Assembly (NCBI GenBank): GCA_049512815.1
Contig: JBEKWS010000006.1
Location: forward strand, 99,398 to 163,397
Origin: Bacteroidales bacterium
GTDB lineage: Bacteria; Bacteroidota; Bacteroidia; Bacteroidales; VadinHA17
Length of the DNA stretch: 64,000 nt
Direction of reading: 5' to 3'
Position 1 is the first letter of the stretch. Each line of letters begins with the position of its first letter. The position numbers and the translations under genes were made by a program. Shown one piece after another: positions 1 to 64,000 of this stretch. Under the pieces are notes generated by a model that did not search any database, had not been told where the DNA came from, and saw only the letters and a program-made list of their open reading frames with translations.

Positions 1-840
<840 letters not shown>

Positions 841-929
841 TCACTGGTTTAAAGGTTAATTAATCTAAAAATTAATAAATTGTGATTAAGTATATAAATT
901 AGTTGATCCTTATTAATACGTGTTTTTCA

Positions 930-1457
930 TTATCTCGTCAGCGTTGGATATTTAACTCCAGGATTATTTTCATATCCAGGTGGGGTATATATTACAAGTG
1001 GCCTGAAGCTTTTCATTGTTTTTGAATAGTAGTCACAATTTGTCATAGATCCATGTGGAACATCCTGCAAAGAATAGTAGATCATAGGTGTTTCTCCAGC
1101 AACATCCACCAGGCTGTTCTTAAACCTTTCGTTTGGAAAGTAGACCGGATCATTCGGGTCCATAACCTGAATGCCGTCAACCAGGAAACAATAGGGATAT
1201 ATGTCCGACTTTAGAGGTCCGAGTGTGATACTCCATAAGCCGGATTCATCTTTTGTCATCAGCTTTGGTTCTGTAATAAATTGTGAACTGAACTTCACAA
1301 TTTTAGCTTCAGGGGCCCGGAACCGGAATGTTACCATATTGTCCTTGCTGACTTCGGGCGACTTAATATTCTGCGGCATGGACTGACGTCCTGCCGGCTG
1401 TGAGGCACTGCTTAATGCAATCGCCAGCAGAATTGATGATAAAAATATCTTATACAT
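930..1457 (-). pseudogene. Truncated CE1 esterase paralog (signal peptide and Ig-like module only; alpha/beta-hydrolase domain missing)
   Basis: The 175-aa ORF aligns with the first ~170 aa of 1531..2655 (VTFRFRAPEAKIVKF, DIYPYCFLVDGIQV, VIYTPPGYENN). It stops at KYPTLTR, where the paralogs continue KYPVFYLLHG. No coding sequence follows in 838..929. Confidence 0.6.
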
Positions 1458-1530
1458 ATAAGGGTAAATGATTAATAATATTCCAGTCTAAATCAATAAT
1501 GTCGATAGATCTCTAAAAAGTTTTTCATAT

Positions 1531-2655
1531 TTACTTAAAAAGCAGCTGTGCCGTTTCATTGAGGTATTTCTTGCAGTTCATCCATGTATGGCCACCTGTT
1601 GTGATAAATGTCTGATGATTTATCTTTTTCTGGTCAAGTACCTGTAAATATTCCTGGAAAACGCCAAAAAGGCCGTCTTCTTTGCCGCATCCAAGCCAGA
1701 AGAGCTTTACCCTGCTGTTGGTAAGTTCGGGGTTGGCAAAAGCTACTGCGTTGTTTCTGTCGAACTCTTCCTTAAGCATTCCTGGAGCATATCCGAAAAC
1801 CCAGGCAAACAGATCAGGATTTCCCATCCCTAAATACAGAGAGGTACCTCCTCCTCCTGAAAAGCCGGCGATCGCCCTATTCTTACTTCCATTCATTACC
1901 CTGTAGTTTTTTTCAACAAATGGCAGAATATAGTTTTTGAAATCTTTCTGAAATTCCTGGAGATTCTCCCACGTCCTCAAAGAGCCTGACTCACGGCTTA
2001 TTACCGGGAATGCCCTTCCATATGGCATTACTATAATCATGGATTTAGCTTTTCCCTGGGCAATAAGATTGTCGAGAATTATATTGGCACGTCCGACTTT
2101 CGTCCATGTTTCTTCATTATCCGTGGTCCCGTGCAACAAATAAAAAACAGGATATTTTTCATTTACTGATTGTTCATATCCGGGTGGTGTGTAAATCACA
2201 ATGGGTCTGGTCCCCAGTTCTTTAGAATAATAGTGCCTGTAAGCAACTGTGCCATGAGGAACATTCTGAACAGTATAAACCTGTGGGGTTTCTGCAGGTA
2301 TCTCAATAAGGCTGTTTTTAAATCCCTCATTAGGGAAGATCCAGGGGTTTTTGGGATCAGCAACCTGGATCCCGTCAACCACAAAGCAATAGGGATAGAT
2401 ATCAGGATCAACCGGACCAAGAGTAATGCTCCATAGTCCTTTATCGTCCTTTGTCATTTCCTGCAGTCCGTTTATAAACTGCGTGCTTAATTTCACCTCC
2501 TTTGCATTGGGCGCAAAAAAACGAAATGTAACTTTCCTGTCTTTCTGAATATCAGGGGAAATAAAATTTTGCAGATTTGGCTGGCAGGATGTTTTTAATG
2601 GTACTGAAATCAATAATAAAAGGATCAGTAATTTTAATAAACTAGTTTTATTCAT
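1531..2655 (-). CDS. CE1-type carbohydrate esterase with N-terminal Ig-like module
   Basis: 374 aa with a signal peptide, an LLHGTTDNEETW motif and the nucleophile motif GFSGGG (G-x-S-x-G). It is a paralog of the other esterases in the window. Confidence 0.85.
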   Translation of the reverse strand: MNKTSLLKLLILLLLISVPLKTSCQPNLQNFISPDIQKDRKVTFRFFAPNAKEVKLSTQFINGLQEMTKDDKGLWSITLGPVDPDIYPYCFVVDGIQVADPKNPWIFPNEGFKNSLIEIPAETPQVYTVQNVPHGTVAYRHYYSKELGTRPIVIYTPPGYEQSVNEKYPVFYLLHGTTDNEETWTKVGRANIILDNLIAQGKAKSMIIVMPYGRAFPVISRESGSLRTWENLQEFQKDFKNYILPFVEKNYRVMNGSKNRAIAGFSGGGGTSLYLGMGNPDLFAWVFGYAPGMLKEEFDRNNAVAFANPELTNSRVKLFWLGCGKEDGLFGVFQEYLQVLDQKKINHQTFITTGGHTWMNCKKYLNETAQLLFK

Positions 2656-2713
2656 AATATATTCTTATTAAATTTAATTAATACACATTCTTATCAATAT
2701 CAAATATATTTTA

Positions 2714-4828
2714 TCAGTTTACATCGAACTCATATAATGTAATGCTGAGCGGATTAACTTTAAAGGTGCCTGGCGTATTTTCCGACCTGTCATTCACGAT
2801 AATGATTCTGGGTTGTTCACCAGGGCGGTTTGCAGCTCTTATTGATGGTGATTGGATCCAATAAGAATCATATCCGTCTTTCAAGGAAACAGCGCTAAAG
2901 CTGATATCAATCTCCTGATTGTCAAATGTTGGATTTATTATTGAGAAGGTCAGCTTCTTTCTGTCTGAGCTAAAAGCAGCCATAACATCAAGCGGATAGG
3001 TATCGCTTCCTGATGATTTCTCAGGTTTATCTACAAGAACCACTCCTTTTAATTCTTTCTGAGGTAAGTTTCCTGTTATTGTCAGGGGAATTGTTCCGAA
3101 GTGTTCGCGGTAAAGCTTAAAGAACAGACCAATTGAGCTGTAAACAACTTCATTTGCATTCCATGCAATATTTGAAGTGAAGCCAGTGAATCCGCTCATT
3201 GTATAAACATCCGTATTACGGAATATCTCATGCATAGTTTCAGCAACGACTAAGGTTCCATCAAATCCTCTGCCGCCAGATGACCACTCATCCAAAAAGT
3301 AGGTAATATTCTTTTCTTTCAATCCCGGGTAGATCTTCTGATATTCATGCATAGCTTCGGCAGCCCCTTTAATCCTGTTAGCGGTTTTACGGACGCGTTC
3401 AGGAAGAGAATCCTTCGCAGCTACAAATTTCTGCTGAATTGTATCGTAGGCATATCCGAAATAAGGATAGGCATGCTCCGCGATATAGTCCATATCGTTC
3501 AGGTTGTTAGAAAATAGTTGACCGTTCCAGTCTTCAAGTGAACCATATTTGTAAGGTACTTTATACTTAGGCAACAGTCTGTGATGCCTGTTTGTCGTAT
3601 TAATCTCATAAAGTGTTGCACCGCATGCCACAATTTTTATTGTCGGATCAACCTTACGCATAGCATCAGCAAACATCTTATGTTTGATAACATAATGATT
3701 TATATCCATATGTCCCACCTGCCACTGTCCATACATTTCATTTCCAATGCCCCATATTTTTACATTATACGGTTCGGGATGACCGTTTGCAGCCCTTATT
3801 TTACCCATTGATGTATCTTTCGAACCGTTGACATATTCAACCCATTGTGCTGCAGAGAACGCATCGCCAAGACCAATATTAACTACTATATAAGGGTCGA
3901 TACCCAGCAATTTGACCATTGTCATATATTCATCAGTGCCAACATCATTTGTTTCAATAGTAGGTATCCGGGAATAATCATAGCGTGGTGCTCTTTTATC
4001 GGGATCGCCGATACCATCACGCCAGTCATAACCAGCAAGGATATTGCCACCCGGCCAGCGATAGATGCCTGAATTCAAAGCTTTTAGTAGTGCTATAAGG
4101 TCTGACCTGAATCCCTGAACGTTATCAGAAGGCATAAGAGAAACTGCTCCTATTGAAAATGAACCCGTACCTATGCCTGTAATTTCGAACCTTGCTTTAT
4201 CAGTTGTTGTTCCTGCAGTAAAATTGAAAGGGTATTTCCTGAAATCTTTAGTCAGATGCGGGATAGCAACCGAAAGCTTCTCTCCGGGATTTGTTCCCCA
4301 GATGAGCGTTACATTAACCTTAGCACCAGGATTGCCGGCAAGGATTACACGACCAGTGTACTTTCGTCCATCACCAAGCCCTATGCCTGTTTGCTGTATG
4401 CCACGGACTTCGGATCTGTCGAGGACGACCCTGACTGACTGTTCTCCAACATAGGGATTTTCTTTATCCATGATTATTACTTGATCATGGCCAATGGGTC
4501 TCCATCGGTTAAAACCACCTCTTTGTCTTATTCTTGTGGTATCACTGTTAACAGGTAAGAAAAATTTTCTGTCGCTAAGCATTTCTGCCCAGACACCTTT
4601 ATCAAACATATTTCCCAGGAGTTCAGTGAACATACCATAGGCATAGCGATGAATGGGCGTGCCTGTCTTGTCAGCATGAACCACAGCTACAATTTTTTCA
4701 GATGATTTATTTATTGTGGCTTCCTGATTATTGCATGAATATCCTGCAAATAATATAAGTATTATAAATATTTTTTGAGATTTTATTCCGGCAAAGTTCT
4801 TTCTTGATTTCTTTTTCATCTCTCTCAA
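2714..4828 (-). CDS. GH51-like alpha-L-arabinofuranosidase with N-terminal CBM-like domain (lipoprotein)
   Basis: The lipobox region is LILFAGYSC. IWGIGNEMYGQWQVGHM matches the GH51 acid/base region and YFLDEWSSGG matches the nucleophile-region DEW. Confidence 0.8.
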   Translation of the reverse strand: MREMKKKSRKNFAGIKSQKIFIILILFAGYSCNNQEATINKSSEKIVAVVHADKTGTPIHRYAYGMFTELLGNMFDKGVWAEMLSDRKFFLPVNSDTTRIRQRGGFNRWRPIGHDQVIIMDKENPYVGEQSVRVVLDRSEVRGIQQTGIGLGDGRKYTGRVILAGNPGAKVNVTLIWGTNPGEKLSVAIPHLTKDFRKYPFNFTAGTTTDKARFEITGIGTGSFSIGAVSLMPSDNVQGFRSDLIALLKALNSGIYRWPGGNILAGYDWRDGIGDPDKRAPRYDYSRIPTIETNDVGTDEYMTMVKLLGIDPYIVVNIGLGDAFSAAQWVEYVNGSKDTSMGKIRAANGHPEPYNVKIWGIGNEMYGQWQVGHMDINHYVIKHKMFADAMRKVDPTIKIVACGATLYEINTTNRHHRLLPKYKVPYKYGSLEDWNGQLFSNNLNDMDYIAEHAYPYFGYAYDTIQQKFVAAKDSLPERVRKTANRIKGAAEAMHEYQKIYPGLKEKNITYFLDEWSSGGRGFDGTLVVAETMHEIFRNTDVYTMSGFTGFTSNIAWNANEVVYSSIGLFFKLYREHFGTIPLTITGNLPQKELKGVVLVDKPEKSSGSDTYPLDVMAAFSSDRKKLTFSIINPTFDNQEIDISFSAVSLKDGYDSYWIQSPSIRAANRPGEQPRIIIVNDRSENTPGTFKVNPLSITLYEFDVN

Positions 4829-4988
4829 TTTTAATGCAGAAACATAAATAGAATAAATTTCCTTTAAACTATTTTCTGATTTAATGCCTTACTTCTGAAT
4901 TTTCAGAAATATTTGATTACTTTCAAAAAACTACAGATAGTAAAAAACTATAAATAACCGTTTATAAATAATTCAGATTATTAATCCT

Positions 4989-7100
4989 TCAATCTATATC
5001 CATTACGAATAAAGTAATACTAAGGGGAGATACTTTAAAAGTCCTGGGTACAGTTTGCAACCTGCTGCTCACTACAGTGATTTCTGGCTGTTGCCCTGGG
5101 CGATTACCTGCCCTTAACGACGGAGCGTGGATCTGATATGATTCACATCCTTCTTTGAGGGCAACACCATTGAAACTGATATCAATTTCCTGGTCAGCAA
5201 AGGTTGGGTTTATAATTGAGAGAGTCAGTTTCTTTCTGTCAGCAGTAAGTGCGGCCATTACATCCAGAGGATATGTATCATTGCCAGAAGATACAGTTGG
5301 CTTATCGACAAGAACAGTACCTTTTACTTCTTTCTGAGGTGTGTTACCGGTTATGGTCAACGGAAGTGTTCCGAAATGCTGACGATACAGCTTAAAAAAC
5401 AGGCCAATAGGGCTAAAAACTGCAAAATTAGCATTCCATGCAATATTTGAGGAAAAGGCTGTATAACCACCCATTGTAATGACGTCTGTATTACGGAACA
5501 TTTCATGCATACCTTCAGCGGCATCCAGTGTGCTCTCTACGCCACCACTGAATGCTCCTGTCCACTCATCAATAAAGAAGGTTATATTCTTCTCTTTCAG
5601 TTTAGGCATACGTTTTACATATTCATGCATAGCCTCTGCAGCTCCTTTGATCCTGTTTGGAACCCTGCGGACACGTTCAGCTAGTGAATCCTTAACCGGA
5701 ACAAACTTCTGGAGATTAGTATCATATGCTGCACCCACTTCAGGATAAACATGCTCAGCCAGATAATCAAAATAGTTGGAGTCTTCTTCAAGTAACTTTC
5801 CGGACCAGTCTTCTAATGAACCATACTGATATGGAACTTTCTCAACTGGTTTAAGTCTGTGATGCCTGTTGGTTGAATTAATTTCGAACACTGTAGCACC
5901 CGAAGCTACAATCTTGATTGATGGATCAACCTTACGCATTGCGTCAGCAAACATTCTGTGTTTGATAACATACTGATCAATACTCATATGTCCCAGCTGC
6001 CATTGTCCATACACTTCATTTCCTATACCCCAAATTTTCACATTATAAGGTTCCGGGTGACCATTTGCTGCCCTTAATTTCCCCATCGGAGAGTCTTTTG
6101 ATCCATTGGCATATTCAACCCATTGAGCAGCAGACCTGGCTTCCCCAAAACCAATATTGACAACTATGTATGGATCTAATTTCAGCAAATCACATAACAC
6201 CAGATATTCGTCGGTTCCAACATCATTTGTTTCAGTAGTGTTCCATGCGTAGTCATAGCGCGTCGGTCTCTTGTCTCTGTCTCCAACACCATCTCGCCAA
6301 TCGTATCCAGCAACAAAGTTACCTCCTGGCCATCGATAAATCTTTGAATCAAGTTGTTTTAGTAAATTGATAATGTCCGCCCTGTATCCTTTGATATTGT
6401 CAGCAGGCATAAGCGATGCAGCACCAATTGAAAAGGTGCCCTTTCCTGTTCCTGTAATTTCAAAGCGACCTTTCTCAGTTGTTCCTCCAGCAGTAAATTT
6501 CAAAGGGTATTTTTTGAAGTTTTTAGTAAGCGACTGCAAAGTCACGGACTGTTTGTCCTGAGGATTTGTTCCCCAGACAAGATTAACGGTTACCCTTACC
6601 CCCGGATCTCCAGAAAGAAATAGATAGCCTGTATAGTCTCGGTTAGCAGCAACTCCTACTCCATTCTGTTTGATACCGTGAGCTGTTGATGGGTCAAGGT
6701 TAACTTTTACAGATTGTTCTCCTACAAAAGGGTTTCCCTTATCCATGATTATTACTTCATCCGGTCCTACAGGCCTCCAGCGTTGAAAAAAAGGTTTTGT
6801 GTTTTTTGGAATAAGTGAATCACTTGAATTGACAGGATAGAAGAATTTACGGTCGCTTAGCATTTCGGACCAGATACCTTTTTCAAACATATTGAACAGG
6901 AGTTCAGTGAACATACCATAGGTATATGGATGAATCGGCGTGCCTACCTGATCTGCATGAACTACAGCAACTGGTTTTACTGATACTAGTTGCTCAGTTG
7001 TGTTTAGATTCTTACAAGAATGCACTGATATCAGTATAATCGCTAATATGATAGCAGCAGAACACATTTTTATGTTAAATATTCTTAAATACTTTTTCAT
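4989..7100 (-). CDS. GH51-like alpha-L-arabinofuranosidase, tandem paralog
   Basis: The ORF runs to 7154, but the likely start is the internal MKKYLRIF at 7100, followed by the lipobox-like ILISVHSC. IWGIGNEVYGQWQLGHM and FFIDEWTG are present. By eye it is similar along its whole length to 2714..4828. Confidence 0.8.
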   Translation of the reverse strand: MKKYLRIFNIKMCSAAIILAIILISVHSCKNLNTTEQLVSVKPVAVVHADQVGTPIHPYTYGMFTELLFNMFEKGIWSEMLSDRKFFYPVNSSDSLIPKNTKPFFQRWRPVGPDEVIIMDKGNPFVGEQSVKVNLDPSTAHGIKQNGVGVAANRDYTGYLFLSGDPGVRVTVNLVWGTNPQDKQSVTLQSLTKNFKKYPLKFTAGGTTEKGRFEITGTGKGTFSIGAASLMPADNIKGYRADIINLLKQLDSKIYRWPGGNFVAGYDWRDGVGDRDKRPTRYDYAWNTTETNDVGTDEYLVLCDLLKLDPYIVVNIGFGEARSAAQWVEYANGSKDSPMGKLRAANGHPEPYNVKIWGIGNEVYGQWQLGHMSIDQYVIKHRMFADAMRKVDPSIKIVASGATVFEINSTNRHHRLKPVEKVPYQYGSLEDWSGKLLEEDSNYFDYLAEHVYPEVGAAYDTNLQKFVPVKDSLAERVRRVPNRIKGAAEAMHEYVKRMPKLKEKNITFFIDEWTGAFSGGVESTLDAAEGMHEMFRNTDVITMGGYTAFSSNIAWNANFAVFSPIGLFFKLYRQHFGTLPLTITGNTPQKEVKGTVLVDKPTVSSGNDTYPLDVMAALTADRKKLTLSIINPTFADQEIDISFNGVALKEGCESYQIHAPSLRAGNRPGQQPEITVVSSRLQTVPRTFKVSPLSITLFVMDID

Positions 7101-7264
7101 ATATTTTGAAATTAAAGAAATTGAATCGTATTGAAATAACGATATGCCCCCCATGGGGCTTATCGGAGTAAAATCTGAATGCTAAATTGTTATTATTATT
7201 GTATTACGCCTGTTTTTTAGAATAAATTCTTTAACTATCATACTCTCAAACTATTAAATAGTTT

Positions 7265-8848
7265 TTAATAGCCATAATTCTGAGTAAGGTTCGGGTTATT
7301 ATCTACTTCTAACTGTGGTATTGGGAGTCTTTCTGACTTACCATTCACAAAATTGTTGAAATCAGGATCACGAACCAGAAGTGCGGCCCATTCAGTAGGG
7401 TCATTCCAAGGTTTCCAACGTTTCAGATCGATCCATCTTACAGTTTCACCGCATAGCTCAAGAGATCTCTCAACCTTAAGTCTATTGAGAAAAAGAGTTT
7501 TGTCTGTACAAACATTAGCGTAAATACTGCTTTCGAGAGGAAGAAGGTTTACTTCTTTACGTTGTCTAACCCTGTTGACACACTGGATTGCCAATGCAGG
7601 GGGTGTTGTATTAAGCTGAGCTAAACACTCTGCATAACATAAAAGTACATCGGCATATCTTATAGTTCTGTAATTGATAGGTGAATAGTTATTTTCATAA
7701 GTTCTCCAATAGTCATTCTGATATTTTCTCCAGTAGTTTGAAGTAACAGTATTTGAGCCCCACTTTAGAACAGACCAGTCTTGTCCATAGATTTTTTCAC
7801 CCGGGAAATCTGTTTGAAGATTGGGATAGAAAAAATTGTCTCTCAATCTTATATCAAGACCTCCTGTAGCATTTGGTTCCTTATAATATTCGTCAAGGAT
7901 CCATCTTCTGGGCTGAGCATCGCACCATCCAATTCCTTTTATGCCAAAGTACTGAGCTCTTGCGCAACCTACATTTGAACTGGGAATGTCGTTAGAGATA
8001 CCATAAAGACCTGCAAAAACCTGGTTAACATCTGAAAATTGAATTTCAAAAACAGACTCCTTGTTGTTTTCTGTTGTGTGCTTGAAATTATCCCTGTAAT
8101 TATCCATTAAACCATAATTTATTGCACCATCACCTTCAATAAGCCAGTAGAATGCATCTTTTGCAGCCTGCCAGTTACCCATTTGCATATTTACTTTACC
8201 AAGATAAGCAAGAGCCGCTCCTTTTGTAGCACGACCTAAATCTGTACTTGCCCTGGTTGCCGGTAAATCAGCAGCAGCCTCAGTGAAATCTTCTATGCAC
8301 TGGGTAAAGACCTCTGTAAGAGTATTTTGTTTTGGAGCATCACCAGCATTCGAAGGATTAAGAACCAGAGGGACGTTTTCATAGAGGATTGCAAGGTAAA
8401 AGTAATAGAAACCTCTCAGAAATTTTGCCTGAGCTATTATATCTTTCTTCTTGCTTTCGTCAGTGAAGGTAATATTCGGAACGTTGGCAATAACCAGATT
8501 TGCACGCAAAATGGCTTTGTAATGATACTTCCATATTTGACTATTTTCGTTATAGTCATTATAGTCGCTATAAATAAAACGGGTATATTCTGCCAGATCG
8601 AGTGCGGGACTATTACTCCAGCCTTCATCCGAAGTCAGGTCATTACGAAAAAACATGTTTAATTGCCATGTACCACCTGCATAGAATGCGTGATAAACGG
8701 CATTCAGCCCCAGTGTTGCATCATTTTCTGTTTTCCAGAAGACCTGAGAAGTAGGTGTGTTGGGATTTGCCACATCGAGTAAATCTTTACTGCAGGAATA
8801 AAGAAAGCCTACTATTATGAATAATGTTAGTTTAAGTAGTTTTTTCAT
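7265..8848 (-). CDS. susD: SusD/RagB-family nutrient-binding outer-membrane lipoprotein
   Basis: 527 aa with lipobox FLYSC. It sits immediately downstream of a SusC-like gene and has typical SusD length and TPR-like composition. Confidence 0.9.
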   Translation of the reverse strand: MKKLLKLTLFIIVGFLYSCSKDLLDVANPNTPTSQVFWKTENDATLGLNAVYHAFYAGGTWQLNMFFRNDLTSDEGWSNSPALDLAEYTRFIYSDYNDYNENSQIWKYHYKAILRANLVIANVPNITFTDESKKKDIIAQAKFLRGFYYFYLAILYENVPLVLNPSNAGDAPKQNTLTEVFTQCIEDFTEAAADLPATRASTDLGRATKGAALAYLGKVNMQMGNWQAAKDAFYWLIEGDGAINYGLMDNYRDNFKHTTENNKESVFEIQFSDVNQVFAGLYGISNDIPSSNVGCARAQYFGIKGIGWCDAQPRRWILDEYYKEPNATGGLDIRLRDNFFYPNLQTDFPGEKIYGQDWSVLKWGSNTVTSNYWRKYQNDYWRTYENNYSPINYRTIRYADVLLCYAECLAQLNTTPPALAIQCVNRVRQRKEVNLLPLESSIYANVCTDKTLFLNRLKVERSLELCGETVRWIDLKRWKPWNDPTEWAALLVRDPDFNNFVNGKSERLPIPQLEVDNNPNLTQNYGY

Positions 8849-8859
8849 ATTTCATATTA

Positions 8860-11800
8860 TTAGAAAGTAACATTTACTGAGAATATTATTGTCTTGGGAT
8901 TTGGATAGGCATAGTTGTCAAGCCCTTTTTCCCAGATACTTGATCCGATAAAGTCAGGGTCCAAACCTTTATATTTGGTTAAGACTAAAAGATTCTGTCC
9001 AGTCACTGAAACACGCAGGCCATCGAAATTACTAAAGAACTTAAGTGATTTCAGGTTATAGCCAAGAGTTATCTGGCTGAGCTTATAAAATGATGCCTTT
9101 TCCAACCATCTGGTCTGATCGTACCTTCCATTCCTGGTATCTCCGTAAAGAGGCCTGGGGTTAGCAGAACTGGTGTTCGTAGGTGTCCAGTAGTCATATC
9201 CCTTTCGGGCAGCCATTTCATCCATTAACTGATCAGTTATGTAAAATAAACTATTAAATGCATCCTGTCCAAAAGAGCCATACGTGTTCATTGAGAGATC
9301 AAAATTCTTATATTCGGCATTAAGGTTAACACCAAGTTCAAACTTTGGCCAGGGGTTACCACAGATTACTCGGTCGGTACTTGTTATCTGACCATCATCA
9401 TTGGCGTCAATATATTTTTCATCCCCGGGTTTTGCGTTTGGCTGTATTACTACGCCTTTTGAATTTTTCCATGAATTTATTTCATCCTGGGTCTGGAAAA
9501 TTCCGGCCTCTTGAACCAGGTAAAACATTCCAAGAGGCTTTTCGATCTCAGTTATTGTCGTTGTAGTATAATAAGTTGTCTTGCCGTAACCGAAATCTAA
9601 AACCTTATTCCTAAGACGGGTATAGTTAACGGTAGCAGAATATTTGAAGTCTCCTACATTTTCTTTCCATGTTGCCGTCAATTCAATGCCCCTGTTTTCA
9701 AGGCTGGCAGCATTTACATAAGGGCTCCCTCCGTCATTACCGGTGCTATAGAGAATTGGAAGAGCAGTAAGAACATCCTTGGTGGTAGAGATAAAGTAAT
9801 CACCTGAAAGTTGCAGTCTGCTTTTGAGAACTGCTAAGTCAAATCCGAAGTTTTTCTGAATTTTTGTCTCCCAGTGAATATCTGAATTCACGAGTTTTAC
9901 TACGGTCATTCCGGTTTCAGTATGTTGATCAGATCCAAACACTGCAATAGGGAACGTATTAAGTGTGGATACATAATCCCAATAACCAATATTTGCATTA
10001 CCAAGCGTTCCATAGTTGGCTCTCAGTTTAAGGTCGTTAATCCAGCCTACATGGAAGAACTTTTCATTGCTCAACCTCCATCCAACTGAGATTGATGGGA
10101 AATTATCCCATTCGTTAGCCTTAGAAAATCTTGATGATCCATCACGTCTCAGAGTTAAACTTAAAAGGTACCTGTTATCATAAGAATAGTTTAGCCTTCC
10201 CAGATAAGATATAAGTACAGCTTCGCCAATAGACCCTTGAACTGTTGCGTTAGTAGTAATATTATTCAGCGTTGTATAATAATAATCCCCGATTTTTACA
10301 AGATTTTTACCTGCGGCAGTGATAATCTCATTATAATCATTCTGATAAGTAGTACCTATAATAGCATCAATATTATGCTTTCCGAATGTTCCTTTATAAT
10401 TCAGGGTGTTTTCCAGCAAAGTTGTAATTGCATTTGATTTCGATTCGGTTACTGAAGAAGCTTCAGAAGGTTGGTTAAGTTGTGTTAAACCTGATTTTAC
10501 TAAAGCTTTATAATTATTTGTGTTTGCTTCAAGACCGGCATTTAACCTGTAGGTCAGCGATTTCAAAATTTTCACATCAGTGTATACATTACCCAGGATC
10601 CTCATGTTTTTATTTGTTGATGGATGCAGATCCTCATCGCCTATAGGGTTACGGCCAAAAGAGCGGGTTGAAGTTTCCCGTCCATAACCATAACCACCAG
10701 GTTGATGTGTAGAATCACGTACAGCAATTGTTGGGATCATCCTGTAAGCATTGTAGATAGTAGCGCCATCATTTTCATTAATAAAGGTATTACTAACTAC
10801 AAGATTTTCTCCGATCTTAAAGATACCTTTTATACCTTCAGTATTAACCCTGAAATTCATACGGTTCATACTCTGTCCGTGAGCAGTTCCTGAATCATCC
10901 AGGTAATTCATAGAAACAAGATAATTGCCACCTGTGTTTCCTCCTGAGAGAGTTAAGTTATAATCCTGTAAAACTCCTGTATGAAAAACCTCCTTCAGCC
11001 AGTCGGTATCAATACCTGCCGGATGCTGTTGTCTCTGAGTCACTCCTGATATTCCATCAGCTATAGCATTATCGTAAGCCGCGTCATATAGCTTAATCCA
11101 TTCATCTCTACGTGCCTGAGCAATTAATGGCAGTTCCTGAAGACTTACCTTGCTTGAGAAATCTATCTTCATCGCCCCGCTCGAACCTTTTTTTGTGGTT
11201 ATAATGATCACCCCGTTTGCTGCTCTTGAACCATAAATGGCTGCTGCGGACGCATCCTTCAGGATCTGAATTGATTCAATGTCATAAGCGTTAAAGTCCC
11301 TGGTGGCTGTGGTGGGCACGCCATCAATTACATAAAGTGGAGTCTGAAGCGAGAAGGATCCAATCCCCCTGATTTCAATGCTCGGTTCACTACCTATAGC
11401 TCCTGAGTTTCTTACAAATACACCGGAGGCAAGTCCCTGTAAAGCTTTACCGACTGAAATGACTGGAGCGTTCTTTAGTTCATCAGATTTAATAACAGAT
11501 ACTGCACCTGTAAGGTCAGCTTTCTTTGTTGTACCGTAACCAATAACTACTACCTCTTCAAGTCCAATATTTGCTTCTGCCATTACGATATCCAGCTTTG
11601 ACTTCCCATTTAATGGAATTTCCTGCGTCGTCATTCCAAGAAAAGAAAATACAATGGTAGCGTCTTTTGGTACATTCTTCAAGGTGTAGTTTCCTGCATC
11701 ATCTGTAATAGTACCAGTGGTGGCTCCCTTTACAGCCACTGTAACACCGGCCACAGATGAACCATTTGCGCCGGTCACTTTGCCATCTACTTGCTGAATG

Positions 11801-11925
11801 TTCTGAGCATTAAGAATTAATGAACTCATTAATATTACAAATAGAAAAGCAAATCTCTTAAAAGAAAGATAAGACATTCTTAAAATGCCTGGTTTCTTCC
11901 TAACATAAACACTCTTCATTTTCAT
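8860..11925 (-). CDS. susC: SusC/RagA-family TonB-dependent outer-membrane transporter
   Basis: 1021 aa. It has a CarboxypepD_reg-like N-terminus (GKVTGANGSSVAGVTVAVKGATTGTITDDAGNYTL), a plug region and a C-terminal aromatic residue (NVTF). The true start may be the internal MSYLSF at about 11877. Confidence 0.9.
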   Translation of the reverse strand: MKMKSVYVRKKPGILRMSYLSFKRFAFLFVILMSSLILNAQNIQQVDGKVTGANGSSVAGVTVAVKGATTGTITDDAGNYTLKNVPKDATIVFSFLGMTTQEIPLNGKSKLDIVMAEANIGLEEVVVIGYGTTKKADLTGAVSVIKSDELKNAPVISVGKALQGLASGVFVRNSGAIGSEPSIEIRGIGSFSLQTPLYVIDGVPTTATRDFNAYDIESIQILKDASAAAIYGSRAANGVIIITTKKGSSGAMKIDFSSKVSLQELPLIAQARRDEWIKLYDAAYDNAIADGISGVTQRQQHPAGIDTDWLKEVFHTGVLQDYNLTLSGGNTGGNYLVSMNYLDDSGTAHGQSMNRMNFRVNTEGIKGIFKIGENLVVSNTFINENDGATIYNAYRMIPTIAVRDSTHQPGGYGYGRETSTRSFGRNPIGDEDLHPSTNKNMRILGNVYTDVKILKSLTYRLNAGLEANTNNYKALVKSGLTQLNQPSEASSVTESKSNAITTLLENTLNYKGTFGKHNIDAIIGTTYQNDYNEIITAAGKNLVKIGDYYYTTLNNITTNATVQGSIGEAVLISYLGRLNYSYDNRYLLSLTLRRDGSSRFSKANEWDNFPSISVGWRLSNEKFFHVGWINDLKLRANYGTLGNANIGYWDYVSTLNTFPIAVFGSDQHTETGMTVVKLVNSDIHWETKIQKNFGFDLAVLKSRLQLSGDYFISTTKDVLTALPILYSTGNDGGSPYVNAASLENRGIELTATWKENVGDFKYSATVNYTRLRNKVLDFGYGKTTYYTTTTITEIEKPLGMFYLVQEAGIFQTQDEINSWKNSKGVVIQPNAKPGDEKYIDANDDGQITSTDRVICGNPWPKFELGVNLNAEYKNFDLSMNTYGSFGQDAFNSLFYITDQLMDEMAARKGYDYWTPTNTSSANPRPLYGDTRNGRYDQTRWLEKASFYKLSQITLGYNLKSLKFFSNFDGLRVSVTGQNLLVLTKYKGLDPDFIGSSIWEKGLDNYAYPNPKTIIFSVNVTF

Positions 11926-12274
11926 AGATTTGATTTAAAGGTTTAAAAACATTTAATTTTGTGTATTTTTACACTTTTGGATTTTATTATTTTCAAATTC
12001 TCTATTGGTTTATTTCTTCTTTTTTTTAATATGAAACTTGATTTGCAGGTTATTACTAAATACTTACTATAAACAATCTCAGTATAAAATTATGAACTAT
12101 GGCCGATGCTATTAATAATTATCAATCAATTGCTTTTAAATATCGATTAGAAACAGACAGATTTCAGGCTTTTTATCCGAATTGAACGAAAATTAAAAGT
12201 ATTGACTAAATTATAAACTGTTTTTTGTTATGCATTTTAATAATTTGGAAAAATAAAAGTTTCCAATAAATGAT

Positions 12275-15200
12275 ATGCGACATCTAATAATATTCCTATT
12301 TATATTCTTTTGGTCATTTTCTTTAAATGCGAAGCAATTCTATTTTCGTCATTACAGGAATGAGGATGGTCTGTCAAACAATACTGTGATGGTATCTATT
12401 CAGGACAGAAGAGGCTTTATATGGTTTGGAACAAAAGAAGGACTGAACAGGTTTGACGGATATCAATTCAAGACTTACCTTAATAATCCTAACAATCCCA
12501 ATAGTCTGATAAATAACATAATAATATCACTTTGTGAAGATAAAGACGGAATTATTTGGATTGGTACGATAAATGGTATCTGTTATTTTAATCCTGATAA
12601 TGATTATTTTGGAACAATTCAGAATGAAGATATTAAAATCACAGGACTTATTCTTGATATTAAGAATGACTTTAGCAATAATATATGGATTACGACCAGG
12701 CAAGGTGTGTACAGATATAATAAGCTTGAAAACAATATCTTCTTTTATTCTGCCACTGATTATTTTCAGCCGGGTTCTATTTGTGTAACATTATCAGGCG
12801 ATATATGGATAGCATCTTCTAACGGCAATATTTATAAATATGATCCCAGAACAAATAGCTATATTAAATATAAAGTATTGAATGATAATGAGCTGTTATC
12901 TTCAACTCAACTTGTGAAAATTGTCGAAACAGAAGATAACGAATTGCTGGTTTCAACTGACAATGCAGGTCTGAGACAATTTAATCCGAGCACCGGAAAG
13001 GTGGTTACATTATTTGACAAGGATAATGAAGGGAAAGATATTATCATACTGGCAATTTTAAAAAAGAGTGAAAACGAATATTGGATTGGCTCAGAGTCGG
13101 GAATCCATATTTTTGATCTCAAAGAAGGTTTCCGTGGAACTATTCAGAAATCGACTACAAATCCATTTTCTATTACAAATAACTCTATCCGTTCAATTAT
13201 TAAAGACAGGGAAGGTGGCATTTGGATCGGTACTTTTTATGGCGGAATAAATTATCTGCCCCAGGATAATAAACCTTTTGAAAAATTTTATCCCACTAGC
13301 CTTCCCGGTTCCTTAACAGGAAATGTTGTCCGGGAGATTTGTGTAGATTCATATGGGAATATATGGGTTGGAACTGAAGATGCAGGGTTGAATAAGTTCA
13401 ATCCAAGGAACGGCATTTTTACCGGATTTACACCTGCTAGTTCTTCAAAAAGGGTTCCCAGTACAAACATACAGGGATTAATGGTAGACGGTAATAATTT
13501 ATGGATAGGTACATACGACAAAGGAATATTTATCCTCAATATCCAATCGGAAAAAATTATAAAACATTTTGAACTTAGGCTGGATAACATAGGACTTAAA
13601 ACAAATTCAATTATCACGTTTCTAAAGACGAAGGATGGAACAATTTATGTGGGAAGTGCTACCGGATTGTATCAATTCAATCGTGAGACAGAAACGTTTA
13701 CGTACCTTAACAATGTGGCTTCGGGTTGCTGGGTGCATTCTCTTCATGAAAATAACAATGGGACTATATGGATTGGCACCTATGGCAATGGGCTATTAAA
13801 ATATGACCGGTTCAGCAATACAACTAAACGCTTTTCTTATATCAGGAATGATCCCTACAGCCTCAACTCAGATTATATAACCTCTATTTATGAAGATAAT
13901 CATAATCAGATTTGGATTACCACCGAAGGGAACGGTTTTTGCTTACTGGATAGTAAAACTGAAAAATTCACAAGGTTCGTTCCGGGGAAAGAACTTAAAT
14001 GGGGAATTTATTGTTCAATACTTGAAGATGGTAATGGGATTCTCTGGATAACATCGACAAGAGGATTATTAAGTTTTGATCCTTCTACCAAACGAATAAT
14101 AATGTATACAAAAGATGATGGTTTGCTTGATAATCATTTTAGTTACAATTCCGCATATCTCGATAATACAGGAACAATGTATTTTGGAACGGTTAGTGGT
14201 TTAATTGCATTTAATCCTATTAAGATCAGGGAAAATACTTATAACACTTCGGTCTACATTACCGGATTTCAGGTAGCAGGATCGGAGTTTTTAACAAACC
14301 CAACCAATTCAGAATCTGCAAAGTCTATTCTTGAGACTAATAAAATATCCCTTGCTTATAATAAATCTTCCTTTAGTATTGATTTTGTTGCCCCCAGCTT
14401 TACCAATCCGAAAATGACGAAATACAAATATATCCTTGAAGGATCTGATAAAAACTGGGTGTTATTGCCAAATAACAGGAAAGTATATTATACCAATTTG
14501 GCACCGGGGGATTACAGATTCAAGGTAATGGCGTCTATCGGAGATAATTTATGGAGTGAAAAGGGGGCTTTTCTTGAAATTAAAATTTTTCCACCAATAT
14601 GGTTGTCTGTTCCCGTTTATTTAATATACCTGGTAATCTTCCTGTCTGTTGTTATATTCACAATACATTTCTTCGCAAAAAGAAACAGGTTAGAGCATCA
14701 GCGAAAGATAGACAGACTTGAAAGTGAAAAGGAGATGGAGATACTTAATGCAAAAATCAGCTTTTTTACAAATATTACACATGAGATACGCACACCACTG
14801 ACTTTAATAAAAGGACCATTGGAAAGAATTTTTCAATCCGGTATAAATTCAGATACAATCGAAGAGAACCTCTCAATAATCAACAAAAATACCGACAGGT
14901 TATTGGAACTTACAAACCAATTGCTTGATTTCCGTAAAGCCGAGAAGGAGATTTTTAAACTGAATTTCGTACATACAGATATTTGTGAGTTAATTGAATC
15001 GACTTTCAATCTCTTTTTACCTGGAAGTCTCGAAAAAAACATCTCTTTTCAGATGCATTCCCAGGTAAAACAGTATCCTTTGGCTGTTGACAGGGAGACA
15101 TTGATCAAGATAATCAGTAACCTGTTATCGAATGCCCTTAAATTTGCAGATACAAGCGTAGATCTCTATCTTGAACCTGATACTCCTGATAACAGGAGTT

Positions 15201-16288
15201 TACGGATTCGGGTAAACAGTGATGGGAGACTAATACCTCCTGATTATAGTGAGAAAATATTTGAGCCATTCTTCCAGTTGACACCTGAACAATCTGGTAA
15301 ATCTCGTAAAGGGACAGGTCTTGGATTGGCACTGGCGCGTTCTCTTGCAGAACTTCACCAGGGTAAACTTTTTCTTGATAAGGAGGTTAATCATTTAAAC
15401 TCCTTTGTTCTGGAACTTCCGAAAACTCAGGAAGAATCATTTGTGCTGAATCAGAATTTGCCTGAAAACGGATTAAAAGAAGAACGCCATGAGTATGAGA
15501 TCTTTGGAAATATGAATTGCTCCCGACCAAATATCCTTCTTGTGGAAGATGAAAAGGAGATGGGAATATTTATTTCAAAAGAACTGTCACATGAATACAA
15601 TATAATATTGGCATCAAATGGTGCGGAAGCAATCAAAGTGCTAAGTAATTATGTGATCAATCTGGTTGTCAGCGATGTTATTATGCCTGTGATGGACGGA
15701 TATGAATTATGTAGTCAAATAAAGAATAATATTGAATTCAGCCATATACCGTTAATTCTTCTTACTGCTACGATAAACCTTAATGCCCGTATTGAGGGAC
15801 TCGATGCTGGGGCAGATGCATATATTGAAAAACCGTTCTCTACAAACCTGCTTCTGGCACAGATTTCAAATCTTCTAAAAAATAGGGATCTGGAACGACA
15901 GAACTTTTTAGAATCTCCACTTGCTCATATTAAGACACTAACTATGAATAAAACGGATGAGGAATTTATGAAAAAACTACATTCAAATATAATGACAAAG
16001 ATGACAGAACCAGATTTTCATATAGAAACGATAGCAAATATGATGGGTATAAGTATCTCAACCTTATATAGAAAAGTTAAAGCACTAACTGATCTTAATA
16101 CAGTTGAATACATTCGATTTTACAAATTAAAAAAAGCTGCAAAACTGTTATCTCAAGGAGAGTATCGGATAGATGAAATATCCTATCTTGTTGGATTTTC
16201 TTCACCTTCATATTTTGCAACAAGCTTTCACAAGCAGTTTGGCATTTCTCCCTCAGAGTTCCTAAAACAAACTAAAAATAATCAATAA
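12275..16288 (+). CDS. Hybrid two-component system sensor kinase/response regulator with AraC-type HTH (HTCS)
   Basis: 1337 aa. It has periplasmic beta-propeller repeats, a TM segment (PPIWLSVPVYLIYLVIFLSVVIF) and the H-box FFTNITHEIRTPLTLI. The ATPase G-box is GTGLGLALARSLAELHQG, the receiver is ILLVEDEKEM...VVSDVIMPVMDG, and the C-terminal AraC HTH is SPSYFATSFHKQFGISPSEF. Confidence 0.9.
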   Translation: MRHLIIFLFIFFWSFSLNAKQFYFRHYRNEDGLSNNTVMVSIQDRRGFIWFGTKEGLNRFDGYQFKTYLNNPNNPNSLINNIIISLCEDKDGIIWIGTINGICYFNPDNDYFGTIQNEDIKITGLILDIKNDFSNNIWITTRQGVYRYNKLENNIFFYSATDYFQPGSICVTLSGDIWIASSNGNIYKYDPRTNSYIKYKVLNDNELLSSTQLVKIVETEDNELLVSTDNAGLRQFNPSTGKVVTLFDKDNEGKDIIILAILKKSENEYWIGSESGIHIFDLKEGFRGTIQKSTTNPFSITNNSIRSIIKDREGGIWIGTFYGGINYLPQDNKPFEKFYPTSLPGSLTGNVVREICVDSYGNIWVGTEDAGLNKFNPRNGIFTGFTPASSSKRVPSTNIQGLMVDGNNLWIGTYDKGIFILNIQSEKIIKHFELRLDNIGLKTNSIITFLKTKDGTIYVGSATGLYQFNRETETFTYLNNVASGCWVHSLHENNNGTIWIGTYGNGLLKYDRFSNTTKRFSYIRNDPYSLNSDYITSIYEDNHNQIWITTEGNGFCLLDSKTEKFTRFVPGKELKWGIYCSILEDGNGILWITSTRGLLSFDPSTKRIIMYTKDDGLLDNHFSYNSAYLDNTGTMYFGTVSGLIAFNPIKIRENTYNTSVYITGFQVAGSEFLTNPTNSESAKSILETNKISLAYNKSSFSIDFVAPSFTNPKMTKYKYILEGSDKNWVLLPNNRKVYYTNLAPGDYRFKVMASIGDNLWSEKGAFLEIKIFPPIWLSVPVYLIYLVIFLSVVIFTIHFFAKRNRLEHQRKIDRLESEKEMEILNAKISFFTNITHEIRTPLTLIKGPLERIFQSGINSDTIEENLSIINKNTDRLLELTNQLLDFRKAEKEIFKLNFVHTDICELIESTFNLFLPGSLEKNISFQMHSQVKQYPLAVDRETLIKIISNLLSNALKFADTSVDLYLEPDTPDNRSLRIRVNSDGRLIPPDYSEKIFEPFFQLTPEQSGKSRKGTGLGLALARSLAELHQGKLFLDKEVNHLNSFVLELPKTQEESFVLNQNLPENGLKEERHEYEIFGNMNCSRPNILLVEDEKEMGIFISKELSHEYNIILASNGAEAIKVLSNYVINLVVSDVIMPVMDGYELCSQIKNNIEFSHIPLILLTATINLNARIEGLDAGADAYIEKPFSTNLLLAQISNLLKNRDLERQNFLESPLAHIKTLTMNKTDEEFMKKLHSNIMTKMTEPDFHIETIANMMGISISTLYRKVKALTDLNTVEYIRFYKLKKAAKLLSQGEYRIDEISYLVGFSSPSYFATSFHKQFGISPSEFLKQTKNNQ

Positions 16289-16361
16289 CAGTATTTTAAA
16301 TTATTATTGATAAATTTTGTTTGTTGCAACCCGGGTTAGGGTTTAATTATAATCTCATTAG

Positions 16362-16885
16362 TCTAACAGATTCCTTTATCTTTCAGATCCAATCTCACTG
16401 GAATTACAGAAATCCTACTTTCTTTCTCGAAACCAAGATGATACTGCTAAAGCTATTTATCGTTTAGTTTCTATTGGTATAATTGATTCTTATACTATCG
16501 AATATCAGAATAAACTATATAATATAACCTTTACAAAAAAGAAGAAAGAGGATTATTATTCATCTTTAGAAGCACTTATTGCCCGCTATACCTCGAAAAA
16601 TGTTGCTAAAAAGAAATAGAGAAGCTAAACGAAGAAGCAAAAATTGTCAACTAACAGAAAAGTATATTATAATGAAATAAAAGTTAGAACGGCTACTGCG
16701 ATTAGTAAATGTCTAGAATATCTTACTGATTTCATCTATGAAAAAATAAAAGAAAAACGTTTGCTAGCGATTGAAGATATGGTAAGCTTGTGCCAAACCT
16801 CTATTAATATTCAAAACCACTGTTACAAAACCAATATATAAAAGATGAAATTTACTACTACTTCAATGCTAAGAACGCAATTTAA
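16362..16885 (+). pseudogene. Degenerate coding relic in three frames (possibly C-terminal fragments of a large SF2/RecQ-like helicase)
   Basis: I translated three fragments: LSDPISLELQKSYFLSRNQDDTAKAIYRLVSIGIIDSYTIEYQNKLYNITFTKKKKEDYYSSLEALIARYTSKNVAKKK*, then the 16644..16841 ORF, then KDEIYYYFNAKNAI*. The helicase resemblance is from memory only and is unverified. Confidence 0.25.
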
Positions 16886-17063
16886 CTTTCCCCAGTGTTG
16901 CTATTTGCTGTTCCAACAAAACACCGCTAACGATAGTGTCATTCACAAAAACAGCGGTCCCGGAAAACTCTGGTTCGGTGATCCTGATATTTTGAACTTT
17001 CTGACAATTAACCTGGCTAATTGAAAAAAGTAAAAACGATAAAATTAATGAATTACATTTCAT
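16869..17063 (-). CDS. Small hypothetical secreted protein
   Basis: 64 aa with a plausible signal peptide (MKCNSLILSFLLFSISQVNCQ). No recognisable domain. Confidence 0.3.
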   Translation of the reverse strand: MKCNSLILSFLLFSISQVNCQKVQNIRITEPEFSGTAVFVNDTIVSGVLLEQQIATLGKVKLRS

Positions 17064-17316
17064 GATCTTAAAGTTAAGATTTATTTTTCTTGGCGTTATA
17101 TTTTACTTCCGCTGAATCTTACTGAGGCGGAATGAAACTATCTTCCTCTGGGAAAGGGTAAAGTTTCGGTTTTTTAATCCCTGCGTTTTTATTGAAACGT
17201 TTTTTGAATCCTTCTTTTGTGTGTTCTACGCTTTCCGCTGGTAAACCAGAGGTCTTCTTTAAAAACTTAGATTTTATCATGGCTCTTGAATTAAGGTTTT
17301 TATTATTTCTTTATTT

Positions 17317-17592
17317 TCAATGTCTCTTTTTAGTGCAGCCTTTAACCTGGTTAAATGTATCTCGGTCTGTTCTTTTTCTACCTGGCATTTTTTTAAACAT
17401 CCTGAAGGTCCTAATTTCTTGCCTCATGGCTTTTTGTTCTTCCGGGAACCGGACCAGGGCATCAACAATAAGTTTATCAATAAGCTTGTTCAGTGATGAG
17501 AGATTGAACTTTTTCAATCCTGAACTGAGTAGCTTTTCAGTCTCATCGTTATAGCGATATGTGAATTTTTTTCTATCTCCCATTGCCGTCAT
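17317..17592 (-). CDS. Hypothetical small protein, possible ribbon-helix-helix DNA-binding fold
   Basis: 91 aa. The N-terminal pattern RKKFTYRYNDETEKLLSSGLKKFNLSSLNKLIDKLIVDAL fits strand-helix-helix. It is followed in the same orientation by an unlisted 53-aa lysine-rich ORF at 17119..17280 (MIKSKFLKKTSGLPAESVEHTKEGFKKRFNK...). Confidence 0.35.
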   Translation of the reverse strand: MTAMGDRKKFTYRYNDETEKLLSSGLKKFNLSSLNKLIDKLIVDALVRFPEEQKAMRQEIRTFRMFKKMPGRKRTDRDTFNQVKGCTKKRH

Positions 17593-17884
17593 AATTTAGT
17601 ATCGAGGATCTTCTGGATCTGCAGTTGCAGTAAATAAATGCCGTTAAAATGTGTGCCAGACAGCTGCTGATCCTGAACCGGCCGGCCAGATCCCTCACTA
17701 AAGATGCCGTAATTATATTATTTATCAAATGACAATCCTTTATCTATAATTTTTCAATGATTTGTTTCCTTTAAGGAATAATTACGGGATATTCTTTATT
17801 TATTAATGATTTTATCAAATCTTCGATAGCTGTGTTAGTTATGTACAAAAGCCGGACATGCTGCTTTTACATGACTCATCCAAG

Positions 17885-18742
17885 TTAAGAAAGTATCTTT
17901 TTAAGAAGTACTAATAATTCATTTTTTACAGTTTCAAAATCAGGCAATTCTCCAGTTATCTGATGTGCCAGACTATTTTTCCAGGCGGCTTTAAGATGCT
18001 TGTCGTTTTCGGAGTTTATCAATTGCTCTATTCCACTAAATGAATGTCCTTTAAATGCAAGTTTCTTATGAAATGCATCAACTATAGGCTTATATTCTAA
18101 TTCCGGAAAGTGTTTTGAAAGATACCAGATATCGTAAAAATCGCGTGGGGCGGTATAAGACCGTTGGATTAATGAACGTATCTTTTCAGCCAGCCCTTCT
18201 TCAATACTATAGCAAGGGACCCGTAAAGCATTTTCTGTAAGTTTATCCGAAAAAGAATGGACTACATCTCGTTTTGATACAGGGAACAATATCAATTCAT
18301 ATAGAATTATTTCAATTTTTACTTTGGTCTGCCAGCGTTGTGGTGGAGGCGGAGGATCGTTGCGCGGATGATCGGAACCCCAGAATTTGATTATTGCTTC
18401 GTATCCTGTAAGCTTATCTTTAAATTTTAATTCTTTCAAAGATTCGATGTGTGTGGGCATCTCAACCCTTTGTTTTAAAAGGGCCGAGATGTTATCCAAA
18501 TGTTTCCTGGTAAGTATGAAATCCTTATCAATTGAAGTAAAGTCAAGATCTTAAGAAAATCGATAATCCGGAATGTAGCATTTTTTCAAACAGGTACCTC
18601 CTTTGAAAATCAGCTTTTGTCTAAGTTCAGGTATCGAAAAAATAGCATCAATGAAGTGCCCTAATGCCCAATCTTTATCGATAGTGCTTTTAACTACTCC
18701 TTTTTGTGCTGCGATAGTGACTATTTCTTTTTGTAAAATCAT
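17885..18742 (-). pseudogene. abiEii: AbiEii/AbiGii-family nucleotidyltransferase toxin interrupted by one in-frame TAA
   Basis: The 63-aa ORF ends KGGTCLKKCYIPDYRFS. A TAA follows at 18548..18550, and the same frame continues DLDFTSIDKDFILTRKHLDNISALL into the 204-aa ORF. As I recall it, the family motif is RFSEDLDFT, so GAA (Glu) has become TAA. Confidence 0.8.
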
Positions 18743-19542
18743 TAGTATTGCTTGTTACAAATATCCAGAATTTCATTGCGACTAATATTTAACCGTAACC
18801 GCCAGTCATTTACAAATTCTCCATTGTCGGTTCCTGCCGGGTCAAATACATTGTACTTTTTATTTATTTGCTGCTTAGCGTACCTGATGAAGTTTTTTAA
18901 GCCTTTCTTATCAAGTAGCTCAGCAAAAAAGCCCATGCGCTTGGTTGCAGCAATGTTGTTGATAGCTGTACTATAGGTTATCATTTTTTCGCTATTGAGT
19001 TTTGCCTGGTTGAAAGCACGGATAAGCTCGGCATAGCCTCCGGAATGCTCGGGTAGGTCAAAACAGTCCACAATGGTCTTTTCGATATCGGTAATCCAAT
19101 ATTTTCTATTGCCCTGTCCCTGTGTAAGTAATCCGATAATTTTGGAAGGAGCTACTTTGACGAACTTATATGAAGTCCCGAATACTGTTTTATTCCTCTT
19201 AGGCTTTGAGGTTTGAATAAACACATTATTGGGAAACTGTTCGGTAAGCCCATAAGCATTCAGTGCAGACCAATAGGCAATAGCCCCGGAATTGCCAATA
19301 AAGCATCCTATTATTTTTTCGTCTGTGAAATTTGCACGACAGTATTTACCTCGTTCAATCCTGGAGAGTATTTTTTTATGAACTAAATTTTCTACCAGTT
19401 CATTAATGTCAATAAATTGCTGGCTAAATTGCTTTTTAAGTTCATCCAATGTGAAAATATCCAGTTCGTAATCGTCTAATGACAGCATAAAATCAATTTG
19501 TTGCTGATTTAGATTCTTTGATATGTATGTACTTCTTGCCAT
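18742..19542 (-). CDS. abiEi: AbiEi-family type IV antitoxin / transcriptional regulator
   Basis: 266 aa, immediately upstream of the AbiEii reading frame. The two frames overlap by 1 nt (both features include nt 18742). Size and N-terminal wHTH-like region are typical of AbiEi. Confidence 0.75.
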   Translation of the reverse strand: MARSTYISKNLNQQQIDFMLSLDDYELDIFTLDELKKQFSQQFIDINELVENLVHKKILSRIERGKYCRANFTDEKIIGCFIGNSGAIAYWSALNAYGLTEQFPNNVFIQTSKPKRNKTVFGTSYKFVKVAPSKIIGLLTQGQGNRKYWITDIEKTIVDCFDLPEHSGGYAELIRAFNQAKLNSEKMITYSTAINNIAATKRMGFFAELLDKKGLKNFIRYAKQQINKKYNVFDPAGTDNGEFVNDWRLRLNISRNEILDICNKQY

Positions 19543-19558
19543 TACTTACTATTGTATG

Positions 19559-19583
19559 ATAAACCCTAATAATTGGGGTTTAT
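19559..19583. promoter_or_regulatory. Inverted repeat ATAAACCC-N9-GGGTTTAT upstream of abiEi (candidate operator)
   Basis: Perfect 8-bp arms at 19559..19566 and 19576..19583, 17 nt upstream of the abiEi start codon. AbiEi proteins are known to autoregulate through inverted repeats. Confidence 0.3.
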
Positions 19584-19931
19584 AGTCTGTTAAAAAGTAA
19601 TGCTAATTTATAAACAAAATTTAAATTTACAAACAGTAGTAGTCATTTTGATAAAAAGAGTGAATCAAGCTCCTTTATTGTGTAAAAACCAGTTACCCTG
19701 ATCATTGTTGGACAGTTTAAATTGACCACGATAAGTCCGAGTTAAGTATTTGTTGTTTTACTATGTATGTAAATTGAAACATTCCCGGCGAAATGTGGTC
19801 AATAAGCCAGGCTTTTACAGTATATTAGCAATTGAGGTTATTGAAGTTGGAGTTTATAATCGATAATTATTGCGATATTATGTATAATTATGCTATAAAG
19901 TTTCACTGGTGAGAAAAAAAACAAAGCGAAA

Positions 19932-21230
19932 TTAGTTTTGAGAAATAATCTCTTTTGATTTATGGGCCAGACTTAATACGTTCCATGTATTGTCCATGAC
20001 TTGGCTTTTGAAAGCATCTGTAATCTTTAAGTATTTTCTCAAATCCTTTTCCTTTTTAGGAGCTCCCATATCCTGTAATGCTTTTATGTTTACCCCTAAC
20101 ATGATGCTATTTGTAATAAAGGTTTTTCTGGCCGTGTGGTATGTAATAGCTTCATATAGTGGAAGAGATTCTTCCGTTGTTTCACTTCCTATTACAGTTT
20201 TTTTTATCACCCGCCTATTAAATCCAGTATTTGGCAATTGCTTTAAAGCAATAGTTTTGCAACATTCCTTAATGTATTCGTTGATATTTTGAATAGACAT
20301 TTTGGGAAGAGGATTTTCATCCCTCTCATATTTTTTAAGTATTTCGAGAGCAAAGTTGTTTAGAGGCAAGGTTTTAACATAACCTGTTTTGACTTGTGTT
20401 TTAGTTAACAGCTTATTGTTTATATGTTCACGTTTCAATGAAACCACATCGCTGTAACGAAGCCCGATAAAGGAAGCAAAGCAATATAAATCACGAACTT
20501 TTTTTAATCGATTTGTATCAAAGTTATAATCCAATAATACTAGTAGTTCATCCATACTCAAAAAAACAACCTCTTTTTCAGGTTCTTCAACTTTTAGTTT
20601 ATCATAAATTTTATCATGATAATAGTTCCGTTCTTCAGCCCAATGAAGAAATGTTGATAGGACTCTTGTAATCTTGGCATAATATCCAAGTTGTTTCTTT
20701 TCAGTTAAGAACGTGAATTTCTTAAGTTTATCAATAAAGTTAACATTAATATTCTCCCAGGTTAAAGTATACTTTGTAGCTACTTGAAATCGAATTATGA
20801 AGTTTTTTACAGTAGTATATCCTTTTATCGTACGTTCAGCTTTATCCGATTTGTTTGATTCAATAAAATCGCTGAAAACATCCATTACTGAAGTTGATTT
20901 AAGCACAGTGGATACTTCAGGAATATTGAGAAGATTTGTCAACTCAAACTCTGAAGGATTCCTTCTTTCCTTTGTAACCTTATTGAATAATAATTTGGCC
21001 TGGGATTCAACCTCATCGATAAATGAGTTCATTTTTGAGTTATCATCATAGTCTTTTTCTGATAGAGAAGTAAGCCTTAACCGCTGGTTTCTTTTATTCC
21101 AATCACGAATTCGCACTTTCCCCAACTTCATTCTATAGGACTTATATTCGCTTGTGATTTGAGCCAGGAGAGAAACCTTTCCTTGTTTATCAAGCTTTTC
21201 TGATTTAAGATAAAATACGATTTGTGCCAT
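19932..21230 (-). CDS. Tyrosine site-specific recombinase/integrase (Bacteroidota type with N-terminal arm-binding domain)
   Basis: 432 aa. The N-terminus MAQIVFYLKSEKLDKQGKVSLLAQI is typical of this class. The catalytic region contains LRYSDV and YHTARKTFITNSIMLGVNIKALQDMG. The last motif around the catalytic Tyr is atypical (KDLRKYLKIT). Confidence 0.85.
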   Translation of the reverse strand: MAQIVFYLKSEKLDKQGKVSLLAQITSEYKSYRMKLGKVRIRDWNKRNQRLRLTSLSEKDYDDNSKMNSFIDEVESQAKLLFNKVTKERRNPSEFELTNLLNIPEVSTVLKSTSVMDVFSDFIESNKSDKAERTIKGYTTVKNFIIRFQVATKYTLTWENINVNFIDKLKKFTFLTEKKQLGYYAKITRVLSTFLHWAEERNYYHDKIYDKLKVEEPEKEVVFLSMDELLVLLDYNFDTNRLKKVRDLYCFASFIGLRYSDVVSLKREHINNKLLTKTQVKTGYVKTLPLNNFALEILKKYERDENPLPKMSIQNINEYIKECCKTIALKQLPNTGFNRRVIKKTVIGSETTEESLPLYEAITYHTARKTFITNSIMLGVNIKALQDMGAPKKEKDLRKYLKITDAFKSQVMDNTWNVLSLAHKSKEIISQN

Positions 21231-21265
21231 AATTGAGTGTTTTATACCTCTTTAAGTAAATAAAA

Positions 21266-21291
21266 AGTAGGTGCTAATTAGGTGCTAATAA
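21266..21291 (+). repeat. 26-bp direct repeat AGTAGGTGCTAATTAGGTGCTAATAA (tandem GGTGCTAAT half-sites), copy 1
   Basis: Lies 36 nt upstream of the integrase start. It matches 24924..24949 at 25 of 26 positions. Confidence 0.85.
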
Positions 21292-21393
21292 TTACTCAAA
21301 TGTAATAAAATGAAGTCGAATAAACAAAACGTATTTATTTAATGTGCTGTATATCAGATATAATACTATAATGAAGTCAAATGCAATAAAATA

Positions 21394-21466
21394 GATTGAA
21401 GTCCCGCTCCGGGTACAAAAACAGAGCGAGAGTGAGAGTGTGAGAGAGCACTCTCGTTCTGTTTTC
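21394..21466 (+). repeat. GGTTGCAAC-box intergenic repeat, copy B (first box diverged: GATTGAAGT)
   Basis: CCGCTCCGGGTACAAAAAC matches copy C (CCGCTGGGGGTACAAAAAG). It is followed by a 15-bp stem, 21420..21434 pairing with 21449..21463 with one G-T pair, then TTTC. Confidence 0.5.
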
Positions 21467-21507
21467 TCAAACCTCAATCTCACACTCACACTTTTTCTTC
21501 CTTCCGT

Positions 21508-21535
21508 GAGAGTGAACACTTCACTCTCTTTTTTT
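21508..21535 (+). terminator. Rho-independent-terminator-like hairpin (GAGAGTGAA-CAC-TTCACTCTC followed by T7)
   Basis: Perfect 9-bp stem with a 3-nt loop and seven T on the + strand. No + strand CDS lies upstream of it, only repeat copy B. Confidence 0.45.
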
Positions 21536-21748
21536 CACTCCCGCTATTTAATCCGTTACTTTAGTGATGATGGGTTCTTACAATCACACTTACTCCTTTC
21601 TCCTAACCTCACGTTCTCCGGTTCATTGATTTTCTTCGCTTCCTAAAACTCACTAATTTTTAGAATTAGTTGTACAGGCGCAGTAAAAAAAGGGTAGTAA
21701 CATCATCTTTAGTTATTTCATTATTGCCCATCAGAACAGAACGCCTTG

Positions 21749-24433
21749 CTAACTCAACTGGGCAACCCATTCCAGCGGTTCGTGCCGGCCAATCTTCAAA
21801 TGTATTTTCACCGGCATTTTCTCAGGCAGGTGCAGATCGCAGTTGGCCTTGCCTTTCTGGAGCGCAGCCGTTAAAACTCCGGCAGGTGCCGAGATTTCCT
21901 CTATTCCATGCCGGACAATCAATGTGATGTCTTGCTTTCTCACCGAGGTGATCGTTACGTCCACGGTCCGCGCTTCCATGTCCCAGGCCAGTTTGTCGAT
22001 CCTCGCGAAGGTACGGGCAAGCATCCCGTTAATCGATCCCTTTAACAGCGAGGGAGGAAGTGCGGGAAGCAGCTCAATCACACCGGGGCGCGAGTAGGCA
22101 AGCATTTCCATCATGATTGCGGGAATCCCGCCCTGTGCATCCGGCTGGGGCGCAATGTAGGGGTCATGAGAACTCCTAAGCGTTGTACCGATGTAGCCCT
22201 GCTCAATCAGTTGCCGCAGCTCGGTATCCACCATGAAGTTGTCTTTGAGCCGTGCCCCAACCAAAGCGCGATGGCAGCGACCATGAGCCGCCAGCCTCTC
22301 CGGCACGCGCCTCCTGTCGGCCATCATCGCGGCCCGGGCAAGTTGCGGTGTACGATCCGGATCAATTTCGTCGCCTGGCCAGGCCCCATAAAGATGAGAA
22401 ATATGCCGATGGCTGTAACGCTCTTGCAGCGTGGGCCAAGCCCATTCCTTCATGGTGCCGTCCGGTTCGAGCATGTAGGGCGGAAACTTCGCCAGCATCG
22501 CCTTCCATTTCGACACGCTGTCGGCGTCGGTGCCCAGGATCTCCGAAGCCTGGATCAAATTGGCCAGCACTTCCCTGCACACCGCGATGTCCATGCTGGC
22601 GTTGATCACCATCATGCCCGAAGGGCCCGTGTTCCCGGGATTGTTCTCCGGCGAGAAGGATGGGGCGAAGATGTATTTCCCATCTTTGTCGGTGACCGTC
22701 AGGAAATCCTCGTAAAACAGCGCCAGCTCTTTATATGCTGGCACCATGCGATTGCGGAGGAATTCCAGGTCCCCCGTTACCAGGTAGTGATCCCAGAACG
22801 GGCGTAAACACCAGCCACCAGCGGAAATCCAATAGGGATGAGGCCATATCTCCCCGGACGAAGCGCTGTTGGAGTAATGGAACGCAACGCCGATCCCTTT
22901 GTCTGGCATGAGGGAATAATGTGTGCCGCGCATCCCGTAGATATTCTTTGCGTTAACCCGGAAGTCCGGGGCTAAGCTCTCCATCCAATTGAAGTAGGCA
23001 TCCATGCCTTCCCGGTGATCGCCCTGCACGCCGGGCGCTATCTGCAGGTTGATATTGGCATTGACCTCGTACGACATGGTGGGATACTTGCCGCTGGTGA
23101 GGATGAACCAATATCGTCCCATTTCGAATATCTTCTCCAGCAAGGCGGGCGAATAGTCCGGCCTCGACCTCTGATTGGCCAGAAGTTCCTCAGAAGACAA
23201 TCCATATTGAGAGGCACCGCCGAAATCGACGGTGACGCGGTTGAGGGCCTCAGACTGGACCTTGCGGTGCCGCTCCACCATTGCCTGATAGTCGGGCGTG
23301 AGTTGTTCCACCGCCAGCCGCAGAGCTTCAACCTTGTCCTCGCTATAGTCGGCGAACCATTCGATGCGAGTGAGAAGCATCACTGACGACGCATTCTCGA
23401 TGACCAGAGTGCCATCTTCCATCCGGGCTGAGCCGCCGTTGCGAACCACACGGATCACCCCGGCGTAGCCGCTGTTGTCTGTGGAAGGATCCAAACGGCA
23501 CTTGTAAATAAGTCGTTGCTCGTTAAAGTCGTGCTGAATTTCGCTTTCCCCGCTACGAGCAATCCCTCGGTTCATTCCCTGGAACGCCGCATCGGGGCGC
23601 ATTCTACTCACGTTATCCAACAGTGCGATTCGGGCATTCACCGATTGTCCTTTCGGGGCGGTGAGCAATTGGACCACGACGTTGTCGGGCCGGGACGTGA
23701 AAGTCTGACGAAGCCATTCACCGCGCTCATCGTTCCAATAGATCTTTGCCTCACTGCTCTCGAAATCGACAGTGCGGAGATAGTCCTTGACCAATGCGGT
23801 TTTCGGAAAATCGAGACTCATCCGAAAAGCCGGGATTGTGAAGTGCCCAAATGTATTCATCTTTATGGGGCCCTTCTCCATTTCCTTGTAAGCGAATTCA
23901 ATAGCTTCGCGGTATTTCCCGTCCATTACCATTTGCCGCACTTGTGGGAATATGTCCGCGGCCTTTGGAGCTTCGAGGGGCCTTTTCCATGGCATAAGCA
24001 GACTTTCATGATGGAAGAGAATCTGTTCCGAGTACGGATCGCACGTCATCTCGATATTCATCGCCCCATTGCCGGAGGTGAGACCCTCGTTGACTGTCGC
24101 GCCGGGCGCGATACTGCAAAAGCCCCGCCGCGGTACAATGTTCCGCTTGAGCCTTTCCGCAAGAGACATTGGCGAGACCTGTACAGCAGGTGACTGATAC
24201 GATTCCGCGAATACCGGCGGTCCTGGCAAATACTTATCCGCCCGCGCGCGACGAAGATACTCGGCGGAACGGATCTCCTCCTGTGTCGCTCCTGATGGAC
24301 CTGAAATCTGGTTGGGAATCTCGGATGGCTTTAGGGGACTTTCTTCGGCTGTCGTGAACAGCGAGTACGACTTTAGAGAACTAAATAGACCGGCAGCAAC
24401 CGCGCCTGTCTTAACAAAATTTCTGCGCTTCAT
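21749..24433 (-). CDS. GH95-like glycoside hydrolase with Tat signal, GC-rich paralog 1
   Basis: 894 aa with a twin-arginine motif (MKRRNFVKTGAVAAG). GH95-like blocks are SGNGAMNIEM...ESLLMPW, NANINLQ, HRHISHLYGAWPGDEI and IPAIMMEMLAYSRPGVIELLPALP. Confidence 0.75.
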   Translation of the reverse strand: MKRRNFVKTGAVAAGLFSSLKSYSLFTTAEESPLKPSEIPNQISGPSGATQEEIRSAEYLRRARADKYLPGPPVFAESYQSPAVQVSPMSLAERLKRNIVPRRGFCSIAPGATVNEGLTSGNGAMNIEMTCDPYSEQILFHHESLLMPWKRPLEAPKAADIFPQVRQMVMDGKYREAIEFAYKEMEKGPIKMNTFGHFTIPAFRMSLDFPKTALVKDYLRTVDFESSEAKIYWNDERGEWLRQTFTSRPDNVVVQLLTAPKGQSVNARIALLDNVSRMRPDAAFQGMNRGIARSGESEIQHDFNEQRLIYKCRLDPSTDNSGYAGVIRVVRNGGSARMEDGTLVIENASSVMLLTRIEWFADYSEDKVEALRLAVEQLTPDYQAMVERHRKVQSEALNRVTVDFGGASQYGLSSEELLANQRSRPDYSPALLEKIFEMGRYWFILTSGKYPTMSYEVNANINLQIAPGVQGDHREGMDAYFNWMESLAPDFRVNAKNIYGMRGTHYSLMPDKGIGVAFHYSNSASSGEIWPHPYWISAGGWCLRPFWDHYLVTGDLEFLRNRMVPAYKELALFYEDFLTVTDKDGKYIFAPSFSPENNPGNTGPSGMMVINASMDIAVCREVLANLIQASEILGTDADSVSKWKAMLAKFPPYMLEPDGTMKEWAWPTLQERYSHRHISHLYGAWPGDEIDPDRTPQLARAAMMADRRRVPERLAAHGRCHRALVGARLKDNFMVDTELRQLIEQGYIGTTLRSSHDPYIAPQPDAQGGIPAIMMEMLAYSRPGVIELLPALPPSLLKGSINGMLARTFARIDKLAWDMEARTVDVTITSVRKQDITLIVRHGIEEISAPAGVLTAALQKGKANCDLHLPEKMPVKIHLKIGRHEPLEWVAQLS

Positions 24434-24540
24434 AATTACCTCTTTATGTTTATTTTGAATTTATTAATTGGATACAATGTTTTGACCACAACTATATTAT
24501 GACTTAGAAGAAAACAAAATTCAAAGGATGTAATAAAATT
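24431..24540. repeat. Duplicated upstream leader/promoter region of the GH95-like genes, copy 1 (pairs with 50012..50121)
   Basis: The first 75 nt, counting from the start codon complement, are identical in both copies, and the next ~35 nt nearly so. It contains a candidate Bacteroidota -7 box, TATAGTTG on the minus strand, at 24489..24496. Confidence 0.8.
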
Positions 24541-24861
24541 ACACAATAAAACTAATTTAATTTTAGGAGAAAAAAAAGTTGAAATTCAAAAAAACCATCA
24601 ATCTCCATGGTGATTTAACTTTCTTTAAATATTCCCCGTAATCAGATCCAATTCTGCTAAATATGAAAAATAGAAAATGGAAATGGTTAATTGATTGATG
24701 AGATGATCACAAGGTGAGCCTAAATTCAGGTAGTTTTATATCTGTCTGGTCCTGAAATAGGTGACACTTTTTTTAAACAACCTAATTTATTCCAAATCAG
24801 ACATCTTTACAATTAGAAATCTAATACTTCAATCTTTCATATAAAACAAGCTCAAAATGAT

Positions 24862-24918
24862 GGTTGCAACTTTTAACCGCTGGGGGTACAAAAAGCCTCG
24901 ATTTATCGGGGCTTTTCG
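24862..24918 (+). repeat. GGTTGCAAC-box intergenic repeat, copy C
   Basis: GGTTGCAACTTTTAACCGCTGGGGGTACAAAA, then the stem-loop AGCCTCGATTTATCGGGGCT, then TTTC. Confidence 0.7.
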
Positions 24919-24923
24919 CATTT

Positions 24924-24949
24924 AGTAGGTGCTAATCAGGTGCTAATAA
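24924..24949 (+). repeat. 26-bp direct repeat AGTAGGTGCTAATCAGGTGCTAATAA, copy 2
   Basis: Matches 21266..21291 at 25 of 26 positions. The right flanks are also related: ACTCAAA, then ATGAAGTC versus ATGAATGTC (24989..25000). Confidence 0.85.
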
Positions 24950-25433
24950 ATATTTTTGTAGAAACTCAAAATTGACTTATTTTTGATGATGAATGTCAAT
25001 ATGAGTAAAATGTAATTTAAAGAGTTACTGGAAGAGTATATTTCAAATCTCGAAAAGGATCATGATACTAATCAAAAAGAGAACAGTAATCATCCTGTTT
25101 TTTCTTTGATTCAGAACACGTACCAAAAGTTTAAAAACAAATAATCTTATAGGAAGTTAGGCTTTGCCCTCACGTTTTTCTTATTCTGTATTATATATTT
25201 AGCTATCACAATAGTCTTTCTTTCACTCCCTCTGGCTTTCTTCATAGTATTTTCTTTTTTGATTCTACCGTTTTTTCATTTAGTTGTAACTAAACTCATT
25301 AAAACGCCAGATTTAGTTGATATTACAAGTTTAGGAGATAGAATATTACTAGTAAGAGTAAAGATAAAAAACTTTGATTTTGATTACTTGGTGGTGGACA
25401 GTTTTAATATATTTACAAATAAAAAGATAATCA

Positions 25434-27695
25434 ATGAATAAATTTAATCAAAGTACTGAATCAATATTATTTGTTTTTCAAACTATCAGGAAAATTGGTT
25501 TAATAGCAATCATCTTCAGCACTATTATTGTGAGCGCAACAGGCAAATCAAATAACATTACCGGTAATACTGATAAAAAAACACTCCAATCACAGTTCAC
25601 TACAAACCCAATTAAAGTTGACGGAATTGCTGAAGCAGCATGGGAAAATGCTAAACCCTCACATATAGAGATATCCATGAACAGTGCTCTTACAGCTCCT
25701 GACACCAGTTGCATTACCTACGGAGATGTCCGGTCATTATGGGACGGGGCCCTGCTGTATCTGCTTATTAATGTTTCGGATAAGGATGTTACAGCAGCAG
25801 GAAAAAGACCAACAGATAAGGATGGGGTTGAGATATATCTTGACTTTTACAATGATAAATTTCCCAAATATGAAGAAGACGACGGAATCATTCGCATCAG
25901 CTGTGAAGGGGAACTTACTGGCAGTGGCGTATATACCAATCGTCTGAAAGCCTATGCTTCAGCTTTACATTTTGACGCGCAAAAGCTTAAAACAGGATAT
26001 ACTGTTGAACTTGCAATCAGTACCGGCGGAATTCCAATGAAAAACGGTTCTCTGATAGGAATGGATTTTGCCATAAATGATGCAGTATCTCCTGATAACA
26101 GAGTTAAATATCATATTTTCTGGAATAACGGATATAACAAAGGAATAGATGATAACTCCGGTTGGGGTGAGGTAATGCTGACAGGTTATGATGGGAATTC
26201 TCATATGGCGCTTGTTACTTTTTTATTGAGTACTAACATTAAGAAAGCCGAATCTATAACCAGGGGTATATGGGTCAGCGAACACCAACTAGATAAAGTG
26301 ATTGCTGAAGCTAAAAAAGGTTTATCGGCAACCAACCAGAAAAAAATCGATGAATCTAACAACCTGCTTGACCATGCCATTTATGGCCTGCGCAGAAACG
26401 GGAAATTCCCTGATCCATACAATCTTCCTGAGATAAAGTACCTGCCTGATCCATTCACATTTTTAAATGGTACAAAAGTAAAATCAATTGCTGATTGGTC
26501 CTCCCGCTGCGATGAAATAAAAGACCTTGTTCAATATTATGAATATGGCTATTTGCCTAAACCACCTCAAGCAGTAACAGCCTCCATAGATGGTACAAAT
26601 CTCACTATCGTAGTTAATGACAAAGGTAAAACCGCATCGTTCAAAGCGAAGCTCACAGTACCTACTTTGGCTCAATGTGGAAAGTCTGGCCCTTATCCGG
26701 TAGTTGTTTGTATTGATTTCTGGGCATCAGCACCAAGCCCTATTTATCTTAATGCGGGTTATGCTGTACTCAGCATGATCTATTCAAGTGTCGCCAGTGA
26801 TAATTATGACCATACCGGGGCGTTTTATTCATTGTATCCTTACGACATAAAAACAGGAAATGATGCCGGGACTCTTCTGGCCTGGGCATGGGGTGCCAGT
26901 CGTAGTGTTGATGCACTTTCTTACCTTATGAACAATAATTCTGTGTTTAAGTACGCTTTTGATTTGGATAAACTGGTAGTTACGGGTTTCTCACGTTGCG
27001 GAAAAGCAACACTTTTAGCTGGTCTTCTGGATGAACGCTTTAAAATTACCAATCCTGGTGCATCCGGAGCCGGAGGTGCAGCTTCATATAGGTATGATTC
27101 CTTTGGAAACACTCCGGCACGTACAGCACCTTTTGGCAACGTTTATGCATGGGGCGTCTCCACAGGCTGTGAAGTACTGGGCGACAGAATAAGACATCAG
27201 GGATGGAATTCAAATGAGATGCTTGCACGTTTTCTGAATCCTGGCCGCATGTATAAAACAACAACGTTTGGATACGGCGAGCGTTTGCCGTATGACCACC
27301 ATGAAATACTCGCTGCAATCGCACCGCGCGCAGTTATCATTACAGCAGCAGACAATGATTACGCAAACGGGGCTGAAGGTGATTGCATAAGTATGGAAGC
27401 AGCCAGATCGGTTTTCCGGTTCCTTGGTGTTGATCAGAACCTTGCTTTAAACCTTCGGAGATCTGATAAAAACGATCCTAAGGCAAATGCAATGAGCCAT
27501 AGCCTTGATAATAATCAGATCAAGAACCTGGTAGATTTTTCAAATATGGTGTTTTATGGTTCACCCATTCAGGAAGAACAGAAGGAAAAATTCTACACAA
27601 ATCCATACTTACCAACATTTGATAAATACTACGACGGAGTAGGAGCAATGATGCCCTGGCTTAAATCTATGCCTCAGACATCCCTGTCAAAGTAA
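25434..27695 (+). CDS. CE15 glucuronoyl esterase with N-terminal CBM9-like domain
   Basis: 753 aa. The CE15 nucleophile motif is GFSRCGKATLLAG. The N-terminal region (DGIAEAAWENAKPSHIE...FAINDAV) resembles CBM9. Confidence 0.75.
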   Translation: MNKFNQSTESILFVFQTIRKIGLIAIIFSTIIVSATGKSNNITGNTDKKTLQSQFTTNPIKVDGIAEAAWENAKPSHIEISMNSALTAPDTSCITYGDVRSLWDGALLYLLINVSDKDVTAAGKRPTDKDGVEIYLDFYNDKFPKYEEDDGIIRISCEGELTGSGVYTNRLKAYASALHFDAQKLKTGYTVELAISTGGIPMKNGSLIGMDFAINDAVSPDNRVKYHIFWNNGYNKGIDDNSGWGEVMLTGYDGNSHMALVTFLLSTNIKKAESITRGIWVSEHQLDKVIAEAKKGLSATNQKKIDESNNLLDHAIYGLRRNGKFPDPYNLPEIKYLPDPFTFLNGTKVKSIADWSSRCDEIKDLVQYYEYGYLPKPPQAVTASIDGTNLTIVVNDKGKTASFKAKLTVPTLAQCGKSGPYPVVVCIDFWASAPSPIYLNAGYAVLSMIYSSVASDNYDHTGAFYSLYPYDIKTGNDAGTLLAWAWGASRSVDALSYLMNNNSVFKYAFDLDKLVVTGFSRCGKATLLAGLLDERFKITNPGASGAGGAASYRYDSFGNTPARTAPFGNVYAWGVSTGCEVLGDRIRHQGWNSNEMLARFLNPGRMYKTTTFGYGERLPYDHHEILAAIAPRAVIITAADNDYANGAEGDCISMEAARSVFRFLGVDQNLALNLRRSDKNDPKANAMSHSLDNNQIKNLVDFSNMVFYGSPIQEEQKEKFYTNPYLPTFDKYYDGVGAMMPWLKSMPQTSLSK

Positions 27696-27723
27696 GTTAA
27701 GTTGTTCAGGAATAAATAATGAG

Positions 27724-27745
27724 GGTTGCATAATTTTATGCGACC
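27724..27745. terminator. Hairpin between convergent genes (GGTTGCATAA-TT-TTATGCGACC)
   Basis: 10-bp stem with one G-T pair, between the CE15 stop (27695) and the GH2 stop (27752). It starts with GGTTGCA like the repeat family. Confidence 0.45.
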
Positions 27746-27751
27746 TTCATA

Positions 27752-30308
27752 TTATTTTGAAACTACAGGATATGTTGTGAATGAAGTAGTTCCAGACAGT
27801 AAACCTTTAGAGACAGCATTCACGACAACGTTACCTGGCTTGAAGGTTGAGCGAATAGCAACCCGCATCAAACCTCCTTCAGCCTGAAGTTGTTTATTCC
27901 CGGGGGAATTGTAATCTAATGGTTTTGATTTGTCCAGATAAAAATCATAAGATCCTCTGTAATTTCCTTCGCCGGAAACCTCAAAGACAATATCGTTGGC
28001 TGCATCAGGGCACCAGTTGCCATCCTTGTCTGCAATTTTAGCAGTAATAATAGCAGCATCAGAACCATTTGCAGATAGTTTAAATTCAGAACCATCCGGT
28101 CTGGTCAACTCAGGTTCAACAGATAACATGATCTGGTAAGGCGTTCCGGATGTAACCCGTTGATCAGAGCAGACTTCTTTGCCTTCTTTATCCATTCCAA
28201 CAACTTTTAATGTTCCTTTTTCCCATTTTATTCCCTTCCAGGTACATCTTTTTGTAAGAGAGTCTGGGGTCCTGACACCCAGATTTTTTCCATTCAGGAA
28301 TAAAGTAACCTGAGGACAATTACTCCAGGCGTCTACAATTTGCACACCTGATAAATTCCAGCTGCTTTGTAATACAACGCCTGGTTTAGTCGAGTAATCA
28401 ATCCAAAGAGCATTTTTATAAATATTGTATTTTAATTTAGGGAACCTGTTCCCGTCCATCGCAGACGACCCTAAATGATTTCTGATGAGCCTTGCCATTT
28501 AAGTAGACAGTATATCCTTCACCTTGTGTTTCGGCAAGCATCCAGTCTATCCATCCGCAAGCCTTATTTTTTATATCAGAATTATAATCATCGATAAACC
28601 AGTTTACAAATTGCTTTTCATTCGCATAATCGTCCCTGGCGATATTAAAACTTTTGCGGCCACCCCAGAATTCACCATAAACCTCGAAATTTACAGAAGG
28701 AGAACCAGCGACTTTCCTGTAAGCATTGGTATATCCCACCATTATAAGTTTGTCTGAAGGCCATTTTTCAGGATAGTTATCACGATTGGATACTATTCTG
28801 GGTTGTAAAGAATCCCATTGATTAACAAGCGATTGGGTGTAAGCAGGTAAATATTTATCCCCATCCCTGGCAATTCCGTTATTTGACTCCCAGACTGTAA
28901 TGGAAGGATGATTTCTGAAAGATATGATCAAATCTCTGTCGTACTCTTTTTTGTAAGTATTAGCTGGTTCATTTTTTAGAGACCATTCATTGTCACCACT
29001 GTTTTGCATTACCAGTATTCCATAAGCATCACAGGCTGACACCATAACTTCAGTTGCCGGGACATGACCGACACGTAAAGCATTTCCACCAGCATTGGCT
29101 ATAAGCTTTATATCTTTCCACTGAATTTCTTCCGGAATTGCAGAACCTAAAGCAGGATAGGCATTTCTATGACCAAATCCTCTTAAGATGTGTTTTTTCC
29201 CATTGACATAACAATAGTCCCCATCCCAGGTAATAGTCCGTACTCCTGTCTTTGATTCGTAAGTATCTATAATTTTACCTTTAACAGTAACTGTTGTCAC
29301 AATCTTATATAGATTGGGTTTGCCATAAGGACTGTTATTGGGATACCATAAATCAGGGTTAACGATATCACCTGAAAGGTCAAATAGGGCAGTTGATCCG
29401 GCAGCAATCGTTTTATCTGACTTAAGCACAAGAACAATATTGTTTTTGCTGTCAATAACAGAATTAATTAAAGTAACCTTACTACTGAATGAATTTTCGT
29501 TTTCAACATTAGTCTGAATCCTGATCGTGGCCCGATCTGCATTTGCAGAGATAGTTGCTACATATGTGCCCCATTTCTTCAATGGAGAATAAGCATTTAA
29601 GGGTACGTGCAGTTTATTTGTAACATGAAGATAGACAGGAGATACAATTCCTCCCCAACCCATTCCAAAGCCCTCATAAACGCCGAATCCCGGCCATTTA
29701 TAAAAACTGCTATCCGCATTTGACACCTTCACTGCCAAGACGTTTTCCTCTCCGTATTTGAGGTCATCGGTAATATCCAGGACAAAAGGTAAAAAGCCGC
29801 CCACATGAGTAACATTACCAGGTTGAGTTACACTGGTATTTCCGGGTTTAAAAATGCCATTAACATAAACAGCAGCACCCACATTGATGCCCTGAAATTC
29901 CAGAAATACTTTTTTCCCTGCAAATTCAACAGGTATATAAATATGTTTTCTGTACCAGGTTGTTCCTCTCCACATATGCATATCACTTGAATTGATATAA
30001 GTGTCCATGTCATTGAAACAATGCGGAATACCTACATTCTCCCAACTTTCATCATCGTAATTTAAGGCCGTATATTTTGAGTCCGGATCATCCTGATTTT
30101 TTGAGAGCACTTTAACGAATTTCCAGGATGAATCACCTAAATTCATTGTTATTCTAGGGGAGCTTTTATCCAGGGCAGTAGAATCACTGCCTCCTTTTTT
30201 ATTATTTTCTGTATTTTGACATTGAAGAAATTGTAGTACAAAAAAGGCAGCCAATAATATAACCCCTGTTTTGGTTATTTTACGAAAAAATTCAGAATGT
30301 GCTTTCAT
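27752..30308 (-). pseudogene. GH2-family glycoside hydrolase split by a frameshift near 28437..28498
   Basis: The 623-aa ORF has a GH2 N-terminus (WENVGIPHCFND, GTTWYRKHIYIP, LEFQGINVGAAVYVNG, NALRVGHVP...CDAYGILV). The 248-aa ORF has the GH2 C-terminal Ig-like/DUF4982-type region. The two frames overlap by 62 nt. The expected motif G..D..R.PK..Y..YK..W appears only in the second frame (SSAMDGNRFPKLKYNIYKNALW). The acid/base region reads WESNNG rather than the usual NE. Confidence 0.7.
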
Positions 30309-30697
30309 AATTATTATGATTTAATTTAATTGATATATTCAATAAAAGAAAAATAGCTTCATTTTCCAATACAGAACCTTCGCTTACTTTAACACCATAG
30401 ATCTCTTGTATTCTTGTTGCGCCTTTAGTAAAACCCGATTCATCAGAAGAATCAATACTTAAATAATAAGTCACACCCTGATTTGAACCTGTTTAGCACA
30501 ACTTAGCATTAAGGTTGATAATAAAATAATCAATAAATAATTCTTTTTCATGTAATCTATATTTTGTATTTACCCCTTTTGAATAATTTTAGTATCCAAA
30601 CCTATTACTTGATTATCATCATTCTTTATTGAGTCTGTTAAAGCTTTTATTTGTTTCATAAAATGTTTATTCTTTGGTAATAAGTCAGTCTAATAAG

Positions 30698-30724
30698 AGT
30701 GTGCCGTAGATTAACCGGCACACT
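30698..30724 (-). terminator. Hairpin AGTGTGCCG-N9-CGGCACACT just after the GH2 stop
   Basis: Perfect 9-bp stem, 7 nt downstream of the stop of 30731..33229. T-rich tract on the minus strand (TCTTATTAG). Confidence 0.5.
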
Positions 30725-30730
30725 TTACTA

Positions 30731-33229
30731 TCAAATACAGTTTATCTCGATTGTTGCTTCCTGTAAACCTTCTGCCGTAGCTTTTAATCGAATTTTACCT
30801 GCATTTCCTTTTGGTCTGAGAATGGTAAGGCACTTACCATGCCATGTTTTCTTCTGAGGCTGCTGGAAACTCGACATGTCTCTTGGACTTCCGCTGCCTA
30901 CTCCTGCGATCTCACCGTTGCCGTTCACTTCAAAGTTCACCAGAATATCGTCGGCGTTGTTGATCAGGATTCCCTCACTATCCAGTATTTCAACCATTAC
31001 ATAGGAAAGGTCGTTCCTATCAGTTTTTATCTCAGTGCGATCAGTAACCAATCTTATCGAAGCAGGTTTCCCAACAGTTTTTATTGTCTCGGAGGCGATT
31101 TCTGTGCCAATATTATCGTAACAGCGTGCAGTTAATGCCCCAGCCTCATAGGGCACATCAAAAGTGGCCGTTATTGAATTTTCGCCATCCACTGCCTGTT
31201 CGCCAATGATTTTACCATTGAGCTCCAGTTTCACCAATTTGCTGCGGGTATAAACATGTACCTGCAGTTTTTCATTTTCATGACCGGCCCAGCTCCAGCT
31301 CTTCAGCTCATCTGGCCAGCCCCAGGGACTGACATTCTCTTTCATACCGGCAGGTATTGGCCTGTGTACAAGCATCTCAATCTTGCTCTGACGCCATACG
31401 ACAAGCTGGTGGTAATATCTAGGCTTGATATTGCCGATAAGGTCAATATCTCCCTGGAAATCATTAAACACGGGCCATGGGTCCATGCTGAAAAAACCAT
31501 CTGCACCCCCAGGTCCTCTTTCTGGCTTATTAGGAACATCCGGAACCAGTCGTGACAATCCAACACCAGCCTCACCAAGGTAATCCATAACTACCCAGGC
31601 AAAGTTGCCGATCACATAGGGATGTTTTTCTACCATTTGCCAGTTCGCCAGCGAATAAAGTGGCATGAATTCGGTGGCGACCATTACACGTTTGGGATAT
31701 TTCTCATGATCTGCTTCATACCTGCTGTACATATAATTATACCCGACAACATCAAGCAAGCCAATATGAGATGCCGACTCATCCCACCTGCTTTTACGAC
31801 CCATCATGGCATCAAAATCGTTAAAAGCCTCAGTAACGGCACGCGTAGTGTCCAAGCTGCGGATTTCACCAGTAAGCAGGGTAGCTATCCTTAAGCCTGC
31901 TGTATCAAGGGCTTCATTTATTTCATTTCCGATGCTCCACATGATCACTGCAGGATGGTTCCGGTCGCGAAATACAATGGATCTCAAATCTTTTTTCCAA
32001 TTGGTTTTGAAATAATTGGCATAGTCATCTTTGTTTTTCGTTATTTCCCACATGTCAAAAGCCTCATCAATAACTAGCATGCCTATCCGATCGCAAACAT
32101 CAAGCAGATAGGGTGACGGTGGGTTATGGCTGCAGCGTATGGCATTGTAACCATATTTCTTTAATAGCTCAATTTTGCGCTCTTCAGCACGGTCGATTGC
32201 TACAGAACCCAGGGGGCCATTGTCGTGGTGATAGCAACCCCCTTTCAGTTCAATATTTTTGCCATTCAGCGTAAAGCCTGTTTGGGCATTGAACTTTAAG
32301 GAACGAATCCCAAAAGAGGTGGTAAGATTATCAGTTACCTTATTCTGGTTTAAAATCGTCACTTTTACCTTATAAAGATAGGGTGTTTCAATCGACCAGA
32401 GTGACGGGTTATCAACAGTAATATTTTGTTTTATTTCTGTTGATTCACCTGAATTAAGTGAAATGTTGTTTTTCGTAGTCCCTACAACCTGACCCGAAGG
32501 GTTAATGATCTGGGTTTGTAAAGTAATAGTATTGTTATTTCCTGAATTTAAAACTGTCGATAATATTACAATCCCGGCTGATTTGTCGGTAATAACAGGA
32601 GTGGTAATATAAACTCCCCATACACCTATATGCTCGGGTTCAACCATTGTAAGCCACGTATGGCGGTATATCCCCGATCCTGAGTACCAACGAGAGTTTT
32701 TACCTTCATTTTTCACCTGTACGGCAACGACATTTGGTTTTCCTGCCGGGTTCAAATAAGATGTGATATTATAATAGAACGAGGTATAACCATAAGGATG
32801 GTTGCCAACATGTTTGCCGTTGATCCAAACGTCAGAGTTCATGTATATACCATCAAAGTTCAGGTATACAATTTTTTCTTCGTTGGCTTTATCAATAGTA
32901 AATGTTTTCCTGTACCATGCTGTACCTCCAACGGTATAGCCTGTTGACATTTTACCGATGGAACCTTTCGTAAACGGACCAATGACACTGTCACTCTGAT
33001 TAGGCAGGTCCTCGATACTCCAATCGTGCGGCAGGTCAAGTGTTCTCCATCCGGAGTCATTAAAACCTGAGTTTTCGACACCCGAAGGATTTGCTTTAAT
33101 GAATCGCCATCCCCCATCAAAAGACAAGGTTGGAGGCTTTTCATTTACGCCAGATTTTTTACATCCTGAGTTCCCAATTATTAACAATAATAAAATTAAA
33201 ATAATTCCTTGGGGCATCAGATTTTTCAT
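30731..33229 (-). CDS. GH2-family glycoside hydrolase (beta-galactosidase-like)
   Basis: 832 aa with lipobox IGNSGC. Motifs are GWRTLDLPHDWSIED, GGTAWYRKTF, RCSHNPPSPYLLDVCDRIGMLVIDEAFD and the acid/base motif MWSIGNEINE. Confidence 0.85.
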   Translation of the reverse strand: MKNLMPQGIILILLLLIIGNSGCKKSGVNEKPPTLSFDGGWRFIKANPSGVENSGFNDSGWRTLDLPHDWSIEDLPNQSDSVIGPFTKGSIGKMSTGYTVGGTAWYRKTFTIDKANEEKIVYLNFDGIYMNSDVWINGKHVGNHPYGYTSFYYNITSYLNPAGKPNVVAVQVKNEGKNSRWYSGSGIYRHTWLTMVEPEHIGVWGVYITTPVITDKSAGIVILSTVLNSGNNNTITLQTQIINPSGQVVGTTKNNISLNSGESTEIKQNITVDNPSLWSIETPYLYKVKVTILNQNKVTDNLTTSFGIRSLKFNAQTGFTLNGKNIELKGGCYHHDNGPLGSVAIDRAEERKIELLKKYGYNAIRCSHNPPSPYLLDVCDRIGMLVIDEAFDMWEITKNKDDYANYFKTNWKKDLRSIVFRDRNHPAVIMWSIGNEINEALDTAGLRIATLLTGEIRSLDTTRAVTEAFNDFDAMMGRKSRWDESASHIGLLDVVGYNYMYSRYEADHEKYPKRVMVATEFMPLYSLANWQMVEKHPYVIGNFAWVVMDYLGEAGVGLSRLVPDVPNKPERGPGGADGFFSMDPWPVFNDFQGDIDLIGNIKPRYYHQLVVWRQSKIEMLVHRPIPAGMKENVSPWGWPDELKSWSWAGHENEKLQVHVYTRSKLVKLELNGKIIGEQAVDGENSITATFDVPYEAGALTARCYDNIGTEIASETIKTVGKPASIRLVTDRTEIKTDRNDLSYVMVEILDSEGILINNADDILVNFEVNGNGEIAGVGSGSPRDMSSFQQPQKKTWHGKCLTILRPKGNAGKIRLKATAEGLQEATIEINCI

Positions 33230-33596
33230 ATTTATAGCTTTTGATTCTGAAGAAAGATACGTTTAAAATTTCAAGAAATCAAAGAGATTTATAGATATAC
33301 ATATTTGCCTAAAATGAAGATTGCACTTTGCAAGCCCTTCATTATTACAATTAAAAATTAAATATAACGTAGAAATGAGGTTTTCAATCTGTCAAATGTA
33401 ATCTGGCTTGCCCACAAACGGCACAAATCGTTTTTCCTGAAAATTGTTATGAAAACTACAATTTGAAATTGAAGATTTAGTGAATTTGAAGTTTGAAATC
33501 CAAAGGAAAGTAATCTCCTTATTGATGAAATTTTGTAACTTCATATCGACTTATTACTTTGACAATTATGATAATTTTTAAAAAATACTTAAGATT

Positions 33597-35738
33597 ATGT
33601 TGACAGGATTAGTAATTCTATTAGGATTTCTAGTGATTGCTTTCTTAATTTTAAAAATTAACCCAAAACCAAAAATAATTGCCCTGGAAAGGAGGGTCGT
33701 CTCAGTAGATGAGATAGATAAAATGGCGCTCAAAGCTGTTGGACAGATGACAATTGAAGAGAAGGTGCAGATGATGTCCCCTAGGTTGAAAAGTATGCTT
33801 AAATTTGGACTTGAGATGTTGGGTGATGGGGGCAAATATAATCATCATTCCTATCAGGCAGGTGGCAATAAAAGGCTCGGAATTCCAACTATAAGGTTCT
33901 TTGACGGTCCAAGGGGTTTGGTATGTGGACAGGCCACATGTTTTCCGGTATCAATGAGTAGAGCTGCTTCATTTGATCCAGAGCTGGAATTCAGGATAGG
34001 AAAAGCCATTAGTGAGGAAATAAGGGCCAGCAAGGGAAACTATTTTGGAGGTGTGTGTATCAATCTATTGCGTCATCCGGCAGGAGGAAGAGCTCAGGAA
34101 GAATATGGTGAAGATTCTTATCTGACTGGTCAAATGGGATCCTCTCTGATGAAAGGAGTTCAGACCAATAATGTAATGGCATGCATAAAACATTATGCTT
34201 TAAATAACCAGGAAAATACAAGATTTAAGGTAAATGTAAATGTTGATGAGCGGGTGCTCCGTGAGGTCTATCTGGCTCATTTTAAAAAATGTGTTGAGGA
34301 TGGTGCAGCAAGTCTGATGGGTGCATACAACAAGTTCCGTGGTGAACAGGCCTGCGCGAGTTCTTATCTTCTCACCAAAGTATTAAGAGAAGACTGGGGA
34401 TTTAAAGGTTTTACTGTCAGCGATTTTGGATGGGGAGTCCGTAACACACAAGAATCAGCGACAGCAGGTCTTGCCATCGAGATGCCTGCAGTAACATTCT
34501 ATGGAAAAAAACTGGTCAAAGCGGTAAATGATGGAAGAGTGACTGAACATTTCATTGATGAAAGCGCTTTTCAAATTGCAAGGACTGTTTTAAAATTTGA
34601 AACCGCTCCTGATCCTCTTACAGAATATCCAAAATCTCTGCTCGGATACAAGGAACATATATCTCTTGCCCTTGAAACAGCTGAAAAATCGATTGTGCTG
34701 ATGCAAAATTTCCACTCTGTGCTGCCCTTTGATAAAACCAAAATAAAGAAAGTCCTTGTAGTAGGTAAACTTGCCAGGACCAAAAATATAGGTGATCATG
34801 GTTCCAGTCGGGTAAGACCAGAATATGTCGTAACACCGTTGAAAGGTCTGACCAGCCAATATGGTTCAACAATAGACTTTTTATATGATAACGGAAATAA
34901 CATCTCCACATTAAAGAATAAAATAACAAAAGCTGATGCTGTTATATATGTGGTTGGTTATAATCATGATGATGAGGGAGAATTTGTTCCGATCAGCTGG
35001 TGGAGTTCCGGTGGTGACAGAAAAAGTATCCGGCTTCACGAAGACGAAAGCAGAATGCTCCGGGAAATAGGCTCTTTGAATCAAAACTCAGTCGCAGTGC
35101 TGACAGGTGGAAGTGCAATTATTATTGAAGAATGGAAAGAAAAGGTAAATGGCATTATTCATGCCTTCTATCCAGGCATGGAAGGAGGAACAGCTATCGC
35201 TAAAGTTTTGTTCGGCGACGTTAATCCAGGTGGAAAGTTACCTTTTACTGTGGCCAAAGATGAGAGTCAATATCCTGATTTTGATATAATGGCTACTGAA
35301 GTAAAATACGACAGGTATCACGGCTATATCAGGTTAGATCATGAAGGAAATAAAGCTGCTTTTCCTTTCGGATTCGGCCTATCATATACTGAGTTCACCC
35401 AGGATAGTATGATTGTTAAAGTTGAAGATGAACAAATTGTCTCTTCTATTAATGTTACAAATATCGGATCAAGAAAGGGTGACCAGGTTGTGCAACTCTA
35501 TATTGGCTTTGATAATTCTGAAGTTGAAAGAGAGCATAAATTGCTGGAAGGCTTTCAACGAGTATCACTGAATCCAGGAGAGAGTAAAAGAATCATTATT
35601 AAATGTCCTTTTGAAAAAATAAAATACTATAACCCCGGAACAAATTCCTGGATACTGGAAAAGATGGAATATCAGGTTTATATGGGATCCAGCAGTAATG
35701 AAAAAGATTTAATTAAAAATTCTTTTATTCTGACTTAG
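33597..35738 (+). CDS. GH3-family beta-glycosidase (beta-glucosidase/xylosidase-like) with N-terminal membrane anchor
   Basis: 713 aa. Motifs are KHYALNNQENTRF and GFKGFTVSDFGW (nucleophile Asp region), with a C-terminal FnIII-like region. Confidence 0.85.
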   Translation: MLTGLVILLGFLVIAFLILKINPKPKIIALERRVVSVDEIDKMALKAVGQMTIEEKVQMMSPRLKSMLKFGLEMLGDGGKYNHHSYQAGGNKRLGIPTIRFFDGPRGLVCGQATCFPVSMSRAASFDPELEFRIGKAISEEIRASKGNYFGGVCINLLRHPAGGRAQEEYGEDSYLTGQMGSSLMKGVQTNNVMACIKHYALNNQENTRFKVNVNVDERVLREVYLAHFKKCVEDGAASLMGAYNKFRGEQACASSYLLTKVLREDWGFKGFTVSDFGWGVRNTQESATAGLAIEMPAVTFYGKKLVKAVNDGRVTEHFIDESAFQIARTVLKFETAPDPLTEYPKSLLGYKEHISLALETAEKSIVLMQNFHSVLPFDKTKIKKVLVVGKLARTKNIGDHGSSRVRPEYVVTPLKGLTSQYGSTIDFLYDNGNNISTLKNKITKADAVIYVVGYNHDDEGEFVPISWWSSGGDRKSIRLHEDESRMLREIGSLNQNSVAVLTGGSAIIIEEWKEKVNGIIHAFYPGMEGGTAIAKVLFGDVNPGGKLPFTVAKDESQYPDFDIMATEVKYDRYHGYIRLDHEGNKAAFPFGFGLSYTEFTQDSMIVKVEDEQIVSSINVTNIGSRKGDQVVQLYIGFDNSEVEREHKLLEGFQRVSLNPGESKRIIIKCPFEKIKYYNPGTNSWILEKMEYQVYMGSSSNEKDLIKNSFILT

Positions 35739-35821
35739 AAATAATAAAAATCTGAATTTGGGAAAAGTTATTGATCAAAAAGACTCAGACTTTTGTTTGA
35801 GAACCATACATTATTTCGACC

Positions 35822-35874
35822 GGTTGCAACTTTTATTCGTTGGAGGTACCAAAACAGAGCGAGAGTTTTTCTGC
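35822..35874 (+). repeat. GGTTGCAAC-box intergenic repeat, copy D
   Basis: GGTTGCAACTTTTATTCGTTGGAGGTACCAAAACAGAGCGAGAG. The tail AACAGAGCGAGAG is shared with copy B. It lies between convergent genes. Confidence 0.65.
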
Positions 35875-35922
35875 AAAGAGGTAACCAAGGATCTACTTCT
35901 TGGCACCATACCAAAAAATTTC

Positions 35923-38900
35923 TTAATTCCCCCTACTTATTACTTGTATCGGCCCAAGCAAACCTGAGGTCTTTAATGGTGAATCTGATCTGTAAAACTG
36001 CATTGTTGTATATGTTATCTTATCCCCGACTGTTGGTTGCTGATCACCAATTAAGCGATTAACCCATAGGTTGGTGACTTTTATTTCAACAGTGTTTTCT
36101 CCTTGCTTCAGTCCTTCAGTGATGTCAACCCTAAACGGAGTTTTCCAAACTATTCCCATTGACTTACCATTGATGATAACTTCTGCCAGCTCCTTCACGC
36201 TTCCAAGATCTAACCAGAGCCGTGTGCCCTCTTTAAACCACTCAGCCTTCGCAATAATAGCTTTTGTATATGTTGCAGTACCAGAAAAAAACATAATACC
36301 GGGATCACCGTTTTCATTCCATGGTTCAAGCTTTTCAAAAGTTGTATTTGCCGGGGCTCCCCGCTTTTTCTGGAAACTAATGTCCCATGGTCCTTCAATT
36401 GTTGCTACTTGCTTTTCCTTTGGTAAGACAACAGTCCTGCTCTTTTGACTGGTTTTGTTCCGGAATACAACAAATACAGCATCATTGGCTTCAAGGTTAA
36501 GAGGGACCCTGGTCACTCCTTTTTCTATTAAATAGGATGCTTGTTCAGTTTTTGCTGTCTCAGGATGCCATATCTCTGCAGTTTTACCTGTTATTCTGAA
36601 ACCAGCCACCAATTCCTCTTTTCTGCTGTTACGGTTGTTAACCCAGTAGAAATCTATATCACCAAGTTGACGATGAACAAACAACAGGTTTGTATTATCC
36701 TGAGGTTTTGCATATGTGAAATCAGGGATTATATTCAATGTATTCAAGATATTTACCAGAGGTTGCCCTGCAAAAATCTTTCCCTTGCCCATAGTATTTT
36801 GACCTTTTTCAGCAGGCCAGAGTTCATTTACTAATTTATTGAACTCACCCTGGTTGTCGCTGTAGCTTGGTGTATCTACCGGCTTTTCTCCCACCACAAT
36901 TGCTCCTTGCTTCACCATTTCACTTATCTTATGCAAAACAGGAAGGGACATATAGCGGCTGTTAGGATCCAGCACCAGAATTTTATAGCTCATGCCGCTT
37001 GGTGTAGTTATGAAACCATTATTTACTGAAAGAAGGTTAACAAGTGCATCGGCATTTACAAAATCATAATTATAGCCTTCAGGGATAGCGGGTAGCTTTT
37101 CACCAAATAGAGCTGTAATATTATTGTCTTCGCCATAGAAATATACTATATCGGCAATAAATCTGCCCTGTTGTAGCATGTATGAGCTTCTCGCAAGATA
37201 GTCTATCCATGGACCAGCTTGTTCAGCCCATGTCTCATGACGGGTAAACCATTGTCCGTAAGGACCAAGTCCCAGACCCGGAATTTTATCATTCACCGGC
37301 TGATGCACCGAAGTGTGTATAACGAAACGGTTAAGTCCATTGGCCAGCTCCATATCGGCAGTTGGTTTCAAACTCCCGGGCGACCATGCCCAGGCTGACC
37401 CGATAGCGGTCATTGATTCAGCTGCAACAAGGTTCTGCCCATAAATATGAGCTACAGAGGCAGATTCCCGAACATCCGCTTTATAGCGTGTCGCCACCTC
37501 TGTTCCAGGATCAAGTCCACGGGGAGTCCACGTGGCACTCATTGGAACTGCGGCTTTACGTTTTACTTCCATTCCGTCTCCAATAAAGGCACGTCCGCTT
37601 TCATGGGATTCGCTATAACGAAGCATGCCTCTTTCTTTAAGGATTTCGGTAAGCTGATCATAATGGTTTTCGGTAAGCAGATCTGCAAGGGTCTTTCTAA
37701 AGTCCCACAGGAAACGATCACTCTCTTTCGAATCCACAACAATGTTTCCGATCAGCACTGGAATCCATGGTAACATATTATAACCACGCCGTCTGGAAAA
37801 TTCAGCCATCATGTTATCAGTCCAGTTTTGAGTACCTGCTTCCCAACTGTCGGTGATCATGTATTGCAGCCCTTTTTTGCCCATCAGTCCTCCGGTGGCA
37901 TCCTTATATTGATCGAGGTAATTGTTGAAATATGCTTTTACATATGAGGCATTTAGTTTGTCCACTTCCAGTCCTGTCGCTTCAGGTGAGGCAGGTGAGT
38001 TCTTATGCCCTGTGAGAGAATATCCCAAACGAACAATGATCCAATTACCTTTCGGGGGAGTCCACTCAATAGTACCGTCGGGATTCATTTTAGAAGTCAG
38101 GTTGATCACTTCATCTTTTTTTACAACCTCGTTTGCTTTAACTTCAGGTGTTGGAGCAGAATAAAGGTCTGTAGCTGTGGCAAATGCAGCTTTTTCTTCA
38201 AAACGGTTTATACGGGCAATGGGGAAAAGTTCCAGCTCTGCAATTTCTGTGCCTTTCGGTTCCTCTGGCATTACCCCAGCATCGAATCCGAAAGCAGCCC
38301 CAATATTAAAAGCCGGCTTAGGCATGGGTGTTCTCCAGGTAAACCGGAAATACTTTGCTGTGACGGGATTGAAAGTCAAGGTATTTTGTTGTACACCTCC
38401 TAAAGTGATATCAACTACTTTTTTGAAATCCCGACCATTATCACTGGCTTCCAGTGCACGAGGGTTCTGGTCAGCGCCAAAGCCGAATTGTCCGGCGTAA
38501 CCTCCGCCTACGATAGAAAGTGCCTGCATGCACTGAGGTTGAGCGAATTCAAACATAATCCAGGCATTCTCTCCTGGTTTTGTATAGGGTAAAAAAGTTG
38601 AGGTTGTCAGATCACCATCTGTAAGGGCAGCAAGATTAAATTTTCCACCGCTTGAAGTCACTTTAGGTTTCAATTCAGCTAATGATAAATCAGAATCAGG
38701 AAGACGGAAAGCCACCACGGCTGCATCTGCATAATATTGTGGAGGTGCAACTTGCTGTGCCCCTGTTAAAGAAAATGCTTCCCTCAGGGCAAGGTTTTGA
38801 AAAGGACCTGTTGTGGAGGGAAGTTTGGGAAGCATTCCTTTAAACAGCTTACCTCCTTCAACCCTGGTTTCACTCCAGACGAATTTTTTCATGGCCTGAT

Positions 38901-39297
38901 CGAGTCTTACCCACGGGCCGCCACTCTCACTCCAGCCAGGGGAACCGGCAATTGCCATTTCGAGCTCCAGTGAATCGGCAAGGTGTGTAGTGAATCTGAA
39001 TGCATCTTTCCATTCAGGGGTCATGTACACTAACCGTTTTTTAACTATCTGTGGTGTCATAAGAGCAGCATCAAAATTCTGGAACCCCCCTATTCCGACA
39101 CGATGCATCCATTCGAGATCGGAACGTATTCCCTCTTTGGTTATATTGCCATTCATCCAGTGCCACCAAACCCTTGGCCGGGCACTGTTTGGAGGATTTA
39201 TAAATCCTGACTCGAGTTTTGAACCTATATTTTTATCAGAAACACCACAATGTGTTAATAATATTAAAATCAGCACATAAAGAATAACATTTTTCAT
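35923..39297 (-). CDS. GH106-like alpha-L-rhamnosidase
   Basis: 1124 aa. The N-terminal block FINPPNSARPRVWWHWMNGNITKEGIRSDLEWMHRVGIGGFQNFDA is characteristic of the family as I recall it. Confidence 0.7.
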   Translation of the reverse strand: MKNVILYVLILILLTHCGVSDKNIGSKLESGFINPPNSARPRVWWHWMNGNITKEGIRSDLEWMHRVGIGGFQNFDAALMTPQIVKKRLVYMTPEWKDAFRFTTHLADSLELEMAIAGSPGWSESGGPWVRLDQAMKKFVWSETRVEGGKLFKGMLPKLPSTTGPFQNLALREAFSLTGAQQVAPPQYYADAAVVAFRLPDSDLSLAELKPKVTSSGGKFNLAALTDGDLTTSTFLPYTKPGENAWIMFEFAQPQCMQALSIVGGGYAGQFGFGADQNPRALEASDNGRDFKKVVDITLGGVQQNTLTFNPVTAKYFRFTWRTPMPKPAFNIGAAFGFDAGVMPEEPKGTEIAELELFPIARINRFEEKAAFATATDLYSAPTPEVKANEVVKKDEVINLTSKMNPDGTIEWTPPKGNWIIVRLGYSLTGHKNSPASPEATGLEVDKLNASYVKAYFNNYLDQYKDATGGLMGKKGLQYMITDSWEAGTQNWTDNMMAEFSRRRGYNMLPWIPVLIGNIVVDSKESDRFLWDFRKTLADLLTENHYDQLTEILKERGMLRYSESHESGRAFIGDGMEVKRKAAVPMSATWTPRGLDPGTEVATRYKADVRESASVAHIYGQNLVAAESMTAIGSAWAWSPGSLKPTADMELANGLNRFVIHTSVHQPVNDKIPGLGLGPYGQWFTRHETWAEQAGPWIDYLARSSYMLQQGRFIADIVYFYGEDNNITALFGEKLPAIPEGYNYDFVNADALVNLLSVNNGFITTPSGMSYKILVLDPNSRYMSLPVLHKISEMVKQGAIVVGEKPVDTPSYSDNQGEFNKLVNELWPAEKGQNTMGKGKIFAGQPLVNILNTLNIIPDFTYAKPQDNTNLLFVHRQLGDIDFYWVNNRNSRKEELVAGFRITGKTAEIWHPETAKTEQASYLIEKGVTRVPLNLEANDAVFVVFRNKTSQKSRTVVLPKEKQVATIEGPWDISFQKKRGAPANTTFEKLEPWNENGDPGIMFFSGTATYTKAIIAKAEWFKEGTRLWLDLGSVKELAEVIINGKSMGIVWKTPFRVDITEGLKQGENTVEIKVTNLWVNRLIGDQQPTVGDKITYTTMQFYRSDSPLKTSGLLGPIQVISRGN

Positions 39298-39374
39298 AGC
39301 CTGTTTAATAAGTTATCCAATAATCAGTTTATAAATTTAACATTTTTATTTTTAATACAGTAGTACCCTCATCT

Positions 39375-39434
39375 TGTTGCAACTTTCGTCCGTTCGGGGT
39401 ACGGAGAAACCTCACAGAAATGTTAGGCTTTTTC
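39375..39434 (+). repeat. GGTTGCAAC-box intergenic repeat, copy E
   Basis: TGTTGCAACTTTCGTCCGTTCGGGGTAC, then the stem-loop CCTCAC-AGAAAT-GTTAGG, then CTTTTTC. Confidence 0.7.
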
Positions 39435-39772
39435 ATTCTCCAAAACGATTTTTTCGGAAAAGATACAATCAGGTAATCAACTTCCTGGAAGCGCCGTCTC
39501 AATTCATATAATATTCCAGAAGGATCTCCATCAGCAGAATTTCTTTCTCTATGTAATTCTTATACTGGTCGCCATGGACTTCACGTTTTAAAAAGACGAT
39601 CCTGGCACAGTTTTTTATATTGAATTTAAAAGATAAATTTGTATAATTACTTTTAAAAGCAAGGAAGCTATTTTAATAAACCAAAAACGTTATTATCAAT
39701 TTTTTACTGCGCCGGGGAGTGGTCAGATTTAATGACCTATGCATTCATTTAGATTATTTAAAAATCTAAAAT

Positions 39773-42529
39773 ATGAAGAAATATCTTCTTTTTCTCATTT
39801 TCTTTACTTCTTTGTTTACAAAGGTTGAAGCAAAAATTTCCCCAGCCAAGTTAAGATGTGAATATCTGGAGAATCCTCAGGTTGTAGATGTGCAGTATCC
39901 TCGTCTTTCCTGGGTTAACATTGCATCTGAAGGTGATCGTGGGCAGATTCAGACTGCCTGGGAAATAAGGGTTGCAGGGAGAAAAGAAAAACTGCTTAAT
40001 GGTCTGGCTGATTTATGGAATAGTAGTAAAGTAGTTTCCAATCAATCTACTAATATCCGTTATGATGGCAAAACCTTATCATCCCGGCAGGATTGCTGGT
40101 GGCAGGTAAGAACATGGGATAAAAATGGCATTGTATCAGTATGGAGTGAACCTGCCTTCTGGAGCATGGGATTGCTGAAACCGGGAGAATGGAATGCCTT
40201 GTGGATTGGAGCTCCCTGGCAGGGAGAAGAGGCATTACCCAAACCTGCAAGGACAGAGCAAGGAGAAGTACCAGGTAAACAAGATTTACCTCCTCCTGCA
40301 CCTCTGCTTCGAAAATCATTTACTATTAACAAGAAAATAGCTTCAGCTCGTGCATATGTTACCGGACTTGGCTATTTCGAACTTTATCTGAATGGAAAGA
40401 AGGTGAGTGAAGATGTTTTAGTACCTAACCTCACTGCTTATGGGAAACGTCCGGGGTTGGAAAAAAATTATATTTCTATACCAGACAATTTCAGAGAATA
40501 CAGGGTAATGTATTTATCCTATGATATTAAAGATATGTTGATAAAAGGAGAAAATGTAATAGGAGCAATATTAGGCAATGGATTCTACAATGCTCCCATT
40601 AACTGGACACAGTCTTATGGAACTCCAAGATTTACAGGTCAGTTCTACATCAACTATACCGACGGTATGAAGGATGTGATAGCCAGCGATCAGAGTTGGA
40701 AAGCATCAAAAAGTCCGATCGTTATGGACCTGGTATATGGCGGCGAACATTATGACGCACGTTTGGAGCAACCAGGTTGGTGCAGTGGTGGCTTTGATGA
40801 TTCAGGGTGGGAACAGGTTGGCATCAGGAAGTTACCTGAGGGCAAAATGAAGGCACACATGTCTCCTACTGACAGAGTAATGGAAAAACTGGCACCCGTA
40901 AAAATAGAATCCTTGGGAGAGGGGAAATACAGGGTTGATTTTGGACAGGAAATATCAGGCTGGCTGCACCTGCTAAATGTAACAGGGGAAGCAGGACGAA
41001 AAATTAATATTAAATACATATGTGAATCACCCGTAGGAGACAATTCATATACCTTAAAAGGGGGAGGCCCGGAATCGTATGCTGCGCGATTTACATGGTT
41101 TGTTTTCAGGAAAGTAGAGATTTATAACTGGCCCGGAGAATTAAAACCGGAACAGGTAAGGGCCGAGGCAGTATACACAAACATTGAGAACACCGGAAAA
41201 TTTGAATCTTCAGATACTTTATTTAACAAGATTAATCAGATATGGGTGCGTAGCCAGAAAGATAATATGCACGGAGGAATAGCCAGTGACTGTCCTCACC
41301 GTGAGCGTTCGCCGTATACTGGTGATGGGCAAGTCGCGTGCCTTACCGTAATGCACAATTTTGATGCGCGTGCATTTTACACAAAATGGATTCAGGATAT
41401 TCTCGGTGCCCAGAATCCGCAAACAGGTTATGTCCCGAATGGAGCTCCATGGCAACCCGGATGTGGAGGAGGAGTAGCCTGGGGTGCTGCAATAAATATC
41501 ATGCCATGGGAATTCTATCTGCATTATGGAGATATCGATATACTGAAGAATAATTACGAAGGGATGAAAGGATACATCCGATATATGCTTTCATGGACAA
41601 ACAAAGAGGGGATTATGTTCTCACAGGCTCCTGCCACTGCAAATCCCAATAAATGGTTGAACCTTGGTGACTGGGCTGCCCCGGGCAAATTGCCTCCTGA
41701 TGATTTGGTCCATACTTTTTATCTTTGGAGATGTGCGGATATTACAACAAAAACTGCTCAGGTTCTTGGTTATACAGATGAAGCAAAGAATTATGCCGAT
41801 CTTGCTGAGAAAACAAAAAAAGCCTTCCAAAATAAATTCTATGATAAAGAAAAAGGAACATATGGATCTCATGGTGGAAACATCTTCGCATTAAAAATGG
41901 GCGTTCCGGAAGACCAGAAACCAAGTGTCATTGCTGCTCTTAAATCGGATATCGCTGCCAATGGTGGTCATTTGGATACAGGAATATTTGGTACCCAGTT
42001 CTTTTTTGAAGTTCTTGCTGAAAATAGGATGCAGGACCTCGCTTATGAGGCTATGAATAAGAAAACACAGCCTTCCTATGGGTGGTGGATCGAACAGGGT
42101 GCTACTACAACGTGGGAGCAATGGGATGGAAGTGGTTCACACAACCATCCCATGTTCGGTGGAGCCATCGTATGGTTCTATCGTGAACTTGCCGGCATGA
42201 ATACTGATCCGTTGCAACCTGGTTATCAGAATATTATTTATAAACCTCAGCCTGCCGGAGATGTTAGATTTGCTTCCTATTCAAACGAAACGTCCAATGG
42301 AACGGCAGCCATAAGTTGGAAAAAGAATGCCGATATATTCAAATTGGATATAAAAGTTCCGGTTGGAAGTACAGCTACTGTTTATGTTCCAGCATTAAAT
42401 GTAAAGAACGTAACTGAAAGCGGAAAGAAAATAAATGCTAAAAGTGGTGTGAGTTTTCAAAAGATGGAGAACGGATATGCTATTTTTACCGTTAACTCCG
42501 GCAATTATTCATTTGATTCTCAACTTTAA
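39773..42529 (+). CDS. GH78 alpha-L-rhamnosidase
   Basis: 918 aa. LRCEYLENPQVVDVQYPRLSW is the typical GH78 N-terminus, and SDCPHRERSPYTGDGQ is the catalytic-domain motif. Confidence 0.85.
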   Translation: MKKYLLFLIFFTSLFTKVEAKISPAKLRCEYLENPQVVDVQYPRLSWVNIASEGDRGQIQTAWEIRVAGRKEKLLNGLADLWNSSKVVSNQSTNIRYDGKTLSSRQDCWWQVRTWDKNGIVSVWSEPAFWSMGLLKPGEWNALWIGAPWQGEEALPKPARTEQGEVPGKQDLPPPAPLLRKSFTINKKIASARAYVTGLGYFELYLNGKKVSEDVLVPNLTAYGKRPGLEKNYISIPDNFREYRVMYLSYDIKDMLIKGENVIGAILGNGFYNAPINWTQSYGTPRFTGQFYINYTDGMKDVIASDQSWKASKSPIVMDLVYGGEHYDARLEQPGWCSGGFDDSGWEQVGIRKLPEGKMKAHMSPTDRVMEKLAPVKIESLGEGKYRVDFGQEISGWLHLLNVTGEAGRKINIKYICESPVGDNSYTLKGGGPESYAARFTWFVFRKVEIYNWPGELKPEQVRAEAVYTNIENTGKFESSDTLFNKINQIWVRSQKDNMHGGIASDCPHRERSPYTGDGQVACLTVMHNFDARAFYTKWIQDILGAQNPQTGYVPNGAPWQPGCGGGVAWGAAINIMPWEFYLHYGDIDILKNNYEGMKGYIRYMLSWTNKEGIMFSQAPATANPNKWLNLGDWAAPGKLPPDDLVHTFYLWRCADITTKTAQVLGYTDEAKNYADLAEKTKKAFQNKFYDKEKGTYGSHGGNIFALKMGVPEDQKPSVIAALKSDIAANGGHLDTGIFGTQFFFEVLAENRMQDLAYEAMNKKTQPSYGWWIEQGATTTWEQWDGSGSHNHPMFGGAIVWFYRELAGMNTDPLQPGYQNIIYKPQPAGDVRFASYSNETSNGTAAISWKKNADIFKLDIKVPVGSTATVYVPALNVKNVTESGKKINAKSGVSFQKMENGYAIFTVNSGNYSFDSQL

Positions 42530-42646
42530 TATTCAGATCATGCAAAACAATTTTATTTTTTCACCTAATCGACGAATCTGACCAATAAGAGTTTTATTAA
42601 GCTTAATTGTTTAATTGTAGTTTAAATTGAAACTTAAATAGAAATT

Positions 42647-44389
42647 ATGAGAAGACTCTGTTTTTTAATTACTGCAGCCCTGATTTTGGCAGAAGTTGTA
42701 GCTGCCGGTCAGGATTCTTCTTCAAAAAGTAAAGTAATTACCAAAACCGACATTGAAAAGGCAGGTAGCTCAATCCCGGTTTCAGCTATCGGAGAACCGG
42801 TTGGCTCGGTCAAACTCTATACTCCACGCTGGGTTGAAGCAACCGATGCCACGCCTGCATACGCTGTTGTTGAAGGTTCAATTTTCCCGGTAGATCCTAA
42901 TGGCTGGCCCATTAATTTCCGGGTGCTTCTTCCAGCAAGCTGGTCGCACCGTGCCATGCAAGCTGGTGGTGGAGGCATGAATGGATCGATCACTGTCAGG
43001 GAAGGTAAAAATCCGATGATCAATAAGGGATTTGTGATGTATGGCAGTGACTCAGGCCACCAGGGAGGAATGGGTGGCGGTGGTACAGTTCTGGCTTCCG
43101 GTCCTGCAGGAGCTAAACCTGATGACTGGGCTCTCAACAAAGAGGCCATCCGCAATCTTGGTTATATGCAAATGAAGAAGACTCACGATGCCGCAATGGT
43201 AATAATTGAAAGAATTTATGGAGAACGGCCCCGATTCAACTATTATGTTGGAGGTTCACAGGGTGGACGCGAAGGGCTTATGGTTGCACAAAGATACCCT
43301 GCTGATTATAACGGCATAATATCCGATGTTCCGATAGTCAGCTTTTCAACACTTATGCTCGCCCCTGAATTGATAAGGATACAGGAAAAACCATTGGCAA
43401 ACTGGGTGACACCTGCCAAGGTTAATGCAATCAGGGCTGAGTTCCTGAGACAATGTGACAAACTTGACGGATTGTCTGATGGGATAATCAATAACTATAT
43501 GGCGTCACGTGCTATCTTTGATGTAACAGACGGTTCTGGCCCTGTTGATCCATGGGCAGCCCTGCGTGAGGCAAACAGTAAGGATCCAAAACCTGAAGAT
43601 AATTCAACATCGGCAAGGCTCACCAATGAACAGATTAAGACACTTGAATTTGTCTATAGTCTGTATAAGTTCCCATCTCCACTTGCAAATGGTGTTAAAT
43701 CGTTCGGTATGTGGCTTCCGACTACCGATCCTGAATCTTTTGGGACGGTTACCCCTAATCGGTACAAAGGACAGGAAGGTGCACGTGAGAACGCTCCGGT
43801 ACATTCATCCCTGGGAGTTCTTGGAGTAACCGGGTTCCTGATGCAGAATCTATCAGCTAATCCACTGGACTATGCCGAAGGAAAAGCCATGAATGAACGC
43901 CGGAAACAGATATCCGAATGGCTCGATGCCACAGATCCAGATCTTAGTGCATTTTATAAACATGGAGGGAAAATAATACTTACGGTCGGCACACAGGATT
44001 TTATAGCCTCTTCCGGTGCACAGCTTGATTACTATCAGTCATTGATAAATAAGATGGGACAGAAGAAACTGGATAAGTTTGCGCGGTTGTATGTTGTTCC
44101 ACAGGCAGGCCACGGATTATCAGGCAAGAGTTATAAGATGAACGGGGATGGCGAAACGGTTGAAGTAAAAAACATTCCATCACCAAACTCCAATGACAAA
44201 ATGGATATGATAATATCATGGGTTGAAGAAGGCAGCGCTCCTGCGAAAACACTTGTTGTCAGCCCCGATGGGCGAATTGGAGTAAAACCCGAAGGTAAAG
44301 GATATATTCTTTGCTCATATCCGAACTATCCAAGGTATGTGGGAGGACCGCAAGATCAGGTATCTTCGTATATCAGCTCATCGAAATAA
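42647..44389 (+). CDS. Tannase/feruloyl-esterase-family serine hydrolase
   Basis: 580 aa with a signal peptide. The block GGSQGGREGLMVAQRYPADYNGIISDVP matches the family nucleophile region. Confidence 0.8.
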   Translation: MRRLCFLITAALILAEVVAAGQDSSSKSKVITKTDIEKAGSSIPVSAIGEPVGSVKLYTPRWVEATDATPAYAVVEGSIFPVDPNGWPINFRVLLPASWSHRAMQAGGGGMNGSITVREGKNPMINKGFVMYGSDSGHQGGMGGGGTVLASGPAGAKPDDWALNKEAIRNLGYMQMKKTHDAAMVIIERIYGERPRFNYYVGGSQGGREGLMVAQRYPADYNGIISDVPIVSFSTLMLAPELIRIQEKPLANWVTPAKVNAIRAEFLRQCDKLDGLSDGIINNYMASRAIFDVTDGSGPVDPWAALREANSKDPKPEDNSTSARLTNEQIKTLEFVYSLYKFPSPLANGVKSFGMWLPTTDPESFGTVTPNRYKGQEGARENAPVHSSLGVLGVTGFLMQNLSANPLDYAEGKAMNERRKQISEWLDATDPDLSAFYKHGGKIILTVGTQDFIASSGAQLDYYQSLINKMGQKKLDKFARLYVVPQAGHGLSGKSYKMNGDGETVEVKNIPSPNSNDKMDMIISWVEEGSAPAKTLVVSPDGRIGVKPEGKGYILCSYPNYPRYVGGPQDQVSSYISSSK

Positions 44390-44528
44390 GTCAATGCAAA
44401 TGTCAATCATTCAACAGATTCCGAATCAACAGAAGCAGTTTGCCATATTGCTTCTGTTTAACAGCATTCAACAATTTACCTATGCAATTACTACTAAAGA
44501 CAAGTATTATATATAAAATCTGTTGATT

Positions 44529-44545
44529 GGTTGCAACATTTTCCT
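44529..44545 (+). repeat. GGTTGCAAC-box intergenic repeat, copy F (first box only)
   Basis: GGTTGCAACATTTTCC, between convergent genes. Confidence 0.4.
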
Positions 44546-44593
44546 TGCTTATTTCTATATATCGTTCTTTCCCCTTCTGGAAAGAACTGCTTA

Positions 44594-47311
44594 CTAAGTC
44601 ACCTGAGCAACCCAATCCAGCGGCTTGTACCGATTGAGCTTCAAATGGATTTCCACCGGTTCTTTCTCCGGCAAGTACAGTTCACAGTCTGCATTGCCCC
44701 TCTTGAACGCTCCTAAAACTCCGGCAGGTGCCGAGATATCCTTTATTCCATGCCTGGCAATCAATGTGATGTCTTGCTTTCTCACCGATGTGATCGTTAA
44801 GTCCACGGTCCGAGCTTCCATGTCCCAGACCAGTTTGTCGATCCTCGCAAAGGTACGGGCAAGCATCCCGTTAATCGATCCTTTTACCAGTGAGGGAGGA
44901 AGAGCAGGAAGCAACTCTATCACACCGGGGCGCGAGTAGGCCAGCATTTCCATCATGATTGCAGGAATTCCGCCCTGCGCATCAGGTACAGGCACGCCAT
45001 AAGTCTCGCGCGAACACCTCAGTACGGTGCTGACATAGCCCTGTTCAATCAATTGCCTCAGTTGGATATCCACGATGATGTTGTCTTTGAGCCGGGCCCC
45101 GATCAAAGCACGATGGCAGCGGGCATAAGCAGCTAAAGTTTCACCCGGGACTGCAGTGGACATCGTATCAAATGTGCGCCTCCGGTTGGCTATCTCCGCA
45201 GCCCGGGCCAGTTGCGACGTGCGATCCGGATCAATTTCATCGCCCGGCCAGGCGCCGTAGAGATGAGAGACATGCCGATGGCTGTAATGCTCTTCCAACG
45301 TTGGCCAGGCCCATTCCTTCAGGGTGCCGTCAGATTCGACCAGATAAGGCGGTAACTTTGCCAGCATTGCTTTCCATTTCGTCAGATTGTCAGTATCGCT
45401 GCCCAGAAGCTCACAAGCCTTGATTAAATTGGTCAGCACTTCCCGGCAAACCGCGATGTCCATGCTGGCATTGATTAACACGGGTCCGGACGGGTCCGTG
45501 CTGCGGGACATGTTCTCCGGCGAGATGGATGGGACAAAGATAAAATTCCCGTCTTTGTCAGTGACAGTCAGGAAATCCTCGTAGAACTGCGCCAATTCTT
45601 TATAGGCCGGCACCACCCGGTTGCGGAGAAATTCCACATCCCCGGTGACCAGATAATGGTCCCAGAACAGGCGTACACACCAGCCTCCGGCGGAAATCCA
45701 GTAGGGCCAAACTCCGATGTCGGAGCCTGGTGTATAATAGAAATTGATGCCGAATCCCTTATCTGGAAAGAGGGGATACGAAGTGCCTCCGAATCCGAAA
45801 ATGTTCCTGGCATTGCTACGGCAATCCGGGGCGATTTCCTCCATCCATTTGAAGTAAGCCTCCATACCTTCCCGCAGGTCGCCCTGCACGGCGCCTGCTG
45901 TTTGCAGGTTAATGGTGGAGTTGATCCCGGCTGCGATGCTTGGATACTTGCCGCTGTTCAGGATGAACCAATGGCGTCCCATTTCGAAGATCTTCTCCAG
46001 CAAGGCGGGCGAAAAGTCCGGTCTTGAATGCTGGTCGGACAGAAGCTCCTCAGAAGACATTCCATATTGCAGGTCCCCACCGAAATCCACTGTGACGCGG
46101 TTGAGAATTTCCGACTGGACCTTTTGATGCCGCTCAAGTAGTGCCGGATAGTCGGGCGTGAGTCCTTCCACCGCCTTCCGGAGAGCTTCGACTTTGTCCT
46201 CGCTGAATTCAGGAAAATATTCAATTCGTGTAAGCAGTATTACAGAGGATGCATTCTCAATAACCATAGTGCTTCCATCCATCCTGGCCGAGCCACCGTT
46301 GCGAACAACGCGGGTCATTCCGGCATAGCCGCTGTTGTCCACGGAGGGATCTAAACGGCATTTGTAAATCAGCCGCTGCTCGTTGCAATCCTGCCGAACG
46401 TCGCCGGCTTCGACACCCTTTGGGGCGAGTTTTTTTTGGACAGATGCCAGTTGGGTGAATGCTGCCATGTCCGGATCGGTTGTTCCAATTCCCCGGCGGG
46501 CTCCCCAGTCCATTCCGGAAGCAAAGCTCCACTCGGTGAACTTCTGCAAAGAGATTCGGACATTCATCTTCTTACCTTCCGGAGCAGCTAGCCATTGGAC
46601 GACGACGTTGTCGGGACGTGAAGTGAAAGCTTGACGAAGCCACTCGCCGTGTTCGTCAGTCCAGATGACCTTTATCTCGCTGTTCTCGAAGTTGATAGTG
46701 CGCAGATAGTTCCTGACCGACGCGGTTTTAGGAAGATCGAGCTTCATCAGGAATGCCGGGATGGTGAGGTGCGGCTCGGTGTCCTGCTTGATCGGGCCTT
46801 CATTCATGTGCTGAATAGCGAGAGCAATGGCTTCTCTGTTTTTCCCATCCAGCACCATTTGCCGTACTTGCGGAAAAATGTCCGCGACATTAGGTGCCTC
46901 CAGGGGCCTCTTCCAGGGCATAAGCAGGCTTTCGTGGTGAAAAAGGATTTGTTCTGAGTAGGGATCGCCCATCAACTCTATATTCATCGCACCATTGCCA
47001 GAGGTGAGCGCCTCACTAACCAGGAACCCGGGGGCGATGCTGCAAAATCCCCGCCGTGGCACAATCTTCCTCCTGACCCGCTCTTCCAGCGGCATCGGTG
47101 GGAAAGGATACGACCTCCCGGCTGCCGGCGGCTTTGGCAGGAATGGCTCCCCTTGCACGCGGTTAAGATATCCAGCTGGACGATTGTCCTTCAACGGCGC
47201 GCCTGTTTTCGGGGATTCCTCTTCAGTCGCGGTGATCAATGGTGATATCTCCAGAGAACCCATCAGGCCGGCAACGGCCGCACTTGTTTTAACAAATTTT
47301 CTGCGTTTCAT
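44594..47311 (-). CDS. GH95-like glycoside hydrolase with Tat signal, GC-rich paralog 2
   Basis: 905 aa starting MKRRKFVKTSAAVAG, with the same conserved blocks as paralog 1. It starts 30 nt downstream of paralog 3, so the two are probably one operon. Confidence 0.75.
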   Translation of the reverse strand: MKRRKFVKTSAAVAGLMGSLEISPLITATEEESPKTGAPLKDNRPAGYLNRVQGEPFLPKPPAAGRSYPFPPMPLEERVRRKIVPRRGFCSIAPGFLVSEALTSGNGAMNIELMGDPYSEQILFHHESLLMPWKRPLEAPNVADIFPQVRQMVLDGKNREAIALAIQHMNEGPIKQDTEPHLTIPAFLMKLDLPKTASVRNYLRTINFENSEIKVIWTDEHGEWLRQAFTSRPDNVVVQWLAAPEGKKMNVRISLQKFTEWSFASGMDWGARRGIGTTDPDMAAFTQLASVQKKLAPKGVEAGDVRQDCNEQRLIYKCRLDPSVDNSGYAGMTRVVRNGGSARMDGSTMVIENASSVILLTRIEYFPEFSEDKVEALRKAVEGLTPDYPALLERHQKVQSEILNRVTVDFGGDLQYGMSSEELLSDQHSRPDFSPALLEKIFEMGRHWFILNSGKYPSIAAGINSTINLQTAGAVQGDLREGMEAYFKWMEEIAPDCRSNARNIFGFGGTSYPLFPDKGFGINFYYTPGSDIGVWPYWISAGGWCVRLFWDHYLVTGDVEFLRNRVVPAYKELAQFYEDFLTVTDKDGNFIFVPSISPENMSRSTDPSGPVLINASMDIAVCREVLTNLIKACELLGSDTDNLTKWKAMLAKLPPYLVESDGTLKEWAWPTLEEHYSHRHVSHLYGAWPGDEIDPDRTSQLARAAEIANRRRTFDTMSTAVPGETLAAYARCHRALIGARLKDNIIVDIQLRQLIEQGYVSTVLRCSRETYGVPVPDAQGGIPAIMMEMLAYSRPGVIELLPALPPSLVKGSINGMLARTFARIDKLVWDMEARTVDLTITSVRKQDITLIARHGIKDISAPAGVLGAFKRGNADCELYLPEKEPVEIHLKLNRYKPLDWVAQVT

Positions 47312-47341
47312 ATATATATTTTTTTGATTTTTTCTTGTTGA

Positions 47342-50014
47342 TTACACCCAATTAACCCAATCCAACGGGTTTCGCTGGCCTATTTTCAAATGAACTTCCA
47401 CCGGTTTTCCTTCCGGCAAGTGCAAATCGCAGGTAGCTTTGTCGGATTCGGGCTTCGCTGCCAAAACTCCTGAAGAGGCGGAAATATCTTCTATACCATA
47501 CCGGGCAATTAAAGTTACATCCTGCTTTCTCACGGAGGTGAGGGTTAAGTCCACGGTCCGGGTATCCATGTTCCAGGCCAGTTTGTCCAGTCTCGCAAAT
47601 GTGCGAAGAAGCATTCCATTGATGGAACCCATAACCAGAGAGGGAGGTAGGGCCGGAAGCACTTCAATAACACCGGGGCGCGAGTAGGCCAGCATTTCCA
47701 TCATAATCGCGGGAATCCCGCCCTGTGCATCCGGCATGGGGAAGGCGTAGGGGTCATGAGAACACCTGAGCGTGGTGCCCACGAAGCCTTGTTCAATCAG
47801 TTGCCGCAGTTCGCTGTCCACCATGTAGCAATCTTTGAGCCGCGCCCCGACCAAAGCACGATGGCATATACCATGAGCGGCCATTCGCTCCGGGACATGG
47901 TGCCGGTCGGCGATCATCGCCGCCTTTGCCAGTTGCGGCGTCCGGTCCGGATCAATTTCGTCGCCCGGCCAGGCACCGTAGAGATGAGAGATATGCCGTT
48001 GATTATAACGCTCTCCCAGTGAGGCCCAGTCCCATTCCTTAAAGGTACCATCCGGTTCGAGCAGGTAGGGCGGCAGCTTGGCCAGCATCGCCTTCCATTT
48101 CAGCACACCGTCCGCCTCAATGCCCAGTAGCTCGCAAGCCTCGACCAGATTGACAAGGACTTCCCGGCACACTGAAATGTCCATGCTGGAGTTAATCACC
48201 AACATGCATCCGGGGTTCAGGTTGCCTGGATTGTTCTCCGGAGAGAAGGATGGGACGAAGATATAATTCCCATCTTTGTCGGTAACCGTCAGGAAGTCCT
48301 CGTAAAACATGGCCAGATCCTTATAAGCCGGTACCACTCGCTTGCGGAGGAAATCCATGTCGCCAGTTACAAGATAATGGTCCCAGAACGGGCGCACACA
48401 CCAGCCACCGGCGCTAAGCCAGTATGGATGTGGCCATGTCTCCCCGGTATTACCAGCGTAGTCTAACATAGTAGAAACGCCCGAATCTTTGGTCGGCGTG
48501 AGGGCATAATGAGTGCCGCGCATGCCGTAAATATTCTTTGTATTGGTCCTGAAGTCCGGGACCAGGCTCTCCATCCAGTTGAAGTAGGCATCCATGCCTT
48601 CCTTATGATCGCCCTGCACGCCCGGAGCAATCTGCAGGTTGATATTGGCATTGGTTTCAGCCGACATGCTGCAATACTTGCCGCTGGTGAGGATGAACCA
48701 GTAGCGGCACATCTCGAAAAACGTCTTGAGAAAAGCGCCGGAATAGCCCGGGCTGGACCTCTGGTCAGACAGAAGTTCCTCGGATGACATGCCATATTTG
48801 GAGGCGTCGCCGAAATCCACGGTGACGCGGTTTAGCATCTCGGACTGGACCTTGCGGGCCCGCTCCAGCAGCACCGGATAGTCCGGGGTAAGTCCTTCCA
48901 GCGACTGCCGGACAGCTTCCACCTTGTCCTCGCTGTAATCGGGTAAATATTCAATGCGTGTGAGCAGCATCACAGACGACGCATTCTCTACCACCACCGT
49001 TTCGCCGTCCATGCGGGCCGAGCCGCCGTCGCAGACCACGCGGGTCACGCTGGCAAAGCCCCTGTTGTCTACTGAAGGATCCAAACGGCCTTTGAAAATC
49101 AATCGCTGCTCGTTAAAGTCTTTCTGGCTGTTGCTGGAGCCACTACTTCCCACCTGCGCTCCTGCGCGGCTACGTATTCCTGCAAAATCCTGGCCTCCAC
49201 CAGCACCTCGTCCTCCTCCTCCTCCTCCTCCTTCCGACATCTTGATACGGACATTCACCGACTGTCCTCTGGGCGGGGTGAGCCAATGGACCACTACATT
49301 GTCGGGACGCGACGTGAAGATCCGGCGAACCCAGTTGCCATGCTCATCAGTCCAGTGAACCTTCACCTCGGTACTCTCGAAATCAACAGTGCGGAGATAG
49401 TCCCTGACCGATGCGCTTCCCGGAAACTCCAAAAGCATGGAGAATCTTTCGCCGCCAAACCCACCCATCACCCAGCTGATGGGGGTTTTATGCCATTCGT
49501 TGTAAGCCAACATTGCAGCTTCGTGGTATTTTCCATCCAGCACCATCTGCCGCACCTGCGGGAAAATATCTGCGATCCTTGGCGCCTCGAAGGGCCTCCG
49601 ACGGGGCGTGAACAGGCTTTCGTGGCTGAAAGGAATCCGTTCGGTGTAGGGATCGCCCCTTACTTCGATGCTTACAGCTCCATTGCCTGAGATGAGAGCA
49701 TCAGCACCAGGTGCCAGACTGCAAAAGCCCCGCCGCGGCACGATCTTCCTACTGATCCGCTCCGCCAGCGGCATTGGGGAGATCTGAACAGCGGGCGTCA
49801 GTTTTGATTTGGCAAATACCGGCGGTGCGGGTAAATACTTATCTGCCCGCACCCGGTTAAGATATCCGGAGGAACGGATCTCCTCCTCTGCCCCTACCAT
49901 TGACCCCGAGGATAGATTTTGGGATTTACACGCCGTCAACTGCAGTAAAGTACCTGGAATACTCACCATGCCTGCAGCAACCGCACCTTTCTTAAGAAAA
50001 ACTCTTCGCTTCAT
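47342..50014 (-). CDS. GH95-like glycoside hydrolase with Tat signal, GC-rich paralog 3
   Basis: 890 aa starting MKRRVFLKKGAVAAG, with the same conserved blocks. It carries a glycine-rich variable loop, SEGGGGGGGRGAGGGQ. Confidence 0.75.
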   Translation of the reverse strand: MKRRVFLKKGAVAAGMVSIPGTLLQLTACKSQNLSSGSMVGAEEEIRSSGYLNRVRADKYLPAPPVFAKSKLTPAVQISPMPLAERISRKIVPRRGFCSLAPGADALISGNGAVSIEVRGDPYTERIPFSHESLFTPRRRPFEAPRIADIFPQVRQMVLDGKYHEAAMLAYNEWHKTPISWVMGGFGGERFSMLLEFPGSASVRDYLRTVDFESTEVKVHWTDEHGNWVRRIFTSRPDNVVVHWLTPPRGQSVNVRIKMSEGGGGGGGRGAGGGQDFAGIRSRAGAQVGSSGSSNSQKDFNEQRLIFKGRLDPSVDNRGFASVTRVVCDGGSARMDGETVVVENASSVMLLTRIEYLPDYSEDKVEAVRQSLEGLTPDYPVLLERARKVQSEMLNRVTVDFGDASKYGMSSEELLSDQRSSPGYSGAFLKTFFEMCRYWFILTSGKYCSMSAETNANINLQIAPGVQGDHKEGMDAYFNWMESLVPDFRTNTKNIYGMRGTHYALTPTKDSGVSTMLDYAGNTGETWPHPYWLSAGGWCVRPFWDHYLVTGDMDFLRKRVVPAYKDLAMFYEDFLTVTDKDGNYIFVPSFSPENNPGNLNPGCMLVINSSMDISVCREVLVNLVEACELLGIEADGVLKWKAMLAKLPPYLLEPDGTFKEWDWASLGERYNQRHISHLYGAWPGDEIDPDRTPQLAKAAMIADRHHVPERMAAHGICHRALVGARLKDCYMVDSELRQLIEQGFVGTTLRCSHDPYAFPMPDAQGGIPAIMMEMLAYSRPGVIEVLPALPPSLVMGSINGMLLRTFARLDKLAWNMDTRTVDLTLTSVRKQDVTLIARYGIEDISASSGVLAAKPESDKATCDLHLPEGKPVEVHLKIGQRNPLDWVNWV

Positions 50015-50121
50015 AATTACCTCTTTATGTTTATTTTGAATTTATTAATTGGATACAATGTTTTGACCACAACTATATTATGACTTTGAGTAAAACAAAA
50101 TTCAAAGGATGAATAAAAAAC
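50012..50121. repeat. Duplicated upstream leader/promoter region of the GH95-like genes, copy 2
   Basis: Near-identical to 24431..24540. The candidate -7 box is at 50070..50077. Confidence 0.8.
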
Positions 50122-50336
50122 AATTCGAAAATTAAATAAATTTTTTGGGGAAAGAAAACAGATATTAAAAAATTAAATTTAGTCTCCCTCCCATTGGAGA
50201 TCTATCTCTGTTTTTATAAATGAATCGTTCGGAAAAAAGTTTATATTTTGTTAGCAACCTGATTTTTTAACAGGCAAACGTCTTTACAATCAAAAATCTG
50301 GAATACCTTTTTGCCGGATATAACAAGCCAAAAAAT

Positions 50337-50702
50337 ATGGTTGCTCCTTTTAACCTTTCCGGGCTTGTTACTATTGAACACTTATTAATTTTGAATATTG
50401 TAAACAATTACACAACCACCCATATTCAGAAGGGAAGAGGAAAACCTGATCATAATGAATGGAGGGGGAAAAAAGTATATATCGATACATTTGCATCCTG
50501 GTGCAGGCCATGGAAATCTGAATTTAAATTTACCAAAGAGCTTACAGAATTGCTTGAATCCAAAAATATTGCCAGTCTCTATATCTCACTGGATCAGAAA
50601 AGTGAAACTCTGAATTGTAAGGATATTATTAGGTTTTACAGTTTGAAAGGTCATCATATCCTTGCCGCCAAACAACTTGCGGAGGATGTTCATAAATGGT
50701 AA
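50337..50702 (+). pseudogene. Thioredoxin-fold (TlpA/ResA-like) relic lacking signal peptide, CxxC motif and C-terminus
   Basis: GKKVYIDTFASWCRPWKSEFKFTKEL...YISLDQ resembles the family pattern GK..L.DFWASWCGPC. The second Cys is replaced (CRPW). The 5' end of the ORF is repeat copy G. Confidence 0.4.
50339..50367 (+). repeat. GGTTGCAAC-box intergenic repeat, copy G (degenerate)
   Basis: GGTTGCTCCTTTTAACCTTTCCGGGCTTG. About 95 nt upstream of it is also homologous to the region upstream of copy C. Confidence 0.5.
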
Positions 50703-50919
50703 AAAGTATTGATTGACAAATAGTTAGTCCTTATTATATTTAATTTTTAGTGGACACTAATGATATATTATTTGATTTCACAAAATAATTCATTAGTTGA
50801 TGTTTGAATTAACCGGTAGTAATGGGATCTCCCTCTCTCCTAAATAGCATATAACGTAGGAATTACTCATCCCTTAAAATGAATTCTTAAATAACGAAAT
50901 TTAAAATTCAGGAATGGTT

Positions 50920-51570
50920 TTAATAACCAATTGTGAACCTTTCCATGTGGTGAGCCGGTTTCTCAAGCTCATCGATCATAGCCACGGCATAATCCTGTAC
51001 GGATATTCTGCTTTCACCTTTTTCATTTACAATAAGATCATCTTTACCAAGACGAAACTTTCCGGTTCGCAAACCTGGTTCCAACATACCGGCCGGAGAG
51101 AAAAAGACCCAGTCAATACTCTTTTCAGCCATCAGATCATTCAGATAAAACTCAGCCAGGGCTCTTACGGCAGGCACAAAGGATTCAGGCATTACTCCTG
51201 CATCCATCAGCCTCTTTCCCGGTGAAATAAAAAGAGACCCAGCCCCGCCTACAACCAGGAACCGCTTTACTCCCGACTTTCTGACACCTTCAAGTATTAC
51301 CCTGTATACCCTGGTAGTTTCCATAGCAATATCCGGATTCTTCCAGCCCGGATTATATGCACTTATCACAGCATCTATACCTTTACACACTTCGGTAACA
51401 GTATCAATCAACGAAACATCTCCTTGTTTCACAATCAAATTCTTGTGCACTGTGGTTATCTTTTCAGGATGACGAATAGCGGCTTTAACTTCATGGCCTC
51501 GTTTAAGAGCCTCATTCATAATGGCAGAGCCAACAAAGCCGCTTGCGCCAATAAGTACTATCCTTTTCAT
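50920..51570 (-). CDS. NAD(P)H-binding atypical SDR / NmrA-like oxidoreductase
   Basis: 216 aa. The N-terminal Rossmann motif is MKRIVLIGASGFVGSAIMNEALKRGHEV. Confidence 0.75.
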   Translation of the reverse strand: MKRIVLIGASGFVGSAIMNEALKRGHEVKAAIRHPEKITTVHKNLIVKQGDVSLIDTVTEVCKGIDAVISAYNPGWKNPDIAMETTRVYRVILEGVRKSGVKRFLVVGGAGSLFISPGKRLMDAGVMPESFVPAVRALAEFYLNDLMAEKSIDWVFFSPAGMLEPGLRTGKFRLGKDDLIVNEKGESRISVQDYAVAMIDELEKPAHHMERFTIGY

Positions 51571-51613
51571 ATCTCAGAGTGTTTGTTTATCTCTTTAAAA
51601 CAACGCTCTATGT

Positions 51614-52432
51614 TTATTGTTTTGCACTGTCAAAATAATTCTTCATGAAAAGCAACTGGTATTTCACGGCATTTGTCCAGTAGGGCCAGGTGTGAGCACC
51701 GGGGCGTGTAATAAAATCATGTGGAATGTTACGGTACATTAACTGCTGGTGCAGGTTTTCATTTACTTTATAAAAGAAATCATCCGTTCCGCAATCTATA
51801 ATAATGGCTAGTGAATTCGGAGTAAGAAGATTCAACATATTTATCACAGTATTCTTTTCCCACCTCTCAGGTTGTTCTGCATATGTTCCGAGCTGTTTCT
51901 CCATATCCCAGTTGTTTGGGAAAGGCCTGATATCAACTCCTCCGCTCATACTTCCTACAGCTCCGTAAACATCCTGATGCCTTATTGCCAGATAAAGAGC
52001 ACCATGACCACCCATGCTAAGACCGGTGATTGCCCGGCCTGTCCGGTCCTTAATTGTTTTATACTTTGCATCAATTGCTTTTACAAGCTCGTCTGATACA
52101 AATGTCTCATATTGTGATTTCGGGTCAACCGGACTGTTCCAGTACCAGCTCCCGTGACCACCATCAGGACAAACAATAATCAGGTTATACTGATCGGCCG
52201 CTTTCTCAAAACCTTTGGCTTTGTTTATCCAGTCGAGGTGATTTCCACTGTATCCGTGCAATAAATAAATAACTGGCAATTCTTTTGCCGAAGCATAAGT
52301 ATCGGGTGTTACTATTACAGCTTTAATATTTTTCTGCATTGACTTACTGTAAACCTGAACGGTATCAACTACAGCTGCCCGGGTTAATGCAAAAGTCAAA
52401 ATCGTTAATAGAAAAACAAGATTACGTTTCAT
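51614..52432 (-). CDS. Esterase-D-like alpha/beta hydrolase (secreted)
   Basis: 272 aa with a signal peptide. Motifs are YLLHGYSGNHLDW and the nucleophile GLSMGGHGALYLA. Confidence 0.8.
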   Translation of the reverse strand: MKRNLVFLLTILTFALTRAAVVDTVQVYSKSMQKNIKAVIVTPDTYASAKELPVIYLLHGYSGNHLDWINKAKGFEKAADQYNLIIVCPDGGHGSWYWNSPVDPKSQYETFVSDELVKAIDAKYKTIKDRTGRAITGLSMGGHGALYLAIRHQDVYGAVGSMSGGVDIRPFPNNWDMEKQLGTYAEQPERWEKNTVINMLNLLTPNSLAIIIDCGTDDFFYKVNENLHQQLMYRNIPHDFITRPGAHTWPYWTNAVKYQLLFMKNYFDSAKQ

Positions 52433-52591
52433 ATCCTTTCTGTTATAAATAAACCTTAAGTTTTAAATAGCAAGCTATTAACAAATTCAGGTAAATATAA
52501 TAAAACCATTACGTGCCATAAAAGACTGTGAACAAATAATCAAAAACATGAGGCTGATTAAGATAATCATAACCCCAAAAAGTTATTAAAC

Positions 52592-52658
52592 GGTTGCCAC
52601 TTTTGTCCTTTCGGGGTACCAAACGGGAAAAGAGGTCATTTTCGACCTCTTTCTTTTG
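52592..52658 (+). repeat. GGTTGCAAC-box intergenic repeat, copy H
   Basis: GGTTGCCACTTTTGTCCTTTCGGGGTACCAAACGGGAAA, then the hairpin AGAGGTC-ATTTTC-GACCTCT, then TTCTTTTG. About 75 percent identical to copy I over 68 nt. Confidence 0.75.
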
Positions 52659-52870
52659 AACTTCTAAAGACTCCACGTCATAGTTATTAGTTTTGCAGGG
52701 AGTATACATCCCGCAAATCGTGTATCTTTGGATTACTGAAAAAACAAACTTTCTTAATATTAATAATAATATGGTTCAAAAAAACTGTAATTTCAGACAA
52801 CAGAAACATGATAATTTAATATCAGTTTTAAACAAACAATAGCTGCATTATCACAAAACAAGATTGCACC

Positions 52871-54535
52871 ATGAAAATGCTTTCAAGAGTTATGATATTT
52901 TTATCATTATTTGTAATTCCGATATATTCTTATGCTCAAAAAAAAGTTCAAAATGTATCTTCTGGGCAACATCAAATGCCTCACTTAATAAAACAAGGCA
53001 GAACTTATCAATTAATAGTTGACGATAAGCCTTTTATAATTCTTGGTGGAGAACTTGGAAATTCTTCTTTTACAAGTCTGGAATATATGGAGCCAATATG
53101 GCCAAAATTGAGAACCATGAATATGAATACAGTTTTGGCGCCTGTTTATTGGGAATTGATAGAACCTTCAGAAGGCAGGTTTGATTTTGAACTATTTGAC
53201 CAATTGATCAACGAAGCACGAAATAATCATTTAAAAGTCGTTTTATTGTGGTTCGGATCCTGGAAAAACAGTATGTCAAGCCATGCTCCATCATGGGTTA
53301 AAAAAAATCAGGCAAGATTTCCACGAATAAAAGATGACAAGGGAATCAGCCATGAGATACTGACTCCTTTCAGTGGTAATAATTTACAAGCTGATTTAAA
53401 GGCATATCAGGAATTAATGGAACATATTAAAAAGACTGATGGGAATAACCATACAATAATAATGATTCAAACTGAAAATGAAATTGGGATGTTGTCTGCA
53501 GCCAGGGATCATAGCCTGCTGGCAAATGAAAGATTTCAGGAAAATGTACCTACAGAATTAATGCAGTATCTGGAAAATAATAAAGAAAACCTGGTGCCTG
53601 AATTCAAAGAAATATGGGGAAAAAACGGATTTAAAAATTCAGGGCCATGGGAAGAGGTTTTTGGTAAAGGTCCGCAGACAGATGAAATTTTTATGGCCTG
53701 GTATTATTCAAAATTTACAAATTCAATTGTCGAGGCCGGAAAGGGAGTATATCCTTTGCCAATGTATGTAAATGCAGCATTAAATTTTCCCGGAAGCAAA
53801 CCAGGAATGAATTACCCGAGTGGTGGTCCTCTCCCCCATCTGATGGATATTTGGAAAGCAGGCGGACCATCAATCGATTTTTTATCGCCTGACTTTTATT
53901 TTCCGGATCTTAAGCACTGGTGCGATCTTTACACCCGTCGGGGGAATCCATTATTTATTCCGGAACATCGTTTTGATAATACGGTGGCAGCTAAAGCTGC
54001 CTATACTTTTGGACACTATGAAAGTATCGGTTTCGCGCCATTTTCTGTTGAATCGTCAGGTAATCCGGAAAATGAACCTCTAGGGAAAATGTATAATGTA
54101 ATAAATCAACTGACTCCCATAATTACAGCTCATCAAGGAGAGGACAAAATAGAAGGAGTTCTTTTTGACAAACAAAATCAGGTAAGTGTTTTTCAGCTGG
54201 GAAATTATGAATTCACAGTACGGCATAGTTATACTTTGGGATACGAAAATAACTCGAGAAATGACACCTGGGATATGGCAGGTGCTATCTTTGTTCAAAC
54301 CGGCGATGACGAATTTTATGTTGCTGGTTCCGGAATAGTGGCAACATTTAAAAATTTAAGCAACCCATCATTAAATGTAGGGATATTAAAAGTTGATGAA
54401 GGAAGATTTGAAAACGGGAAAGAGTGGAAAGTAATAAGACATTTGAATGGTGACCAGATACACCAAGGAAGACATATACGAATCTTTTTGGATAGTTATT
54501 CAATTTTAAGATTTGAACTGTATAATTATGACTGA
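52871..54535 (+). CDS. GH35-like glycoside hydrolase (GH35 catalytic domain plus DUF5597-type C-terminus)
   Basis: 554 aa with a signal peptide. Motifs are VLAPVYWELIEPSEGRFDFELFDQLINEARNNHLKVVLLWFGSWKN and IMIQTENEIG. The family assignment is from memory. Confidence 0.6.
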   Translation: MKMLSRVMIFLSLFVIPIYSYAQKKVQNVSSGQHQMPHLIKQGRTYQLIVDDKPFIILGGELGNSSFTSLEYMEPIWPKLRTMNMNTVLAPVYWELIEPSEGRFDFELFDQLINEARNNHLKVVLLWFGSWKNSMSSHAPSWVKKNQARFPRIKDDKGISHEILTPFSGNNLQADLKAYQELMEHIKKTDGNNHTIIMIQTENEIGMLSAARDHSLLANERFQENVPTELMQYLENNKENLVPEFKEIWGKNGFKNSGPWEEVFGKGPQTDEIFMAWYYSKFTNSIVEAGKGVYPLPMYVNAALNFPGSKPGMNYPSGGPLPHLMDIWKAGGPSIDFLSPDFYFPDLKHWCDLYTRRGNPLFIPEHRFDNTVAAKAAYTFGHYESIGFAPFSVESSGNPENEPLGKMYNVINQLTPIITAHQGEDKIEGVLFDKQNQVSVFQLGNYEFTVRHSYTLGYENNSRNDTWDMAGAIFVQTGDDEFYVAGSGIVATFKNLSNPSLNVGILKVDEGRFENGKEWKVIRHLNGDQIHQGRHIRIFLDSYSILRFELYNYD

Positions 54536-54536
54536 A

Positions 54537-56513
54537 ATGAAGAAGCCGATCAACCAATTTTTTATAACCAGCCTGCTACTTTTCTTACTACCTGTATTTG
54601 TACAGGCAAATGTCAAGCTTCCTGTACTAGTAAGCAATGGAATGGTCCTGCAGAGAGATACTAAAGTAATAATCTGGGGATGGGCATCTCCCGGAGAGAA
54701 GGTGCAGGTTAAATTCAATAAAAGAATATTCAAGACAGTGACCGATCCTGAAGGAAACTGGATTATCAATTTACTACCCATGAAAGCAGGCGGACCATAT
54801 ACTATGGAGGTAATTGGCAACAATTCGATCATGATAAATGACATTTTATTCGGTGATGTCTGGTTCTGTTCTGGTCAGTCAAACATGGTTCTGAATATGG
54901 AAAGGGTAAGGGAAAAATATCCCAATGATATAGCTGCTGCGAATTTTCCGGAAATAAGGAATTTCTTCATCCCTACTGCATCAGATATTATTTACGTCCA
55001 CAAGGATCTGCCTGGTGGAAAATGGATATCAGCATCTCCCGAGAACGTTCTGACCTTCGGTGCTGCCACATTTTTCTTTGCCCGCAGCATATACCAGGAA
55101 TATAAGGTTCCCATTGGGATCATAAATTCAAGCGTCGGTGGCACTCCGATTGAAGCATGGATAAGTGAGGAAGGATTTAAAGAGTTTCCTCAGCAAATAA
55201 CAAGGATTAAAAAGCTTAAGGATACGGCTTATCTGAATCCAGTACTCAGGTCTGCAAGAAGGAGACCTGAAACAAATGAGGGCTCTGCAGTTAATTCAAG
55301 GTCAATGGATAAGGGTATAAGTGGCCCAAAACCATGGTACGACATTACCTACTTGCCGGAAGGCTGGCATAAATACTGGCTTCCCGGATATTGGGAGGAC
55401 CAGGGGATAAAAGGTCTGGATGGGGCCGTCTGGTTCAGAAAAGAGATCAATGTACCCGCATCAATGACCAATAAACCTGCAAAATTATTTCTCGGAAGAA
55501 TAGTAGATGCAGATAATGTATATTTAAACGGAGTTCTTTCAGGATCTATAACATATCAGTATCCTCCAAGGAGATATAATCTGCCATCGGGATTATTAAA
55601 GCCCGGAAAAAATATAATTGTGATCAGAGTGACAAACAATACAGGGAAAGGAGGATTTGTACCCGACAAACCTTATTGGCTTGTTGCAGGTAATGACAGC
55701 ATTGACCTTAGAGGCGAATGGTTATATAAGGTGGGACAGGTATTCAGACCCACTTCTTTTGAACCTGGTACAGGTTCTCAGTCTATCTCAATGCAGAATG
55801 AACCAACAGGACTCTATAATACAATGGTTGCTCCTTTGATAAACTACCGGATAAAAGGTATTTTATGGTATCAGGGGGAAACAAATACAAACAAGCCTCA
55901 GGAATATCAAAAACTGCTTCCTACTCTTATAAATGACTGGAGAATAAAATGGCAAGAGGGACCTATTCCATTTCTTTTCGTGCAATTGCCAAACTTTATG
56001 GAAGTTCAGTATTTGCCTTCTGAAAGTCAATGGGCCGAATTAAGATTCGGACAGCTTAAATCGTTATCTGTCTTAAATACAGCGATGGCAGTTACAATTG
56101 ATCTGGGTGAATGGAACGATATACATCCTCTTGAAAAGAAAGTTGTCGGTGAAAGACTGGCCCTGGCCGCTGGAAAACTGGCTTATGGAAATGACAAAAT
56201 CGTCTATTCCGGACCTGTTTATAAATCATCCGTTAAAGAAGCGAACGGTATTAGAATCGAATTTGACCACATTGGCAGTGGTCTGGTAGTAAAAGGAGGT
56301 GGTGACTTAGATCAATTTTCAATTGCCGGAGCAGATAGAAAGTTTGTCTGGGCTGAAGCCAGAATTGTAGACAACCATGTTATTGTACAGAGTGATGAAA
56401 TAAAAGACCCGGTATACGTGAGATATGCCTGGGCTGATAATCCGGAAGGTGCTAATTTGTATAATATTGAAGGATTACCCGCTTCACCCTTTGAAGCAAA
56501 TCTGAACAAATAG
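54537..56513 (+). CDS. SASA-family (sialate 9-O-acetylesterase-like) carbohydrate acetylesterase
   Basis: GDVWFCSGQSNM is the nucleophile motif. The ORF opens at 54513; the likely start is 54528 or 54537 (MKKPINQFFITSLLLFLLPVFVQA). Confidence 0.8.
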   Translation: MKKPINQFFITSLLLFLLPVFVQANVKLPVLVSNGMVLQRDTKVIIWGWASPGEKVQVKFNKRIFKTVTDPEGNWIINLLPMKAGGPYTMEVIGNNSIMINDILFGDVWFCSGQSNMVLNMERVREKYPNDIAAANFPEIRNFFIPTASDIIYVHKDLPGGKWISASPENVLTFGAATFFFARSIYQEYKVPIGIINSSVGGTPIEAWISEEGFKEFPQQITRIKKLKDTAYLNPVLRSARRRPETNEGSAVNSRSMDKGISGPKPWYDITYLPEGWHKYWLPGYWEDQGIKGLDGAVWFRKEINVPASMTNKPAKLFLGRIVDADNVYLNGVLSGSITYQYPPRRYNLPSGLLKPGKNIIVIRVTNNTGKGGFVPDKPYWLVAGNDSIDLRGEWLYKVGQVFRPTSFEPGTGSQSISMQNEPTGLYNTMVAPLINYRIKGILWYQGETNTNKPQEYQKLLPTLINDWRIKWQEGPIPFLFVQLPNFMEVQYLPSESQWAELRFGQLKSLSVLNTAMAVTIDLGEWNDIHPLEKKVVGERLALAAGKLAYGNDKIVYSGPVYKSSVKEANGIRIEFDHIGSGLVVKGGGDLDQFSIAGADRKFVWAEARIVDNHVIVQSDEIKDPVYVRYAWADNPEGANLYNIEGLPASPFEANLNK

Positions 56514-56541
56514 AATAATAAATCAATTATTAAAAAATCCC

Positions 56542-58098
56542 ATGAAAAGAACACTATTATTATTATTGATTTTAATTTGCTCACGGATTGTTGCCCAGAA
56601 TCCGATTAGTTCTTCAGGCCAATACCCTCCTCCTGTTAAGTTCACTGCCGAGCAGGACCACCAGAATATGATGGATCAGCTTGGGATAAAAAGCCTTCGC
56701 CCTGGACCAAGTGGTAACGAGTCAGCACCTAACCATGCCAATTATGATGAGTCTTTGGCAACACCGTATCCCGATCTGCCTGATTTATTGACATTGAAGA
56801 ATGGAAAGAAAGTGACGACACCTGAAATCTGGTGGAAACAACGTCGTCCGGAGATTGTGGAAGATATGGAGAAAGAAATTTATGGCCGCCTGCCAAAAAA
56901 GATTCCTGCCGTTAAATGGACTGTAGATATTTCGGAGAGAGAATATGTTGGTTTCACGCCTGTAATTGCTAAGAAGCTTACCGGGCATATTGATAATTCA
57001 GAATATCCTCTTATTGACGTCAATATTTCGATGGTGCTTGTTACACCGGCCAATGCAACTGGTCCTGTTCCTGTTCTTATGATGTTCGGGATGGCAAATC
57101 TGCCTGCTCCGGCCCAACCTAACCAGGATAAAATGGAAGTACTTAACAAAGCTTTCAGGAAACTTCTTTCGGATAAAGATCCTGCCATAAAAGCAATATT
57201 CGACAAATACCTGGCATTTAATCCTATAGCCAGTGCAACACCTTCTTTCTTCGATATGATGGGCGGTAATACAAATGTTGATCCTCCTTCAACACAGCAG
57301 CTTATTACGGCAGGCTGGGGATATGCTATGATAGATCCCTCAAGTATACAGGCAGACAATGGAGCCGGTTTAACAAAAGGTATTATTGGACTTGTGAATA
57401 AGGGACAGCCCCGTAAACCCGATGACTGGGGTTCGCTTAGGGCGTGGGCATGGGGTGCTGCACGAGGACTTGATTATCTTGAAACCGACACTGCCATCAA
57501 TGCAAAGCATGTTGGTATTGAGGGAGTATCACGTTATGGTAAAGCTGCACTTGTCACACTTGCTTTTGAAAACCGTTTTGCTTTGGCATTGGTTGGTTCA
57601 TCAGGAAAAGGGGGAGCTGCTCTTCATCGGCGAAACTTCGGTGAAGCTGTAGAGAGCCTCACAGGAACAGGTGAATATCACTGGATGGCAGGGAATTATT
57701 TGAAATATGGAGCTGCTGAATCAACTTCCGGAGCTGGAAATGCCGGTCAAATGCATGTTGATTCTCATAGTCTAATTGCAATGTGTTCACCAAGGTTTAC
57801 TTTCATCAGCTATGGAATACCTGAAAAGGGCGATGCAAAATGGCTTGACCAGAAAGGAAGCTACATGGCTACTGTTGCTGCAGGAGCAGTATTTAAGCTG
57901 CTGGGTGTAAAAGATATAGGTGTTTCGAATGATTATAAAACAGAAGTAATGCCTCCCGTAAATACTGGCCTTCTCGATGGAGAACTTGCCTGGCGTCAGC
58001 ACGACGGAGGGCACACTGATGCGCCGAATATGAAATATTTCATTGAATGGGCTAATAAAAAAATCAATTACTATCCTGTAATGCAGGGAAGAAGATAG
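56542..58098 (+). CDS. CE15 glucuronoyl esterase
   Basis: 518 aa with a signal peptide. The nucleophile motif is GVSRYGKAALVTLAF. It is the second CE15 in the window. Confidence 0.75.
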   Translation: MKRTLLLLLILICSRIVAQNPISSSGQYPPPVKFTAEQDHQNMMDQLGIKSLRPGPSGNESAPNHANYDESLATPYPDLPDLLTLKNGKKVTTPEIWWKQRRPEIVEDMEKEIYGRLPKKIPAVKWTVDISEREYVGFTPVIAKKLTGHIDNSEYPLIDVNISMVLVTPANATGPVPVLMMFGMANLPAPAQPNQDKMEVLNKAFRKLLSDKDPAIKAIFDKYLAFNPIASATPSFFDMMGGNTNVDPPSTQQLITAGWGYAMIDPSSIQADNGAGLTKGIIGLVNKGQPRKPDDWGSLRAWAWGAARGLDYLETDTAINAKHVGIEGVSRYGKAALVTLAFENRFALALVGSSGKGGAALHRRNFGEAVESLTGTGEYHWMAGNYLKYGAAESTSGAGNAGQMHVDSHSLIAMCSPRFTFISYGIPEKGDAKWLDQKGSYMATVAAGAVFKLLGVKDIGVSNDYKTEVMPPVNTGLLDGELAWRQHDGGHTDAPNMKYFIEWANKKINYYPVMQGRR

Positions 58099-58274
58099 AC
58101 ATTAGCACTCCACTAAATACTTTTAAAAAGATAATTTACCTTATCAGTCTGGTAGTATATTCAGGCTATTTTGCATCAACCTTGCAATTATCGATTACTT
58201 TTGTGTTTCAAACATGTTCCCGGACTGTGAGGTGAAATAATAAAATGTATTATATTATTAATTTAACTTAATAA

Positions 58275-59516
<1,242 letters not shown>

Positions 59517-59564
59517 TTTCCTTTATGTTTCTTGTAAGGAAATCCCTGAATTACTTGATTAGTA

Positions 59565-60566
59565 ATGAAATACAAAGAATTAGCAAAAACCGGTGAAAAA
59601 GTATCAGTTGTAGGTTTAGGTTGCATGGGAATGAGTGCAGCTTATGGCAAAGCAGATGACACAGAAAGTGTTGCAACATTAGAATATGCTTTAGATCTTG
59701 GAATTAACTTCTGGGACACTGCTGATATCTATGGAAATGGAGCAAATGAAGAGCTGATTTCCAAAGTGCTGGTTCCAAATCGTAATAAAATCTTTATTGC
59801 AACAAAGTTTGGATTCCGTGTAAGAGGAGGTGAGGGAGACGCTTTTGTAGGTGGAGAAACTTATGTTGACGCTTCACCGAAGTGGATGAAACAAGCCGTT
59901 GAGAACAGTCTGAAAAGATTGAAAACAGACAGAATTGATCTTTATTATGCCCACCGTATAGATCCCAATGTCCCGGTTGAAGAAACTGTCGGAGCAATGG
60001 CTGAACTGGTAAAAGCAGGAAAAGTTCGTTACCTCGGTCTGAGTGAGTGTACTCCTGAAGATTTAAAAAAAGCATATGCTGTTCATCCGATAACGTCATT
60101 GCAAAGTGAATACTCTTTACTTACCAGAGGTGTGGAAGAGGCAATTTTACCATTAACCAGAGAGTTAGGAATGACCTTTGTGCCATTTGCTCCATTAAGT
60201 CGTGGATTGATTACCAATAAATTAGACGTAAGCTCTCTTGCTTCTAACGATTTTCGAAAGAATCTGCCCAGATATCAAGGAGAATTTTTAGAGAATAATC
60301 AGAAACTGGCAGCTGCATTTGCTGAATTAGCTGAAAGTAAAAACTGTTCACCGGCCCAGTTAGCAATTGCATGGGTAATAGCACATGGCGACAATATTAT
60401 TCCAATTCCAGGAACAAAACGCAGAAAATATCTGGAAGAAAATGCAGGAGCACCTGATGTAGAGTTGACAGTAAAAGAACTGGAAGGTATTGATGCAATT
60501 GTTAAGAAATATCCTAACATCGGATCACGTTATAGTGCACGTGAAAATAAATTTGTTAAAAAATAA
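59565..60566 (+). CDS. Aldo/keto reductase
   Basis: 333 aa. Motifs are [21 protein letters not shown] and [10 protein letters not shown]. Confidence 0.9.
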
Positions 60567-60620
60567 TATCACTGGAAATCTCATATAAATTCTAATACAG
60601 ACCACTAAATCCGATTTATT

Positions 60621-61874
60621 ATGAAATCAACAACCCTATCAATCATTCTCTTAACATTGCTTTATGGTTCTATTGAAGCGCAAAAAATTAATGAATGGCG
60701 GCCGGAAAACCGAACAGGGGTATCTGCTGAAACAGGACTATTGAAGTCATGGCCTGCCGCCGGACCAACCCTGCTATGGGCCAACCTCGATCTCGCTAAA
60801 GGTTTCTCATCGCCTTCGTTCGGGACCAATACCATTTATATAACAGGAAACAAAGGCAGCATAGGCGCCGAAGATATACTGTTTGCCTTGAATATGAATG
60901 GAAAGATTCTGTGGCAAACTGCAATAGGCCGTGCATGGACGGGATCTAATCCTGAAAGCAGGGCTACTCCCACTGTTGAAGGTAATAGAGTTTATACTTG
61001 TAGTGGATTTGGTGATCTTGCATGCATTGACGGAACCACCGGAAAAATAATCTGGTCGTATAAGGCAAGTGAACTGAACAAAGGAACCTATGGGAGTTGG
61101 GGTATTGCAGAATCGCTTCTAATCGATGGAAATAAGATATATTTTTCACCTGGCGGACCTGAGACAACGACCATAGCCCTCAATAAAGCAACCGGAGATG
61201 TCATCTGGAAATCTGCAAGTCTCAATGATAAGCCAGGCTATGTTTCGCCAATACTCATCAACTACGCGGGGGAAAAAATGGTTGTAAATGTATCATTAGG
61301 CCATGTTTTTGGAGTTGATGCTTCAAATGGTGAAATTCTCTGGAAGGTCGCTCATTTGGCAAGTCCCGGGGGAAGCGATCTTATCAAATGCGTCACACCA
61401 TTATTCCATGATGGCAGGGTTTATGTAACCGGAGGTTATGATATAGGCGGAATGATGATCGGGATAGCTAAAGATGGAAAGAGCGCAAGTGTAGCCTGGA
61501 CCGATAAAGTATTGGATGTTCACCATGGAGGTGTAGTTCTTGTAAACGGATATATTTATGGCTCAAACTGGCTGAATAATGGTGATGGCAACTGGTGCTG
61601 CATCGACTGGAATACCGGGAAAAAAATGTGGGAAGAACATTGGAACTGTAAGGGATCCATCATATCAGCCGAAGGTATGCTTTTTATATATGAAGAAAAG
61701 AATGGAAATGTGGGACTTTTAAAGGCTAATCCTGAAAAATTCGATCTCGTCAGCAGTTTTAAAGTTACCCAGGGCAACACAGGACCATTTTGGGCACACC
61801 CCGTAATCCACAATGGAATTCTTTACCTAAGGCACACCAATGCTTTGATGGCTTACAATATTAAAGCAAAATAA
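60621..61874 (+). CDS. PQQ-like beta-propeller repeat protein (secreted)
   Basis: 417 aa with a signal peptide. It has repeated G.I.W-type blades (GKILWQ, GKIIWSY, GDVIWK, GEILWK). Confidence 0.7.
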   Translation: MKSTTLSIILLTLLYGSIEAQKINEWRPENRTGVSAETGLLKSWPAAGPTLLWANLDLAKGFSSPSFGTNTIYITGNKGSIGAEDILFALNMNGKILWQTAIGRAWTGSNPESRATPTVEGNRVYTCSGFGDLACIDGTTGKIIWSYKASELNKGTYGSWGIAESLLIDGNKIYFSPGGPETTTIALNKATGDVIWKSASLNDKPGYVSPILINYAGEKMVVNVSLGHVFGVDASNGEILWKVAHLASPGGSDLIKCVTPLFHDGRVYVTGGYDIGGMMIGIAKDGKSASVAWTDKVLDVHHGGVVLVNGYIYGSNWLNNGDGNWCCIDWNTGKKMWEEHWNCKGSIISAEGMLFIYEEKNGNVGLLKANPEKFDLVSSFKVTQGNTGPFWAHPVIHNGILYLRHTNALMAYNIKAK

Positions 61875-61904
61875 CCTGTCTTAATTCTGAACTTAATCCG
61901 GCAA

Positions 61905-62022
61905 CCAATGGGTAAAACTGGGTTCGGGCCAGTACTAGGCACATCCTGTTATTCATAATGGCTTTCTTTATATCAGACACGGGAAAGCGATTATGGTGTA
62001 TGATATAATGGCAAAATCATAA
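61905..62022 (+). pseudogene. 3'-terminal relic of a second PQQ-like propeller gene
   Basis: 61939..62022 translates to AHPVIHNGFLYIRHGKAIMVYDIMAKS*. This matches the C-terminus of 60621..61874 (AHPVIHNGILYLRHTNALMAYNIKAK). A stop and a frame change lie immediately upstream. Confidence 0.55.
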
Positions 62023-62081
62023 TATAGAATCCCCTCCTTTCTGCAAAAGGGGAATTTGATTTAGAAAAAGGTTGGATATCC

Positions 62082-62148
62082 GGTTGCAGCTTTTTAAACG
62101 TTCGGAGTCCAGACAGGACAAGAGGTCATTTTCGGCCTCTTTTTTTTC
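62082..62148 (+). repeat. GGTTGCAAC-box intergenic repeat, copy I
   Basis: GGTTGCAGCTTTTTAAACGTTCGGAGTCCAGACAGGAC, then the hairpin AGAGGTC-ATTTTC-GGCCTCT, then T8. Confidence 0.75.
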
Positions 62149-62202
62149 TCTCAAAACATCACTGGTATTTAGGACGACTTGTTTGGGTAAAGTGAATGGA
62201 GT

Positions 62203-62220
62203 GGTTGCAACTCTCCCCTT
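62203..62220 (+). repeat. GGTTGCAAC-box intergenic repeat, copy J (first box only)
   Basis: GGTTGCAACTCTCCCC. Confidence 0.4.
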
Positions 62221-62323
62221 CTCCTAAAAGAGTCTTTCGAATAAGAGACAACCAGGGATATTCTTCCTGAACTATTTTTTATTCAAAGTGTTAATAAGGA
62301 AAGAACACTTTAATTCTGTAGCC

Positions 62324-62791
62324 ATGAAAAAAGTAATATCACTTTCCGTTGTACTATTTTTCTTAATATCAGTGTTTCACGTACATGGACAAAGCCAGTC
62401 CGATTGTGAGAAGAAGCTCCGACAACAGGAGTCAAACAAAAAAATGGTAGTTGAATTTTACCAGGAACTCTTTGGAAATAAAAATCCTAATGCCATCAAT
62501 AAGTACATTGGTGATAAATACATTCAGCATAACCCTTCCTTGCCTGATGGTAAAGAGGCTTTGCTTCAGGCAGTAAAAGTCTGGTTTAAGGATGCACCTA
62601 AAGAAAAAGTGGATTTTCAACATGTTGCAGCTGATGGGGATCTGGTATATCTGCATATCAGAAGTAAATCCGGTCCGAAAGTAAGGGCAATTGTGGATAT
62701 CTTCAGAATCGAGAACGGCAAGATTGTGGAACATTGGGATGTTATTCAGGAAGTTCCGGAGCATTCAGCCAATGATCATCCAATGTTTTAG
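62324..62791 (+). CDS. SnoaL-like / NTF2-fold protein (secreted)
   Basis: The signal peptide is MKKVISLSVVLFFLISVFHVHG. KYIQHNP...DGDLVYLH...VDIFRIENGKIVEHWDV is typical of the fold. The ORF-track start at 62288 is a GTG; the ATG at 62324 is preferred. Confidence 0.6.
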   Translation: MKKVISLSVVLFFLISVFHVHGQSQSDCEKKLRQQESNKKMVVEFYQELFGNKNPNAINKYIGDKYIQHNPSLPDGKEALLQAVKVWFKDAPKEKVDFQHVAADGDLVYLHIRSKSGPKVRAIVDIFRIENGKIVEHWDVIQEVPEHSANDHPMF

Positions 62792-62938
62792 GAATAAATA
62801 TCATAACAATTACCACGGAATTCTAAGAACATGGCTCACCAATAATGACATCATAGTTAAATGGATAAGATGATGTTCCTAAGTGTCAGGTTCAGATTTT
62901 ATTACAGTTGATAATAAAATATGCAACAGGTGATTAGT

Positions 62939-62960
62939 GGATTGCAACTTTCATGGGTAG
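62939..62960 (+). repeat. GGTTGCAAC-box intergenic repeat, copy K (first box, one mismatch)
   Basis: GGATTGCAACTTTCATGGG. Confidence 0.35.
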
Positions 62961-63138
62961 AGTGAAGGGAAAGGGAAGGACACTTCTTATATTTAGTTCA
63001 CCCTTAATTTTTCTTTAATGCTAAAATAACCTGTTCTTAATCCTTAAAAAAATAGGATAACTTGCAATAGGACTTCCGCTTTGTTGCTAATGGTCCTGAA
63101 CAATCAATGTACTTAAAAGAAAGAAGGAGGGTATCATT

Positions 63139-63831
63139 ATGACGGATATAAATCCAGTAATCGGGGGTCTTTTTAGGATCCACAAGATTATCACACGGGG
63201 ACTTGACATTTCCATTCGGAAGTGTGATGAATACCTTGGTAAGCAGGGAATACCACTTGAGGAAGTTGCAGGGTTTTCTATGTATGTAACAGCACTGAAG
63301 TAGGTAACGCATGCGCATCATCTAAGCGAAGATGAAATTGCTTTTCCCTATTTCAAAGGTACCATAGAGGCGCCCTATGATCGCCTGAGGGATGACCACC
63401 AGACCATTTCCCGCATTCTGGTCACCCTGGACCAATGTATTTTAGAGATTTCATCTGGCGGAGTCGGCAAGCTTCGCGAAGTGCTGGGCGAATTCGAAGA
63501 ATTATGGGTACCCCATATCAGAATCGAGGAAGAAAATTTCACAGCGGAAAAGTTGCAGATGGTCGCAGGAATGAAAGAACAGGCAGACCTTGCAGAAAAG
63601 ATTACCAAACACGGTATTAAAAACTCCGGGCCGGGACCTCTTGTGCTGCCTTTCATGTTCTTTAATCTTGAAGGCAAGGATCGCGAGACCTTTATGATGC
63701 CCATCCCCTGGATTGTCAAAAAGGTCCTTGTGCCAATTATCTGGAAAGGGCAGTGGAAGCCGATTCGGAAGAACACACGCTGGCTAAAGGGTAGACCTAC
63801 AAGCTTCACGTGCCCAAGGATATTCCGGTGA
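63139..63831 (+). pseudogene. Hemerythrin-like domain protein interrupted by an in-frame TAG at 63301
   Basis: From the ATG at 63139, preceded by AAGGAGG, the frame reads MTDINPVIGGLFRIHKIITRGLDISIRKCDEYL...VTALK*VTHAHHLSEDEIAFPYF...DDHQTISRIL...LWVPHIRIEEENF. This is the same frame as the 63481..63831 ORF. The family call rests on the HH..ED..FP and H..EE motifs. Confidence 0.5.
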
Positions 63832-63973
63832 AGCAGTTCAGTGACCATTGTTGTGCATGCGTATTTATGGAGGCGACCGAGCTTGCGAGCTCGCCGAAGG
63901 TAATTCTAGTTCTTAAATCATTTTGAATACTGAACAAGAAACACCGATTTACTAATTACGATGTGAAAGGGTT

Positions 63974-63990
63974 GGTTGCAACTTTCCCAG
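63974..63990 (+). repeat. GGTTGCAAC-box intergenic repeat, copy L (window ends shortly after)
   Basis: GGTTGCAACTTTCCCAG. Confidence 0.4.
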
Positions 63991-64000
63991 TATCTAAATG

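Follow-up and report, generated by a model that had tools for sequence, protein, structure and literature searches.

In a 64-kb stretch of DNA from a low-GC Bacteroidales bacterium (64,000 nucleotides, hereafter the window), three GC-rich genes, W1, W2 and W3, were found within a PUL for the degradation of plant fibre. The window contains a SusC/SusD pair, an HTCS regulator and clustered CAZymes, and its CAZyme/esterase set comprises two GH51-like proteins, CE1, two CE15 proteins, GH2, GH3, GH106, GH78, a tannase, a GH35-like protein and SASA. The SusD/SusC/HTCS core marks the host as Bacteroidota, and the best named homologs of the HTCS are from Bacteroidales (59-62% identity). The features of the locus are the following.

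7265-8848, minus strand: SusD (Pfam), in the PUL core 7265..16288
8860-11925, minus strand: SusC (Pfam), PUL core
12275-16288, plus strand: hybrid two-component regulator (HTCS; Pfam), PUL core
19932..21230, minus strand: tyrosine integrase with Arm-DNA-bind_5, SAM_5 and Phage_integrase domains (Pfam), immediately downstream of W1
21264..21291, plus strand: left direct-repeat copy of 27 nt, AGTAGGTGCTAATTAGGTGCTAATAA, 35 nt upstream of the integrase start codon
21411..21470, minus strand: terminator-like hairpin downstream of W1, a GC-rich inverted repeat followed by a T-run, read from the sequence
21749..24433, minus strand: W1, type-1 Tat-GH95, 894 aa (Pfam, GC, orthogroup, motif register, AF2 and Foldseek)
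24923..24950, plus strand: right direct-repeat copy, 26/27 identical to the left
42647..44389, plus strand: tannase/feruloyl-esterase gene (Pfam), convergent with W2, with a host-like GC3 of 0.39
44594..47311, minus strand: W2, type-2 Tat-GH95, 905 aa, downstream gene of the cassette (Pfam, orthogroup, motifs)
47312..47341, minus strand: W3-W2 spacer, 30 nt, operon-like (spacer lengths in 38 pairs, GC dip)
47342..50014, minus strand: W3, type-3 Tat-GH95, 890 aa, upstream gene of the cassette (Pfam, orthogroup, motifs)
50015..50919, no strand: AT-rich non-coding region upstream of W3 (GC 0.23-0.38 per 100-nt window), which presumably houses the cassette promoter

In per-ORF composition, W1 (GC 0.557, GC3 0.661), W2 (0.540, 0.616) and W3 (0.553, 0.629) stand apart from the remaining 25 window ORFs of at least 200 aa (GC 0.33-0.46, GC3 0.25-0.42), and overall GC is 0.550 within the three genes versus 0.389 elsewhere in the window. 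With a host GC3 mean of 0.353 (sd 0.06), the GC3 values of W1-W3 (0.62-0.66) place them outside the host range, as does their codon usage; measured against the rest of the window, they lie at a synonymous codon-usage distance of 1.31-1.58, and the other ORFs at 0.45-1.06. The windowed GC, GC3 and codon-usage comparisons that the initial annotation had suggested separate W1-W3 from the other 25 window ORFs, and its G+C counts on single 60-nt lines (43, 32, 22 and 14 per 60 nt) were all exact on recount. It had also described the genes as compositional islands bounded by the ORF ends, which 100-nt windows confirmed: GC steps occur at 21749, 24433, 44594 and 50014, the composition shift falls at most 100 nt from the ORF ends, and the 100-nt window over the 30-nt W3-W2 spacer (47294-47393) shows a dip, indicating that the island edges are the ORF ends. 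Long alternative-frame ORFs had been ascribed to these genes only. W1-W3 do carry the most and mostly the longest (3.4-4.4 open alternative frames per kb, 182-253 aa), an expected by-product of high GC, but exclusivity was overstated, with other window genes reaching 3.1 per kb and 197 aa.

Abrupt composition breaks at gene edges in metagenome-derived sequence could also arise if the GC-rich segments were assembly chimeras or contaminating reads on a Bacteroidota contig. We find this scarcely credible, as the independent assembly of the sister strain L081 is collinear across both W1 junctions at 98.8% identity, two further loci (L083 and L084) independently show W3-W2 next to this tannase gene within low-GC surroundings, and dozens of Bacteroidales MAG contigs, of up to 4.4 Mb, have the pair in low-GC flanks.

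All three proteins share the Pfam architecture GH65N_2, GH95_cat and GH95_C (PF14498, PF22124 and PF21307; E 1e-50 to 1e-62). W1 is above the cut-off for all three domains, and the C-terminal domain lies marginally under the 27.6-bit cut-off in W2 (26.7 bits) and W3 (17.9 bits). An AF2 model of moderate quality (pLDDT 63; the active-site loops are modelled with low confidence) has the domain order beta/helical/beta, and its best 15 Foldseek matches are all GH95 (TM 0.62-0.75). Among the sequence matches to GH95 structures, the closest six have E values of 1e-29 to 1e-48, and AfcA has about 1e-10 to 1e-11; identity is 17-23% to solved GH95 structures and 26-28% to canonical GH95 profiles. The initial call of a divergent GH95-like (alpha/alpha)6 enzyme therefore holds by Pfam and Foldseek, at 17-28% identity to characterised members. 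The conserved blocks that had pointed to it are real, although any one exact string is present in just two or three of W1-W3.

The general-acid Glu lies in an SPEN motif that is found in all of W1-W3 and in every commonest sequence variant of each type, and that aligns with the canonical GH95 SPEN (hhalign), while the Asp of PDAQGG is the equivalent of QIDGN by alignment to canonical GH95. W1 contains N458-A-N460-I-N462, SPEN at 594-597 and PDAQGG at 764-769, and W3 contains N455-A-N457-I-N459. The N-x-N-x-N motif is present in 29/29 type-1 and 44/44 type-3 sequences, which thus hold the catalytic Asn-x-Asn pair along with the Asp. The corresponding segment of W2 is N464-S-T466-I-N468, with both SPEN (597-600) and PDAQGG (776-781) kept. 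Across type 2, the position of the first catalytic Asn never holds Asn: 41 of the 43 sequences have Thr there and the remaining two have Ala or Ser. At the second position, 33 sequences have Asn and 10 have Asp, and the acid Glu and the PDAQGG Asp are retained. W2 is a GH95 protein by descent and fold, yet its catalytic set, as read from these alignments, is non-canonical, and type 2, without one catalytic Asn, may not be a hydrolase. At the specificity position, two residues before the first Asn, profile-profile alignment showed Asn in 114/116 clade members, the exceptions being two type-2 sequences with Ser and Asp. In GH95 this residue is His in fucosidases and Thr in the L-galactosidase (PMC4491172). 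Asn fits neither, so the sugar removed is a guess. No characterised member of the clade, which has more than 1,200 public homologs, and no paper on it was found.

The N-termini of W1-W3 follow MKRR(N/K/V)F(V/L)K, with the RR motif at residues 3-8 in W1 and W3, and the twin-arginine motif and hydrophobic stretch of the three proteins read MKRRNFVKTGAVAAGL, MKRRKFVKTSAAVAGL and MKRRVFLKKGAVAAGM. The motif is absent from the 19 other window proteins examined, which have Sec or lipoprotein-type N-termini, in agreement with the initial annotation. It is present in 116/116 clade members, and the predicted Tat-type signal is a family-wide trait, not one peculiar to the Bacteroidales locus. W3 additionally has a lipobox, LTAC, at residues 26-29 and is probably a Tat-exported lipoprotein. 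Within the sample, the type-3 lipobox occurs only in Bacteroidales-type (Bacteroidota) copies, which also speaks against a chimeric assembly.

The initial annotation had suggested that the three genes were acquired from a high-GC donor and then amplified within the locus. Their similar GC (0.54-0.56), their common Tat motif and the W2/W3 tandem would agree with this. However, W1-W3 are 63-70% identical to each other (mutual dS 0.81-1.10), whereas orthologs of each in other genomes are 80-89% identical, and types 1, 2 and 3 are each monophyletic (bootstrap 64, 100 and 100, respectively), indicating that they are not local duplicates. Gene conversion is not involved either, since between-type synonymous similarity is equal within and between genomes; W1 is synonymously as near to the type-2 and type-3 genes of one Verrucomicrobiales genome as to W2 and W3. 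Moreover, the tandem recurs at 38 other loci, where type 3 precedes type 2 in 38/38 complete pairs from at least six phyla, with spacers of mostly 21-34 nt; its hosts belong to Verrucomicrobiota, Acidobacteriota, Planctomycetota, Chloroflexota and the FCB group. Local amplification is contradicted by these data and is highly improbable. W3-W2 is an old, conserved cassette whose two genes move together, and W1 is a separate singleton lineage.

Across hosts, the genes and their flanks differ in GC by about 0 where host GC is 57-65%, and where host GC is below about 50% the genes mostly exceed their flanks by 0.03 to 0.11. Among high-GC hosts (Acidobacteriota, Verrucomicrobiota and others), the family has the composition of its host, and at most low-GC loci its GC3 exceeds that of every other ORF, an adjacent canonical GH95 included. 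The GC3 excess correlates with identity to homologs from high-GC hosts (rho 0.66 and 0.56), a correlation that is phylogenetically non-independent and partly circular, as amino-acid composition follows GC. Cross-phylum dS ranges from 0.37 to 1.26: for W1 it is 0.46 to a copy on an 821-kb Acidobacteriota contig and 0.37 to a Pirellulales copy, and for W2/W3 it is 0.85-0.98 to Verrucomicrobiae or Solibacteraceae copies. Same-codon identity in cross-phylum comparisons lies above a within-amino-acid shuffle null at z = 9-26, save for an Alphaproteobacteria copy (z = 3.2). Taxon labels follow the MAG binning, in which short contigs (that of L008, for example, at 20 kb) could be misplaced; the key comparisons were redone with contigs between 160 kb and 5.3 Mb in length. 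Gene phylogeny and dS are incompatible with vertical descent, and, as judged from these comparisons, the clade has spread recently by horizontal transfer over at least eight bacterial phyla, with the direction of transfer resting on composition and not on tree rooting.

An alternative is that W1-W3 are long-resident native Bacteroidales genes in which selection on synonymous sites (for codon usage, mRNA structure or overlapping function) or biased gene conversion keeps GC3 high and dS low. The GC3 excess does extend throughout the 27-28-member FCB clade, the window's own branch has no clear GC-to-AT bias (polarised substitution counts of 14:8, 15:5, 7:7 and 14:1), and it is plausible, if speculative, that Tat substrates need special translation kinetics. 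Nevertheless, in syntenic close relatives family dS equals that of flanking genes (0.43-0.44 vs 0.36-0.68 for L041/L046, 0.44-0.57 vs 0.38 for L034/L043 and 0.03-0.04 vs 0.02 for L037/L040), showing that the synonymous rate is normal and synonymous sites are not specially constrained. Family composition is host-like in high-GC hosts, and fully ameliorated FCB members exist (L075, L077 and L079). On the L083 and L084 branches, a significant and strong GC-to-AT synonymous bias is found in the pair, while the adjacent tannase gene is balanced. Furthermore, a 5.8-kb cassette is 97.7% identical between L048 and L080 amid rearranged flanks of 72-80% identity, where dS is 0.03-0.09 within the pair and rises above 2.6 in the flanks. 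Native origin is thus very unlikely.

Horizontal transfer being the preferred reading, the route to the window can be narrowed. W2 and W3 each fall inside FCB-only clades with 100% bootstrap, which, together with the W3 lipobox, points to another FCB-group (Bacteroidota-lineage) bacterium as the immediate source. The high-GC origin proposed by the initial annotation therefore stands in that the composition is foreign to the host, but not as a direct arrival of W2/W3 from a high-GC phylum. The window's W1-W3 are the least ameliorated copies seen. The tannase gene is a recurrent neighbour of the cassette: L083 and L084 keep the identical arrangement, and in Solibacteraceae tannase homologs adjoin the type 3-type 2 pair. 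Between the window and L083, dS of the pair (0.35-0.49) exceeds that of the adjacent tannase gene (0.17), which requires faster non-equilibrium change or allele replacement. No repeats or mobility genes were found at the flanks of the W3-W2 pair in the window. Separately, an IS-type transposase lies 6 kb from the pair in L083, and about 270 bp of AT-rich upstream DNA travelled along with the cassette in the L048/L080 transfer.

The surroundings of W1 raise the possibility that it is cargo of a small integrase-borne element inserted into the PUL and marked by the 27-nt repeats. The integrase sits directly downstream of W1, the 26/27 direct repeat encloses about 3.7 kb comprising W1 together with its terminator and upstream region, one repeat copy lies within the upstream region of the integrase, and synteny with the sister strain breaks just past the repeat-bounded segment. 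An 11-mer of the repeat has 6 matches against 0.99 expected, a count reached by 0/100 shuffles, and L081 has both the direct repeat and a decayed integrase remnant at the same place. On the other hand, the integrase falls outside the repeat-bounded segment, no tRNA target is present in the window and no empty insertion site was found. The repeat and integrase are confined to the window and the sister strain and lie beside no other type-1 gene, and the integrase is missing from the 83 other loci. We therefore regard the element as possible but on balance doubtful.

Together, we consider it probable that W1-W3 represent three old Tat-GH95 lineages with a high-GC home, recently transferred across phyla and trimming alpha-L-linked caps in the periplasm; family, composition, phylogeny, transfer and motifs are the observed part of this explanation, and export route, substrate and activity the predicted part. 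By composition, the home of the clade lies among high-GC soil and peat bacteria, and repeated recent transfers into low-GC lineages have left partly ameliorated GC-rich islands there. W2 and W3 arrived via other FCB-group (Bacteroidota-lineage) bacteria and stood beside the tannase gene already before the window strain split from its relatives L083 and L084.

Recurrent neighbours of the clade across phyla are canonical GH95, GH3-PA14, carboxylesterase, GH29, GH97, GH31, GH43, GH10, GH51-like and tannase genes. This neighbourhood is similar to that in B. ovatus PUL-XylL, which combines GH31, GH97 and GH95 genes and in which the GH95 enzyme acts as an alpha-L-galactosidase on corn xylan (PMC4491172). 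W1-W3 would fold in the cytoplasm and be carried to the periplasm by Tat, where W3 would be lipid-anchored via Cys29. There they could act as inverting exo-alpha-L-glycosidases that remove terminal L-fucose, L-galactose or related caps from feruloylated glucuronoarabinoxylan or xyloglucan-type side-chain oligosaccharides imported by the SusC/D of the locus, with feruloyl and glucuronoyl esterases, arabinofuranosidases, GH2/GH3/GH35 enzymes and rhamnosidases encoded nearby as putative partners. Their likely role would be to trim alpha-L-sugar caps from the side chains of complex hemicellulose in the periplasm.

A bolder reading, which we think unlikely, is that type 3 and type 2 form a two-subunit GH95 machine that assembles in the cytoplasm, is exported folded by Tat and has a new specificity for a hemicellulose cap. 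A complete type 3 (lipid-anchored in Bacteroidales) would then pair with a type 2 whose water-activating Asn has been replaced. Folded export of such a complex would explain the invariant Tat signal in eight phyla, and Asn in place of the His/Thr determinant would imply a sugar specificity undescribed in GH95. If so, removal of a recalcitrant hemicellulose cap would drive the rapid cross-phylum spread in soils and sediments.

GH95 is small and sparsely characterised, and its preference for L-fucose or L-galactose has been traced to one His/Thr position. The clade offers a third residue, Asn, at that position, as well as an altered catalytic set in one paralog; with a Tat signal in all 116 members examined, this suggests that it should hold new cell-wall side-chain enzymology. 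Current labels for the family, 'alpha-L-fucosidase 2' or 'GH N-terminal domain-containing protein', probably mis-state its function. It is also a clear case of carbohydrate-active genes crossing at least eight phyla as a bare cassette of one or two genes, so recently that synonymous sites are still unsaturated. Because its hosts are at different stages of amelioration, it lends itself to measuring amelioration rates in nature and to studying how foreign enzymes are integrated into Bacteroidota PULs, for example by lipobox gain.

Among known systems, the top Foldseek match is BoGH95A (BACOVA_03438, PDB 4UFC; TM 0.73-0.74), the alpha-L-galactosidase of B. ovatus PUL-XylL. It works in the periplasm as part of a Bacteroidota PUL directed at plant hemicellulose, as is predicted for W1-W3, it keeps company with GH31, GH97, GH43, GH10, GH3 and esterases as the clade does in other genomes, and its acid Glu (Glu501) and Asn-x-Asn/Asp apparatus are common to types 1 and 3. 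Different from the clade, to which it is about 20% identical, BoGH95A has Thr370 instead of Asn at the specificity position, an 'MNYW' segment after the motif where the clade lacks YW, and no partner paralog; the clade in turn has an N-terminal extension of 80-110 aa and clade-specific conserved Cys residues. The signal of BoGH95A is Sec-type and that of the clade is Tat-type. The founding member of GH95, the 1,2-alpha-L-fucosidase AfcA of Bifidobacterium bifidum (PDB 2EAB), has the same three-domain architecture, and its inverting set (Glu566 acid, Asn421/Asn423 and Asp766) is matched by types 1 and 3, whereas the Asn421 equivalent is missing in type 2. AfcA is 17-18% identical to the clade, has His419 instead of Asn at the specificity position, acts on host glycans and milk oligosaccharides, and has no Tat signal. 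Closest by sequence (E 1e-38 to 1e-48), and by structure too (TM 0.74-0.75), are Xac1774 (PDB 7KMQ), a fucosidase of a Xanthomonas citri xyloglucan locus, and a Pontiella sulfatireligans GH95 (PDB 8ZBV). Both act as side-chain fucosidases on plant or algal polysaccharides and, at 21-23% identity, lie outside the clade; no paired-paralog arrangement is known for either. As a mobile unit, the clade resembles transferred Bacteroidota CAZyme and PUL cargo in its atypical composition, patchy distribution and conflict between phylogeny and taxonomy. In contrast to PUL or conjugative-element transfer, its unit is a bare one- or two-gene cassette found in at least eight phyla with unsaturated synonymous sites.

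Three genes in the window differ sharply from their surroundings in base composition:

21749..24433, minus strand: W1, type-1 Tat-signal GH95 gene (GC 0.557, GC3 0.661)
44594..47311, minus strand: W2, type-2 gene (GC 0.540, GC3 0.616)
47342..50014, minus strand: W3, type-3 gene (GC 0.553, GC3 0.629)
Remaining 25 ORFs of at least 200 aa in the window: GC 0.33-0.46, GC3 0.25-0.42

The initial annotation described these genes as compositional islands whose edges coincide with the ORF ends, and recomputation supported this description. Its four 60-nt G+C counts (43, 32, 22 and 14) were all exact on recount, and GC measured in 100-nt windows steps exactly at the ORF ends, with a dip where such a window spans the 30-nt W3-W2 spacer. 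In synonymous codon usage, W1-W3 lie at a distance of 1.3-1.6 from the remainder of the window, and the other ORFs at 0.45-1.06. Long alternative-frame ORFs, which had been attributed to these genes only, are indeed densest in W1-W3, at 3.4-4.4 per kb and with lengths of up to 253 aa. Other genes have them too, and those of W1-W3 are a by-product of GC richness.

The earlier assignment to a divergent GH95 family member with a Tat signal also held. Pfam shows a complete architecture of GH65N_2, GH95 catalytic and GH95 C-terminal domains (E 1e-50 to 1e-62), and in NCBIfam no model matched W1, W2 or W3. The nearest solved structures by sequence are all GH95 (8ZBV, 2RDY, 7KMQ, 4UFC and FucOB, E 1e-29 to 1e-48), and the match to AfcA, the Bifidobacterium bifidum fucosidase, is weaker (E about 1e-10 to 1e-11). 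W1 was also modelled with AlphaFold2; the model, of moderate confidence (pLDDT 63, pTM 0.64) and with disordered active-site loops, served for the fold call only and not for residue geometry. It consists of a beta-sandwich, a helical barrel and a second beta-sandwich. GH95 proteins of 17-23% identity fill the first 15 places among its structural matches (target-normalised TM 0.62-0.75), in keeping with the term divergent; GH139 and GH65 rank next.

W1-W3 all begin with MKRR(N/K/V)F(V/L)K, and the RR motif was found in 0/19 of the other window proteins examined, whose N-termini are of the Sec or lipoprotein type. Across the clade, that is, the Tat-signal GH95 group holding types 1-3, a Tat signal with the RR motif is present in 116/116 members. 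Judged from sequence, this invariance implies that the proteins are probably exported folded, for which a cofactor, conserved Cys residues or oligomer assembly are candidate reasons. Literature searches returned no paper tying GH95 to Tat signals or describing the clade.

To place the three genes among their relatives, 80 loci were fetched from species-representative genomes and each long ORF was compared with W1-W3. A neighbour-joining tree of 116 sequences resolved three orthogroups, each monophyletic, with bootstrap values of 64 for type 1 and 100 each for types 2 and 3. The mutual identity of W1, W2 and W3 is 63-70%, while relatives in other organisms are 80-86% identical to W1 and 88-89% to W2; a near-identical donor of W2 was sought, and nothing above this 88-89% came up. 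In all 38 of the 38 complete pairs, the type-2 gene comes directly after the type-3 gene and shares its strand, usually at a spacing of 21-34 nt. Such pairs occur in Verrucomicrobiota, Acidobacteriota, Planctomycetota, one Chloroflexota MAG, Ignavibacteriales and many Bacteroidales, which makes W3-W2 an old cassette of two genes; W1 is a member of a third lineage, whose genes usually stand alone. With three separate orthogroups, a pair conserved in many phyla and closer relatives elsewhere, the amplification within the locus proposed in the initial annotation has to be abandoned. Within-genome gene conversion was also considered as the cause of the synonymous similarity among the paralogs. That similarity persists between types (z 10-15) to an equal degree within and between genomes: W1 resembles the type-2 and type-3 genes of one Verrucomicrobiales genome as closely as it does W2 and W3. 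Gene conversion was therefore rejected. No direct or inverted repeats of at least 11 nt flank the W3-W2 pair in the window.

The GH95 active-site motif is [His419 in AfcA / Thr370 in the B. ovatus alpha-L-galactosidase BoGH95A]-x-Asn-x-Asn together with an acid Glu (Rogowski et al. 2015, PMC4491172), and the His/Thr position has been proposed to determine L-fucose versus L-galactose specificity (PMC4491172). Plain HMMER pairwise alignments to PDB chains were rejected, giving three conflicting registers at the Asn-x-Asn motif; the register was fixed by profile-profile alignment against five canonical GH95s (ordinary members outside the clade) that adjoin the pair and carry the motif KYTxNINxEMNYWP. 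The specificity position is Asn in 114/116 clade sequences, the two exceptions being type-2 proteins with Ser and Asp. Both catalytic Asn residues are present in type 1 (29/29) and type 3 (44/44). In type 2, the first is found in 0/43 sequences, with Thr in 41/43, and the second position is Asn in 33/43 and Asp in 10/43. The acid Glu (SPEN) and the Asp of PDAQGG (= QIDGN) are retained in W1-W3 and in every common variant of each type, and the whole clade has a deletion of the 'YW' found in the canonical MNYW segment.

Numbered as in W1, three cysteines, Cys106 (RGFCS, window 24116-24118), Cys619 (VCREV, 22577-22579) and Cys720 (RCHRAL, 22274-22276), are kept by at least 97% of the sequences of all three types and are missing from the canonical GH95 consensus; a metal, a cofactor or redox-sensitive folding, for instance, could link them to the constant use of Tat by the clade. 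Cys754 and Cys865 are mostly conserved as well. The clade is an uncharacterised group of Tat-signal GH95 proteins with an unusual specificity residue, in which one member of a conserved paralog pair has a non-canonical catalytic set.

The composition of clade genes depends on the host. In hosts with 57-65% GC they match their flanks (difference about 0) and their GC3 z is about 0, while hosts below about 50% GC mostly carry them at 3-11 points over the flanks, and in most low-GC loci their GC3 tops that of every other ORF (z 2-8), an adjacent canonical GH95 included. The window has the largest GC3 excess seen, +0.26 to +0.31 above a host GC3 of 0.353. That the genes are host-like in high-GC hosts and GC3 outliers in most low-GC hosts supports the foreign, high-GC origin that the initial annotation suggested. 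In low-GC hosts, the GC3 excess climbs with amino-acid identity to homologs from high-GC hosts (Spearman 0.66 and 0.56), as expected of an amelioration series in a test that is phylogenetically non-independent and partly circular.

Cross-phylum synonymous divergence of clade genes is far below saturation. The dS of W1 is 0.37 against a Pirellulales copy (86% nucleotide identity), 0.46 against a copy on an 821-kb Acidobacteriota contig and 0.60-0.73 against Ignavibacteriota copies, and that of W2/W3 against Verrucomicrobiae and a 5.3-Mb Solibacteraceae contig is 0.85-0.98. As a null for shared codon bias, codons were shuffled within each amino acid and same-codon identity was scored at identical residues; it exceeded the null with z = 9-26 in every cross-phylum comparison except that with an Alphaproteobacteria copy (z = 3.2). 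Constraint on synonymous sites was ruled out as the reason for the low dS by flank controls in syntenic genome pairs: GH95 and neighbour dS were 0.43-0.44 and 0.36-0.68 in L041/L046, 0.44-0.57 and 0.38 in L034/L043, and 0.03-0.04 and 0.02 in L037/L040. The synonymous rate of the family is therefore ordinary, and the cross-phylum spread of the clade is remarkably recent. In two further loci, L048 and L080, the dS of the pair is 0.03-0.09, against saturated values above 2.6 in the flanks, which are also rearranged. The common segment of the two loci, 5.8 kb at 97.7% identity, starts ~270 bp ahead of type 3 and ends ~135 bp beyond type 2, which shows that the moving unit is the cassette itself.

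W2 and W3 are placed in FCB-only clades (bootstrap 100%), and the W3 lipobox LTAC (Cys29) is common to 12 other type-3 proteins, all in Bacteroidales-type (Bacteroidota) hosts; the cross-phylum jump is therefore older than W2 and W3. Contigs L083, the closest W2-bearing contig, and L084 share the arrangement of the window (type 3, type 2, convergent tannase), with a flank GC of 0.41-0.45 and a pair GC of 0.52-0.54. Between the window and L083, dS is 0.17 for the tannase (host-like GC3 0.39), 0.35 for type 2, 0.49 for type 3, and 1.05 and 0.81 for an unlinked GH3 and an unlinked PQQ-like gene. When synonymous changes were polarised, those from GC to AT strongly predominated in the pair along the L083 and L084 branches, and the tannase was balanced; on the window's own branch, a rerun with outgroups gave small and mixed counts. 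Compositional equilibrium of the window pair, read from a three-taxon star tree, was not accepted, as a root on the window branch would reverse the polarities and the outgroup rerun was indecisive.

The tannase/feruloyl esterase gene convergent with W2 (window 42647-44389, L083 12718-14460, L084 8966-10708) accompanies the cassette in related Bacteroidales, and in two loci of Solibacteraceae homologs of it adjoin the pair. In the window, its GC1 (0.546) and GC2 (0.446) are as high as in the GH95 genes, yet its GC3 is host-like, and it may be an older co-acquired gene in which amelioration is complete. An IS-type transposase (HTH_Tnp_1 + rve) lies at L083 1-1110, ~6 kb upstream of the cassette; none was found near the W3-W2 pair in the window.

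W1 clusters (bootstrap 76) with copies from one MAG each of Chitinophagaceae, Pirellulales and Acidobacteriota, from Ignavibacteriota, and from soil MAGs labelled 'Bacteroidota bacterium', in which the flank GC is 0.47-0.57. A chimeric assembly at W1 was ruled out by the sister strain L081, whose W1 is 98% identical and which is collinear at 98.8% across both W1 junctions. Between the HTCS gene and W1, window 16289-21230 is of low GC (0.31-0.37) and contains:

17885-18499: AbiEii toxin-family ORF
18742-19542: unannotated 266-aa ORF
19932-21230: tyrosine integrase

The AbiEii gene may be truncated or frameshifted, because its Pfam match begins only at position 95 of the profile and the gene follows a 63-aa ORF. 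In this stretch the sister strain has a FecR and a SusC-like gene instead, with an integrase remnant only. A 27-nt direct repeat, AGTAGGTGCTAAT[T/C]AGGTGCTAATAA (21264-21291 and 24923-24950, 26/27 identical), each copy a tandem doublet of an 11-mer, brackets W1, its putative terminator and its upstream region, the left copy lying 35 nt upstream of the integrase start codon. This repeat, present at both places in L081 and absent from all other fetched loci, could serve either as an att-like or arm-type site or for the binding of a regulator. Confined to the window and the sister strain, the integrase and repeat were rejected as a general vehicle of the family, and no tRNA integration target was found in the window.

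The window is a Bacteroidota polysaccharide utilisation locus (PUL) with a core of SusC, SusD and a hybrid two-component regulator, the best homologs of which, from named Bacteroidales, are only 59-62% identical. Its enzymes include two GH51-like proteins, CE1 esterases, two CE15 glucuronoyl esterases, GH2, GH3, GH106, GH78, the tannase/feruloyl esterase, a GH35-like gene and a SASA esterase. The tandem GH51-like genes (2714-4828 and 4989-7154; 704 and 721 aa; weak Pfam match to the ASD1 domain only) form a second paralog pair of host-like composition. One GH2 is broken into a pair of overlapping ORFs, 27752-28498 and 28437-30308. Its L081 orthologue, at 98.8% nucleotide identity, is a single uninterrupted gene of 851 aa; the broken copy has either become a pseudogene by frameshift or been misassembled. 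The reverse holds for the CE15+CBM9 gene (25434-27695), which is whole in the window and split in L081. A 5.4-kb segment (30339-35706) with a GH2 (30731-33229) and a GH3 (33597-35738) is missing from the otherwise collinear L081 and reflects a recent indel within the PUL.

Recurrent neighbours of clade genes across phyla
Canonical GH95: 25 loci
GH3-PA14: 24 loci
Carboxylesterase: 20 loci
GH29: 18 loci (member examined with RR N-terminus)
GH97: 12 loci
GH31: 11 loci

CE1, GH43-CBM6, GH2, GH51-like, GH10, GH54 and tannase genes also recur. The canonical GH95 lies directly beside the Tat-signal gene in its 25 loci (e.g. L046, L049, L067, L075, L077 and L040 8204-10627); none occurs in the window. 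These canonical neighbours, about 26% identical to the clade, carry the KYTxNINxEMNYWP motif and, in one representative, a Sec-type N-terminus, and the two groups presumably differ in specificity. The GH29 alpha-L-fucosidase is a frequent neighbour outside Bacteroidales (L040 517-2229 and 17 other loci). The L040 representative has a twin-arginine N-terminus (MQRRDFCK...), which suggests that Tat export of fucosidase-type enzymes is common in the presumed donor phyla.

The recurrent neighbour set is a hemicellulose side-chain toolkit and resembles PUL-XylL of B. ovatus. From this toolkit and this likeness, we infer that the clade enzymes would act in the periplasm as exo-alpha-L-glycosidases, removing the caps from side chains of oligosaccharides of the complex-xylan or xyloglucan type; the GH95 of PUL-XylL removes L-galactose from corn xylan (PMC4491172).
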